Part shown: piece after piece, positions 1-64,000 of the stretch
Numbering within the stretch: position 1 is the first letter of the stretch
Layout of the letters: each line of letters opens with the position of its first letter
Source of the DNA: Squalus acanthias
Taxonomy: Eukaryota
Reading direction: 5' to 3'
NCBI GenBank assembly: GCA_030390025.1
Contig: CM059432.1
Coordinates: 97,962,001 to 98,026,000, forward strand
Length of the DNA: 64,000 bases
Notes under the pieces: generated by a model
The model's database searches: none
Told to the model about the DNA's origin: nothing
What the model saw: the letters and a program-made list of their open reading frames with translations, nothing else
Position numbers and translations under genes: made by a program

Positions 1-308
1 TGCACTTCAGCCCCACGCTCCTGATCTACGGTCACCCGGTGCGGAGGGGAGCGGGTAGGTCGGAGGACCTCCTCGTAGGACTGCTCCTGGGCCTGGCCAA
101 GAAAGCCATTAATTGGTCCAGGCAGCGGGCGGTCGAGGGGGTCGTTCGGCCCGATTGCCTGCCTCTCTTCCGCGGCCATGTTCGCGCCCGGGTGGCCCTG
201 GAGATGGAGCACGCGGTGTCCGCCGGCACGCTTGAGTTTTTCCGCGACCGGTGGGCGCCGCGGGGACTGGAGTGCATCGTCATCCCGGACTTCCAAATTT
301 TGATTTGA
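1..308 (+). mobile_element. 3' end of a Tx1/L1-clade LINE ORF2 (window edge)
   Basis: ORF 39-308 LLLGLAKKAINWSRQRAVEG...CLPLFRGHVRARV...FRDRWAP resembles the Tx1-type ORF2 C-terminus. It is followed by a T-rich 3' UTR. Confidence 0.6.
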
Positions 309-354
309 TTTGTTAAGTTTCATTTAAAGTTTTAATTGATTTACAGTAAATTTC

Positions 355-455
355 TGTTTGTCCAACCAAAAAGAGCAACACCAGGTTATAGTCCAACAGT
401 TTTATTTTAAATCACAAGCTTTCGGAGTTACAACTCCTTCGTCGGGTGAAGTGAG
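355..455 (-). repeat. Penelope-derived short repeat with a degenerate hammerhead motif
   Basis: Similar to the arms of the 21172-21360 palindrome. The minus strand reads CCGACGA-AGGAG-ttgtaa-CTCC-GAAAGCTT. Confidence 0.6.
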
Positions 456-2167
456 GAGATACAGAATCGTCAAAGCATATATAGATTGAGAACAATGCAT
501 GTGTAACTTACAATTGCAGACAACTGAATTCAATCATCCTGACTGTTTATCTGCCGAGGTGTGATAAGTAGAGGCATAGGGCTGGACTTTCTCAATGGAG
601 ACGAGTTGGAGGCGGGACTGCTGCTTATCATGTCAATGTCCCGCCTCCATCATCGTCTGACCAACCAGAGGGATTTTCCCCTGATTGACCTTGTTAAGCC
701 CGCCCTGCGGGCTCAGCAGGCCAATTAAGGAGGAAGTCACTGACAGAGCACGTCAACGTCTAATGTGCTATCTGTCAAGACTTCTTGAAAGAAGAAATGT
801 CAGCGTTTCACAGCTCTGTGAAGCTGTCAAACACTGACATTCTCTGTAGTTTGATGAGGCCTTGTGTTCAGGACTCATCAAACCTTTCAACTTTGTCAAT
901 TTCAGATGGCTGTTGGTTCGGAGGATCCAACAGCCAGTCTGTGAAATCAACAAGGAAGATGTCGGTCTCCCGATCCAGGGTGGATGAAGGCTGCAGGAAG
1001 AAAACAAGGTAAGTGAACATTTTTAAACACTTATCACTCACCTTACATACTTACCACTCCACACTTGCACCCATCACTCACCTCTACATCTTACTTCCAG
1101 GTGCCTCCAAACCCCGCAGACCTCCTTCACGTCTCCTCCAACCCGACGGGGTTCTCCGAGGTCGGGAAGCCTTCACCTGAGAAGGCAAAATGGCACTAAT
1201 CCTTTTTCCTGCTTGTTAACTACTTGTTAACAGGCAGTTAAAAGGATTTAATGCCTTTCCCGCCTCCAGGAGATGGGACCCGAAGCAGCACATCTTCCCA
1301 CCTCCTGGCAAAGGGGCACAGAGGTGGGATGGGGGCGGGTTTGCCATCCGCCCCCACTTTCTGCTACTTGTAGAATTCGCAATATATCGCGATTTTATTA
1401 ATAAGGAGAAAACACAAAGTTTCGTTCAAACAGCTTTTATTTCAGCAGAATGCTGCCAGGTTGTTCAAAGTGGACACAAGCAGCCTGTAAAATGGCCGCC
1501 GCACCTCGTGACAGAACATTCTAGACTTTTCAACAGGCAGACAAGATGGCGTTCCAATAAACATTTGGGCAAGATCGATTAAGATTCAGCACAGTGAAGA
1601 TAATACACGAGACATTGTGGGTTTGCGGTATACAAATAAATACTGAAATCGGTCTCCCAGGTACGAATGAAAGCTATTGTACCGAGTAATCAAGGGCCCA
1701 TCCAAAAGACATTAATATGTAAAATCCCAACGACTCTACGATGAGAGAGCCGTTAGCAGGTAGTTATACAAAACACTTGGAAGCCCCAAAACCCCTCCAG
1801 GGAGAACACCGACCGATTTAACAATGGGAGAAATATTAACAGGTACTCAGACATTTACGAGTAGCCCCGAAACCCATTAAGAACGGAGATCACCCATACA
1901 AGACATTTGAGCGCCAGACCCTAACAAAAGAAAGGACATTAAGGTTGGGCGGGAAACGGAAGATTTTGTACTATAATTACAAGCTCCAAACCGTCCATCT
2001 TTCTCTTATTCGCTTATCCTCGTGGCTGCTCCTGTGTACTCGTAGTCGGGCTCCTGCTTGCCTGGTGCCTCTTTGAAAAGGACTGTCGAACTTTCTGATC
2101 CGTTCAGATCTACCTCGTGTCGCGTAACGAAGACCTATGTTGGTAACTGGCAGCGGAACCAAAGGCC

Positions 2168-2201
2168 CGAGATGAGATGAGATGAGATGAGATGAGATGA
2201 G
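2168..2201 (+). repeat. (GAGAT)n microsatellite within the LTR (copy at 11556-11589)
   Basis: About 6-7 tandem GAGAT units, identical in both LTRs. Confidence 0.9.
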
Positions 2202-2665
2202 AAGAGAGGAAGACCATACTCATCGCCACGGTCAGTAAATCCCGACCGCGCCTGTAGGTCGAATAGCCAAGTTTTCCTTGCCAGGGAGACTTCTTCGAAC
2301 TTGCAAGAACGGTTCATCATCGATGATATTGACTAATCTGTGAACTGTGCTCGAAAGTACCTGTTAAACCAACCAACACAGGTCTTCATCACAGCAGACA
2401 GTCCAGCCTGCTAGCCGGAGCAGAAGCAAGTAAACAAGTGGGACCAGGAGATCTCCTGACCGACACGTGGGTGCTGCGGTGAAAAACATCCGATCAGCTA
2501 TTCGGAATTTCTCCGAGTTATCACGAGTGGTGAGCATGAGTCTCGAAATCCTACGAATCTAGTTAGGATAGATATTGATAGGGGAGGGTTTAAGTATTAA
2601 GGATACTTGTAATGTGTGCCCCTATTTACGGTGTGTCGTTCGTTCCTCGTTTCCCTAGGATCAGC

Positions 2666-2747
2666 TATATAACTGCTTGTAAGATTGTACTGTCATTAAT
2701 CTGTGCTTATGACATGTATTTCATAATCTTAAATATCATGCAATAAA
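2666..2747 (+). promoter_or_regulatory. Putative LTR TATA box (TATATAA 2666-2672) and polyA signal (AATAAA 2742-2747)
   Basis: Motif order and spacing fit U3-R-U5. The motifs recur at +9388 in the 3' LTR. Confidence 0.5.
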
Positions 2748-2991
2748 GATTTTCCATTTCGTACCATTCAACCGAGTCTACATGAGTTTCATCTCCATTA
2801 CTGCTCTCGCATCTAAGTCCAGTGTCTAGAACCGTAAGGGCGAGTGATTCGAACCACTCACAGGTGTGTCTAGTGTTCCCAGGCTGGCTGGAGACCAGAA
2901 CAGGCAACAAGGCCTAGACCCGCACTGACATACAGGCTGCACAGAGCCGCGTGAATCTCACAGGCTGCGAGACACGCAGGGTCAGAATCCC

Positions 2992-3184
2992 AGATTCCAA
3001 GGATAAAAATCCCGCGGTCCGAGCCCAGGCGCCTGTCCCGGCTAGGGAAGCTAATGCACCCACCCCTCCCGACGACATCGAAGTAGTGTTAGGAGCCATG
3101 CGCAATCTCTTGAGTGCACGTGGACAGGTGGCGGTCGCAACCGGCCCCGTAGGTGCCGCAGGACCGTCTAATAGTACCCCATGA
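2992..3184 (+). pseudogene. gag: C-terminal remnant of gag, ending TGA-CTAG in frame with pol
   Basis: A Pro/Ala-rich ORF tail joined directly to the truncated LTR. It is in the same frame as pol and has no in-frame start ATG upstream. Confidence 0.65.
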
Positions 3185-6100
3185 CTAGAACCCGCGCAGC
3201 CCGTCTACCTGTGTCCGCTTAGCTATGATGCGTGGAAGCGACCTTTGGTGGAGATGGAGGTAGAGAAACAGAGGGGTAGTTATTTGTTGGACACGGGAGC
3301 TTCTTGCACCATAATCCATACAGATAGCCCTTTTGACTCGCCGCTATCCACCAGGGTCCCATTCACGTTAGCGGGGTTCACAGGAAAAGAACAGGCTGGC
3401 ACGTTCTCCCTTCCGCTATCCATTCGTTTAGGAGCACTTCACCTTAAGTGGAAGTGTATACTGATGGAATGGCAGGAGGGGGGTGGAAGAGGTATTCTCG
3501 GGTCTGATCTTCTATCGGGACACGGGATCCTCGTGGACCTCAGAAATCACTGTCTCTGGGGGGCTAAGGGTGAAAAAGGCGAGGTAATAGTGATTCCGGG
3601 GGAGGAAGAAACAGGGGTCCTGTGTACCGTACAGCCATCCGGAGGCTACGACCTCAGGCTTATGGTCGCAGATGTCCCAACGGACATGCAAGCGTACGTG
3701 TCAGATAATATGCACGCGTTTGCAACCCACAAGCACGATTGTGGGAGGGTTGTCGGGTTTGAGGTCAGCGTAGATGGGGACCCCATGACCCGACCCCAAA
3801 AGCAGTATAACTTCCCCAAAGAAGCAGAACCCGATATGGAGACAGCAATGTCCTCCTTGGTGCAGCAGGGCGTGTTGAGGCCGATAGCCACACACGTGAA
3901 CTCCCCATTATGGCCGGTTAGGAAGCCGGATAATTCGTGGAGAGCCACGGTGGACTACAGAGTCCTTAACAGTAACATTCCCGCCTGCGCGCCCACGGTA
4001 GCAGCAGTTGCTGACCTAATAGGGAGCATCCCAGCGTCCGCGACCACGTTCACGGTGCTGGATATCTCGAACGGTTTTTGGTCCATCCCGCTGCGGCGAG
4101 AGGACCAGTACAAGTTTGCCTTTACTTTCAAAGGACAACAGTACACATGGAACTGTCTGCCACAGGGTTTCCACAATAGCCCCAGTATTTTCCATCAGTG
4201 TATGGCAGGAAGTTTAAAGGAGTTTAGTCAGCCCAATCAGATAGTGCAGTATGTGGATGATTTGCTCCTATTTACGGACTCAAGGGAGGAGCATGGACCA
4301 CTACTGGACGAGTTATTGGAGCTGCTAGCGAGAAAGGGTTTTAAAATAAATCCTAAGAAAGCACGTATCGGTCAGCGGGAAGTAAAATTCCTGGGACTGA
4401 CCATACGCGCTGGGGAAAGAGCCATAGACAAAGCAAGGAGGGAGTCGGTGCAAGAATTACCGATTCCCAACAACGTAAGGGGTGTGAGGTCCTTCTTGGG
4501 ACTGACCGGTTACTGCAGGGATTTTATCGAAGATTATGCGGCCACAGCAGCGCCGCTCCTCCGACTCCTCCATAAGGGGGTGGAGTGGTCTTGGGACGAG
4601 GGCTGCCAAGCAGCCTTCGAGAAGTTAAAAAGGGATCTGCAGACCCCGCCAGCCTTAGGGGCCATAGATGGGGGGAAGGAGTTTTTCCTGGAGGTAGCTG
4701 CCAGCGGAGACAGCTTAAGCGCCGTACTGCTCCAAGAGCGTCACGGCAAGCTGAGGCCGGTTGTCTATTCTTCCAGGGTGTTAACGGATGTGGAGAGAAG
4801 TTTCTCCAATTGCGAAAGGCACCTTTTAGCCACGCATTGGGCTGTGAAAAGATCAGCAATCTTCACAGGGCTCTCTCCCATCACTCTCCTCACACATCAC
4901 ACACCAACTAAGATGCTTCTGGATGGGAGGATCAAAGATGGGACCGTAAGCAGCGCGCGCATTGCGCGTTGGACCCTTCTTCTCTCCCAGTTGGATCTTA
5001 GAGTAAAAGGTCTTTGCGAGCCCAGGCTTGCGGCCAATTTGGTATACCCCGGTACAGCCCACCGGTGTTCGGTGGAAGGGGTGTGGGACGTCAACATAGG
5101 TTTACGGGCCGGGATACATCCCACTGGGCGCGAGATTTATGTTGACGGGTCTAGCACAGTATCTGCTGGCGAGCGACTCACAGGGTGTGGAGTTTATGAC
5201 CCTGCGGCAGACCTTGCCCTGGCGATCAAGCTCCCTAGCACCATGAGCGCGCAGCAGGCTGAGCTGTCTGCCGTGGTGTACGTTGTGACCCACCCAGACA
5301 TTTTCCCAACCCCATACACGATTTGCTCGGACAGTATGTTCACCTGCAATTCGTGTACGGAATACCTGGCCATTTGGTCCCGCCGTGGATACACCTCCGC
5401 GGACGGGCGACCTTTAACGGTGAAGCCCTTGCTGGAAAAGATCTTAGCAGCAGCAGTAGGGGAGGAAGGAGAGATTTTCATCCATAAGGTGAAAGCTCAC
5501 TCCTCCACAGAGCCCCGTGGGGAGGGCAACCAGCAGGCGGATGCGCTAGCCAGGGAAGGTGCCCGCAACGGCATTTTCTGGGACCCCTATGGGACCAGAC
5601 CCATAGCAGCGATCCGAGGCAGGGACGGGAATCCCGGGAACACCAGGGTAGCATTGCCCCTAGACCTTAAGACCGTCCAAGCCCAGGATCCCGCCCTAAA
5701 AGCAGTCCTAAAAACCATTGCTGAGGGGAGGCAGGTAGAAGGTCCGTACAGTACGGCAACCCTCTCAGTTAAGGAAGGCATGCTGTTCCGCGAGGAGCAG
5801 TGGGTTGTGCCGCAGCAGCACAGGAGGGAATTCCTCCAGTTGGCTCACGAGGGACCAGGGGCAGGGCACCCCGGGCCCGAGGTTACCTGGCAACGGGTAG
5901 AGCAAGCGGGATGGTGGCCAGGGCTCAGGGAACAGGTCCGAGAGTTCTGTGCAAACTGTCTTGTGTGCGCTGCAAACAACCCAGACCCCCAGAAAAGGAA
6001 GGTGCCCATGGGACACGTAAGAAGGGTAGAGGGACCATGGCAGTCGATACAGATCGACTATATAGGACCCCTGCCCACAACCCAGGGAGGCTATAAATAC

Positions 6101-7666
6101 TGCCTCGTCTTGGTGGATGTGTTTTCCAAGTGGGTGGAAGCCTTCCCCTGTCGAACAGCTACGGCACTGGGTACAGCAAAAATCTTGGTTCGGGAAGTGT
6201 TCTCGCGGTGGGGACTTCCCCGTTTTGTGGAGTCAGACCAAGGGAGTCATTTCACCGGCCAGGTGATGCAGAACACCCTCATGCTTTTGGGCATTGAAGG
6301 GAAGTGGCACGTAGCACACAATCCCCAGTCATCCGGGATTGTTGAACGCATGAACCGGACCCTGAAGGAGAAATTGAGGAAAGAGACTAGGAACTCGCCC
6401 CAAAAATGGGCGGAAGTTCTGCCTTTAGTCCTCATGGGGGTCCGGGCCAGTCAGTCAAAAAGTACGGGGTACTCCCCGCACGAGGTGATGACTTGGAGGC
6501 TCATGCGAACCCCCACCCATGTGCTAGCGCCGGTGCTCACTGAGGGTCAGCTCCAAGAGATAAGCAGGGACAAGTTCGCCCAGACTCTCTTGGAGCGCCT
6601 GAAGCAGGTTTATGAGCAGACGGCTGGGAACATGGGAAGGCAGCATCAGGGCAATCGCTTGTTGCTGGAACCCCGCAAAACGCGGGAGTGGGAAGTAGGA
6701 GACCAGGTCATGGTCAGAAACTACGCCAGAGTAGGGAGTCTGGAACCACTGTATATGGGACCCTACAACATTGTAGACAAGGCGAGTCCCATGGTTTACG
6801 CCGTAAAAGTACCTCGGCGCACTAAGTGGTTCCACATAAACCAATGCAAACTGTACAAGCCAGGTGCGCAAGAGAAAACTACAGGGGTAAATCACGCCAG
6901 TGGGAAAGCACAGCCCCAGGTAGGACCACAAGGCACACAGGCAGGCATAGCAGCTTGCATCAGGGGAGGGGACATCCTGGAAGATCATGCAGCGTTTTTC
7001 TGGAATTGGGAGTTAGATGAGGGAGAATTCAGGGAACTCGAGTCAGATGAGGATAGTGATGACGACGGGTGGTTTTGGAGGAACGGTCCCGTTTTCGATA
7101 TGGGGAGAATGCGGGCTGCAGATAGAGATCCACACAGGGTGGACACACAAGCTGCAGGTCCCGAAGACAGGAGGGAGGAGCTAGGGGAGGCGGGGCCAGC
7201 CGCTATGGGAGCACGGAGAGTGACGGTGCGGACCCCAGAGACAGAGCCGCCCGCTTTGAACGTCCCGTCCTCGGGGGAGGCAGAGATCACGAGTGAAGGG
7301 CCGCCTGCTGGGCCGAGCAGGGCGGAGCCACAAACTGCGAGCCCCGAGGTTAGGGAGGCGGAGTCAGCGGAGGCGGAGCCAGCGACTGTGGTGGAACCCC
7401 AAGTCGTCCCGATGGAAGTCTCGGAACCCGGTCCGTCAGTCACGGAACCCCCACCCATGGCAACTCCCCGTAGGTCAAGTAGAGAACCCCAGCCCAGGAG
7501 GATGTGGTCATGTCCCCAGACTGCCCCAAGGCGTAAACTTAAGGTTAAGGTAACCCAGATACAGGCCGGCCACATCGCAGCAGCAACAGGCTGCGGCAGA
7601 TCAGAGGGAAGGGTCAGTGCCCTCCCACCGTCGGGAAGAGCTCGCAGCAGCCTTCTCAGAATTTAA
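3185..7666 (+). CDS. pol: Pol polyprotein: aspartic protease, RT, tether, RNase H, integrase and a long C-terminal extension
   Basis: LLDTGAS (D at 3290); LPQGF and YVDD (4250-4261); degenerate RNase H LEVAAS/CERHLLA/THH; second RNase H YVDGS..SAQQAEL..SDS..KVKAH..GNQQAD; HHCC zinc finger; IDYIGP/SDQG/GIVER DDE; GPY motif. The frame is open from 3185. Confidence 0.95.
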   Translation, partial: LEPAQPVYLCPLSYDAWKRPLVEMEVEKQRGSYLLDTGASCTIIHTDSPFDSPLSTRVPFTLAGFTGKEQAGTFSLPLSIRLGALHLKWKCILMEWQEGGGRGILGSDLLSGHGILVDLRNHCLWGAKGEKGEVIVIPGEEETGVLCTVQPSGGYDLRLMVADVPTDMQAYVSDNMHAFATHKHDCGRVVGFEVSVDGDPMTRPQKQYNFPKEAEPDMETAMSSLVQQGVLRPIATHVNSPLWPVRKPDNSWRATVDYRVLNSNIPACAPTVAAVADLIGSIPASATTFTVLDISNGFWSIPLRREDQYKFAFTFKGQQYTWNCLPQGFHNSPSIFHQCMAGSLKEFSQPNQIVQYVDDLLLFTDSREEHGPLLDELLELLARKGFKINPKKARIGQREVKFLGLTIRAGERAIDKARRESVQELPIPNNVRGVRSFLGLTGYCRDFIEDYAATAAPLLRLLHKGVEWSWDEGCQAAFEKLKRDLQTPPALGAIDGGKEFFLEVAASGDSLSAVLLQERHGKLRPVVYSSRVLTDVERSFSNCERHLLATHWAVKRSAIFTGLSPITLLTHHTPTKMLLDGRIKDGTVSSARIARWTLLLSQLDLRVKGLCEPRLAANLVYPGTAHRCSVEGVWDVNIGLRAGIHPTGREIYVDGSSTVSAGERLTGCGVYDPAADLALAIKLPSTMSAQQAELSAVVYVVTHPDIFPTPYTICSDSMFTCNSCTEYLAIWSRRGYTSADGRPLTVKPLLEKILAAAVGEEGEIFIHKVKAHSSTEPRGEGNQQADALAREGARNGIFWDPYGTRPIAAIRGRDGNPGNTRVALPLDLKTVQAQDPALKAVLKTIAEGRQVEGPYSTATLSVKEGMLFREEQWVVPQQHRREFLQLAHEGPGAGHPGPEVTWQRVEQAGWWPGLREQVREFCANCLVCAANNPDPQKRKVPMGHVRRVEGPWQSIQIDYIGPLPTTQGGYKYCLVLVDVFSKWVEAFPCRTATALGTAKILVREVFSRWGLPRFVESDQGSHFTGQVMQNTLMLLGIEGKWHVAHNPQSSGIVERMNRTLKEKLRKETRNSPQKWAEVLPLVLMGVRASQSKSTGYSPHEVMTWRLMRTPTHVLAPVLTEGQLQEISRDKFAQTLLERLKQVYEQTAGNMGRQHQGNRLLLEPRKTREWEVGDQVMVRNYARVGSLEPLYMGPYNIVDKASPMVYAVKVPRRTKWFHINQCKLYKPGAQEKTTGVNHASGKAQPQVGPQGTQAGIAACIRGGDILEDHAAFFWNWELDEGEFRELESDEDSDDDGWFWRNGPVFDMGRMRAADRDPHRVDTQAAGPEDRREELGEAGPAAMGARRVTVRTPETEPPALNVPSSGEAEITSEGPPAGPSRAEPQTASPEVREAESAEAEPATVVEPQVVPMEVSEPGPSVTEPPPMATPRRSSREPQPRRMWSCPQTAPRRKLKVKVTQIQAGHIAAATGCGRSEGRVSALPPSGRARSSLLRI

Positions 7667-7920
7667 AGGGGCCGCCCTGAGAACGGGCGGCACTGTAAAG
7701 TTATAAGTTAAGTCTTAAGTTCATAGTTCAAGGTTAAGTTTATAGTTTTTTTAATAAGGTTAAGATTGTAGTGTTTTTAACAGAAAACGATAAAATGATG
7801 GGAGTTTTAAAATTAGGTTTAGTTAAAGTTTATACAGCGAACGTGGAAGTTTACGTGAGGCGAGGTCAGGGGACCCGCTCACCCTTCACAGAAGCCAGAG
7901 ACTCTTGCGAGGCTGGCTAC

Positions 7921-7940
7921 CTCATTCTATCTGATCACAG
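7921..7940 (+). promoter_or_regulatory. Putative env splice acceptor
   Basis: ctcattctatCTGATcaCAG|G, 13 nt upstream of the signal-peptide ATG at 7954. Confidence 0.45.
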
Positions 7941-7953
7941 GAACCAAGGAAGG

Positions 7954-10305
7954 ATGGAACGAATTCTAGTATTGCTCGCGGCAATCGGATGTGGATTGGC
8001 CTATCGAGGCCGCACCAAGGATGTCGTGGTGTTTAGATGTTCCGGGGACACGGCCCCCATCGCGGTGGATGGGACCGGAAGACGGGAGGCAGAGGAGACC
8101 AGCACCTATTTCCACAAGGGAAGGTGGCCAGGATGGCTGGGAACGAACTCAACGGAGTATTCTAGCACATCGGGGTTTGCCTACAAAGAGACTTCTTTAA
8201 TGTGCCCCAAAGTAAGGATCATCGCACCCAGGATCAGCGTCACCGTCGGCAAACGGATTTGTTTGACTTGTAGTGGGAATGTCCCATTGAGCCGATGGTG
8301 GTGGCTGCGAAAGCTGAGCAAAACTATGAGGAACTCTTCGGTCGAGTGGGAACGACTGGGTAATAATACCCATCGGACAATTACGGGGACAAACGGACAA
8401 GTGAAAGTCTGTTGGGACAAATGGTGGGAACCGGACGAGGGAATTTATGTATGTATGTGGGGGTCAAAGTACGTTTGCCCCAAAGGCATCTCCATATTTT
8501 TCATTAATCAATGGCAGGATAACGGACAGGGGATGAGGTGGGATGCGAGCACCAGGGGGTGCGGAGCCCCATTCTCCCCGATCCCAGTAAATGCCACTGA
8601 GCTCATTACGCGCCCACGCAAAGCCCCGCCCACGATTCCGGTGGTTCTAGCTGAGGAAGAAGGGTGCCCTAAAACTAGTAAGGGACCCGGGAATGGTTTG
8701 GTACTGGTCCCCACAGACCAGATACTATTTCAGGGGGTACATTACGCGGTGGCCTCGGTGATTTTAAATCTCACTGAGGTGCGGTTACCAGAGTGGTGCC
8801 CCAAAAAGACGGAACAGTTGTATCAGGTCCTGTTGACCAAGATGTTCAGACAATTTTACGAATTCGATTTCGCGGAAATTGATAAAACAAGTTTGTACAC
8901 CGCACCACAGGAAGTTTTGGATCAAGTAGGGAGGCAAAGAAGGGGTTTGGTGAACGATGCGTTCACTGCTTTTAACACGGGTACATCTGTGGTTAACGCT
9001 CTAGACAGTGTGGAGCTGCAGACCCAGATTAATGGTTTAAAGACACAATTAAAAGACATTCTAACAGATGAGAATAAAGTGGTAGGGTCAGGTTTACACG
9101 AGGACCAAGCCATGACTCTCCATTTAAAGGAAATTATAGCAGAGTTGGAGAAACTTGCAAAGACGGTAAATGCCCTGATTAGGGAAGATCGGAATGCATC
9201 CGATCAAGCTGCGCAGAACGAGGTGTGCGTGCTTTACGGGGCGTGGTTACTGGGCGAGGGCCGCAGTAATTTGGAGGATTTAAAACAAGGTTTGGTCCCG
9301 TCCTGGATAAGTAACAAACACCTGCGGGCGCTCCACCCTTTTCAAAACGCATTAAGTCCGTGCCAGCTCAGGCTAGCTTCAGAAGCTTACCCAGTCCCCG
9401 TGGACTGCGGACGATCAAACCATACTATTATGGGAATAGTATTACGCATGCCGGTTTTGGGCGACACAGCAAAGCCCGCCCCGGTGTATCGGGTAGAGAA
9501 CATTGGTGTCATTCGGGGGGGAGCCCACATTCGTTATGCAGCGGTTCCACCTTACGTCATCCGCTGGGAGCAAACGATGACAGGTACAGATCTCTCTGGT
9601 TGTCGTGGCAGGGGAGCACACATAATACTGTGCCCCCAGCACTTGAATGCCTTTTTAACACCACAATGCGGGTTCAGAACGACTGGCGCCAAGTCCATGA
9701 ATTGCACCATGGAGGCAATGGCACAAGATCATGTGCCTCCGCAGGTAGCATACATCGGGGGTGGAACATATTGTGTTACCACTGCAGCGCAACACTACCA
9801 GCATGGAAACCGTAGCCGGTGTCCGGTGAGTAACAGCAGTTTCTGTTTTAAACCCAGGGCGGAAGTTCAAGTAGCATAACAGCGAATTATCCCAATCCCT
9901 GAACCATCCACTGTTCATCTCACAGTAAAAGAGAATTTCACCGACTTGCAACGATTCGTCGCGCATTTCGGATACCTCATTCCCCCTCTCCCTGAACACC
10001 TCACCAAACTTTTAAAAGCCGTCGCGGTGTCACAGAAACATTTTTACACATTAGAGCAGAAAACTGTCGAAATAGGAACAGACATTCTGGATATAGTAGT
10101 TCCACCGTGGTGGAATCTGTTCACCAATATTGAAGTGCCTTCATGGATCAGAATAGCCTCCCACATTTTAGTCGTATGTCAAGTGTTTATTGTAGTGTAC
10201 CTATTGGTCGTACATTGTAAAAGAGACAAACGCCTCACCAAGCATGAAAACACGGGAGAGTGGCGAGAACGTTACGTGCGCGTGCACGATGAAAGCACCG
10301 TGTAA
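7954..10305 (+). CDS. env: Envelope/class I fusion glycoprotein (~783 codons) with one in-frame TAA at 9877-9879
   Basis: Signal peptide MERILVLLAAIGCGLA; Ig-like motif; RQRR furin site (8932-8943) followed by a fusion-peptide-like stretch and heptad repeat; Cys-rich region; N-glycosylation sequons. ORF 9946-10305 is in the same frame and supplies the TM helix (IASHILVVCQVFIVVYLLVV) and tail. Confidence 0.88.
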
Positions 10306-10747
10306 TCGGAAAATGGCGTCATTCCCGCTCGCCACGTGCGCCGCGGAAATTTGTACTCGATCATGATTTTCAAAGATTGTAAATACGTTTGGGAACTCGA
10401 CATGTGTTAAGAGTTGGTGTTGATTATTTTGGTGATGGTGTTACAGTTAAAAATGATTGTTTGGTTTTGGGTTTTGTTTTCCTTTCCCTGAATAAAAGAT
10501 GAATATACAGGTGATACGAGAGGCATCGGCCTGGTTACGCCGGGAAGGAAAACAAGTGGTGTAAGTTTAAGGGCAAATAATGCCTACGGTGATATAAAAT
10601 GTAATTTTCTTGGGAAATAAGGACGACACAGAGACCCTAGCTAGGTTAAAATTAATGGGATTAATTTGCTGGATTCGGAGAGAAATCGAGATAATATTGC
10701 TCACCACTATGATTTTTGATACGATAAGCGGAGTTATTCGCATCAAC

Positions 10748-10756
10748 AGGAGGGAC
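10748..10756 (+). other. Polypurine tract
   Basis: AGGAGGGAC immediately before the TG of the 3' LTR. Confidence 0.75.
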
Positions 10757-12384
10757 TGTAGAATTCGCAATATATCGCGATTTTATTAATAAGGAGAAAA
10801 CACAAAGTTTCGTTCAAACAGCTTTTATTTCAGCAGAATGCTGCCAGGTTGTTCAAAGTGGACACAAGCAGCCTGTAAAATGGCCGCCGCACCTCGTGAC
10901 AGAACATTCTAGACTTTTCAACAGGCAGACAAGATGGCGTTCCAATAAACATTTGGGCAAGATCGATTAAGATTCAGCACAGTGAAGATAATACACGAGA
11001 CATTGTGGGTTTGCGGTATACAAATAAATACTGAAATCGGTCTCCCAGGTACGAATGAAAGCTATTGTACCGAGTAATCAAGGGCCCATCCAAAAGACAT
11101 TAATATGTAAAATCCCAACGACTCTACGATGAGAGAGCCGTTAGCAGGTAGTTATACAAAACACTTGGAAGCCCCAAAACCCCTCCAGGGAGAACACCGA
11201 CCGATTTAACAATGGGAGAAATATTAACAGGTACTCAGACATTTACGAGTAGCCCCGAAACCCATTAAGAACGGAGATCACCCATACAAGACATTTGAGC
11301 GCCAGACCCTAACAAAAGAAAGGACATTAAGGTTGGGCGGGAAACGGAAGATTTTGTACTATAATTACAAGCTCCAAACCGTCCATCTTTCTCTTATTCG
11401 CTTATCCTCGTGGCTGCTCCTGTGTACTCGTAGTCGGGCTCCTGCTTGCCTGGTGCCTCTTTGAAAAGGACTGTCGAACTTTCTGATCCGTTCAGATCTA
11501 CCTCGTGTCGCGTAACGAAGACCTATGTTGGTAACTGGCAGCGGAACCAAAGGCCCGAGATGAGATGAGATGAGATGAGATGAGATGAGAAGAGAGGAAG
11601 ACCATACTCATCGCCACGGTCAGTAAATCCCGACCGCGCCTGTAGGTCGAATAGCCAAGTTTTCCTTGCCAGGGAGACTTCTTCGAACTTGCAAGAACGG
11701 TTCATCATCGATGATATTGACTAATCTGTGAACTGTGCTCGAAAGTACCTGTTAAACCAACCAACACAGGTCTTCATCACAGCAGACGGTCCAGCCTGCT
11801 AGCCGGAGCAGAAGCAAGTAAACAAGTGGGACCAGGAGATCTCCTGACCGACACGTGGGTGCTGCGGTGAAAAACATCCGATCAGCTATTCGGAATTTCT
11901 CCGAGTTATCACGAGTGGTGAGCATGAGTCTCGAAATCCTACGAATCTAGTTAGGATAGATATTGATAGGGGAGGGTTTAAGTATTAAGGATACTTGTAA
12001 TGTGTGCCCCTATTTACGGTGTGTCGTTCGTTCCTCGTTTCCCTAGGATCAGCTATATAACTGCTTGTAAGATTGTACTGTCATTAATCTGTGCTTATGA
12101 CATGTATTTCATAATCTTAAATATCATGCAATAAAGATTTTCCATTTCGTACCATTCAACCGAGTCTACATGAGTTTCATCTCCATTACTGCTCTCGCAT
12201 CTAAGTCCAGTGTCTAGAACCGTAAGGGCGAGTGATTCGAACCACTCACAGGTGTGTCTAGTGTTCCCAGGCTGGCTGGAGACCAGAACAGGCAACAAGG
12301 CCTAGACCCGCACTGACATACAGGCTGCACAGAGCCGCGTGAATCTCACAGGCTGCGAGACACGCAGGGTCAGAATCCCTTACA
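10757..12384 (+). repeat. Complete 3' LTR (1628 bp)
   Basis: TGTAG...TTACA, followed by TSD TACT. Confidence 0.95.
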
Positions 12385-12446
12385 TACTTTACCGGCAGTC
12401 CCACCTCCATGCCCGCCTCCTCGGGGCTGAGAAAATCCAGTCCTCA

Positions 12447-13060
12447 GAGTACAAAAGCAAGGAAGTTATGATGAACCTTTATAAAACACTGGTCCGGCCT
12501 CAACCGGAGTATTGTGTCCAATTCTGGGCACCACACTTTAGGAAGGATGTGAAGGCCTTAGAGAGGGTGGAGAAAAGATTTACAAGAATGGTCCCAGGGA
12601 TGAGGGACTTCAGTTATGTGGATAGACTGGAGAAGCTGGGGTTGTTCTCCTTAGAGCAGAGAAGGTTGAGAGGAGATTTGATAGAGGTGTTCAGAATCAT
12701 GAGGGATCTAGACAGAGTAGATAGAGAGAAACTGGTCCCATTGGCGGAAGGATCGAGAACCAGAAGACACAGATTTAAGGTGATTGGCAGAAGAACCAAA
12801 GGCGACATGAGGAAAAACTTTTTTTACGCAGCGAGTGGTTACAATCTGGAATGCACTGCCTGAAAGGGTGGTGGAGGCAGATTCAATTGTGGCTTTCAAA
12901 AGGGAATTGGATAAGTACTAGAAGAAAACATTTTTGCAGGGCTACGGGGAAAGGATGGGGGGTTGGGACTAGCTGAAGTGCTCTTGCAGAGAGGCGGCAC
13001 AGGCTTGACGGGATGAATGGCCTCCTTCTGTGCTGTTACCATTCTATGATTTTATGATTC
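12447..13060 (+). mobile_element. CR1 LINE 3' fragment
   Basis: EYKSKEVMMNLYKTLVRP..EYCVQFW..RRLRGDLIEV. The CR1-type 3' UTR ends in (TTCTATGA)-like repeats. Confidence 0.9.
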
Positions 13061-13389
13061 CATTATATTTTAATTTCTCTATTTATCCTAAATCATGTTT
13101 GTAATGTCCGAGAATCATAGAAGAATAGAATGGTTACAGAACAGAAGGAGGCCATTCGGCCCATCGAGCCCGTGCCGGCTCTCTGCAACAGCATTTCAGC
13201 TAGACCCAATCCCCCGCCCTTTCTCTGTAGCCCTGCAATTTTTTTTCTTTCAGGTACTTATCCAATTCCCTTTTGAAAGCCATGATTGAATCTGCCTCGA
13301 CTACCCTCTCAGGCAGTGCTTTCCAGATCATAACCACTCGCTGCATACATTTTTTTCCCTCATGTCGGCTTTGGACCTTCTGCCAATCA

Positions 13390-15179
13390 TGAATGGTGGT
13401 GGATAATTAAATAACTAACGGGAGGAGGAAGCTCCATGAATATTCCCATCCTCAATGATGGTGGTGCCCAGCACGTGAATGCAAAAGACAAGGCTGAAGC
13501 ATTTGCAATCATATTTAGCCAGAAGTGCCGAGTGAATGATCCATATTGGCCTCCTCCTGAGGTCCCCACCATCTCTGAAGTCAATCTTCAGCCAATTCGA
13601 TTCACTCCACATGATATCAAGAAACAGCTGAGTGCACTGGCTATTGCAAAGGCTATGGACCCTGACAACATCCCGGCTGTCGTGCTGAAGACTTGTGCTC
13701 CAGAACTAGCCAAGCTGTTCCAGTACAGCTGCAACACTGGCATCTGCCCGACAATGTGGAAAATTGTCCATGTATGTCCTGTCCACAAAAAGCAGGACAA
13801 ATCCAATCTGGCCAATTACCGTCCCATCAGTCTACTCTCAATCATCAGCAAAGTGATGGAAGGTGTCATCGACAGTGCTATCAAGTGCCACTTACTCACC
13901 AACAACCTGTTCACCAATGCTCAGTTTGGGTTCCACCAGGACCACTTGGCTCCAGACCTCCTTACATCCTGGGTCCAAATATGGAAAAAGAGCTGAATTC
14001 CAGAGGTGAGGTGAGAGTGACTGCCTTTGACATCAAGGCAGCATTTAACAGAGTGTGGCATCAAGGAACCCTAGTAAAAGAATCAGGTGGAAAAACTCCA
14101 TTGGTTGGAGTCATACCTAGCACAAGGAAAATGGAACAATGTAGTTGTTGGAGGTTAATCATCTCAGCCCCAGTACATCGATGCAGGAGTTGCTCAGGGC
14201 AGTGTCCTGGGCCCAACCATCTTCAGCTGCTTCATCAATGACCTTCCCTCCATCATAAGGTCGGAAGTGGAGATGTTTGCTGATGATTGCACAGTGTTCA
14301 GTTCCATTCGCAACTCCTCAGACAATGAAGCAGTCCATGCCTGAATGCAGCAAGACCTGGATGACATTCAGGCTTGGGCTGATAAGTGGCAAGCAACATT
14401 CGCGCCACACAAGTGCCAGACAATGACTATCTCCAACAAGCAAGAGTCTAACCACCGCCCCTTGATATTCAACGGCATTCACTTCACCGAATCCCTCACC
14501 ATCAACATCCTGGGGGGTCACCATTGACCAGAAACTTAAGTGGACCAGCCACATAAATACTGTGGCTACAAGAGCAGGTCAGAGGCTGGGTTTTCTGCAG
14601 CAAGTGTCTCACCTCCTGACTCCCCAAAGCTGTTCCACCATCTACAAGGCACAAGTCAGGAGTGTGATGGAATACTCTCCACTTGCCTGGATGAGTGCAG
14701 CTCCAACAACACTCAAGAAGCTCGACACAATCCAGAACAAAGCAACCCGCTTGATTGGCACCCCATCCACCACCTTAAACATTCACACCTTCTACCACTG
14801 GCGCAATGTGTCGGCAGTGTGTACCATCTACAAGATGCACTGCAGCAACTCGCCAAGGCTTCTTCGACAGCACCTCCCAAACCCGCGACCTCAACCACCT
14901 AGAAGGACAAGGGCAGCAGGTGCATGGGAACACCATCACCTGCAAGTTCCCCTCCAAGATACACACCATCCTTACTAGGAAATATATTGCCGTTCCTTCA
15001 TCGTCGCTGGGCCAAAATCCTGGAACTCCCTCCCTAACAGCACTGTGGGAGTATCTTCACCACAAGGACTGCATTGGTTCAAGAAGGCTGCTCACCACCA
15101 CCTTCTCAAGGGCAATTAAGTGTGGGCAATAAGTTCTGGCTTTGCCAGAGACGCCCACATCCCAGGAATAAAAAAAAAA
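13390..15179 (+). mobile_element. 5'-truncated CR1/L2-group (Crack-like) LINE, degenerate
   Basis: NYRPISLL, QFGF, FDIKAAF, MFADD, YKAQVRSVMEYSPLAW; polyA tail; TSD AATCA. Confidence 0.85.
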
Positions 15180-15800
15180 TCACCTTAAATCTGTGTTCTC
15201 TGGTTCTCGACCCATCCGTCAATGGGAACAGTTTCTCTCTATCTACTCTGTCTAGACCCCTCATGATTTTGAACACCTCTATCAAATCTCCTCTCAATCT
15301 TCTCTGCTCTAAGGAGAACAACCCCAGTTTCTCTAGTCTATCCACGTAACTGAAGTCCCTCATCCCTGGAACCATTCTTGTAAATCTTTTCTGCACCTTC
15401 TCTAAGGCCTTCACATCCTTGCTAAAGTGCGGTGCCCAGAATTGGACACAATACTCCAGTTGAGGCCGGACCAGTGTTTTATAAAGGTTCAGCATAACTT
15501 TCTTACTTTTGTACTCCAGGGGCTGGATTTTGTCTTGGGGTTGGGTTGGGGTCGTGTTACCCGCATTTCGTGTTGCCCCCCCCCGACTCCAGATTAATGT
15601 GGATGAATGACGCGATTTTAACTTAATTGGCCAATTGAGTTCCAACATGTGGGAACCCATGGCCAATGAGTTATTCCAGTCTGAAAGTCACCTTCGATGA
15701 CGTCATCATTGCTGCTGCATTTAAGGTCTGCAACAAGCCTTGCTTCTTCTGCAGGCTGCCAAGCTTTTGGACCTCTATTCTAAAGGCAACTGCAGCAGGA

Positions 15801-17717
15801 ATGGCCAGCCAACGGCCCAGGTCTGCTCCCAGGTTCCATGACGTTGCCCTGCAGGCTTTGGTGGATGGAGCAAGAGCCAACAGGGAGGTGCTCTTCCCCT
15901 CCTCAGGGAGGAAGAAGCCTCCCCAGCAGACCAAGGCTGTGTGGGTCCAGATCGCCCAGGAGGTCACCTCCTTATCATTCACCTGCAGAACCTGGATCCA
16001 GTGCAGGAAGAGGTTTCATGACCTTCTACGTACTGCTAAAGTGACTATGACTTTCCCTTCACCCTCAATCTGATCCCCATTGCCTCTCCTCACCAGCACT
16101 CAGCTTTAGCAACCTCTTCCTCCATATCCCACTTGACACTGACATCCATGCACCCTTACCCATTCCCTCTCCCTCTATGGTCAAATTCACCTTACTATTC
16201 GACTATGCAGCCCTCACACTCCCTATCACTGTCATGCTTTGAAAACAACTTACAACACACAGTGAGGACCCTTAGTCTCGCCAGCTCAATCCATCTTTGT
16301 CTCCTTCTAAGCATCTATGCTATGGATTCTCTACACTCACTCCTTCAATCTCACTCAAACTCCACTTGTCTCCCTCATTGCAGGAAAAGAGAGCTCACAA
16401 TAAAAGGGAAAGAGCCAGGACAGGAGGAGGGCCACCCTCATTAGCCCAGCTCACCCCCTGGGAGGATGCGGTCCTGGAGATCATGGGCATCCAGGAGGAA
16501 ACGCAAGTGGGGGATAGACAGACGGGTGCATCAGAGCAAGCTGGTGACTGAATAGTGTTCCATCTCTCTCATTGACATTGCATGAGTCGCTGATAATGAA
16601 TCTGAAGCTCTAACAGATGGATTTATGATCATCTGCAATATGCAATGTGCATGTAACCTTGGCATCACATCTCTGACTCTTTCCTTTACTCCCCCACAGG
16701 ACCATCGCAAGCACACGTCCCCACTAGCCAGGAGGAAGAGCCTGAGCAGACAGACTCCTCAGAGGAAGCTGCAACCTCTGAGGGCGCAGCGTCAGCAGAA
16801 CTCAGCGCACCCAGCACCAGTGCAGATACTTACACCTCGGTGGGACCCTCGGGACATAGAGTAGTGTTGTCACCTGGTGTATCACAGCTCACAAGTGAGC
16901 ATCAACAGATGGTGGAGACAGGGACAGCAGTGGAGAGTCCTAGTCGGAGGACTCTCCTAGCTCGGCTCAGCTGCATGTCGACCCTCTGCCTCTGGGTCCA
17001 TCCATAAGATCAGCGGTGCTGGGACTCCAGGAACAGATGCAGGAGTCTCTGACAGGTTTTGTCTCTAGGGTCGCTGCGAGTGTGGAGTGAATGGAGGAGT
17101 CCATAGCGAACATGAGCAGAGCCTTTGTAGAGTCATTGGCGCTTGAACGCATCACCATGGAAAGGATGGCAACCTCCATGGAGGTGATAAGTCGCCAGAG
17201 TGCAGAAAACATGGTGAGTGTTCTGAATAGAATGACATCTCTGGAGGAGCGATGGTCATCTATTGAACAGAGAAACCAGACCTTCATGGAAGTCCTTCTG
17301 AGTTGGACTTCCAGTGCAGATACGGGTCCCCATGGCCCCCCTGATGTGCATCAAGGTGCTCTCAAGCCACTTGCAAGCGCTGAGGTGGACCTGACCCATG
17401 AGAGGGATGTTGGTGGCACACAACAAGGAGGTGGGGGCTCCTCTCCAAGTGCACACACTTCCATGCCACTGACAGGTCCTCGGTCAGAGCCCCACCAGAG
17501 TCCGCACCCAAGTGAGATCGGCATCTCCAGCCCTGCCCAGCCGCAGGAGCAGCAGACTGTTGCCGAGCCCTCTCAGGTTCGCAACCCCAGAGGACGCCCG
17601 CCAAAGGAGTCGAGACAGGAGCAGCAACAAAGTGAGCAGGTGACCTCCACTTCTGCTGAAGCCACAGGGGAAGCACCACGTAGGAGCATGCGTAAGAGAA
17701 AGAAACTGCACAAATAG
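15801..17717 (+). pseudogene. Harbinger Myb/SANT-like DNA-binding gene; predicted exons 15801-16040, 16384-16543, 16700-17717
   Basis: APRF..L..LV..V...REVLFP...W.QIA..V...RTWIQCRKRFHDL motif; GT/AG boundaries; C-terminal RKRKK; frameshift and stop in exon 3. Confidence 0.8.
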
Positions 17718-17999
17718 TCACAAGGTTAGTCACTTGGGTGAATTTTGATGTGTATTGTGAAAAAACCATCAGGTGTAAAGTTTAAATAAAAACTCTGATG
17801 GCTACAGCTGCAGTTGTGGCATCTGTCATTTCGCTAATGGGACTTCCACAATGAGGCCTTAGGATAACTTGCAATTGTCAGTATGGTGGTCACATTGTTA
17901 GGGATTCGCTGGGTCTGGGCCATTGTCGTAGCTCTGGTAAGAAGCTGCGAGGCAAAAGTGCTTGCTTGTCTAGGCTAAGCAAATCTGGCCAAGATGAGT

Positions 18000-19223
18000 G
18001 CGTTCCTTGCATTCCGGGCAGCTATGGTCTCGCGTAATGCTGCTGCTGGTTGAGGGGCCTCTGCAAGTTATTTGTTCTCTCTCTCTCCTCCTCCTCCTCC
18101 TCCTCCTCCTCATCTGAGGAGGCTATGTGAGGAGCCACTTGGTCCTCCTGCATCTGTAAGCCACGACGCTGTGCCATGTTGTGAAGTGCACAGCAAACCA
18201 CAACGATTCTGGAGACCCTGGCTGCTGATTATTGCAGGGCTCCACCTGATCTAAGGCATCTGAAGCGCATCTTCAGCATACCGATGGTTTGCTCGATTAT
18301 GGCTCTGGTGGAAATATGGCTGGAGTTGTAGCTCTCCTCAGCTGCATTGGATGGGCTCCTCAACGGCCTCATTAGCCACGTCTTCAGGGGATAGCCCTTG
18401 TCTCCAAGTAGCCATCCGTGATGTTGGTCTGGCGGACTGAATAGCGGAGGCACACTAGACTGGCGCAGTATGAAGGAGTCATGGCAACTGCCAGGGTACT
18501 TGGCACAAACATGCAGAACTTCCTTGTTGTGGTCACACACCAGCTGAACGTTGAGGGAGTGGAAGCCCTTGCGGTTGACAAAAATACCTGGATTGCGATG
18601 AGGTGCCTTAAGGGCACATGTGTGCAGTCAATGACGCCCTGCACCCTTGGAAAGCCTGCCAGATTAGCTAATCCAACCGCACACGCCGTGACACTTGCTC
18701 GATCCTTGGTGAAATGGATGTGATTTTGCGCGATGGCAAAGAGGGCATCGGTTACCTGCGTGATGCAAGTGTGTGCAGCCGCCTGGGAGATGCCGCTGAT
18801 GTCTGCTGCTGATCCCTGGAATGAGCCTGAGGCAAAAAAGTGGAGTGCAGTGGTGACTTTGATGGCCACTGGTAAGGGGCGTCCACCTGGTCCTCTGGGC
18901 TCCAGGTCTTGTTGCAGCATTGCACAAATGTCACCCACTACCTCTCGCGAAAGTCGGAGCCGCCTTTGGCACTGCTGCTCAGACATGTTGAGGTAGCTCA
19001 CCCTCTGTCTGTAGACCCTGTTTGGGCGGTATCTCCTGCGCCGATGGCCTTCCATGCGCTGGCCCCTTCTGTCCTGTGCAGCTTCAGGTGGGTGAGCAGC
19101 AGCTTGGCGCTCCTGCTGTTGCTGCTGCTGTTGGTGCTGCTGTTGTTCATGGTTCTGCTGGTGCCACGGCTGTTGTTCGTCCTCATCGGATACCCAGGAG
19201 GGAAAGAAAGAAATGGCTCCCAT
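18000..19223 (-). pseudogene. Harbinger (HARBI1-like) DDE transposase, frameshifted
   Basis: [56 protein letters not shown]. Confidence 0.88.
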
Positions 19224-20511
19224 GCCTCTGGTATATGTCTCAGTTGAGGAACCCCTCAATGAGGGTGGCGAGAGGGGGTTCCCAGGAGGTCACACTGCAG
19301 ATGGGTGTCAGGCTCCAAACTTCCAGAGCTGCGGTTATGCCTTCTAAAAGTTCCCCCAGACCTGTGACAACAAAGTCCTGCCACCTGCAATTGATGGCTG
19401 ATCAAATCTCCTATTTAAAGGTTGAGCTGCAGCTGATAGTCAGCAATCCACTTGTGCTCCCGCCAGGTTTCACTGGAGTGTTTCCCATCAAGCGTGCTTC
19501 ACGTGGGAAAAGGGTTAAACTACCTAAAATGCTTCAAAATGGCATTACTGAGCCACTTTAGGGATTGTTAAGGGCGTTAATGGCCTCTCCCGCCTCTTGG
19601 AGGTGGGACGGAGTCGGGAACCCCGCGACCGATTTTGTCAAAATTGCGTGGAGGCGTGTTGGAGTTGGGACCCCCGAATCTGCAACTTTAACCCCCCACA
19701 CGCCTCCAAACCCGACTCCACGGGTCATTCAAAATCCAGCCCCTGGCCTCTATTTATAAAGCCCAGGACCCCATTTTTTTTTAACTGCTTTCTCAATCTG
19801 TCCTGCAACCTTCAACGATTTGTGCACATATACCCCCAGGTCCTGCACCCCCTTTAGAATTGTACCCTGTGGTTTATATTGCCTCTCCGCATTCTTCCTA
19901 TCAAAATGTATCACTTCGCACTATTTTGCGTTAAACTTCATCTGCCACGTGTCCGCCCTCCGCCCATTCCACCAGCCTGTCTATGTCCTCTTGAAGTCTA
20001 TCCCTATCCTCCTCACTGTTAACTATGCTTCCAAGTTTTGTGTCATCTGCAAATTTTGAAAAATGCCCTGTACACCTAAGTCCAAATCATTAATATATGT
20101 CAAGAAAAGCAGTGGTCCTAGTACTGACCCCTGGGGAACACCACTGTATACCTTCCTCCAGTTCGAAAAACAACCGTTCACCACTTCTCTCTGTTTCCTG
20201 TCACTTAGCCAATTTCGTATCCATGCTGCCACTGTCCCTTTTATTTCATGGGCTTCAACTTTGCTTGTAAGCCTATTATGTGGCACTTTATCAAATGCCT
20301 TTTGGAAGTCCATGTACACCACATCAACCGCACTGCCCTCATCAACCCTCTCTGTTACCTCATCAAAAAATTCAGTCAAGTTGGTTAAATACGATTTGCC
20401 TTTAACAAATCATGCTGGCTTCCTGAAGCACTTTCAATCTTGACAAAAGATTTAGTTCTCTAATTCTCTACACTTTTTATGCCAGTTTTCTCTTCTTCTC
20501 ATGAACACAGT

Positions 20512-20664
20512 GGGGACAAATTTCTGCAAAGATTCTCCTGCTTGTTCATCGTTACTTCAGCAGAAGAGCCACGGAAACCCCGAAAAAATGGCATAAACAC
20601 CATTGTGCCATTTTCCCGTAGTTACGACAGATGAGCTGAAGAACCCCAATGGAATTTCACCCCC
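20512..20664. mobile_element. Short Harbinger-type MITE (related copy at ~49125-49281)
   Basis: Imperfect TIR GGGGACAAATTTC / GAATTTCACCCC and an internally palindromic layout. Confidence 0.5.
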
Positions 20665-20669
20665 ATTGA

Positions 20670-21000
20670 CTTTACTGGGATACAGTTCCATGGGCATCTG
20701 TCCAGACAGATTTTCAGGGCCTGCTTGTCAGCAAATTATTCAACTGAATATCCTATTATAGTTGAACCCAATCCTGTCCACAAATGTATCCGTCCACAAG
20801 AGTCACTGGATAATGATTAGGAGTGAATGTGCGAGCCAGTTTTTTGCTTTCTTACTCAGAGGCACTGAGACCAATTATAGAACTCCCACGAATGCCATTA
20901 TGAGATCAACTGATTCAGCACAGACTGAGGATCAATCCTAAGATCTTTCTAGCTTTTATTGCTCAGCTCCTTGCTGTCTTAACCAGTTGAGCCATCAGGC
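20670..21000 (-). mobile_element. Old tRNA-derived SINE (DeuSINE/SacSINE1-like)
   Basis: Minus-strand tRNA-like head (GATGGCTCAACTGGTTAAG...GGATTGATCC) followed by TCTGTGCTGA..GTTGATCTC. Recognised from memory only. Confidence 0.45.
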
Positions 21001-21229
21001 AACCTGGAAAGACATCAGAATGAAACCAATGGAAGCTCGAGGAACAGCACCTCACGTTCGATTAGGCACTTTACACCCTTCTGGACTCAACATTGAGTTT
21101 AACAATTTCAGAGCATAACCACTGCTCCCATTTTTTTTGATGCGGAGATGCCGGTGTTGGACTGGGGTGGACAAAAGTGAGAAGTCGCCCAACACCAGGT
21201 TATAGTCCAACAGCTTTATTTGAAATCAA

Positions 21230-21258
21230 AAGCTTTCGGAGCGCTGCTCCTTCATCAG
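21230..21258 (-). ncRNA. Minimal hammerhead ribozyme motif
   Basis: CTGATGA-A-GGAG-cagcg-CTCC-GAAA-GCTT: core boxes, stem II and a palindromic mini stem III. Confidence 0.65.
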
Positions 21259-21273
21259 GTGAAGTGACTTCAC

Positions 21274-21302
21274 CTGACGAAAGAGCAGCGCTCCGAAAGC
21301 TT
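21274..21302 (+). ncRNA. Minimal hammerhead ribozyme motif
   Basis: CTGACGA-AAGAG-cagcg-CTCC-GAAA-GCTT. Confidence 0.6.
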
Positions 21303-22044
21303 GTGATTTCAAATAAAGCTGTTGGACTATAACCTGATGTTGTGCGACTTCTCACTTTTGCCCATTTTTTTTGACAGCAGTTGCTGGTAATGATTCTGCT
21401 TTTGTCATTTTCAGCTCCTCTAGACCTATCTTTTGTTTCTTTACTTGTCCTATTACCATCCCTTTTGCCTTGCACCATCATCCCTTTTGTAATTTAATCA
21501 GTCCTACCTTCCACCCTATCATAGACCTACCCTTTGGTTCTTTCCTCTGCTCCGCCTCCCTTTCCCTGCCTCTGTACTTGCTTAAAACCTGTTACATCTC
21601 TAACTTTTTCCAGTTCTGATGAAAAGTCATTGATCTGAAACGTTAACTTTGTTTCTCTCTCCACAGATGCTGCTTGACCTGCTGAGTATTTCCAGCATCT
21701 TTTGTTTTTATTTCAGATTTCCAGCATCCGCAGTATTTTGCTTTTGTATCAGAATTACCCTAGTTGCTCTTCTCAGCATCCTCCTCACTGCAACATACTT
21801 TTTGAAGGTTAGTTTTTCCTCCTATTTCTTTGACAGCAGAAACCATTTACTCATCTATATTTACCAACATCTACTTTAAATGAATCAGGTTACTGTTTCT
21901 ATCTTTTATTTAAAAAAAAGGTTTAATTCATTGTTTTGTTAAATGCAGACTATCTTTTGCACCTAAGTGTCTTCTATCTAAATCTTTCTATCAGGTGTGC
22001 TTGTGCTACTGTTGCAGTATGCGCACTTTGTTGGTGGTTTACAT

Positions 22045-22409
22045 GGAATTCACAGCACTGAAACAGGCCCAACAGGTCCATGCTGGTGTATATGCTCCAC
22101 ACAAGCCTCTTTCCACCCTACTTCATGTAACCCTGTGAGCATATCCTTCTATTCCTTCTCCCTCATGTACTTATCTAGCTTCCCCTTAAATGCATATTTG
22201 CTATTTGCATCAAATACTCCATGTGGAAGCAAGTTCCATACTCTAACCACTCTCTGGGTAAAGAAGTTTCTCCTGAATTCCTTATTGGATTTATTAGTGA
22301 CTATCTTATATCTTATAACCATGTTTGGACTCCCCCACAAGTGCAAAAATCTTCTCTACATCTACCCCATCAAACTCCTTCATAATTTTAAAGACTTCCA
22401 TTAGATCAC
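22045..22409 (-). mobile_element. CR1 3' fragment, host of the Gypsy insertion (continues after 31535)
   Basis: RRNFFTQRVVRVWNLLP..FKGKLDKYM; DLMEVFKIMK. Confidence 0.75.
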
Positions 22410-25400
22410 TGTGATAGCTTGGGACACAGCATATATATACAACTGCACAACATGGCTTCCGGTAAGAACTGTACTGCCCATGTGCATTATTATTATATAC
22501 ATCAGTAGTCACCAGGTGGCTCTATTACACTTCCCCCTCCTTATTGAAGAAGTTAATCATAGCAAATAATCATTGTACATGACTTGCATGGTATACACAA
22601 TTCTTGGTATACATTTCTCAAATGGAACCCATTTTATGTTTCCAAATTCTACTATAGAATTCTGTAACACAAACAAAAGATATAAACTTATTTCCCATAT
22701 TTACAAATTAAACATAACCACTGGTTTTCTGTTTTGAAGAGGATACCTTCTTTCTTGAACAGAACTTTCAGATCTTGTTGTAGGACTTTGGCTCATTCTA
22801 GGCTGAGCCTGAGGAGAATTTTTCTCCAAGGGCTGACCTTGATCTACATTTGGACTCTTTACACTTTCAGACTGTTTGTCTGCCTGACTTGGGCTCAGAC
22901 TTAAATTCTGACTTTGTCTTGGATTTGTTTCTGGTACGTCTGATGTAGGATTTGCTTCTGGTTCTCTACTTGTAACAAGACTATCGGACTCATCAGAATA
23001 AATGGAATCATCCCAGCTTTCAACTCCTTCCACATCTGTAGGTAAGATATGATCAATGTGAACAAACCTAACCTTTCCATGATCAAACATCTTGACCAAA
23101 TATATGCGAGGGCCACATATCTTCACTACTCTTCCTAGTAACCACTTTAACCATTTATGGTGATGGTTCTTCACTCTAACCTTCTGGTTCAACGTCACAC
23201 TTCTCTCTCTAACTCTGCCTTTATCATGACTCTCTTTCTGCTTTGATTGTTTCTCTTCTACGAACTGTGCAAAGTTTGGCTTTAACAACGAGAACCTGGT
23301 TTGTGGCTGTCGTTTGAGAAACAACTCTGCTGGTTTCCTACCAGTAGTGGTATGAAGAGTATTCCGATAGGTAATCAGAAAATTTGCCAGTTTGTGGTCC
23401 AATGACAACTGACGTTTCTTTGGATTTGGATCCAACATTTGCTTGATGAGGGCACGTTTGACAATTTGTACTGTGCGCTCTGCTGCACCATTTCAAGCAG
23501 GGTGGTGCTGTGGAACCTTGGTATGTTTCACACTGTTTCTGCTCATGAACTGTGTGAACTCTTCTGAACAAAATTGCGGCCCATTATCAGACACAATTTC
23601 TTCTGAGAGGCCGTATGGAGAAAACAATCTTCACAAATTGTCTAGTGTTTTGCTTGTTGTTATTATCCGCATCGGAAACACCTCTACCCACTTCGAGTGA
23701 CTATCTATCACTATGAACAATTGCTGTCCTTCTAGCTCAACAAAATCTACATATAACCTTTGCCACACTCTGGGAGGCCATTTCCATGGCTGTAATGGTA
23801 CTGATGGTGGTTTCTTGCTCACCGATTGACATGTTGTACACTGACTGACTATGTACTCTATCTCTTTATCTGAACCTGGCCATCATAAGTAACTGCGTAC
23901 AAAACTCTTGGTCAAGCACATTCCCAGGTGCTGGTCATGAAGATCTCCTTACAATTTAGACCTGAACCTATCTGGGATAACCACTCTTCCTCCCCACATG
24001 ATACAATCTTTATCCACTGACAATTCATTCCTATGAACGAAGTATGGATGGATATCTTGCTCTGATACCTGGTTTGGCCATCCATTTGCTATGTAATCAT
24101 ACACCTTTGACATGATTGGGTCATGTTTGGTTGCCCTACCAATCTCTTCAGTTGTGACTGGCAGCTCATCAATGTATGAGCAATAGAACACTTCTTCCTT
24201 ATTGGGTGTAACTTGTGATGGGGATGGCAATCTGGACATAGCATCAGCATTACTGTGATCAGCTGATCAGCTGTACTCAATGTCATACATATACGCTGAG
24301 AAAATCAAAGCCCATCTCTGCATTTGGGCTGCAGCTAAGGTTGGAACTGGGGACTTTTGATAGAGGATTGCTGTCAGGGGCTTATGGTCTGTAACTGAGG
24401 TAAACTTACGACCAAACAAGTATTTGTGAAACTTCTTGACCCCAAAAATCAATGACAAAGTTTCCCTTTCGATCTGCGCATAATTCCGCTCACTGGCACT
24501 GAGAGTGTGTGAAGCAAAAGCAATTGGTCTCTCCTCCCCACTATCTAGTACATGAGAGATCACTGCCCCATCTCCGTACGGACACGCTAGCTTGATCTCC
24601 TTAGATACATCATGGTGAACTAACATGGTAGTCTCCACTAATTGGCTTTTACACTCTTTGAATGCTGTGTCGCAATCTTTTGACCACTTCCAAGGGACCT
24701 GTTTTCTCACCAGCTCATTCAGTGGCTGTAACAATGTAGCCAAGTTTGGAAGGAACTTTCTGTAATAATTCAAAAGACCCAAAAATGATCGAAGTTCAGA
24801 GACATTCTTGGGAATGGGTGCATTTCTGATTGCATCCAGCTTTCCCTTGGTTGGATGTAAACCAACTTTGTCTACTCTGTGCACTAAGTACTCCACTGAG
24901 ATTTGAAACAACTCACACTTGTGAGCTGTCACTCATACTCCGTTCTTCTCTAGCAGTTTGAGCACTTCATTCAACACCTCATCATAGATTTGCCTGTTTG
25001 GTGCTGAAATGAGTATGTCATCCAAATAACACACTACCCCTTCAATCCCTTGCAAAATTTGTTCATCACCCCCTGGAATATGTCGGGGGTGGAAGACACT
25101 CCAAATGGAAGCCTATTGAACTGATATAGGCCTAGGTGAGTATTTATAGTCAAGCATGACTTGGACTCTTCATCTAACTCAAGTTGTAGGTAGGCGTTTG
25201 TTAGGTCTAACTTCGAAAAGATCTGGCCACCTGTCAGTGTTGTGAAGAAATCTTCTACATTTGGCAATGTATTGGATAGATTACACTCTAGAACCTGGTT
25301 TACGGTTACCTTATAATCACTACACAACCTTACCTTACCATCTGACTTAGGTACAACAACAATGGGTGTAGCCCAATTACTCAGATCTACCTTAGAGAAA

Positions 25401-28400
25401 ATGTTCTCAGTTTCTAGTCTTTTGAGTTCTTGCTCAACTTTCTCCTTGAGTGCATATGGTATGGGACATGGCTTGTAGTAAACTGGTCTTGCGTCCTTCT
25501 GCACTCTGACACTCGCCTTGAAGACTTGGATCGGACTGCCTGTTTTGCTGAACACCTTCGGATACTGCTTGATGACATCATCTTCCGATGCAAATTTCGC
25601 TTCCACACGAAAAATCGCATTCAGTGGGATCGCTTCAGTGATCCCAACCAATTTTTACCTATCAAGGCAGGCTTGTCTCCTGCCACTACTATGAGAGGCA
25701 AGCTCTGACATTGATCCTTGTAATTCACTGGCATGGTGACACTTCCTACTACAGGGATTTGCTCTCCTGAGTAGCCTCGCAGCTCCACCTTTGATTTCTC
25801 TAGTCGATAATCACGCAACTTGTCGCGATATAGTGATTCTGGTAATACGCTCATGGATGCACCAGTGTCAATTTCAATGGGTATCCTGGTTCCTGCGACA
25901 TCTACTTGGATGACAATAACTTGCGAATTGCTGTTAGATACCTTCGTGCTCCTGATGACGTGAATCTCCAGAAACTCCTCGTCCTGCTGCTGCTCTGCAA
26001 CGGTATATAGTGTCTGGGGATTTCTATCTTCGAGCATTGCTAGTCGGTTTACTCTTCTGTGGGCACGCTTTTGCAAGATGCCCAGTTTTCTTGCAGTTGA
26101 AACACTCTGCCTTCACATATGGACAGCTTTGAGCAATGTGTTGTCCCAGGCACCGATAGCACGACTTCAATGTACTGTTACCATGACCAGTTGCTGAGAC
26201 CTTGGGGCCCAACTGCCTTTTACATTTAGCCTGCAGCTGATTCACTTTGTTTGTCTGATGACTGGAAATGGCGCGAACCTCTTGGTTGGCCATATCCATC
26301 GACATAACTGTCTGACAAGCTAAGTCAAAAGTCAAGTTAGGGGTTGTCAACAATTTACTTCTATTACGTTCATTTTTCAATCCACAAACAAAGTGGTCAT
26401 GCAAAGCTTAGTCCTGAAAGTTTCCGAAATGACAGTGAATGGATAGCTTTTTTAAAGCTGCAATGCACTCACTGATACCCTCGTCATTTAATTGATCGCG
26501 TTGTGGCGGATCGCCACCTAAACGGGCGCATTCCACTTTTCCGTCCGTGGACAATAAATCGGCACCTTGCCTTTAAGGCGCATGCTGCCTTTAAGGCATG
26601 AAAAAAGGAGTGGGCGTCGCCCTCAGTGTGAACTTAAAAAGAGCGGGCGTCGCCCTCAACCAGTAGGGTTTTGCAGAGAGAAGTTGCAGCAGCCATTTTT
26701 GCAAAGGAGTATGTAATTAAAAGCCATGTGCTCCACATATTGACTCGGCCTCAATTCGTGTTTCGCGGCAGCCACAACATTGGTGACCTCGACGCTCAGA
26801 ACGTATTCCGAGCACTGCGATGGCGGACACGAACGCAGTTTCCGTGAAACTGCCGGAGTTTTGGGAAAACCAGCCCGAAGCCTGGTTCCTCCAAGCCAAG
26901 TCCTGATTCCGGCTGCGACACATCACCACAGATGGGACAAAGTATGACTACCTCGTCACATCACTCGGTAGCTCCACAGTTACGAAGGTCTGGACAGCGC
27001 TGCAGAACCCACCAGAGGAGGGCAAGTATGCACATCTTAAGGCCGCGCTCCTTAAAAAATTTACGGCCTCGACATACCAGCGAAACTGCCACCTCCTCGA
27101 CCTTCCAGGCCTCGGTGATGCCTCACCGTCAGATCTCCTCTCCCACATGCTCTCCCTCACCGACGAGAGCCCACCCGGATCGCTCTTCCGCACGCTGTTC
27201 ATCCGCCAGCTCCCTCTCAGCATCCGCCCAGCGATCGTGGCGTCCGGCCTCACGGACCTGGAACCCCTGGCCGATGAGGCCGACAAGCTGCTGTCCGCTC
27301 ACTCCAGCCGCGACGTCACTCCGGACCTGGCAGCCACTGCCTGGGCGCGCCCCTCACCGGCCACCACGCGGCCACAAGGCCCAGCCACCGGGCTCACGGG
27401 GCCTTCGCGCCCCACTAACCCGGGCCACTGTTACGACCATACACGGTTCGGCGCCAGGGCACAACAGTGCACATCTCCCTGCTCTTTCAAGTCCGCCCCC
27501 GTACCAGCCCTTGCGATGGCCGTGGGCCACGCGGGCTCCCTGCTGTACGTCACGGATGACAAAACCGGCCGCCGGTTCCTGTGCGACACTGGAGCTCAGC
27601 ACAGCATCATCCCGGCCTCTGCCCTCGACATCCAAAAGGGCAAACGAGGACCGGCGCTGACTGCTGCTAATGGCTCGGACATCCCGACGTACGGCACCCG
27701 CACAGTCACCCTCGACCTCGCTGGTCGCCGCTACCGATGGGAGTTCATCACTGCCAAGGTGCTCTCCCCTCTCATCGGCGCAGATTTCCTGTGCGCCCAT
27801 GGCCTACTGGTAGACATCCCTCGACACCGCCTCGTGGACATGAACACCATGTCCCCCATCCTGGGTGCCATGGCCCTCCGTCAACCCGCCGACATGGCGT
27901 CACAGTGCCACGCCCGGGCCATGGATGACTACTCGGCACACCTGGCCGAATTCCCAGCCCTTACTAATCCGACCTTCTCCGCGGAGGCGGCCAAACACGG
28001 GGTGGAACACTTCATCCCCACCAGAGGCCCCCCAGTGTACGCCCACGCCCGCAGGCTGGACCCGGCCAAACTGGAGATCGCGCGGACCAAGTTTGCCACC
28101 ATGGAACAGCTCGGCATCATCCGCCGCTTCAACAGTCCCTGGGCCTCCCCACTCCACATCGCCCCCAAACCAGGCGGGGGTTGGCGCCCCTGCGGGGATT
28201 ACCGCCGCCTCAACGACGTCACCACCCCTGATCGGTACCCCGTGCCACACATCCAGGACTTCTCGGCTAGACTGGCCGGCTGCTCAGTCTTTTCCAAGGT
28301 CGACCTGGTGCGCGGCTACCACCAAGTCCCCGTCCACCCTGCGGACGTCCCCAAGACGGCCGTAATCACCCCCTTCGGCCTTTTCGAGTTCCTGCGGATG

Positions 28401-31400
28401 CCCTTCGGCCACAAAAACGCAGCCCAGGCATTCCAACGGCTCATGGACTCGGTCCTTCGGGACCTGAAGTTCCTGTTTGTCTACCTGGACGACATCCTGG
28501 TAGCCAGTTCCTCCAAGCAGGAACACCTCGAACACCTTCGCATCCTGTTCGGGCGCCTCAGCGACCACGGGCTCATCCTCAGCCCAGCCAAATGCCAGTT
28601 CGGCCTGGACAAGATCGACTTCCTCAGCCACCACATCACCCATGCTGGGGCCATTCCCCTGCCCACCAAGGTGTAGGCCATCCAACAATTTCCCCGCCCC
28701 ACCACCATCAAAGGCCTCCAGGAGTTCCTCAGGATGGTGAATTTCTATAACCGCTTCATTCCCAAAGCGGCGTCCCTCATGAGGCCCCTGTATGAAGCCC
28801 TCCGGGGCAGGAGCGGCAAGATGGCGGTCGAATGGACGGCAGACCCTTCAGCCGCCTTCGATTCCACCAAGACCGCGCTCGCCAATGCCACCCTGCTCGT
28901 GCACCCACGGCCCAATGCCAGGGTAGCGCTCACCACGGACCACTCCGACCACGCGGTCGGCGCCGTGTATGAACAGTGGGTCGATGGCGCCTGGCAGCCA
29001 CTTGCCTTCTTCAGCCGCCAACTACGCCCCCTGGAGGTCAAGTACAGCACCTTCGACCGCGAGCTCCTCGTGCTGTTCCTGGCGGTCCGCCATTTTCGGT
29101 GTTTGCTGGAGGGCCACCCCTTCACTGCGTTTGTCGACCACAAACCCCTGACATTCGCAATGGCAAAGACAACCGACCCCTGGTCCGCCAGGCAGCAGCG
29201 CCAGCTCGCGGCAGTGTCCGAGTTCACTACGGACATCCAACACGTCTCCGGCCGAGACAATGTAGTAGCCGACTGCCTCTCCCGCCCCGCCATCCACGCC
29301 GCACACCTGGCAGTCGACTACGCTCAACTCGCAGCAGACCAGATCACCGACCCTGATCTGCTCTCCGCACCTACCAACCTACCAGGGCTACGCCTGGCCG
29401 ACGTCGCCTGTGGCGCGACCGCAGTCACGGTCAAGTGCGACATATCCCTATGTCAACCTCGGCCCGTCGTCCCAGCGTCCTGGCGCCGCCGGGTATTCGA
29501 GATTCTCCACAACCTCTCCCACCCCTGGCGCCCGCGCATCCATCAAATTGGTAGCCAACCGCTTTGTCTGGCGCGGCCTTCGCAAGGATGTGCGTACTTG
29601 GGCCAACTCCTGCCTAGCCTGCCAACGGGCAAAGGTGCAGGAACACACGAAAGCACCCCTCGAGGAGTTTACCGTCCCCTCGCGGAGATTCGACCACATC
29701 CACGTGGACATCGTCGGGCCCCTGCTGCCGTCGCAAGGCCACACGCACTTGCTGACCATCGTTGACCGCACCACACGCTGGCCTGAGGCAATTCCACTGA
29801 CCTCTACCACCACCGCCGACATCGCCAGAGCCTTCGTCAGCACCTGGGTCGCACGGTTCGGCGTCCCCCCGACATGACGTCGGACAGAGGTCCGCAATTT
29901 ACCTCTGAACTCTGGACCGCCGTTGCACGCAATCTCGGGGTGACCATTCACCGCACCACAGCGTACCACCCCCAAGCCAACGGACTGTGTGAGCGGTTCC
30001 ACAGATCCTTGAAGGCATCTCTTCGAGCCAGCCTCCAGGACGGCGCCTGGACCGACCGACTTCCGTGGGTCCTCCTCGGCCTGCGCATCGCGGTTAAAGA
30101 AGACCCCCACACATCAGCAGCAGAGCTTGTGTACGGTCAGCCGCTGCGCGTACCCGGCGAGTTCCTGCCCACCGCCACGACACCCTGGTCAGCCGACCAG
30201 CAACGCCACGACTTCGCCTCACTGGCGCTACAGTTCGCCCCGGTGCCCATTGCCCGACACGGCGAATCCACCTCACACATCCCACTAAGCCTGCACCAGG
30301 CATGGTTCATTTTCGTCCGGCATGATGCCCACCGCGGACCCCTTCAACCCCCGTATGACGGGCCCTACAAGGTGCTACAGGCTGGGGACAAATTTTTCAC
30401 CCTGCAAGTGGGCGACAGGACCGAAAAAGTGTCGGTTGACCGACTCAAGCCAGCACACTCGGAGCCAGGTGAGCAGGTCCCTGTAGCTCGTCCATCACCA
30501 CGCGGCCGACCTGCCCTCAACCCAGTTCACCCGGCTGCTCCAGGCCCGGCCGTTGCACGTCCAGCGGCGTCCTACAAGAGTCGCTCCGGCCGGCCCATCA
30601 GACCGCCGCACCGTCTCGTCCACACCTCCTATGCGGATTCTGGGGGGAGCTGTGTGGCGGATCGCCACCTAAACGGGCGCAATCCACTTTTCCGTCCGTG
30701 GACAATAAATCGGGCACCTTGCCTTGAAGGCGCATGCTGCCTTTAAGGCATGTAAAAAGAAGTGGGCGTCGCCCTCAGTGTGAACTTAAAAAGAGCGGGC
30801 GTCGCCCTCAACCAGTAGGGTTTTGCAGAGAGAAGTTGTAGCAGCCATTTTTGCCAAGGAGTATGTAATTAAAAGCCATGTGCTCCACATATTGACTCGG
30901 CCTCAATTCGTGCTTCGCAGCAGCCACAACAGCGTATTCCAAAACGATAACTTTCAGCAATTTCCAGGGGCTCAGGGCTATAGTGCTGTAGAATCTCCGT
31001 CAGTGGCATGTCCTTTGGGTTTGGCGTGAACAAGCAAATTTTTCAGGCTTTCATACACCTTTGACTGCCTGCTTCAGTCAAAAAAATAGCCCGTTTCCTT
31101 TCTAAAACCGCCCGGTTACAATCTAAATCATCGGGGACTTCAACAATACTATTCACAGTGAAAAACATTTCTAGCCGCTCCACATATGCTCTGAAAGTCT
31201 CTCAGTCACGATGGAACTCACCCAAGCACCCTATTATTCCCATAGGCGCAGCCATCTGGACTCTGGCAACGTCGACAGTTCAACCACGTGTACTCGAAAT
31301 TACCTCGGATTTTTAAGTTTTTTATGCAAAGCGAAGAACATCTAACAGTCCCTCCATCGGTTGACAGGATTATCCTCCAACAAAAATTTCAGCTAGGGAA

Positions 31401-31534
31401 TCCGCAATCCCATCCTCGTCGCCAATTCTGTGATATCTTGGGACACAACTGCACAACATGGCTTCCGGTAAAAACAGTACTGCACATGTGCTTTATTATT
31501 ATATACATCAGTAGTCACCAATAGCACTATTACA
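22410..31534 (-). mobile_element. Degenerate Ty3/Gypsy retrotransposon (Mag-like) with short LTRs
   Basis: LTRs 22410-22529 and 31429-31534 (TG..CA); TSD ATCAC/GTCAC; PBS 31406-31424 matching the tRNA-Ser(GCT) 3' end; PPT 22530-22542; two CCHC knuckles, IDTGAS, RT, RNase H and IN fragments. Confidence 0.9.
26502..30931 (+). mobile_element. GC-rich Ty3/Gypsy retrotransposon (CsRn1-like) nested in the gag of the Mag-like element
   Basis: LTRs 26502-26779 and 30653-30931 (~9 differences); TSD GCGT; PBS TGGTGACCTCGACG (tRNA-Trp-like); PPT GGGGGGAG; gag from ATG 26820 (AVSVKLPEFW) with CHCC motif CYDH-x9-C-x3-C; DTGA; YLDD; IN; several stops and frameshifts. Confidence 0.92.
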
Positions 31535-31584
31535 GTCACCCTCCAGGATTATCTTTCCCAGAAAAAAAGCCACAACCTGTTCCA

Positions 31585-32000
31585 ATTTTTTCTGCGCTTT
31601 AAGAGCTGAAGACGACTATTTTGGAATTATTTTCAATGTTTTTTTTTCAGAAGGCAGTTGAGCTCTAAGGGCTAAAGACTGCCTATTTTTAAATGTTTTT
31701 TATTTTTTTCATTTAAGAAGTCAGTTCCCCCTTAAGGGCTCAAGATTGCTTTCTCAATTAACAGCCTAGCTTTAAGACAACGCTGCCTTGCTCCAGGGAC
31801 GTTATGGCCATGCTACATTGGGCCACCTGCTGAGCATACTGCCTGAAACAGCGCATTGCACGGTAGGTTCTGCACTCCGATCAATTAAATCAGCAGGCAG
31901 TACCAAAATAACAGTGCTGCCTGCGCTCTTTTTATGGGCTGGAGTTTACCGCGCCCTGCAATGGCACCGGCCGTTTTCCTGCACTATCGGATTTCTGGGC
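31585..32000 (-). mobile_element. Harbinger-derived end fragment related to 61112-61510
   Basis: Reverse-complement similarity (AGCCCTTAAGGGG, GGCAGTC..TAGCCCTTA.AGCTCAACTGCCTTCTGA) and terminal GATTTCTGGGCC. Confidence 0.55.
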
Positions 32001-32476
32001 CTTATTGAAGTATTTGGCCTTCCTATGCCTCCTACCAAAATGCACCACATCACACCTATCTATATTGAAATTTATTTGCCATTTACATGCCTATTCTGCA
32101 AGTTTATTAATGTCTTCTGGTATTTTGATACGAGCATTTGTCCCATTTTTCCATAGGAGAAGATTTGCCCAACAACTGCCCAGCAATTGCCCACGAAACT
32201 CTTACAGCTGGTAAAAGCAGGCTCTTTCATCAGTGTAAGGGTTATTATAAATCTTAAATTTAAAATTAAAAAATAAAAAATGATGCACAAACACTTAAAA
32301 TTAGTTGATGCAAATATTGGCCCGGATTAAAATATATAAAATTATTTTTCAAAAAATTAAATTTTTATTGTATTTTTTGTAATGAACACACGAATTAGGA
32401 GCAGGAGTAGGTCACTTGGCCCCTCGAGCCTGCTCTGCCATTCAATAAGATCATGGCTGATCTGATTACTCCACAT

Positions 32477-32610
32477 TGGGTGGAGCAACAGCGGCGAGGC
32501 GGCGGCGGTAAAAGGCGGCAGCGACCAGGTAGGCCCACAGAGGCGGCGGACCTGGGTGGAGCAACAGCGGCGAGGCGGCGGCGGTAAAAGGCGGCAGCGA
32601 CCAGGTAGGC
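32477..32610 (+). repeat. Tandem duplication in the CR1 5' UTR (58 bp identical, period 76)
   Basis: TGGGTGGAGCAACAGCGGCGAGG...CCAGGTAGGC at 32477 and 32553. Confidence 0.9.
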
Positions 32611-32825
32611 TTTCACCAAGCCAAGAGCAGGAGAGAGGTAAAAAATAATCGAAGTGTGACGTCACCAGAAAGCAGGTAAGTGATTGGTTGGTGAGTATTT
32701 CTCTTTTTTTTGTACAAAACTTCAATTCCATAGTTTATAGTTTCTCGGGTATCTGTGGTGTAGCGGAGACTGCTGGCATAAATTAACTGAAGGGTAAATA
32801 ATAAATTTATAATTAATTACATAGA

Positions 32826-33781
32826 ATGGGAGAGCAGGTGATGTGTTACTGCTGCAATATGTGGGAGCTGGTGGACACCATTGATGTTCACGGTGAACAC
32901 ATTTGCAGTAAGTGTTGGCTGCTCGAGGAACTCCGGCTCCGTGTTGATGAGCTGGAGTCCGAGCTTCAAACACTGCGACACATCAGGGAGGGGGAGAGTT
33001 ACCTGGACTCCGTGTTTCAGGAGGTAGTCACACCAATTAGAGTAACTAATTCAGAAGTAGCCCGTGGTCAGGGACAGGAAGGTGTGACTACGAGTGAGGC
33101 AGGTACAGGGATCCAGGAGGTAGTGTTGGAGGAGCCGCAGCCCTTGCTCTTGTCCAACAGGTTCGAGGCTCTTACTCCCTGTGTGGATAGGAGCGGGGAC
33201 TGCAGGGAGGATGAGCAACCTGGCCACAGCACCGTGGTAAGGGGACCATTCAAGTGGGGGGAGTAAAAAGAAATGTTGTAGTGGTAGGGGATAGTATCAT
33301 TAGGGGGATAGATAGGGTTCTTTGCAGCCAAGAGCGAGAGTCCCGAAGGCTGTGTTGCCTGCCCGGTGCCAGGGTTAAGGACATCTCCTCTGGGCTGGAG
33401 AGAAACTTGGAGTGGGAGGGGGAGGATCCAGTTGTCGTGGTCCATGTTGGTACCAATGACATAGATAGGACAAGGAAAGAGGTTCTGCTGAGGGAGTTTG
33501 AGCAGCTAGGGGCCAAATTAAAAAGCAGAACCTCGAGGGTAATAATCTCTGGATTACTACCTGAGCCACGAGCAAATTTGGCTAGGGTAAATAAAATCAG
33601 GGAGTTGAATGCGTGGCTCAAAGACTGGTGTGGGAAAAATGGGTTTTGCTTCTTGGGACACTGGCACCAGTACTGGGGCAGGAGAGAGCTGTTCCGTTGG
33701 GACGGACTTCACTTGGCCAGTGCTGGGACTAGTGTCCTGGCGAATCGAATAACTAGGGCTGTGGAGAGGGCTTTAAACTAA
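32826..33781 (+). pseudogene. CR1 ORF1 (zinc finger/leucine zipper plus SGNH esterase), frameshift near 33250
   Basis: CYCCNMW..CSKC..LEELRLRV..LE; VVGDSIIRG; HVGTND; DGLHL. Confidence 0.85.
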
Positions 33782-33818
33782 TTAGTGGGGGGAGGTTTCA
33801 AGAGAGCAAAAAATAAAA

Positions 33819-36777
33819 ATGACAACAGAGAGGGTCATAGACATAGGTAGCAGTAGGGGAATCACAAATCAGAGCGTGGCAGGAAGGGACAGAGTGTGTG
33901 GAGCAAAAGGTAAAGTGGTAAAAAGTGAAAAAGCAGGAACTAAGTGCCACAAAGCATATTTGAAAGTTCTCTATCTGAATGCACGTAGCATTCGTAACAA
34001 AATAGACGAGTTAATGGCACAAATAACTACATATGGTTATGATATTGTGGCCATTACAGAAACATGGCTGCAGGGTGACAATGCCTGGGAATTAAACATA
34101 CCAGGTTATTTAACGATCAGGAAGGACAGGCAGGAAGGAAGGGGAGGTGGGGTGGCTATGTTAATAAAGGAAGGAATCACTGTAATACAGAGAAATGATA
34201 TTGGGTCAAAAAATCATGATAATGAAACAGTTTGGGTGGAGATAAGGAATAATAAGGGGAAAAAAACACTAGTGGGCGTAGTCTATAGGCCTCCGAAGAG
34301 TTGCAACTCTGTTGGACGGAGTATCAATCAGGAAATAGTTGCGGCATGTAATAAGGGAACATCTATAATTATGGGGGATTTTAACTATCATATTAATTGG
34401 ACAAATCAAATGGGGCAGGGCTGCCTTGAGGATGAGTTCATTGAGTGTATTAGGGATGGGTTTCTTGAGCAGTATGTAACTGAACCGACCAGGGGGCAAG
34501 CAACCTTAGATCTGGTCCTGTGTAACGAAATTGAGAGCAGGATTAATTAAAAATGTCCTAGTAAAGGATCCCCTTGGAATGAGTGACCATAACATGGTTG
34601 AATTCCATATTCAATTAGAGGGTGAGAAGGTTGGATCTCAAACAAGCGTGCTAAGCTTGAATAAAGGAGACTATGAAGGTATGCGAGCGGAATTGAGTAG
34701 AGTGGATTGGGAAAATAGATTAAAGGGTAAGACGACACATGATCAGTGGTGTACATTCAAGGAGTTATTTTACAACTTCCAAAAAAAATATATTCCACTG
34801 AAAAGAAAAGGGTGTAAAAGAAAGGACAGTCATCCGTGGCTAAGTAAAGAAATTAAGGATAGTATTCGGCTAAAAACAAGGGCATATAAGGTAGCGAAAT
34901 CTAGTGGGAGGACAGAGGATTGGGAAAACTTTAAAAGGCAGCAAAAAATAACAAAAAGATTGATTAAGAAAGGGAAGATAGATTATGAAAGTAAATTATC
35001 AAAAAATATAAAAACAGATAGTAAGAGTTTTTATAGTTATATAAAAAGAAAAAGGGTGGCTAAAGTAAATGTTGGTCCCTTAGAGGATGAGACCGGGAAA
35101 TTAATGGTGGGAAATATGGAGATGGCAAAAACACTGAATGAATATTTTGTATCAGTCTTTACAGTAGAGGACACTAAGAATATCCCAACACTGGACACAC
35201 AGGGGGCTATAGGGGGAGAGGAGCTAAACACGATCAAAATCACTAAGGAAGTGGTACTCGGTAAAATAATGGGACTCAAGGCGGATAAATCACCTGGACC
35301 TGATGGCTTACATCCTAGAGTCTTGAAGGAAGTGGCGGTAGGGATTGTAGATGCATTGGTAATAATTTTTCAAAACTCCCTGGATTCCGCTAAGTTCCCG
35401 GCAGACTGGAAAACTGCTAATGTAACACCCTTATTTAAAAAGGGCAGTAGACAGAAGGCTGGTAACTATAGACCGGTTAGCCTAACATCTGTGGTAGGTA
35501 AAATTTTGGAGTCCATTATTAAGGAAACAGTAACAGGACATTTGGATAATCATAATTTAATAGGACAAAGTCAGCATGGTTTTACGAAGGGGAAGTCATG
35601 TTTGACAAATTTGCTGGAGTTCTTTGAGGAAGTAACATACAGAGTGGATAAAGGGGAACCAGTGGACGTAGTGTATTTAGACTTCCAAAAGGCATTTGAC
35701 AAGGTGCCACACAAAAGATTATTGCTTAAGGTAAGAAATCACGGGATTGGGGGTAATATTCTGGCATGGATAGAGGATTGGCTATCTAACAGAAAGCAAA
35801 GAGTTGGGATAAATGGTTCATTCTCAGACTGGCAATCAGTAACTAGTGGTGTTCCACAGGGGTCAGTGCTGGGTCCCCAACTCTTTACAATCTATATTAA
35901 CGATTTGGAGGAAGGGACCAAGTGTAACATATCAAAATTTGCAGATGATACAAAGATGGGAGGGAAAGTAGTGAGTGAGGAGGACATAAAAAACCTGCAA
36001 GGGGACATAGACAGGCTAAGTAAGTGGGCAGAGATTTGGCACATGGAATACAACACTGGAAAGTGTGAGGTGATGCACTTTGGCAGGAAAAATCCTAGAG
36101 CAATTTATTATCTTAATGGCAAGAAACTGGAGAGTACTGAAGTGCAAAGGGATCTGGGGGTCCTGGTGCACGAAACTCAAAAGGTTAGTATGCAGGTGCA
36201 GCAAGTGATTAAGAAGGCAAATGGAATGTTGGCTTTCATTGCTAGGGGGATAGAATATAAAAATAGGGAGGTATTGCTTCAGTTGTACAAGGTATTGGTG
36301 AGACCGCACCTGGAATACTGCATACAGTTTTGGTGTCCTTACTTAAGGAAAGACATCCTTGCTCTCGAGGCAGTGCAAAAAAGGTTCACTCGGTTAATCC
36401 CGGGGATGAGGGGGTGGTCATATGAGGAGAGGTTGGGTAGATTGGGACTCTACTCATTGGAGTTCAGAAGAATGAGAGGCGATCTTATTGAAACATATAA
36501 GATTGTGAAGGGGTTGGATCGGGTGGATGCGGGGAGGATGTTCCCGATGACGGGTGAGACTAGAACTAGGGGACATAGTCTTAGAATAAGGGGCTGCTCT
36601 TTCAAAACTGAGATGAGGAGGAACTACTTCACTCAGAGGGTGGTAGGTCCATGGAATATGCTGCCACAAAAAGCTGTAGAAGCTACATCATTAAATAAAT
36701 TTAAAACAGAAATAGACAGTTTCCTAGAAGTAAAGGGCATTAAGGGTTACGGGGAGCGGGCAGGAATTTGGACATGA
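33819..36777 (+). pseudogene. CR1 ORF2 (AP endonuclease plus RT), frameshift near 34535
   Basis: [51 protein letters not shown]. Confidence 0.9.
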
Positions 36778-36938
36778 GTCTAGGTTTGGATCGGTCATGG
36801 CCCTGTGGGTAGTGGAGCGGGCCCAGGGACCGTGTAGCCTGATTCTGCTCCTATTTTGTGTGTGCAATTCTGTTAGATGCAGGAGATGGTTCTGTGATAG
36901 TAGATAGTAGATTGGCGGTTAGGATCAGATCAGCCATG

Positions 36939-37834
36939 GGGGTAAAAATTCACTTGGTTGCGCCTCCCGTTAGCGCCTTAAGAGGGCGCTAATGGGGCGC
37001 AAAGCCGCTAACGCCCGGGCGCAGCGATGTTTGCGCCGCTCGAGAACTTAACTTGAGATTGTGCGGCGGCGCTAAAACTTACCGCTGCGACCACCTGCGC
37101 GCGCAGATTGTGACGTCATTCCATGGTGCAACGCCCTTGTGTCGCCCCGTAGCGGAAATTGAGTGGCGCCCCCTGCCTTACCGCCTGGCGCTTCCAACGA
37201 CCAGAAGACTGGAACGCTATCAATCGCTGTGGGGCTGGGGGGGGGGGCGCTATTTTAAGGGGGCCTCTTCCTGTCTTTTATTGTTGGTGGCATTTTTGAA
37301 CTACGCATTCTGAGAGAGAGAGGGAGAGACTTCTGGAGAGATTCAACGTTGTGTGAAGGAGTTTTGGGTACTGAGCAGCACTTTGCAGGTTCATTTTGAT
37401 TTGCCATTCCTTGTATCGATTTAGCAGAGACTGTGGGAGCTGCACTCTGAGCTCTTTGCCTGGTACTCTCCATTGTTCTTTCCAGCACATTTGATGTGCA
37501 AGTCTCTCCAGGCCAAGATTCAAGGCTGCAATGAACAGGATGTGGATGGAAAGCAAGATTAACCATCCCCTTTAAGAACTGGCCCGTGCCATTGTGTGTG
37601 TGTTCCATTGCTGACTGACATTACATGAGCTTCGCCAGCGCTCCGAGTTAGCGCCTCACTGCTCGGCCTTTGCGCCTTAAGAGAGGTGTGCAGCGCCTGC
37701 TTTAGCGCTCCACTCACCTCCCGGGGCGGTAAAAGTGAAGTTTCCTGTCAGTGCCGATAATTAGCGCCAGGCGCTAATATTTGCGTCCGGACGATATTTG
37801 CGCCCCAAATGGGGCGCGACCTAATTTCTACCCC
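36939..37834. mobile_element. GC-rich Harbinger-type MITE inserted in a CR1 3' UTR
   Basis: TIR GGGGTAAAAATT / AATTTCTACCCC; 3-bp TSD ATG. The flanks rejoin as CAGCCATGATCTT. Confidence 0.85.
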
Positions 37835-37915
37835 ATGATCTTATTGAATGGCGGAGCAGGCTCGAGGGGCCGATTGGCCTACTCCTGCTCCTATTTCTTA
37901 TGTTCTTATGTTCTT

Positions 37916-38442
37916 ATTCCCGCCTACTCCCGATAACCTTTCACCCCCTTGCTTATCAAGAATCTATCTACCTCTGCCTTAAAAATATTCAAAGACTCTG
38001 CTTCTACCGCCCTCTGAGGAAGAGAGTTCCAAAGACTCACGACCCTCTGTGAGAAAAAATTTCTCCTCATCTCTGTCTTAAATGGGTGACCCCTTATTTT
38101 TAAACAGTGACCCCTAGTCCTAGATTCTCCCACAAGAGGACACATCCTCTCCACATCCACCCTGTCAAGACCCCTCAGGATCTTATATGTTTCAATCAAG
38201 TCACCTCTTACTCTTCTAAACTCCAGTGGATACAAGCCTAGCCTGTCCAACCTTTCCTCATAAGACAACCCGCCCATCCCAGGTATTAGTCTAGTAAACT
38301 TTCTCTGAACTGCTTCCAACGCATTTACATCCTTCCTTAAATAAGGAGACCAATACTGTACACAGTACTCCAGATGTGGTCTCACCAATGCCCTGTATAA
38401 CTGAAGCATAACCTCCCTACTTTTGTATTCAATTCCCCTCAC
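37916..38442 (-). mobile_element. CR1 ORF2 3' fragment
   Basis: ORF 37924-38442 GIEYKSREVMLQLYRALVRPHLEYC... Confidence 0.9.
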
Positions 38443-39659
38443 AAGGGACTTTTAATTAAATTTGAAAATCAGAACATTTATAATTATTTGAATTCTCTAA
38501 ATTGTTTAATTATTTGAGGATCCCATTGCATGCCATTAGGGGATTCTGCTCGGAAATGACTGCAATTAAATCCTCCTGTGTGATTGGAAAACCTGGCCCA
38601 CATGATCCCAGGGACGCTTCCGAACCACCTGCGTCCCTGGGACCGTGGACCTTTATTCAGGCGTATGCCTGGAGGCCCGAGACCTGAACTCTTCGCAGCC
38701 TGGGAGCCTGGAAACCTGGAGGTAAGTTCGGAAATATTTTGCAGGTCAGAGGCATACTCCGGAATTTCAGGGCCAACATCATTTGTTACGCAGTAGCACT
38801 TCTTGATTTGATGCTTTAAAATGTTGACTTGGTCACATGCATGCCAAATTCAAGTCATGAATTTAGACTTCTGGCTGAAAGAGAAGTCTTTGGTGTTAGC
38901 TTTCACCCAATCAGAGGTTAATTATTTCAGTAGGTCCCACCTCCAACATGATTGACCTGCTCCACATATTTGCAACCAGAATACACAGACTTCTCCAATT
39001 TCACCACTCCTCTCTTCTGCAGAAGCCTGAATGAGTACATCGCACTCCTGTCCTTATTCTGTAAATTTACCACTACACTAATCTACTCCTTCTTTATACT
39101 GCTTCATTTTGATTAGATTTTTATTTCACCCCTTTTGCCTTCCTTCCTTTGCTACAAAAAATCGTGAACACCACAGCTAGATTCTGATAATAAGTGACTC
39201 CTCTCATCAGTACAGGCATCAGCCGTGAAAATGAGATATTGCCAAGCTTGTGATTTTCTCCTATCTCGGAACATCTTGAATAAGGAGGTATTACTGGGGC
39301 TTGGAGAACGGGCATTTTGTCAGGAATATCAATCTGCCATCCAATGTTCACTTATTTTTAATTTCTCTGTTAGATGCTTCCAGAGACAGAGACTTATCTG
39401 TGCCACCACTGAAAAATGCAACTCGTTGGGTCACTACAACCATGATTGCAGTTTGAAATTCTGCCCTCTGTACAATAGGACGACTGCCAAACATAGGATC
39501 ATCATTTTTTTTAATTAGATGTTTATTGCAATTTTTGTTTACAATTAAATGGAACATTTACACCATGGCAAAATTACCAGCTACGACACCAAGTTTGAAA
39601 GAGAATGGCTGTAAGAGTGTGTAGATTTAACTGAATATGAAAGCCATGGGAACATTCAA

Positions 39660-40285
39660 ACATTTGAACAGGAATAGGCCATTTAGACCCTCGAGCCTGC
39701 TCCGCCATTCAATGAGATCATGGCTGATCTGCGACCTAACTCCACATACCCGCCTTTGCCTCATATCTCTTGATACCTTTGGTTAACAAAAATCTTTCAA
39801 TCTCAGATATAACATTAACAATTGACCAAGCATCAATTGCCATTTGCGGAAGAGAGTTCCAAACTTCTACCACCCTTTGCGTGTAAAAGTGTTTCCCAAT
39901 TTCACTCCTGAAATCTATGACCCCTGGTTCGAGACGCCCCAGCCGATGGAAATAGTTTCTCTCTATCTACCCATTAGTTCCCCTCAATATCTTGAACATT
40001 TTGATCAAATCACCCCTTAACCTTCTAAATTACAGAAAATAAAATCCTAGTTTGTGTAATCTCTCTCCTCATAATTTAACCCTTGGAGTTCAGGTATCAT
40101 TCTGGTAAACCTACGCTGCACTCCCTCCAAGGCCAATATATCCTTCCTAAGGTGTGGTGCCCAGAACTGCTCACAGTACTTCAGGTGTGGTCTAACCAGG
40201 GCTTTGTATAGCTGCAGCATAACATCTACCCCCTTGTACTCTAGTCCTCTAGATATAAAAGCCAGCATTCCATTAGCCTTAGCCA
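39660..40285 (-). mobile_element. CR1 3' fragment
   Basis: ORF 40047-40295 and a CR1 3' UTR. Confidence 0.85.
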
Positions 40286-40309
40286 ATAACTTCACTTAAA
40301 ATGTTCAAA

Positions 40310-41228
40310 GGGGGGAATTTCAACCCCAAAAAACTGGTGGGTTGGAGTCAGATGGGAGGTTAAAGTGTTAAAAAGCTGAATCCCGACCCCAACCCGCCTC
40401 CAACCCGACCGTTTTTAATGGAGGCGGGATGGGGAGTGGGCAGCCAACCCGCTCCCAGGAGGCAGGTCGCCCATTTAAATATTATAATGAGGCTGGTGTG
40501 CCTCAGATTTAACCAGCATTTCAAATTTAACTCTGGCTGGTCGGGTTTCTCAGGCCTTGGGGAACCAGCCAGCTAAAGTAAGGAGAGGACTGCTGGATCC
40601 AGGTGGTAAGTGTCTTTACACTTACCTCCTGCATCCAGCATCCCTGCCTCACCCACCCAAACCCCCACGAGACTTCCGATCCCTCCCCATGAGGCCTCTA
40701 AATCTCTCCCCCCACCAACGAGGCCTCCGATTCCCCCCCACGAGGCCTCCAATCCCCCCGAAGAGGCCTCCAACCTCCCCCACAAGGCCTCTGATCTCCC
40801 CCACAAGGCCTCCGATCGCCTTCACAGACTCGCCGCTCCAGCCTTATGCTCCTCCAGCCCCAATCGTTCCACCTCCCGATGTTTCAGTCCCAATCCTCCC
40901 AACCGATGCTCCGGCCCGATGCTTTCACACACCTCCCAATGCTCCGGACCCAATCCTACCCCCTGCGATGCTCCTCCAGCCCCTGACCAACCTCCGTTCC
41001 TCAACTGATCCCTCCCTCCTCTCTGGGGCCCAGTGCCACAAGCCTACCCGCCCGCAGCCAGCCAGCCTCTCCATCTTGCTGGGTGTGGGTGGGAAACAGA
41101 GCTTTAAAATGCAAATCAGGCCCTGCCATTAAATTTGGCAGGGCCTGCGGAAAACCCATTCTCCCGAACTTCCTGGCTGCTTTCTAACCTCACCGCTCCC
41201 AATCCGCCTCCATATAAACATTCCGGCC
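40310..41228. mobile_element. Harbinger-type non-autonomous element with internal degenerate ~20-bp tandem repeats (40660-40820)
   Basis: GGGGGAATTT start and ATTCCGGCC end; subterminal CCCGCC/GGCGGG motifs shared with the other Harbingers; repeats of CCCCACGAGGCCTCCGAT. Confidence 0.5.
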
Positions 41229-41304
41229 AAAATGTTTCATTTTATTTACATCAGTAAACACGTCCTATTTCTTTGCTTAGGTGTGCAGTGTTTATTTTTA
41301 TTAA

Positions 41305-43595
41305 TTCCTGCGATGTGGGTGTCGCTGGCAAGACCAGCGTTTATTGCCCATCCATAATTGCCCTTGAGAAGGTGGTGGTGAGCTGCCTTCTTGAACCACT
41401 GCAGTCTGTGTGCTGAAGGTACTCCCACAGTGCTGTTAGGGAGGGAGTTCCAGGATTTTGACCCAGAAACGATGAAGGATCGGCGATATATTTCAAAGTC
41501 AGGATGGTGTGTGACTTGGAGGGGAACTTGGAGGTGATGGTGTTCCTATGCGCCTGCTGACCTTGTCCTTCTAAGTGGTAGAAGTCGCGGGTTTGGGAGG
41601 TGCTGTCGAAGAAGCCTTGGCGAGTTGCTGCAGTACTTCTTGTAGATGGTACATACTACAGCCATGGTACGCCGATGGTAGAGGGAGTGAATATTTAAGG
41701 TGGTGGATGGGGTGCCAATCATGCGGGCTGCTTTTTTCTGGATGGTGTTGAGTTTCTTGAGTTGTTGGAGCTGCACTCATCCAGGCAAGTGGAGAATATT
41801 CCATCACATTCCTGACTTGTGCCTTGTAGATGGCGGAAAGACTTTGGGGAGTCAGGAGGTGAAACATTAGCCACAGACTACCCAGCCTCTGACTTGCTCT
41901 TGTAGCCACAGTATTTATGTTGTTGGTCCAGTTAAGTTTCTGGTCAATGGTGACCCCCAGGATGTTGATGGTGGGTGATTCAGTGATGGTAATGGCATTG
42001 AATGTCATGGGGCAGTGGTGTTAAAACTTAGGGGTACCTAAAATGTATATGGTTATGCAAATGAAATCATGACATGAATAATACTGTGCTTAAATGATTG
42101 TATTAGAGCTCGAGACAAGTAAGGGGTTAATGTATAAGTTGTGTTTTACTGGAACTGCTTAAGTTATGTTTTCCTGGAAACTTGTATTAAAGCTTGAGAT
42201 AAAGTGTCTTCAGACTAGTATTAGATTAGATAGATAGCTGCTTAAAATTTGCCTATGTTTTCAGTTCCCTGCAGATGTGATAACATTCTGCACCGTGGCA
42301 GTCACATATGACCTTGCCTCCCAGACTAGCTGACTGCTGTTTGTAAGTTAGGATTTTGACTTTGTTTAATGTATCTTTAATTTAGCCAACAAAGGCCCAA
42401 CCTACATTTCTTCCATTATTGCTAATAACCATGTTATAATGCTAAGTTAGGATTTGGAATTTGTTTAACAGAACTGCTTGCAAAGATGTGTAGAAGTTAA
42501 TTAGTATAAAGGACATAGAACAGAAGGAATTTATGGGAGTTCCTGTATCATCTCAGGATGGAATAGTCTGTTAGATTAAGGGGAAATAGTTTGGATAGTG
42601 GCTGGTTGAGTAGACAGCTCTAGCATGGGCTTCTGATTAAAAGGCCCAAGGTTGTGCCTGATACATGCACTAGCTGCACCAAGGAGGACAAGGACGGATG
42701 AGATAAAAATAATTCAGATGGATTGGCTTTCAAAATGTATAAACAAGAATGACATGTGAGGAAAAGCATAAGACCCCTTGAGGAAGATTTTCATCTGTAA
42801 GTTTAGACAAAGAACTCAACATGCCATTAGGCACCTTGTTTTAAGGGGAATCTCTATAGGTTAGATGGTCTTGTCAATATTCTACCCCAGGCTCACCCCT
42901 AAAAAGAGAATAAAAGAAAGATCTGAAAAGCCCCTCGCACAGATGGTGAAGAAAGAATTCCTGAGAGTGGAATTAATGCTGTCTTCAGTCTAACACTCTT
43001 GGGTAGTTCAGGAAGAGAGAGGAAGAAGAAGAAGAGCTGTTCGTGCACGCCAGCTGTTCTGTCCAGTCGGGGCCGGTACCAGCTATTTGTCACGGTCGTA
43101 TGTTTTTGCTGTATAACTAGTATATTATATCCGTCTGTAACTCTGATTAAACACAACATACCCACCATATTGTTTTGCACTCGATCCTGATTATTGGAAA
43201 GACCAGAGATAATCTAATCTCAACAGTGGTGAGACTCTCGCTTGTTGGAGATAGTCATTGCCTGGCACTTGTGTGGCAAGAATGTTACTTGCCACTTCTC
43301 AGCACAAGCCTGAATGTCATCCAGGTTTTGCTGCATGCGGGCATGGACTGCTTCATCATCTTAGGAGTTAGGAATGGAACTGAACGCTGTGCAATCATCA
43401 GCAACATCCCCACGTCTAACCTTATGATGGAGGGAAGGCCATTGATGAAGCAGCTGAAGATGATTGGGCCTAGGTCACTGCCCTGAGGAACTCATGCAGC
43501 GATGTCCTGATGCTGTTATGATTGGCCGCCAACAACCACAACCATCTTCCTTTGTGCTAGGTATGACTCCAGCCAATGAAGAGTTTTCCCCCCCA
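41305..43595 (-). mobile_element. CR1/L2-group LINE 3' portion, interrupted by a solo LTR
   Basis: Same family as 13390-15179. The pieces 41305-42018 and 43226-43595 rejoin. Confidence 0.85.
42019..43225. mobile_element. Solo LTR (~1.2 kb)
   Basis: TGTT...AACA termini and 4-bp TSD GTGG (42015-42018 and 43226-43229). It splits a LINE cleanly. Confidence 0.85.
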
Positions 43596-43596
43596 A

Positions 43597-46345
43597 TTTT
43601 TTTTTTTTTTTTTTTTTATGGGATGTGGGCGTCGCTGGCAAGGCCAGCATTTATTGCCCATCCCTAATTGCCCTTGAGAAGGTGGTGGTGAGCCGCCTTT
43701 TTGAACCGCTGCAATCCGTGTGGTGAAGTTATTCCCACAGTGCTGTTAGGTAGGGAGTTCAAGGATTTTGACCCAGCGACGATGAAGGATCGGCGATATA
43801 CTTCTAAGTCAGGATGATGTGTGACTTGGAGGGGAAATTGGAGGTAGTGGTATTCCCATGCGCCTGCTGCCCTTGTCCTTCTAGGTGGAAGAGGTTGCGG
43901 GTTTGGGAGGTGCTGCCGAAGAAGCCTTGGTAAGTTGCTGCAGTGCATCTTGTAGATGGAACACACACTGCATCCACGATATGCCGTGGAGGGAGTAAAT
44001 GTTTAAGGTGGTAGAGGGGGTGCCAATCAAGCGGGTTGCTTTGTCCTGGATGGTGCCAAGCTTCTTGAGTGTTGTTGGAGCTGTACTCATCCAGGCAAGT
44101 GAAGATTATTCCATCACACTCCTTACTTGTGCCTTGTAGATGGTAGAAAGGCTTTCGGGAGTCAGGAGGTGAGACACTTGCCGCAGAATACCTAGCCTCT
44201 GACCTGCTCTTGTTGCCACAGTATTTATGTGGCTGGTCCAGTTAAGTTTCTGGTCAATGGTGACCCCCAGGATGTTGATGGTGGGGGATTCAGTGATGGT
44301 AATCCCATTGAATGTCAAGGGGCGGTGTTTAGACTCTCTTTTGTTGGGGATAGTCATTGCCTGTCACTTCTGTGGCGCGAATGTTACCTGCCACTTATCA
44401 GCCCAAGCCTGAACATCGTCCAGGCCTTGTTGCATGCGGGCATGGACTGCTTCATTATCTGAGGAGTTGTGAATTGCACTGAACATTGTGTAGTCATCAG
44501 CGAACATCCCCATTTCTGACCTTATGTTGGAGGGCAAGTCATTGACTTCAGTATTACTAGGGCTCCTTGATGCCACACTCGATCAAAAGCTGCCTTGATA
44601 TCAAGGGCAGTCACTCTCACCTCACCTCTGGAATTCAGCTCTTTTTCCATATTTGGACCAAGGCTCTAATGAGGTCTGGAGCTGAGTGATCCTGGCAGAA
44701 CCCAAACTGAGCATCAGTGAGCAGGTTGTTGGTGAGTAAGTGGCACTTGATAGCACTGTCAACGACACCTTCCATCACTTTGCTGATGATTGAGAGTAGA
44801 CTGATTGGGTGGTAATTGGCCGGATTGGATTTGTCCTGCTTTTTGTGGACAGGACATAAATGGGCAATTTTCCACATTGTCGGGCAGATGCCAGTGTTGC
44901 TGCTGTACTGGAACAGCATGGCTAGTTCTGGAGCACAAGTCTTCAGCACGACAGCTGGGATGTTGTCGGGGCCCGTAGTCTTTGCTGTATCCATTGCACT
45001 CAGCCATTTCTTGATATCATGGGGAGTGAATCGAATTGGCTGAAGACTGGCTTCTGTGATGGTGGGGACCTCAGGAGTAGGCCGATATGGATCATCCACT
45101 CAGCACTTCTGGCTAAAGATGGTTGCAAATGCTTCAGCGTTGTCTTTTGCACTCCAGGCCATGAGGTTACAGATTGTGGTGGAATACAATTCTGCTGCTG
45201 CTGATGGCCCACAGCGCCTCATGGATGCCCAGTTTTGAGCTGCTAGATCTGTTCTGAATCTATCCCATTTAGCACGGTGGTAGTGCCACACAACACGATG
45301 GAGGGTGTCCTCAGTGTGAAGGCAGGACTTCATCTCCACAAGGACTGTGTGGTGGTCAATGCTACCAATACTGTCATGGACAGATGTATTTGTGACAGGT
45401 AGATTGGTGAGGACGAGGTCAAGTAGGTTTTTCCCTCGTGTTGGTTCTCTCACCAACTGCTGCAGGCCAGTCTGGCAGTTGTGTCCTCCAGGACTCGGCC
45501 AGCTCGGTCAGTAGTGGTGCTACCAAGCCACTTTTGGTGATGGACATTGAAGTCCCCCACCCAGAGTACATTCTGTGCCCTTGCTACCCTCAGTGCTTCT
45601 TCCAAGTGGTGTTCAACATGGAGGAGTACTGATTCATCAGCTGAGGGAGGGCGGTAGTTGATAATCAGCAGGAGGTTTCCTTGCCCAAGCTTGACCTGAA
45701 GCCATGCGACTTGTTGGGGGCCAGACTCAATGTTGAGAACTCCCAGGCTACTCCCTCCCAACTGTATACCACTGTGCCGCCTCCTCTGGTGGGTCTGTCC
45801 TGCTGGTGGGACAGGACATACCCAGGGATGGTGATGGAGGTGTCTGGGATGTTGGCTGAAAGGTATGATTCTGTGAGTATGACTATGTCAGGCTGTTGCT
45901 TGACTAGTCTGTGGGACAACTCTCCCAATTTTGACACACGTCCCCAGATGTTAGTGAGGAGGACTTTGCAGGGTCGACTGGGCTGGGTGTGCTGTTGTCG
46001 TGTCCGAAGCTGGTGCCGAGGTCGATGCCGGGTGGTCCCTCCGGTTTTATTCTTATTATTGTTTTCTGTAGCGGTTTCGTAGAACTGAGTGGCTTGCTAG
46101 ACCATTTCAGATGGCAGTCAACCACATTGCTGTGGGTCTGGAGTCACATTTAGGCCAGACCAGGTAAGGACAGCAGATTTCCTTCCCTGAAGGACCTTAG
46201 TGAGCCAGATGGGTTTTTACGACAATCCGATAGTTTCATGGTTACCATTACTGATACTAGATTTTTATTCCAGATTTATTTAATTAACTGAATTTAAATT
46301 CCCCAGCTGCCGTGGTGGGATTTGATCTCATGTCTCTGGATCATT
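43597..46345 (-). mobile_element. Near full-length, internally deleted CR1/L2-group LINE; APE-RT with no ORF1 and a tRNA-like 5' head
   Basis: PolyA tail (T-run 43597-43618); RT motifs; APE start LTNIWG..PDIVILTESYL..VGDFN; B-box-like GAGATCAAATCCC at 46317-46329 (minus). Confidence 0.8.
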
Positions 46346-46444
46346 AGTTGCACATTTGTATTTTATATTGTAGAAAATAGCTTGCTATAAAATTCAACAA
46401 TTAATAGGTATCCTCCCACCTTGTCTATCTAACTGAAACATAGT

Positions 46445-49035
46445 GGGCTGAATTTTTACCTTTCCATCGAGTTGGGTGCGGAAGGTCCGTGGAGCAGGTC
46501 AGTAGCCCAGACATTCTATCAGCGCGTTGTGCAGTGGTTTTTTAACAAAGCCACTCCAATTGAATCAGTCATGCAGGTTTGCCGGCCAATTCACTGGAGC
46601 GGGTCTGATGACGTCACGGATGACTCGACTTCAGCTCAGCTATTTAAAGCAGCAACGCACAGATGACAGTTGAAGGTTGGTGGAGGTGCAGAAGAGGTTG
46701 GTGGGGTGACAATGGATTGTTGTCAGACTTAGCTTGTTGTTGAATACAAAGTTAGAAAGATTGTTAAGCAAAATTGCAGGCTCAGCATCAAAAAGCTGCC
46801 CCCAGGTTTAGTGATGCCTCCCTGGAAATCCTGCTCCAAGGAGTCAGGGCCCACAGGCAGGTCCTCTTCCCTGGAGATGGGAGGAAGAGACCAGCGGCTG
46901 AGACAAAGACAGCATGGCTGGAGCTCATGGAAGTAGTGAGCAGCAGAAGTGTGGTTACCTGGTCCTAGATACAGTGCAGGAAGAGATTTAATGACCTCAT
47001 GAGGTCAGAAAAGGTGAGTATAATTCAACTACATCCTGATGTGAATGTCACCCCAATCCTAACTCTGCCTTCCCAAGCCTACTCCTGCACATCACTCCTC
47101 ACACCAGCCTACGTTGAAGGTGCACCCATCCCTCTTTGTCTATGCAACTACTCACATCCCCATCAGACTATCCACCACTGACACTCACCCTCATCCTAAT
47201 GCAGTCATAGAATCATAGGAAATAACGCCACAGAAGGAGGCCATTCAGCCTTGTCACACCACTCCCTCATAGTCACCCTCTACAGATGTAGCCCATCCAT
47301 CCCTTACTCTCATTCCATAACTCTCATTCAAAGGTCTCTTGTTTCCCTCCTTGCAGGAGAAGAGAGCACAGAACATCAGGGAGAGGCAGAGAACTGGAGG
47401 TGGCCATCCAGTTACCAGAACATTTACTGCAGCAGAGGAGGAGGCACTGGACATCAGTGGAGTTACGGAGCTGTTGATGGTGGGAGATGGAGAGAGAGGG
47501 GGCCTTCTCAGCTACAGACAGTATTAAATATCATACAGCCACATGGCATACAATAGTCACTCATGGTGACTTGATGTCAGCAGCCAGTGAAATATGATCA
47601 TGTGCATAATGGTAATTTAAAACATTGTTATCATAACAGTTCTAATTCATGTCTTTACTCTCCCACAGGCCAATCAAATCCCCCCCCTTCCCAACTGTCC
47701 AGCCGGAGGAGGAAGGTGACGCCTCAGAGGAGGGCGCAGTCTCTGAGGACGCACTGTCACCAGACCCATGCACACCCAGCACCAGCGCAGATACGCACAC
47801 ATCAGTGGGTCCAGGGAGAGAGAGAGTGGTGTTGTCACCTGGTGTCTTACAGGTCACAAGTGAGCAAAAGCAGATGGTGGAGACAGGGACAGCAGTGGAG
47901 TGTCCTCGCCAGAGGACGCAGGACGCTCTAAGCAGTGCTCAGCTGGACGCAGATACTGAATTTCGGGGGCCATCGACAAAGAGGATGATTCTTGAGGAGG
48001 AGCAACAAATGTGGGAAGCTCTGGCAGCTTTTCCAGCCGCGATATGCTCGATTGTAGGGAGAATGGAGGAGTCCATCTCCAATGTGTTGCAGGCGATGGC
48101 GACGATGTGCTCTTCCATGGAAAGGGTGGCCACCTGCATGGAGCATCAAATGCGCCAGTCAAACGAGTGCATGCTTGCTGTGAACAACAGCTTGCAGAGT
48201 CTGATTGCAGCCATATCTAGGAGGGATAGAAACCTAGAGTTGGCCGTTCATCACCCCACTGATGTGCAGTAAGGTGCTCTCCAACTCCTTGCTAGCAGGG
48301 AAGTTCGGGTGGGATGATGGTGAGAGGTGACATGGAAGTGGGGGCTCTGTTTAAAGCATTTCCACTTCTCCCCTGTTGCCTCCCCCTCAGTCAGAGCCCC
48401 ACATGCTGCCTCGGATCCCGATGGCCATGTCTGGAGGTGCAGGAGGAGCAGTCTTTGGCGGGACCCTCACAGGCTCTAAAACCCAGAGGACGTCTGCCAA
48501 AAGTGTCTAAGCAGTCAGAGCAGGAAATTGAGCAGCCTGCCTCCACCTCTGCTGAAACAACAGGAGGTGTGTGTCATAGAAGTATTAGAAAAAGAAAAAT
48601 GACACAATTGCAGATGCACAAGGGTGTGTTCCAAAATGTTAGAGGGTTAAGTTTCAGTTCAATTTATTAGCCACGTAAATGTATTTCTTTGCACGACTTC
48701 CCATCTTGTCCATTTTTGCCTGCTACCTGGGAAGGGGCCTTGTCAGTTGCAGTGAATGGTATGACATTACTTAACCTTGAGCAATGGGTGTGTGTGTGAC
48801 AGGAATGGTATGGTCATTTTAGGTCTGCTTTGTGGTGTTGGTGGGGCAGGGGGGTGGGGTAGGGGGGAAGTTGGTTCAGCATCTGGGTGCCATATGGGTG
48901 CACTGGTGCAACTTAACTAAATTGTGCCTTTATGAGGCCATTCTGAGCCTCCCGGGCAGCAATGTGCCCTGCTACTGGTTCCATCTCCACCTCAGGTTCC
49001 TCCTCCTCCTCTGCCTCGTGTTCCACCAGTTAACG
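46445..49035 (+). mobile_element. Degenerate Harbinger element with a Myb/SANT gene remnant (46774-48600)
   Basis: GGGCTGAATTTT terminus; APRFSDASLEILLQGV..VLFP..W..QCRKRFNDL; exon pattern as at 15801-17717. Confidence 0.75.
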
Positions 49036-50489
49036 GTAATTTCAAAATCCCATTGGTTTGGGCAGGGTCTCTAATTTCTGGAAACTTGGCAAGAAGGTGA
49101 CAATTTAAGTTGCATAAAGTTGCGGGGGGCTGAATTTCCTTGGAGATTTTTCACACTCCATTGCTGAAACTTTGGCGGATCTGTAACAGAAACTCCATTT
49201 ACATGTGTGAAGCGGGATTTCTGCTGCACTCCTGCAAAGTTCCAGCAGCGGAGCGGGAGCAGCACTGAGGAAATTCCTGACAATTATTTTGAGCAGTTAC
49301 GGAATTCCAAACACATTGGGCCGATTTTGGTTTGCTGTGGTAATTGGGCAAGCGGTGGGTATTGTGATTGCACTACCTGCCTGATTGCAGCAGCGAGAGG
49401 TCTGAATCTTGGTGGGCAAGGCTCATTAACGTGCCGCCGCTGAACTGCAAGTGCTAAACGGGCGTTCCAAGGCAGTACGTTAGTCAGAGATGGCGAGAAA
49501 TTGGCCAGCTCCTACGCCCAATAGTACAGGCCGGAGAATTTTTGTAGGGCCTGGTGGAACATTCCTGTTCCACAGAAATGAATAGCCTGCGATGGTCACT
49601 TTAAGCATTGCTAATTAGGCCACTCCATGCCAGGGATCAATGGGCAGGGCATGTACAGAATACAACCTACTCATTGGGACACAAAAAGCACATCAGTTTC
49701 CTACAACGGACATAGGAACCTAAGTTAAATATTTTAATAAAGCTCCCGCCTGTTTTTGGGCAGGAGTGCTAGATGTCCATTTTGGGACCAGCTCAAAAAT
49801 TGTGTTGGGCAGGCCTCAGATGGCCAGTAGGCGGGACATTTTTATTTAAATTTACATTTGCCGACCAACCTGGTTGCCAGAGAAAGTGGTAGACTTACAA
49901 GGATTGGTAACATTAAGTTGCTAAATGTGACCATGAATACAGACAATTGACTGGAATATACATCCTAATTGTTCAGTTGACATTTGACCTGAAATGTTGT
50001 CACTTTGTGAGATCCTTGAACCATAATAACTATTCGCTATGAAAATTAAAGCAGGAAAGAACCCTTAATAAATTAACAACGGTCTTAAAAAAAAACATCT
50101 GGTCATCTTACAGCCATTTCCTGATTATAAATTAAATTAATGAGAATATGCTGTAGGCAGCACTCTCCTTATCTGAGGTCCCATTGTGGGAATTCAACAG
50201 AGATAAATGAGATAACATTAGCATACCGCTATCTTTTTGTGTCATATTTAGGAATACACAGCAGTTCAAATGATTGCTGTTTCCAAGTAAATATCAAAGT
50301 GGTACTGTGCACGTTTTTAATGAGAACACAAATATCAAGTGTCATGGCTCTGATGTACTCTATTAATATGGGAGCATGTAATTTGCATGCTTCAGTGGGG
50401 AATTTTGAAACTTGTTTATTTCAGTATTAAAGTAAAGGAAGCTACACTCACAGGAGTAGCCTTTTACACATTTTTATAATTCTCTTGCC

Positions 50490-52135
50490 GTGTCAGAGCT
50501 CCAAGTAGAGCGCTCGTTTTGGGAGTCTCGTATCGGGCATGCGGACGATATGGCCCGTCCGTCGGAGCTGATCGAGCGAGGTCAAAGCTTCGATGCTGGG
50601 GATGTTGGCCTGAGCGAGAACACTGACGTTGGTGCGCCTATCCTGCCAATGGATTTGCAGGATCTTGCGGAGGCAGCGTTGGTGGTACCTCTCCAGTGCT
50701 TTGTGGTGCCTGCTGTACATGGTCCATGTCTCTGAAGCATACAGGAGGGCGGGAATCACTACTGCTCTGTAGAACATGATCTTGGTGCCGGGTTTGAGGT
50801 CCTGGTCTTTAAACACTCTCTTCCTCAGGCAACCGAAGGCTGCACTGGCACACTGAAGGCGGTGTTGGACTTTGTCATTGACGTCTGCCCTTGTTGACAG
50901 TAGGCTCCCGAGGTATTGAAAGTGGTCCACGTTGTCCAAGGCCTCGTCGTAGATTTTGATAATCGGGGGGCAGTACTGTGTGGCGGAGGCAGGTTGGTAG
51001 AGGACCTTTGTCTTACGGATGTTTAGTGTAAGGCCCATGCTCTCGTACACTTCGGTGAAGGTGTTGACGATGGTTTGGAGTTCGACCTCCGAGTGAGCGC
51101 AGACGCAAGTGTCGTCTGCATACTGTAATTCGATGACAGAGGATGGCACGACCTTGGATCTGGACTGGAGGCGACGGAGGTTGAACAGTTTCCCGTTTGT
51201 TCTGCAGATTAGATCCACTCCAGCGGGCAGCTTACTGAGGGTGAGATAGAGCATTGCAACAAGGAAGACCGAGAAGAGCGTTTTTGCGATGACACAGCCT
51301 TGCTTGATCCCGGGCCATACGTGAATTGGGTCTGTGGTGGGTCCGTTGGTCAGGATCACGGCTTGCATGTCATCGTGAAGCAGGCGGAGAATGGTGACAT
51401 ACCTTTGGGGGCAGCCGAATTTGAGGAGGACACTCCATAATCCCTCACGATTGAAAGTGTCGAAGGCCTTTGTGAGGTCAAAGAAGGCCATGTACAGCGG
51501 TTGGTGCTGTTCCCTGCATTTCTCTTGTATTTGACACGCCGTGAAGATCATGTCCATTGTGCCCTTTATTGGGCGGAATCCGCATTGCGTCTCTGGGAGG
51601 AGCTCTTCCGCCACTGGGAGAAGGCGATTGAGGAGGATTCTTGCGATGACTTTCCCTGTGGCAGACAGCAGGAAAACTTCTCTGTAATTACCGCAATCGG
51701 ACTTGTCATCTTTCTTGAAGTTGGTCACGATTACGGTATCTCTGAGACTCCCTGGCAGGCTCTCCTCCTTCCAAATAAGAGAAATTAGTTAATGAATTTG
51801 CGCCAGTAGTGCTTCTCCGCCATGCTTTCGTGCTTCGGCGGGGATTCCATCTGCTCCTGAGGCCTTGTTGTTCTTCAGTTTTCAGATGGTCTTTTCAATC
51901 TCATGCCGGGCTGGGGTTGTGCTGAGGTGGAGGCGGGTAGCATGCTGCAGGATGGAGTTGAGGACACTCGCATCGAAGACAGAGTCTCAGTTAAGGAGAT
52001 CTTCGAAGTGCTCCTTCCAGCGGGCACTGACTGCCTCTCTGTCCTTGATGAGTACCTCTCCGTTCTTGGCCCACAGTGGGGTAGGACCTTGGGTGCTTGG
52101 GCCGTAGGTGGTCTTGACTGCACTAAAGAATTCAC
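50490..52135 (-). mobile_element. RTE-clade (BovB-like) LINE RT fragment
   Basis: CGNYR, QCGFR, AFFDLTKAFD, QGCV, YADD, FQYLGS, LLYASETWT. Confidence 0.88.
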
Positions 52136-52202
52136 ACATGTCGCATATCAGAACCAACATGTCACTAAACTTCTTTGAAACCACAGCAAATATTTTGTGC
52201 AT

Positions 52203-54100
52203 GAACATAGGAATAGGAACAGGTCATTCAACTCCTCAAGCCTGTTCCACCATTGAATTAGATCAAGACTGATCTATATCTTAACTCCATTACCACTTTG
52301 GTTCCATATCCCTTAATATCCTTACTTAATAAAAATCTATTAATCTCAGTTTTGACATTTTCAATTGACCTAGCCTCAACAGCTTTCAGGGAAAGAGAGT
52401 TCCAGATTTCCTCTACCGATTGTGTGAAAAAGTGCTTCCTGACATAACCCCTGAATGGCCTAGCTCTAATTTTAAGGTTATGCCCCCCCAGTTCTGGACT
52501 CCCCTACCAGAGGAAATATGTCTCTCTATTTACCAGTACCACTCGACTCCAGACCTCATTACAAACATTGGTCTAAACATGGACAAAAGAGCTGAATTCC
52601 AGATGTGAGGTAAGAGTGACTGCCCTTGATATTAAGGTAGCATTTGACTGAGTGTTTCATCAAGGAGCCCCAGAAAAATGAAGTCAATGGGAATCGGGGG
52701 AAAACTCTTCACTGGTCATACCTAGCACAAAGGAAGATGGTTGTGATTGTTGCAGGCCAATCATCTCAGACCCAGCACATTGCTGCAGGAGTTCTTCAGG
52801 GCAGTGTCTTAGGCTCAACCATCTTCAGCTGCTTCATCAATAACCTTCCCTCCAACATAAGGCCAGAAGTCGGGATGTTCGCTGATGATTGCACAGTGTT
52901 CAGCGCCATTCACAACACCTCAGATAATGAAACAGCCCATGCCCGTAGGCAGCAAGACCTGAACAACATTCAGGCATGGGTTGATAAGTGGCAAGTAACA
53001 TTCGCACCATAGAAGTGCCAGGCAATGACTATCTCCAACAAGAGCGAGTCTAACCACCGCCCTTTGACATTCAACGGCATTTCTATCACCAAATCCTCCA
53101 CCATCAACATCCTGGGGGTCACTATTGACCAGAAACTTAACTGGACCAACAACATAAATACTGTGGCTACAAGAGCAGGTCTGAGGCTGGGTTTTCTATG
53201 GCAAGTGTCTCACCTCCTGACTCCCCAAAGCCTTTCCACTATTTACAAGGCACAAATCAGAAGTGTGATGGAATACTCTCCACTTGCCTGGATGAGTGCA
53301 GCTCCAACAATACTCAATAAGCTCGATGTCATCCAGGACAAAGCAGCCCGCTTGATTTGCACCCCATCCACCACCTTAAAAATTCACTCCCTCCACCACC
53401 GGTGCACCATGGCTGCAGTGTGTACCATCTACAAGATGCACTGCAGCAACTCGCCAAGGTTTCTTCAACAGCATCTCCCAAACCAGTGACCTCTACCACC
53501 TAGAAGGACAAGGGCAGTACCCGCATGGGAACACCATCACCTCCAAGTTCCCCTCCAAGTCACACACCATCCTGACTTGGAATTATATTGGCGTTCCTTC
53601 ATCATCACTGGGTCAAAATCCTGGAACTCCCTCCCTAACAGTACTGTGGGAGTACCTTCACCACACGGACTGCAGCGGTTCAAGAAGGTGGCTCACCACC
53701 ACCTTCTCAAGAGCAATTAGGGATGGGCAATAAATGCTGGCCTTGCCAGCAATGCCCACCTTCCATGAAATGAATTAAAAAATCCCTATCAAATCCTTTA
53801 ATCATTTTAAACACCTCAATTAGTTCACCCCTAATCTTCTATACTCAAGGGAATACAAGCCTAGTCTATGCAACCTGTCCTCATAAATTAAGCCTTTTAG
53901 CCCAAGTATCATTCTGGTGAGTCTGCGCTGCATTCCTGAACGCAGTACTCCAGATGTGGTCTAACCAGAGCTTTATACAATTGTGGCATAACTTCCACCT
54001 TTTGTATTCCAGCCCACTTGAAATAAAAGCTAACATTCCATTGGCCTTTTAAATTATTTTTTGCCAACTGGTTTTTAGGGACTCCTAAATCTCTCTGCTC
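52203..54100 (-). mobile_element. CR1 3' fragment (52203-52530 and 53783-54100) interrupted by a LINE
   Basis: CR1 3' UTR and C-terminal ORF2 sequence on either side of the insertion. Confidence 0.7.
52535..53782 (+). mobile_element. CR1/L2-group LINE 3' fragment
   Basis: GVLQGSVLG, MFADD, YKAQIRSVMEYSP; family 3' tail. Confidence 0.85.
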
Positions 54101-54612
54101 CTCAAAATGAAATTGCAGGAAAGTCCTAATGCCTTTCCTAAGCTACTGGAAACAATTCCACCGAGTGATCAATGAGATTCAACTGAAGTAATATCCCTTT
54201 CTAATGCAAAATAAAAACTAGTACAGCAAACCTGTTAAATGACTACATGCTGATTGCATATTTTCTGATAGAAATGTTCTTGAAAGGTCAGCAATCAGCA
54301 AACATAATGGTTGTAATTTCTCAGCAACTGCTAACATCTTGCTGTCTCTACAGTTGTTAGTGAGACCCTGAGGGCATGTTTCATCTCAGCAAATTCCAAT
54401 CTCATGTGGCACTGAAGAAAGGGTAGCAGATGGAAGTGTACGATATGGCCTTTTGGTTAAGTGTTGTTGCTTTGTACATTTTTGCAAACCAAAAATAAAG
54501 ATTATTTTACCTTTTCAAACCTGGACCATACTAACAAACAATATATTAACCCAGTTATACTGTAGTTTCCACATCAACACAGCATGGTTTTAATGCTACA
54601 TCAAGATTCATT

Positions 54613-55291
54613 GGGGTAAAAATTGGGTGGGGCCCATTTTGGGGCGCTAAAGTCGCCGTGGCGCTAAAATTAGCTCCCTCCGCCATAAATTCAGCGCTAC
54701 TGGAAGCGCTCCACCTCATTTTTGGGGCGCTACTACTGAAGTTCGCGGCGCTATGTGCAACAGCGACATGTGCATCGGCATGTAACGCCACATCATTGCA
54801 GACCTCCCTCCCCTGATTAAAGGGGAGGGGCCTAGCGCTGCACGCACCGGGGCCCTGCTGGTCCACCGGGGAGTGGGGTGCCGTAGAAACAGCCCGGCAC
54901 CCCACATAAAAAAGTGAAAGGGGGCAGGTGCTGGCAGTCGGCCAAAATAAAAATGACCGCCCGACACCTGCCCTTTAAATAGCGGCACCGCCGCTGCAAA
55001 AACGCCTCCTGATCCTATTGGACATATTGTCTGGAGATAGGTCAGGGGGCGCAAGGGAAGTTTGCGGCCGGGGCACAAGCGGGGCACAAGTGGGGCGTTG
55101 TGCACAGTGATGACGTCATCGCCGGTGGCGCAGCGCCACGGGGCGCTACTGGCTACCACCGCCGCTAACCTCCCGCTGAATTTCTCAGGAGGTGTTAGCG
55201 GCGCCACGCCCGGGCGCAAGGAGATTTGCACCCCGTTAGAGCCCCTCCCCCGGGGCCGCTAATGGGGCGCAAAGCAACCCAATTTTCCCCC
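54613..55291. mobile_element. GC-rich Harbinger-type MITE (family of 36939-37834)
   Basis: TIR GGGGTAAAAATTGGGT / ACCCAATTTTCCCCC; repeated GGCGCTAA motifs. Confidence 0.75.
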
Positions 55292-55514
55292 AAAGCATCT
55301 TGGAACTGTGGTGAGATCACGATATTAGCCATAATCTGAATTTTGGAGCTGGTTTCTCACAATCACTGGCGACCGCCAGCATTAACATTAAAATTTTCAC
55401 TTGCATTGTGATTCTGGTAAGATTTCATGCATTCAAGAACACTTGCACAGACTTCTTCTTTGTTCAAGTGTAGGTTGATGCAGGCACAACAGTATAACTT
55501 GGTGATGCCAGCTT

Positions 55515-56620
55515 TTTTTTTATTCGTTTATGGGATCTGGACGTCGCTGGCAAGGTCAGAATTTATTGCCCATCCCTAGTTGCCCTTGAGAAGGTGGTGG
55601 TGAGCCGCCTTCTTGAACCGCTGCAGTCTGTGTGGTGATGGTATTCCCACAGTGCTGTTAGGTAGGGAATTCCAGGATTTTGACCCAGCGACGATGAAGG
55701 ATCGGAGATATGCTTCTAAGTCAGGATGGTGTATGACTTGGAGGGGAACTTGGAGGTGGTGGTTTTCCAATGCGCCTGCTGCCCTTGTCCTTCTAGGTGG
55801 AAGAGTTCACGGGTTTGGGAGGTGCTGCCAAAGAAGCCTTGGCGAGTTGCTGCAGTGCATCTTGTAGATGGTACACACTGCAGCCACGGTACGCCGGTGG
55901 TGGAGGGAGTGAATGTTTAAGGTGGTGGATGGGGTGCTAATCAAGCGGGCTGCTTTGTCCTGGATGGTGTCGAGCTTCTTGAGTGTTGTTGGAGCTGCAC
56001 TCATCCAGGCAAGTGGAGAATATTCCATCACACTCCTTATTTGTGCTTTGTAGATGGTAGAAGGGCTTTGGGGAGTCAGGAGGTGAGACACTCGCCGCAG
56101 AATACCTAGCCTCTGACCTGCTCTTGTTGCCACAGTATTTATGTGGCTGGTCCAGTTCAGTTTCTGGTTAATGGTGACCCCCAGGATGTTGATAGTGGGG
56201 GATTCGGTGATGGTAATGCCATTGAATGTCAAGGGGAGGTGGTTAGACTCTCGCTTATTGGAGATAGTCACTGCCTGGCACTTCTGTGGTGCGAATGTTA
56301 CCTGCCACTTATCAGCCCAAGCCTGAACGTCATCCAGGTCTTGTTGCATGCGGACATGGACTGCTTCATTATCTGTGGAGTTGTGAATGGCACTGAACAC
56401 TGTGCAGTCATCAGCGAACATCCCCATTTCTGACCTTATGTTGGAGGGAAGGTCATTGATGAAACAGCTGAAGATAGTTGGGCCTAGAACACTGCCCTGA
56501 GGAACTCCTGCAGCGATGTCCTGGAGCTGTGATGATTTACCTTCAACCACCACAACCATCTTCCTTTGTGCTAGGTATGCCTCCAGCCAGTGGAGCTTTT
56601 TCCCCCTGATTCCCATTGCT
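55515..56620 (-). mobile_element. CR1/L2-group LINE 3' fragment
   Basis: ORF 55807-56625 [15 protein letters not shown]; polyA tail. Confidence 0.88.
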
Positions 56621-58639
56621 TGCACTGCTTTAAGCAGCTTCTGGTGTCAAACTATAATAAACTCCAAGTTAACCATTGCTGTGCCTGAACACTTGTAAAT
56701 CATTTTTATAAATGTTGAATGAGTAGTTTGCTTGATTAAAAGCAAGTAAATAAAGTGCTCCAGAGTATTATATCAGACGCAGGCCCCTTGACTTTATTGT
56801 ATGTACCTATTCAGGTTCGCTCATAATTCCGAACTGTTACAAAACAAGTTGGTATTAGTAATTTACTATTTTAATTTAAAATGATAAAAGTGCATAAATA
56901 ATATATGTGTGATTACATTGTAGGAATGTAACATACCTCCCTGAGTTCAGACAACATCCCTACCTGCAACTGCAAAACTCAAGCAATTTATTGAAAGTAT
57001 CTAATCTTCAAGAGTGTTTTATTTAATTTCAACAATAGGTTCCTTCCAATTGAAACCTTACAATTTCCATCTATAGTATTACTGCTCTATTGCTGATGAA
57101 TAATGAATATACAAACCCAAGGATTAAAGAAATGAGAAAAGATATGAATGTGTGTTCAGGCAATGGGAGTATTAAGACATGCTTTTCAATATTGATTTAA
57201 GTCAGTGTTAACTTTTTAGTGCCTAATCGTCATAAGTAATCCTGCATTACTTTGTCATGTGGAGGTGTTGGAGCGTATCTAATGTGGTTCCTACATTCAG
57301 GAATGAAGCCCCAATGAAGGGTGCAGCCTGGTGTGTGTTTGGTCTGATTCTTCCTCTTATTCAGAGCTATCAATATTTATATATGTGCGCCGACATATTC
57401 CTGGGTTTTAGCTCTGATTTCAGATGGTCTTCCAATAGGTGGAGGCAAAAACTTGGGTGGGGACCCATTATACTGGCTCTCTGCCAATTTATACATTTGA
57501 TATGTTTTTCAGTATCATTTCAACCAGACACTGCAAGCACCCAATCGTATTTAAATGAAATAGTCATGCCATGGTGACATCATAGCATGGTGATATTTTC
57601 TGTCATTTCCACTTCATTTATGCAGGACATTATTAATGCTTGCATAAAATAGCTGGCCAGCATTGCTAGTACTAGAAAAGGCAGAAGTCCACTTTAAGGG
57701 GCATAGGAGACAGTTTTAAAAGTTGGCTAAAATGTTCCTTTTTCAACCAGATTTTCAATGTTTCTTTTCGTTTTTCTGTTACTCACTGCTGCTTCAACAT
57801 ATACCTTTGCGCCTTCTGCTGTGGGGCTTCCCTTTTGGTCCCTCACCATGTGATATCCATTGGAAATACCTCTTTGTGGTTTTTGTAGGAAGAGGAGCAG
57901 ATACAGTGAGAGTTCAGACTGGTCAGACATCACAGAAGGCATATGGCGTCACCTGCCAGTTCTCACACCCCAGAATATGCAGACCACAGAGCTAATACGC
58001 CCACTCAACCCGGGAGCAGGGCTTGCAGTAGCTGTGTTTCACAAGGGAAACCACACCTCCACCAGAAATTGGGCCAGCTTTACTATCCTTGGAAATTGTG
58101 ATGGATGTGGCAGACTTACTTGAAGACATGAGACATTTCACAGTAAATATTGTTGAATTCTGTGTGAATTTCTGATGTGTTGACCGAGAATAACTAATTA
58201 CCTAGAAAATAAACAGTGAAGAATGCACGATATTATTACTTCAGGACTTTTAAGACTTTACTGTAAGTTGTTGTCATCCATACGGCAGTGGACTTCATAT
58301 ACTTTGCAATCAAAACACTTATTTATGATTGCACATGATATGAGGTTGTTTCTATTAGCAGATCTGCAGCAGCCTCAGATGAAGAGGCTGTGTTCTCAAT
58401 GCAGACAAGATTGAATATTCTGAGCAATTATTTTATTTTACTTTGCTAGTGATTTTCTCGGGTGGATTTCTATAGCCAGATAATGTAGTTTGGTCATTTT
58501 GTTTTGTTCAGTTCTACCTCACAGCTTCTTTAAGGTCACTGAATTTCAACCAAAGACATTTCTACCTGCTTCTACTTCTGGATAATAATTTCAGGCCATA
58601 CTTACTTATTCCATTGACCAAATCTTTAGTCTTTATAAT

Positions 58640-61075
58640 ATCACTGAGTAAAGAAAAGAATGGCAGTTATCAATGGTGGTGAATTTCATTGACTTTCAGA
58701 AGGCATTTGATAGTGTTGAAGGAAATTCACTATGGCAGATTCTCAAAGTATATGGGTTACTTAGCAAAGTCATTGGCATTATCAAGATACTCAGGGCTAA
58801 ATTGGATAGCCCCCTAAAACGGGTGCAGGATCATGATGCGCGATTAAACTGCACCCATTGATTGCAATGCAGGCAGCACGCCAACTTTGTGCTGCCTGCT
58901 CATTTAAATGATTGCAGCATCCAGCCAGCACTAACCATGCTGTTCATTGGCTGGATGCATCAGCACTGGGCCAGTAACGTACAATGTTTAAAGCTATCTT
59001 GCACCTCTTAAAGAGGAGGTGCATTGTGGCTGAAGCAGGTGCTGGGAGTCATGTTTGAAGAGATTATGACCTGGGAAAGAGTGAAGAATGGCACAGAGGG
59101 GAGAGAGCGGGCTCCAAGGTCTTTGGATGCTGCACTGGAGGTCTTGGTGAAGGAGGTGGAAAGGAGGGGAGATGTCCTATATCTGCAGGGGTGAAGGAAG
59201 GCCCCAGACACACGTACAAAATGCAGCGGGATCAGATAGCTGTGGAGGTCAATGCCAAGAGTCAAGTCCCAAAAAACAGGATGCAGTGCCACAAGAAGTT
59301 CAATGACCTCACATGAGTGGTCAAGGTCAGTGAATGCATCTTCAAATAGCTAAATATCCTACCAAATGCACCACTAGCCTAGAACTTTGCTCAAATCACC
59401 ACACCCCCATCACTCATCTACCAACAATCTCTATCAATCATGACTCATACCTAACATTCATATGCTTCACCTCACCATCACACAGTTAGCACTGATGCAA
59501 GCCTCACATCCGCATCTCACAGCGTGCACACTGCCAGCTATGCAACCATGACAGCCACATCAGTTGAACAGATTGCACGACACTCACTGACGCACTTCCC
59601 TCTCTCTTGCAGGACAAGGTGGCGTATAACTGGAGACAGCAGGAGCTAACCGGAGGAGGACAGGCACGCCTGTATCTTCTAACCCCCATAGAGGAGATGG
59701 TGCTGGCCATTATTGGAATGGCTATTGCTGAGGCCGTGGCCAGCAGCAGGGCTGAAACCATTGAAGATGCCGGTATCCTCATAGCTCAACCACATTCAGA
59801 TGTGCTGCCTGTGGTCACACACCAGCTGGACATTGAGGGAGTGCAATACCTTTCGATTATGGTATAGGGCAGAGTTGACATGCGGCACCTGCAAAACAAT
59901 GTGCATGCAGTCAATGGCACCCTGCAACATGGGGAAGCCTGCAATCCTAGTGAAGCCATGTGCTCGCTCCGGTTGCATGTCTCTGGCAAAAGAGAATGAA
60001 ATGTTGTCAGCTCTATTTGAATAGAGAGCCTCAGTGACCTCCCTTACGCAACAGCGCACTGCAAACTACGAGATGTTACAAATATCTGCAGCTCCAGCCT
60101 GGAAGGAGCCAAACGCATAAAAGTTGATCATCACGGTCACCTTCACAGCCACTGCAATGTGGTCCACAGCCTGCTCTGAGGTTAATATCGTGGCTGCAGC
60201 AGGTGGCAGATTTCAGTGAGGACGTCCTTACTGAAGTGCAGACAGCTCACACAGTGTTGCTTGCTGAGCTTCATGTAGGAGAATTGCTTCCTGAACACCC
60301 TGGGCGGATATGGCCTCCTGCTGAGAGCCGTTCTCCTTTTCCTACTCCTCCCTCTTCCAGCAGCTTGTCCTGCTCTGCGTGCTCTCTGTTCATTCTCCAA
60401 GACATGCAGTATTCCAAGGAGAATGCCTACTAATATACCCATGTCTGGCAGCAAGTGTATTATGTAGAAGCCTTGAAGTCATAAAAAAGTCCTTCAGCAC
60501 CTGCCACATCACTCCCTGTAGACTTTAGCAACTTGAAACAACTGTAGAAAGCACCAAACACTTGTAGAATTGTACCAACAGCTAGAAGAAATCAACCAGC
60601 AACTAAGCAGTAAGTAGTCAATGATCCCTTTAAATAGCATTGGTGGGGGGTCCTTCCTGCTGCTGAATGCGTGTCCACTTAAGAGAGAGCATTGGTTGGA
60701 GGGTTGAGCTCGAAATTGGCACCTTTGGCGTCAAATCAGCATTACATGCTGATTGACGTCATGATCTGCCTGCTCTGCATACTTCCGGCGGACGTTAGCT
60801 GCGGCGCGCTAACGCCCTCACCAATATGGCGTCCAGTGCGATTTCCCCCCACAAGTATACACGCGTGCATTGGACGCCATTTTGGAACACAAACGGCATC
60901 AGGAGCGCCCAAACAACGGGTGCTACCGATCCTAATTTTGCGTCAATTTTATCAAGAAACACAATGTACCCTGAGTAATGGCAATGAGCTATCTGACTGG
61001 TTCAATATAACAAACAGTGTCAGACAAGGCTGCAGCTTGTTCCCTGTACTTTTTGAAATTGTGATTGATTTGTGA
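58640..61075 (+). mobile_element. Old RTE-like LINE RT remnant (58640-58794 and 60943-61075) split by a Harbinger element
   Basis: FIDFQKAFDSV..LWQILKVYG continues as FYQETQC..SDWFNITNSVRQGCSLFP. Confidence 0.7.
58795..60942. mobile_element. Internally deleted Harbinger element: Myb/SANT remnant (+, ~59087-59790) and transposase remnant (-, ~59790-60445)
   Basis: [42 protein letters not shown] terminus. Confidence 0.78.
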
Positions 61076-61111
61076 TAGAACATTCACATAGCATCAAATC
61101 AGGCATTGCAT

Positions 61112-62920
61112 GGCCTAGAAATTCAATAAGGCCCGAAAACGGGCAGTGGCATCGCGAGGTGAGATTTGCTCGTGCCCATAAAATTTGCAGGCAATACCGT
61201 TATTTTGGTGCTGCCTGCTGTTTTGAATGATTTCAGCGCAAAACCTAGCGATGAACGCGTTGCATCAGGCTATGCGCTCAGCAGGAGCCCAATGTTGCAT
61301 CCCTGTAGCGTCCCTGGAGGGAGGCTGCCTTTTCTTCAAGCAAGTGTGTAATTTTAGAAAGCAGACTTGAGCCCTTAAAGGGGAACTGCCTTCTGAAATT
61401 TTTTAAAAAATCATTCAAAAATAGGCAGTCTCTAGCCCTTAAAGCTCAACTGCCTTCTGAATAAAAAACATTAAAAATCATTCCAAACAGTCTACAGCTC
61501 TTAAAGCTGAACTCCCTTCTCTACGTAAAAAATGGTAAAAGTGCTTCAGCACTAACACAAATGGCTCAACAGGCCATGGAAAGGGCACCCAGGGTCTCAC
61601 ATGCAGCACTCCTGCTTTGTGCAGGGGTCAAAAGTGGAAGAGAGGTCCTCTACCCACAGGGGGCCAGGAGGCCGTCCAGAAAGAAGGATATGGAACCGGA
61701 TCATCGAGGCAATCACTGCCAGCAGTGTCACCCCAGGACCTGGCTCCAGTGCCCAAAGAAGCTTCATGACCTCAGACCAGTGGTCAAGGTCAGTGAATGC
61801 ATCTTCAAAAGCCGTCTCCTACCAACTGTACCACTAGCCTCACACACTGCTCAATGCACAACACCACCACCCCCACCCGCAATCACTCACCTACCAACAA
61901 TAGCTGCCAAGCACGAGGCACACCTCCCATTCCTAGCTTCACTTCACCCCCTTGGAGGAGATGGTGCTGGCCATTCTTGGCAGGGGCATGGCTGAGCCCT
62001 TGGCCAGCAGACAGAGCTGAAAGAATAAAAGATGTTGGTATCCTCATACGTTATCCTCCTTCTCACATCTAACTTTCCCCTCATTCCACAATATCTTCTG
62101 ATGTACTATCAGCACATGGTGTAAGCATTCAGCTCTTGCTTTCCCACCCTCCCCTCATCACAACCCTGCCCGTGAGCCTTCCTCATTTCAGACACCCAAG
62201 AAATACAGCCTGCCCAGCCAGTGGTTGACCAAAAAGAGGAGAGGAGAGTGAAGGAGAAAAACACCGTCCATCACTCGATTTGACACTCCCAGCCACCAGC
62301 TCCTCGAGGTCATCCTGCAAGGCTATCTGCAGTGTCCCCCACTGAAAGTCAGCAGCCTTCCCATCAGCCATGCTGCAGCCGCTGGGGTAGCACTGTGTAA
62401 CAGTATTATGATAGGCAAAGGCACACACACAAGACAGTCACTAAGGGAATGCATAAGGGTGCTGAGTTGATTTTTTAATGTAATATTGGATACATATATG
62501 GATAAAGTTGGATTGAAAAGTTTGCATTGTGGTGGTTTTTATTTCAGTATTGTGGCCAACAGGACGCTGTGATGGTCAGTAACAGAGGGAAGGTAAGGTG
62601 TGGGACCAATGTTGAAAGGGGAATTGGGATTGTGATCACTGGTACTGCAGGTGGATGATTCCATCTTGGATATCCCAGCTAAAAAGGGGCTGTCTGGTTT
62701 GCATCCTTCCTTCTGCTTCCTCCTCTTCTGCTTCCTCTTCTTCTGCTTTCTCCTTTTCTGTTTCCTCCTCTTCTGCTTCTTCCTCTTCCCTCTGTGAGCA
62801 GCTTGTCCCCTTTGCTGCCTCTGCTTCATCTCTATGTGATTTTGCAGCCCGAGGGGGACTACAAGTAGAACCCCCAAGACTGTGAGCAAGTGGTCTTCTG
62901 AGGGGCATTCCTTTAACATC
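61112..62920 (+). mobile_element. Degenerate Harbinger element with a Myb/SANT remnant (from 61561)
   Basis: MAQQAMERAPR..REVLYP..RTWLQCPKKLHDL; GGCCTAGAAATT terminus. Confidence 0.65.
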
Positions 62921-62939
62921 CAACAACTTTTTAAATGTA

Positions 62940-64000
62940 TTGTACCAAGGCAATTACAAAGGTATGAGGAGAGAGTTGGCTAAAGAGGACTGGGAAAATA
63001 GATTAGAAGGTAAGATGGTAGAAAAGCAGTGGCAGACATTTACAGAGATATTTCATGACTCTCAACAAAGATCTATTTCAGTGAGAAAGAAAGACTCAAA
63101 GAGAAGGATGAACCAAGCATAGCTAACCAAGGAAGTTAAGGATGGTATCAAATTGAAAGAAAAGGCATACAATGTTGCAAAGATTAGTGGTAGGCCAGAA
63201 GATTAGGAACATTTTAGAAATCAGCAAAGGATGAATAAAAAAATAATAAAGAGGGAGAAAATAGCTTATGAGAGTAAACTAGCAAGAAATATAAAAACTG
63301 ACAGTAAGAGCTTCTACAAGTATATAAAAAGGAAGAGAGTAGCTAAAGTAAACGTTGGTCCCTTAGAGGACGAGACTGGGGAAATAATAATGGGAAACAA
63401 GGAAATGGCGCAGGCATTGAACAAATATTTTGTATCTGTCTTCACAGTAGAGGACACTAAAAACATCCCAGGAATAGTAGAAAATCAAGGAGCAAAAGGG
63501 AGGGAGGAACTTAAAACAATCACTATCACTAGAGAAAAAGTGTTAGGCAAACTTATGGGTCTAAAGGCTAACAAGTCCCCTGGGCCTGATGGCCTGCATC
63601 CTAGGGTCTTAAAAGAAGTGGCTACAGAGATAGTAGATACATTGGTTGTAATCTTCCATAATTCCCTTGAATCTGGAAAAGTCCCAACGGATTGGAAAAC
63701 CGCAAATGTAATGCCCTTATTCAAAAAAGGAGGGAGACAGAAAACAGGAAACTATAGGCCAGTTAGCCTAACATCTGTCATTGGCAAAATGCTTGAATCC
63801 ATTATTAAGGAAGTAGTAGCAGGGCATCTAAAAAATCATAATACAATCAAACAGAGTCAACATGGTTTTATGAAAGGGAAATCGTGTTTGACAAATCTAT
63901 TAGAGTTCTTTGAGGAGGTAACGGGCAGGGTGGATAAAGGGGAACCAGTAGATGTAGTGTATTTGGATTTCCAAAAGGCATTCGACAAGGTGCCACATAA
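62940..64000 (+). mobile_element. CR1 ORF2 fragment with stops, running off the window
   Basis: Similar to 34660-35710 ([31 protein letters not shown]). Confidence 0.9.

Follow-up and report, generated by a model that had tools for sequence, protein, structure and literature searches.

The window, the whole stretch of 64,000 nt that we analysed, carries on its forward strand at 1369..12384 a real provirus with paired LTRs, a target-site duplication, an open pol frame and an Env whose predicted model has the fusion fold of paramyxovirus and pneumovirus F proteins (class Ib). The element is very probably a young, defective endogenous retrovirus (ERV) of a cartilaginous fish, of canonical retroviral type, which falls within or close to the group of ERVs resembling snakehead retrovirus (SnRV; clade Huo/class III) and has an SnRV-like life style. 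A sequence-only reading had proposed a very recent lokiretrovirus-like provirus with an F-protein-like envelope and with intact relatives; its recency, its host and its F-like Env were supported and copies with open frames do exist in the genome, but the lokiretrovirus membership was not upheld.

Anatomy and present state of the provirus

The 3' LTR (10757..12384, +) is 1628 nt long, with TG...CA ends and AATAAA at 12130, and the 5' LTR (1369..2991, +), whose last 5 nt are absent according to the LTR alignment and comparison with another copy, aligns to it over 1623 bases with one mismatch (2400/11788) and zero gaps. The duplication TACT is found on both the left (1365..1368, +) and the right (12385..12388, +), and integration would create such 4-bp duplications. 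The 1.6-kb LTRs, the single mismatch and the 4-bp duplication had been noticed in the sequence-only reading and withstood exact alignment, as did the recent integration drawn from them, but that reading overlooked a deletion and a stop codon. The deletion, recognized by comparison of copies at 2991..2992 (+), comprises 1625 nt that are present in another family copy (the LTR end, the tRNA-Arg primer site and most of gag), and the 5' LTR joins directly to the last ~63 gag codons, of which the 3' gag remnant lies at 2992..3181 (+). This junction occurs once in the whole assembly.

UGA and then CUA-G stand at 3182..3188 (+) between the in-frame gag and pol. The open pol frame of 1493 codons (3185..7666, +), assigned by ORF and domain reading and previously read as ~1490 codons with a tether plus RNase H, contains protease (DTG near 3290, +), reverse transcriptase (RT; YVDD at 4250, +), a degenerate RNase H as tether, a second RNase H (from ~5135, +), integrase (~5800-6850, +) and a low-complexity C-terminal tail of ~250 residues. 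The env (7954..10305, +), with its Met at 7954, is composed of an N-terminal extension, an F2-like segment, a furin site (motif RQRR; 8932..8943, +), an F1-like subunit and a membrane anchor near 10135-10225, and is broken upstream of the anchor by an in-frame stop (9877..9879, +), which is private among the sampled copies, being present in none of the 37 others that share its context. The part after the furin site has 453 positions and 12 Cys, and a motif scan of this part found neither CX6CC nor a CKS-17-like motif, as had been described for a Cys-rich subunit of ~450 aa. A polypurine tract lies at 10748..10755 (+), and no further long ORF and no 3' accessory ORF were seen among the open reading frames of this copy. 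This copy is defective, with the primer site and most of gag deleted and env stopped, and these lesions would have arisen after insertion.

It is very improbable that faulty assembly produced the near-identical LTRs or the deletion, a case that the sequence-only reading had itself considered for the LTRs. The family is a high-copy repeat and read contigs did not bridge the locus, but the duplications on both sides are identical, the LTRs retain a mismatch, the env stop is private, this copy differs by at least 1–1.4% from other copies, and other LTR pairs also differ by 1–4 bases.

Position among retroviruses

In trees of RT and of RT plus tether, which contain no ERV-L, FLERV (including fish and shark), Odin, beta or lenti rows, the canonical retroviruses including the element are grouped with support of 100/99 and 100/100, and lokiretroviruses form a separate clade (99/98); in the integrase tree, eight loki rows are grouped (100/99) with the element outside them. 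The loki rows were recognized by motif match to Loki-Pma, -Aro and -Xla in the published alignment, and the SnRV locus used matches the published SnRV RT row. RT motifs of the element agree with the SnRV row, not with the Loki rows, of that alignment (PMC7947760), and LPQGFHNSP is found where the loki rows carry PFGY. The AU test rejected the grouping of the element with lokis (p=0.0005), and with the model applied the RT data refute membership in the lokiretroviruses.

A true lokiretrovirus, which would be the first in cartilaginous fishes, is hence hardly credible here. The element shares with lokis near-identical LTRs, the tether plus RNase H, and an F-fold Env homologous in sequence to theirs (60 and 30 bits, versus <2 for shuffles), and because lokis were found in none of six chondrichthyan genomes screened, there is a gap that such a reading could occupy. 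However, tether plus RNase H is common to all retroviruses (PMC7947760) and foamy-virus Env also has the F fold (PMC11468914); since these features are not diagnostic, the lokiretrovirus reading is unsupported. In addition, the element is without the long protease-RT insert of lokis, its Env has a head of ~215 extra residues whereas F2 of loki Env begins just after the signal peptide, and a rough Env tree (FastTree; 11 rows at 15–20% identity) sets lokis apart. An smc gene is an optional component of lokiretroviruses.

Other groups were examined in the same manner. Membership in gamma/epsilon (class I) was not upheld, with RT outside that clade in the trees, a borderline AU test (p=0.047), and CX6CC and the immunosuppressive motif absent in TM; nor was membership in Metaviridae (Gypsy), with RT outside the Gypsy clade and the tether and second RNase H present. 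The element lies outside the 100/100 foamy clade in the trees, but the AU test did not reject its grouping with foamy viruses (p=0.13).

The nearest named retrovirus in RT is SnRV (43.7% identity), whereas identity does not exceed 39.5% with loki-type and 38% with gamma/epsilon sequences and lies at 31–36% with those of foamy viruses; identities with unnamed or auto-named proteins of frog, coelacanth, bird and other relatives are 37–54%. Placement with SnRV and SnRV-like rows was 1.6 log units worse in the AU test (p=0.44), and no supported clade of the element and SnRV appeared in any tree, the SnRV-like rows being an unresolved grade for RT, RT plus tether and integrase. The element might instead represent a separate, deep class III-grade canonical lineage, resembling SnRV only through shared old features, which we regard as unlikely: its own RT branch is long (0.59) and without a supported sister, the closest named proteins are just 50–54% identical in RT, and the readthrough signal and the much shorter SU are unlike those of SnRV, but the two agree in primer type, in having gag and pol in one frame, in the short distance from protease to RT and in RT motifs, their Envs are homologous, and the SnRV constraint costs so little.

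We keep the placement within or close to the SnRV-like ERVs (PMC6001957; PMC12193657), from which the element differs by its 1.6-kb LTR and by the accessory ORF not seen at its 3' end; the SnRV env frame is ~1130 codons, versus 782 residues from Met in the element. SnRV-like ERVs are already known in cartilaginous fish as CmiERV lineage I of elephant shark (PMC4422223), which, compared by description, is represented by a 75-My-old copy, versus hundreds of young copies here.

Primer site and gag-pol junction

The primer site, as read in other copies, is complementary to a tRNA-Arg(TCG) gene of the host, and LTR-driven RNA would be primed by this tRNA. SnRV also uses tRNA-Arg as primer, and its primer site starts with the same TGGCGA. 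The family primer is not of the tRNA-Lys or -Asn type described for Spumaretrovirinae and FLERV (PMC5512871).

In the family, gag and pol are in one frame with a single stop between them, and the same arrangement is found in SnRV, where the stop context is UAG-GGC, not UGA-CUA-G. Among 40 copies sampled in genome order, the 7-mer UGA-CUA-G is present in 34 of the 36 readable junctions. UGA-CUA is the alphavirus type II readthrough context (PMC13517186), and the 7-mer is probably the signal by which Gag-Pol would be produced through readthrough of the single stop codon; the predicted RNA fold downstream of it was not significant (z -1.3).

Fold and homology of Env

The Env model (pLDDT 70) matched hPIV3 F by Foldseek (E 3e-12) and also RSV F and NDV F (Z 10.7), in accord with the F-like Env suspected earlier, and its core matched foamy Env (8RM1, Z 8.9; 8RM0, Z 8.1). 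As judged from this model, Env has the class Ib fusion fold, and the protein would be furin-cleaved and trimeric. What is shared with paramyxovirus and pneumovirus F is the predicted F2/F1 core; identity is 10–14%, Pfam Fusion_gly gives no match, and an attachment module is apparently built into the Env of the element. Pfam searches with Env and 17 homologs gave no fusion family except for a weak Baculo_F match in one chimeric protein. The best match in a sequence-profile search of PDB was foamy Env (E 0.011), and the F1 part, queried by itself against PDB sequences, matched nothing. Foamy viruses, members of the class Ib fusogens (PMC11468914), differ from the element in RT, in primer and in gag-pol expression (predicted readthrough in the element), and their extra Env domain is inserted between the subunits, whereas that of the element is N-terminal.

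The closest named homolog is a skate Env (76%), and relatives are found in sharks, skate, four frog genera and SnRV; one annotated gene model joins a frog-type Env head to an SnRV-like Pol (48% identity, E 3e-33). Homology to SnRV Env, which likewise has a furin site and an N-terminal extension, is at the profile level (HHalign 94%, E 1.4e-7, 349 columns), and pairwise BLAST between the two was not significant (best E 0.08). The Env profile scores loki Env (60 bits) above SnRV Env (16 bits), with shuffles at <2. The F-likeness of SnRV Env is based on HHalign and on Atlas features (Fusion glycoprotein F0 at 0.91), its single-sequence model reaching a pLDDT of only 40, and Envs of foamy and walleye-epsilon viruses match the fold structurally.

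The N-terminal extension probably contains an immunoglobulin-like domain, for which the segment at 8212..8451 (+) is a candidate and a lead only. Pfam Ig_3 scored E 0.06 here and 0.0085 in a homolog, all below the cut-off, Atlas placed the segment in Ig clusters at 0.85–0.86, and PDB gave no match. Such an extension would be the attachment module and may bind the receptor.

The family in the host genome

At least 620 proviral 5' ends were counted as exact LTR-primer junctions (control 0). All five LTR pairs compared differ by 1–4 bases, so this locus is not alone in having near-identical LTRs, and 4-bp duplications border three of the other four LTR pairs as well as several solo LTRs. In the 40-copy sample, the frame is open in 24 of 36 copies with full env, in 16 of 25 for pol and in 35 of 39 for gag; copies differ from one another by only ~1.5%, a pol deletion of ~3.3–3.4 kb is common to 14 of 40, and head-to-tail arrays exist.

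The env is under strong purifying selection. In the open-frame copies, to which this estimate is confined (23 of 40), variants common to at least two copies are 67 synonymous and 13 non-synonymous (pN/pS 0.06), and pairwise differences are about 27 synonymous versus 7 non-synonymous, a constraint as strong as that of pol. The pN/pS is 0.08 within pol-deleted copies and within other copies alike, and this equality may mean that the diversity was inherited from source viruses, not shaped by selection during copying.

Because of the 620 or more 5' ends, the constrained env and UGA-CUA-G between gag and pol, the family probably spread by reinfection; copies would have multiplied chiefly via infection requiring Env, and the pol-deleted subfamily may have spread on Pol supplied in trans. 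Retrotransposition in germ cells, with env open merely through the youth of the family, would fit the ~1.5% divergence, the arrays and the shared deletions, but neutral decay would invert the ratio of synonymous to non-synonymous differences, and we judge this explanation quite improbable.

The host is a cartilaginous fish, as the sequence-only reading had presumed: an alpha-globin exon gave top scores, in single-domain PDB matches, on globin entries that we take to be elasmobranch chains. One sequencing run, guessed to be RNA, covered 30 of 30 bins with LTR >> env > pol, which is no proof of expression.

Origin of the retroviral Env

The F fold in the element, lokis and foamy Env suggests that an F-type Env was possibly the original retroviral Env. 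Wang and Han reported that loki Env shows no similarity to the Envs of canonical retroviruses and preferred independent acquisition (PMC7947760; PMC9040795), and Fernandez et al. assigned orthoretroviral Env to class Ia (PMC11468914). Homology of the Env of a canonical-type family to both loki and SnRV Envs, together with the structural match to foamy and walleye Envs, was not found in print and favours an ancestral F-type Env. The literature searched contained no paper that describes an F fold in the Env of SnRV or of SnRV-like ERVs, and the claim may already be in print; the Viro3D source table, in the part searched, lists 0 for walleye and foamy viruses and has no SnRV row, but it misses foamy Env too.

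An F-type env may also have been acquired sideways from a lokiretrovirus or another F-bearing virus, and the element would then be uninformative on the ancestral Env; we consider this rather unlikely. Anamniote retroviruses often exchange their Envs, and a gamma-type Env can accompany SnRV-related pol, as stated in one study (10.1101/2021.11.23.469661), the profile ranks loki Env above SnRV Env, and the top BFVD matches of Env are arthropod-virus glycoproteins. Against this, the related Envs of sharks, skate, frogs and SnRV, the fused frog-type gene model and the fold in foamy and walleye-epsilon Envs mean that transfer would need several separate events.

We tentatively put forward, as a possibility falling short of an even chance, the combined proposal that F-type Env is ancestral, kept in lokis, foamy, SnRV-like and walleye epsilon viruses and later replaced by class Ia, and that the family, an Env-dependent virus of sharks and skates whose attachment head is Ig-like, is still spreading and represents the first invasion under way in cartilaginous fishes. 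A canonical-type virus with a loki-homologous Env and F-like SnRV and walleye matches makes the origin of Env directly testable by structure-guided trees. A survey of invading ERVs lists 37 host orders, none of them cartilaginous, with 13 such genomes screened (PMC10435555), and a young family of >600 copies with a constrained env becomes a strong candidate for an invading ERV if insertion polymorphism is shown.

Structure of the provirus

The ERV on the plus strand at window 1369-12384 carries an LTR pair with one mismatch and no gaps over 1623 bases in direct alignment, with the target duplication TACT at both ends. Its pol is a single open frame of 1493 codons (protease, RT, degenerate RNase H, full RNase H and integrase), and the post-furin part of its Env has 453 positions with 12 Cys, in which neither CX6CC nor a CKS-17-like motif was found. 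These results bear out what the sequence-only reading had described, namely near-identical 1.6-kb LTRs, a 4-bp TSD, an open pol of about 1490 codons with tether plus RNase H, and a Cys-rich subunit of about 450 aa without either motif, but that reading overlooked a deletion and an env stop. The 5' LTR stops five bases short of its end and abuts the gag tail directly; relative to another copy, 1625 nt are missing here, among them the primer site and the greater part of gag. Because the 3' LTR end is intact, this loss most likely postdates insertion. The LTR/gag-tail junction is unique in the 3.7-Gb assembly, and the in-frame env stop at 9877-9879 is shared by 0 of the 37 further copies sampled in which its context is conserved. 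This copy is incapable of propagation.

The single LTR mismatch corresponds to 0.14-1.4 My, with a very wide Poisson range, at rates of 2.2e-9 to 2.2e-10 (taken from PMC7947760 and PMC4422223), and the CpG observed/expected ratios (0.74 internal and 0.87 in the LTR, versus 0.46 in the flank) are consistent with recent arrival. Each LTR contains a (GAGAT)n microsatellite (2169-2214 and 11557-11602), and LTR length across copies is 1627-1692. The pol frame also varies between copies (1493, 1506, 1511 codons and others), and here an acidic, Pro/Glu-rich tail of about 250 residues extends beyond integrase (6900-7666).

Phylogenetic placement

We extracted 224 RT segments and used 57 and 34, picked to span groups, in two trees without Odin, ERV-L, FLERV, beta or lenti rows. 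Lokiretrovirus (loki) rows were proteins with motifs matching Loki-Pma, -Aro and -Xla; foamy, gamma and walleye-type rows, found by RT pattern, were assigned to type from their motifs, and class I ERVs of the host were added. Snakehead retrovirus (SnRV) came from an IMG/VR sequence of 10,688 nt, whose RT is identical to the SnRV row in the alignment of PMC7947760. The trees placed the element inside canonical retroviruses (100/99 and 100/100) and the lokis separately (99/98). Constraining the element to lokis was 66.7 log units worse (p=0.0005), compared with 1.6 for SnRV and SnRV-like rows (p=0.44), 26 for foamy (p=0.13) and 30 for gamma/epsilon (p=0.047), and its integrase likewise falls outside lokis. 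In the same alignment the SnRV row carries PTVA, LDISNGFWSI, LPQGFH, IFHQ, QYVDD and KINPKK, all shared by the element, whereas loki rows carry PFGY. Because of the trees, constraint tests and integrase, and with these motifs, we reject the lokiretroviral identity proposed earlier; the element is SnRV-like by resemblance, neither tree giving it a supported clade with SnRV. Such ERVs are reported across vertebrates (PMC6001957, PMC12193657) and in elephant shark (PMC4422223), and the present shark ERV adds a member to this known kind. The host's own class I (epsilon-like) ERVs have pol frames of up to 1190 codons.

Envelope fold and its relatives

The F-like part of another copy's env, modeled with 31 homologs (pLDDT 70), matched hPIV3 F at E 3e-12 and also RSV, NDV and henipavirus F, and a second structure search, other than Foldseek, gave NDV F Z 10.7 and foamy Env Z 8.9 and 8.1; the top 13 rows of the latter were all F-family chains, with rmsd of 5-39 A because of long helices. 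The model thus agrees with the F-like Env suggested previously. BFVD matches were arthropod-virus glycoproteins, baculovirus F, WEHV-1 Env (E 2.6e-10), WDSV Env (2e-6) and feline foamy Env (4e-5). The two walleye viruses (rows 15 and 33) are epsilonretroviruses and hence belong to the orthoretroviruses, a group for which PMC11468914 places Env in class Ia throughout, yet their Envs match this F-type model. Since foamy and walleye Envs match together with F, the F-type fold is not specific to lokis (PMC11468914).

Family and SnRV Env gave no significant pairwise BLAST alignment, and the family profile matched SnRV Env by HHalign at 94% (E 1.4e-7). With a broad profile of eight shark, frog and other Envs, two loki Envs reached 60 and 30 bits and SnRV Env reached 16, with 90 shuffles below 2; a narrow one (three shark rows plus five fragments) gave 35, 26 and 2, respectively. 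One of these loki Envs closely resembles Loki-Ofa Env as printed. A rough Env tree, weak at 15-20% identity, joined the family, a shark Env and SnRV, with lokis apart. This loki-to-canonical homology and the F-like SnRV and walleye matches run against the independent origin of retroviral Env favored in PMC9040795, and against the blanket class Ia placement of orthoretroviral Env in PMC11468914; sideways transfer of an F-type env is a real alternative. Beyond family membership, the value of the finding lies in an Env homology linking lokis with a canonical lineage, on which a limited literature search found no publication.

A head of about 215 residues comes before the F2-like segment and shows weak Ig signals, here and in three homologs; it may serve attachment. 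In SnRV Env the head is much longer and contains two furin-like sites; among its F-like features, at 7661-9160 of the SnRV sequence, is a score of 0.91 in Atlas to Fusion glycoprotein F0.

The family in the host genome

The exact LTR-primer junction occurs 620 times in the assembly (control 0), and the primer site is complementary to a host tRNA-Arg(TCG) gene. Genes for this tRNA lie together with tRNA-Ser(GCT) in large tandem arrays with a 1.62-kb unit (G000:C26:38996704-42214859, a host contig), and the primer tRNA end has 427 exact genome-wide matches. We sampled 40 junctions in genome order from the two largest contigs, passing over four in tandem or adjoining another. Gag, pol and env are all full-length in 24 of the 40; frames are open for gag in 35/39, pol in 16/25, env in 24/36 and all three in 11/40. 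A pol deletion of about 3.3-3.4 kb (equivalent to window 3200-6900) is common to 14 copies, with gag open in 12 and env in seven, and this subfamily is a probable non-autonomous partner. Several such copies form 7.7-kb head-to-tail arrays. Gag and pol share a frame with one stop between, and TGACTAG stands at 34 of 36 readable junctions; it matches the alphavirus-type context described in PMC13517186, and we infer probable stop readthrough.

With the estimate conditioned on copies with open frames, pN/pS in 23 open envs was 0.06 for variants common to at least two copies (67 synonymous, 13 non-synonymous) and 0.20 for singletons; in pol (14 copies) it was 0.11 for shared variants and 0.25 for singletons. 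Constraint as strong on env as on pol suggests that the family spread by infection. A lead for spread between species comes from 20 of 23 listed runs (seven organism codes, 11 studies), which contain 53-76% of env words.

An alpha-globin exon of the assembly scored 81, 68 and 65 bits on PDB 1CG5, 1GCV and 3MKB, chains of one ray and two sharks that outscore all other single-domain chains among the matches listed. The named Env homologs nearest to the family come from skate (76%) and two sharks (32% and 28%). The cartilaginous-fish host judged probable before is well supported by these comparisons. The shark Envs (P0055 and P0056, 28-32% identity) may belong to other families or be co-opted genes, and the order of one of these sharks scored 0 in the loki screen. 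The list of invaded host orders in PMC10435555 includes no cartilaginous fish; a second point of value is therefore the present family itself, large, young and env-constrained in a vertebrate class missing from that list.

Other elements in the window

Head-to-head ORFs at 17091-19289 had no Pfam match and resemble a Harbinger transposon pair. A GC-rich Gypsy element with stops lies at 26907-30746, and the minus strand has a further Gypsy-like pol, degraded, at 22701-26112. LINE fragments adjoin the provirus (12429-15687), and a near-complete CR1-type LINE occupies 33215-36777.

Follow-up and report, generated by a model that had tools for sequence, protein, structure and literature searches.

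The locus raises the question of how a retrovirus-like lineage, in which gag and pol lie in one frame with a single TGA between them, makes its Gag-Pol polyprotein. We analysed a 64,000-nt stretch of Squalus acanthias DNA (the window), which holds a provirus of 11,016 nt (1369-12384) bounded by a 4-bp target-site duplication (TSD). The LTR-gag-pol-env-LTR layout, the protease-RT-tether-RNase H-integrase order and the TSD match a Retroviridae-like provirus, with gag and the primer site inferred from other copies. Its features are:

1365..1368, + strand: left copy of the TSD, TACT (right copy at 12385-12388)
1369..2991, + strand: 5′ LTR without its final 5 nt, with 1 mismatch to the 3′ LTR over 1,623 nt
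2992..2992, + strand: deletion junction; this copy has lost the end of the LTR, the primer binding site, the leader and the bulk of gag
2993..3181, + strand: gag remnant, the final 63 codons, a tail that follows the zinc knuckle and has a predicted amphipathic stretch (helix by eye)
3182..3184, + strand: gag stop TGA, the proposed readthrough codon
3185..3188, + strand: CTAG 3′ context, Beier-Grimm type II (UGA-CUA-G) as classified in the available text of PMC13517186
3185..3193, + strand: unpaired spacer of 9 nt ahead of the predicted rod
3194..3400, + strand: predicted extended stem-loop (the rod), candidate readthrough stimulator, 78 bp (66 Watson-Crick), -92.2 kcal/mol
3192..3235, + strand: 7-bp stem of the initial annotation, unsupported and replaced by the rod
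3185..7666, + strand: pol frame of 1,493 codons that encodes protease, RT, tether, RNase H, integrase and a long acidic/Pro-rich tail
3254, + strand: first in-frame ATG of pol, codon 24
3290-3292, + strand: protease catalytic Asp, pol codon 36
7738..10305, + strand: env-like frame with a weak Ig-domain match, a basic cleavage-like site, a coiled coil and a C-terminal hydrophobic stretch
9877-9879, + strand: in-frame stop inside the env-like frame
10746..10756, + strand: polypurine tract (PPT)
10757..12384, + strand: 3′ LTR, 1,628 nt, TG...CA

The cleavage site, coiled coil and membrane anchor of the env-like frame were assigned by eye. The near-identical LTRs indicate that the insertion is very young. 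Nevertheless, this copy is a defective deletion derivative, with the primer site gone, gag mostly deleted and env interrupted. It cannot make Gag itself, and any readthrough therefore belongs to the family and not to the copy. What the initial annotation called gag upstream of the stop is indeed a Gag C-terminus, but only as a remnant of 63 codons between the 5′ LTR and the stop. The window by itself would not have identified it, and the assignment relies on other copies and on relatives.

As the initial annotation had described, the TGA (3182-3184) is followed by CTAG (3185-3188) and the in-frame peptide continues into the protease, with 1,493 open codons after the stop. Both other frames are closed at the junction. 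Counting both strands of the window, the heptamer TGACTAG is found at 2 of 2,338 TGA; among the 138 on the plus strand of the provirus it is found once, at the in-frame gag stop. Its presence at that stop is well above chance. UGA-CUA with the downstream ORF in frame is the arrangement of type II (UGA-CUA/CGG) readthrough sites; the UAG-G of type III, the gammaretrovirus type, is absent from the junction. A -1 frameshift was rejected, as the sole slippery-like heptamer lies at 3328, beyond the catalytic Asp, and none is found ahead of the protease core.

The peptide that follows the stop belongs to the protease before any start codon is reached. Residues 16-45 past the stop align with residues 5-34 of HIV-1 protease, with WKRPLV identical, so that Met24, encoded by the first ATG, lies inside the protease fold. 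Further upstream, 3 of the 13 rows tested, namely P0004, P0009 and P0017, gave alignments to residues 9-23 (shuffle p 0.001-0.008); for this pre-ATG segment, no significant alignment was obtained with SnRV or 9 other rows of the 13. Searches for a full-length Gag returned 0 of 278 candidates with the 63-aa remnant, just 2 weak matches, to a short Ala/Pro-rich stretch, with the remnant plus the protease start, and 0 of 1,333 with the N-terminus of P0004.

The family is present in 20 of the 24 listed runs, which represent 9 studies and six organisms. Variants were surveyed over 2860-3860 of the window in 4 of these 24 runs (organisms A-D), and TGA was the majority allele in all 4. None of the 40 variants listed, out of 135, falls at 3182-3188. 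Meanwhile, position 3180, in the codon preceding the stop, varies in all 4 runs, the coverage there lying 23-35 nt from contig ends, and changes private to the window appear as variants of near-100% frequency (3077, 3349 and 3692). One contig (record 5 of run X10) spans 3150-3236 with 0 differences to the window. The initial annotation had named a sense codon in other copies as the sign of a private mutation; in the 4 runs, and among the 40 of 135 variants listed, the stop was instead common to the copies. Judged by these runs, it is the majority state in the family; minor variants at the stop or in CTAG may occur among the other 95.

Other copies also supply part of what was deleted here. Contigs of runs X6 and X10 extend beyond 2991 and past the LTR end into a primer-site-like start, and those of X6, X9 and X10 have additional open codons upstream of 2993, which look like the last part of a zinc knuckle. 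In the 10 extra open codons, 4 of 7 residues agree, by eye, with the knuckle end of the relative L003, which would place the knuckle 68 residues ahead of the stop. The corresponding distance is 41-68 residues, by eye, in L080, L001, L003, L004, L090 and L095.

In a separate observation, contigs of X6, X9 and X10, from three organisms, depart from the element at 3216, 32 nt past the stop. Within at most 30 nt they reach a purine tract that resembles the PPT of the provirus. These contigs possibly represent a gag-only derivative family devoid of pol, env and the rod.

A metagenome scan yielded DNA relatives at no fewer than 79 loci, and junctions were compared in the best 21 RT relatives. We set aside 55 gypsy-like or fragmentary rows, along with L002, whose junction is that of L003 but whose gag frame is broken, the truncated L094, and L088 and L093, which have indels close to the junction. 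Of the best 21 RT relatives with DNA, 17 displayed a long zinc-knuckle Gag frame that ends in a single in-frame stop, with the protease Asp 27-41 codons on (60 in L051); the distance in the window is 36 codons. The stop of these 17 is TAG in 16 and TGA-AGA in 1, and TGA-CTA was found in none. In the coelacanth gene model P0004, a Gln occupies the stop position. A single-protein search of viral contigs gave no DNA relative, and a genome collection gave 6 loci, 0 of the 3 examined having a stop-to-protease junction.

The relatives displayed other features of their own. L004 is a retrovirus-like element with a 601-codon Gag frame and a 1,180-codon Pol, and the end of its gag (2915-2923) reads TAG-CAATTA, the type I readthrough motif of tobacco mosaic virus. 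Section 2.1 of PMC13517186 gives this motif as absent from animal viruses. L080, L001, L003 and L004 share G(C/T)GGCC at +7 to +12 past the stop, and in L080 and L004 a stem begins at this motif. L130 is a retroviral gag-pol-env contig within a bacterial MAG record, probably a host contamination.

The stop occupies the position of the in-frame gag stop of snakehead retrovirus and of epsilon- and gammaretroviruses, and the protease fold starts before the first ATG; readthrough is hence the best reading. It is also, as far as the sequence tells, the simplest route to a whole protease. The initial annotation had proposed that this lineage makes Gag-Pol by UGA readthrough, and the family data, the stop position and the protease fold support that proposal, although the structural element was misidentified and the copy has no capacity for Gag. 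We consider that the lineage very probably makes Gag-Pol by readthrough of UGA-CUAG.

In this scenario, the TGA would be the natural gag terminator of an ERV family whose retrovirus lineage is basal and unclassified. Most ribosomes would terminate at the TGA in intact members and release Gag. Termination would be weakened by the CUAG context, such that perhaps a few percent of ribosomes decode UGA with a near-cognate tRNA and extend in frame into Gag-Pol, from which the protease would be cut out (both the rate and the inserted residue are inferred). The long predicted stem-loop that begins 10 nt downstream probably boosts this process, as is the case for Venezuelan equine encephalitis virus (VEEV) and Sindbis virus. 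According to the available text of PMC13517186, UGACUAG by itself gives at least ~1.3% readthrough in human genes. That of PMC2194720 reports that the gag-UGA-pol junction of Candida Tca2 gave no readthrough in a reporter.

Alternatively, splicing of the kind used by foamy viruses might produce the mRNA for Pol, with 3187-3188 (the AG of CTAG) serving as acceptor and the TGA as an ordinary terminator. TGACTAG does end in YAG, CTAAT lies 16-20 nt upstream, and the best PDB matches are foamy RTs. However, the pyrimidine tract is weak (57% over the last 14 nt), and foamy gag and pol occupy different, overlapping frames (3 of 3 loci checked), whereas one common frame is used here. Moreover, the first AG past the stop falls, by eye, in three different codon phases in this element, in the lokiretroviruses Bsp, Dcl and Lro, and in XtERV-S, and we regard splicing as very improbable. 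There is a very faint chance that Pol is made separately from the ATG at 3254, via reinitiation or an internal promoter. This ATG is in frame, P0001 has a Met at the same place, and a junction promoter is described for Tca2 in the available text of PMC2194720. Judged from the alignment to HIV-1 protease, such a product would nevertheless lack 12 residues at the start of the protease, and the frog Pols have no Met at this position.

The view that the TGA is a nonsense mutation in a formerly fused gag-pol, spread in non-autonomous copies, deserves scarcely any credence. It could draw on the defects of this copy at two other places, on the Gln of P0004 and on two lokiretrovirus consensuses annotated as fused smc-gag-pol. 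Against it, the stop is common to several organisms and lies where 17 relatives have theirs, and the context follows just 2 of 2,338 TGA. A different recoding of the UGA, through selenocysteine insertion or A-to-I editing of the stop within a duplex, would suit the identity of the codon and one 141-nt fold in which the stop is paired. It is barely conceivable, as a scan of 1369-12384 against Rfam at E up to 1 gave neither a SECIS nor any other match beyond 2 chance snoRNA matches, and the spacer past the stop is unpaired in the dominant fold.

Downstream of the UGA, the initial annotation had proposed a 7-bp stem, and its arms CCGCGCA (3192-3198) and TGCGTGG (3229-3235) can indeed pair (6 Watson-Crick pairs and 1 GU), but this is at chance level: 28% of control positions in pol could likewise form a helix of at least 7 pairs that starts 4-12 nt downstream. 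The pair probability of the stem was 0.0 in 7 of 8 folding windows and high solely in a 51-nt window cut around it. It was rejected as a structural element; a much longer rod places both arms of the stem on its own 5′ side. By a folding method that does not predict pseudoknots, 3194-3400 is predicted to form one unbranched rod of 207 nt that begins 10 nt past the stop (z -5.85, 0 of 200 shuffles). This rod is the longest unbranched one among 431 provirus windows, has a mean pair probability of 0.91 in a 1-kb context and ranks 2nd by z among 108 windows. The first 100 nt of the region alone are unremarkable (z -0.15). The ungapped inverted-repeat finder misses the rod because it is bulged, and Rfam gave only 2 chance matches over the junction.

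Nine listed variants lie on the 3′ arm of the rod, of which 5 keep the pair, 3 are unpaired and 1 breaks it (P 0.16-0.28), and no two-sided change occurs among the listed variants (40 of 135). One diverged loose end of 30 nt, compared with the rod apex in a by-eye tally, gave 5 unpaired, 3 kept and 2 broken positions, which is at background level. In 9 relatives folded at 220 nt, the sequence past the stop gave nothing comparable to the rod (z -2.7 to +1.1). Based on the folding model, we lean slightly towards the rod being a functional readthrough stimulator. Five other pol windows (3585-5200) also fold at z -4.4 to -5.8 against dinucleotide shuffles, and pol is unusually structured.

Gag-pol readthrough is already known in retroviruses, as is the use of UGA in aquatic ones. 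The initial annotation had set the UGA against retroviruses that use UAG; this holds for gamma- and epsilonretroviruses but was too strong, as UGA is recorded for several aquatic retroviruses and ERVs. The available text of PMC13517186 lists UAG for gammaretroviruses, epsilonretroviruses and SnRV, UGAAGA in SSSV, UGACGA in ZFERV, UGAAGU in a frog ERV, and UGACUA in alphaviruses and a triatovirus. In XtERV-S the TGA is described as subject to suppression (PMC8278194, in its available part), and copies S2 and S3 read TGA-CAG in the published supplement. Additional file 5 contains a bullfrog class III provirus related to XtERV-S; its gag end is TGA-CTAG, and a shift of one base occurs deeper in its protease, by eye. 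SSSV, ZFERV, the frog ERV, XtERV-S and its bullfrog relative thus likewise have UGA at the gag end, and the bullfrog copy has the identical seven bases. The sources on these viruses and ERVs, in the parts available, neither comment on the CUA(G) context nor describe a stimulatory structure. This element, with a TSD of 4 bp and a probable zinc knuckle, differs from XtERV-S, which is ERV-L-like, with a 5-bp TSD and a class I TM.

The element resembles MoMLV, WDSV and snakehead retrovirus, in which one in-frame stop divides a zinc-knuckle Gag from the protease at an equal distance to the catalytic Asp. In contrast, they use UAG (UAG-G of type III, with a compact pseudoknot in MoMLV) where UGA-CUAG is found here, and in the RT tree the element lies outside the clades of the first two and is not joined to the third. 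The nsP3-nsP4 junction of alphaviruses (UGA-CUA in Sindbis virus, UGA-CGG in VEEV) is of type II like this one, as given in the available text of PMC3159437 and PMC13517186. It also has an in-frame polymerase downstream and an extended stem-loop after a spacer of 8-9 nt (9 nt ahead of the predicted rod here). The differences are that we are dealing with a retrovirus and that the predicted rod is 207 nt long, against 126-177 nt, and paired nearly throughout. The available text of PMC3159437 gives a stimulation by the stem of ~10-14-fold in VEEV, with a spacer of 8-9 nt, and of 3-4-fold in Sindbis virus.

The same context recurs in two other basal lineages, the bullfrog class III provirus and the lokiretroviruses. 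In the part of the PMC7947760 supplement available, each of the 7 lokiretrovirus gag ends that we located has TGA-CTA(G/A), and pol follows in frame by eye: TGA-CTAG in Ofa, Cne, Pyo and Sau, and TGA-CTAA in Bsp, Dcl and Lro. These 7 come from 24 consensuses, and 4 of them were first found via TGACTAG; the 4 under the neutral header 'Gag protein' all read TGA-CTA. Lokiretroviruses also share with this element a dual RNase H and an env with a basic cleavage site. Readthrough is nowhere mentioned in the main text of PMC7947760. Outside retroviruses, the fission-yeast Ty3/gypsy elements Tj1, Tcry1 and Tosmo1-3 have an in-frame TGA-CT(A/G) between gag and pol that is interpreted as readthrough (bioRxiv 2022.12.06.519325, available text), but they are fungal Metaviridae without env and of an unrelated lineage.

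UGA-CUA(G) at a gag end was not found in the available portions of PMC9040795, PMC12440569, PMC5210030, PMC5512871, PMC10435555, PMC8310308, bioRxiv 2024.03.25.586437 and bioRxiv 2021.11.23.469661, and 12 of the 14 supplementary files of PMC10435555 held no match. In a search outside subscription journals, Repbase, bioRxiv supplements and sequence figures, we found no paper that describes UGA-CUAG at a retroviral gag-pol junction. The alphavirus-type context with a predicted extended stem-loop appears to be undescribed for retroviruses.

The phylogenetic placement of the element was addressed with an RT-tether tree of 73 rows, built without ERV-L, ERV4 or lokiretrovirus rows. P0001, which is 91% identical to the element over this region, joins it in a group with the 'NYNRIN-like' Pols of frog and coelacanth and with P0006, P0009 and P0014, with support of just 86/87. 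None of the gamma/epsilon, foamy, class II and gypsy clades includes this group, nor is it joined to SnRV; the order of the deep forks is tentative and long branches meet. The best DNA match, L080 (44%), has an RT that matches the RT labelled SnRV.

Several assignments were rejected. Labelled lokiretrovirus Pols have the RT signature CPFGY.NSPA.FNIFL against LPQGFHNSPSIFHQ here, and a lokiretrovirus-type Env was sought through PF00523 with no match at E up to 10, a weak test. A foamy virus is incompatible with the gag/pol frame arrangement and with an RT outside the foamy clade. ERV3/ERV4 have a 5-bp TSD and a Gag without zinc finger (PMC4299795, Table 1, in the part available), to which the 4-bp TSD and the probable zinc knuckle, inferred from other copies, do not fit. 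On its sequence features, the element is an unclassified basal ERV.

These findings bear on how Gag-Pol expression evolved. One might postulate an overlooked, possibly ancestral Gag-Pol mode at the base of retroviruses, namely alphavirus-type readthrough with UGA-CUA and a long stem-loop 3′ of it. We find this rather doubtful, because TGA-CT(A) arose in fungal elements too and convergence on a leaky context favoured by hosts is likely. If true, the mode would be common to lokiretroviruses (the sister group), the ERV-S relative and this lineage, and the UAG-pseudoknot and frameshift strategies of the textbook genera would be derived. Together with the UAG-CAAUUA of L004, all three Beier-Grimm types would then be found among aquatic retroviruses. 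With the context present in lokiretroviruses too, one can ask concretely which mode of Gag-Pol expression was ancestral. A 2026 review (PMC13517186, available text) has retroviral readthrough measured solely in gammaretroviruses, with UAG and a pseudoknot, and calls the cis-elements of aquatic retroviruses unclear. The family described here is young and multi-copy, and its UGA-CUAG site with a defined candidate stimulator of 207 nt lends itself to a direct test in a small reporter. Readthrough would also explain why such Pols are annotated as stand-alone 'NYNRIN-like' proteins that begin within the protease.

Beyond the junction, the provirus displayed several minor features. Pol runs ~260 residues beyond the integrase SH3 domain (window ~6850-7666) as an acidic, Pro/Glu-rich stretch without a Pfam match. 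The env-like protein has a weak Ig-domain match at 8200-8478 (PF13927, E 0.01, under the cut-off), ahead of its fusion-protein-like half, and an Ig-like stretch also ends the frog gene model P0002, by eye. The single-sequence AlphaFold model of the env-like protein had a pLDDT of 34, and sequence searches of Atlas and PDB gave no matches. Each LTR contains a (GAGAT)n pentamer run (2172-2200 and 11560-11590). The repeats that flank the provirus are, we presume, akin to shark SINE/LINE elements. Elsewhere in the window, there are two further LTR retroelements with pol remnants, at 26502-30931 (LTRs 97% alike) and 23235-25037.
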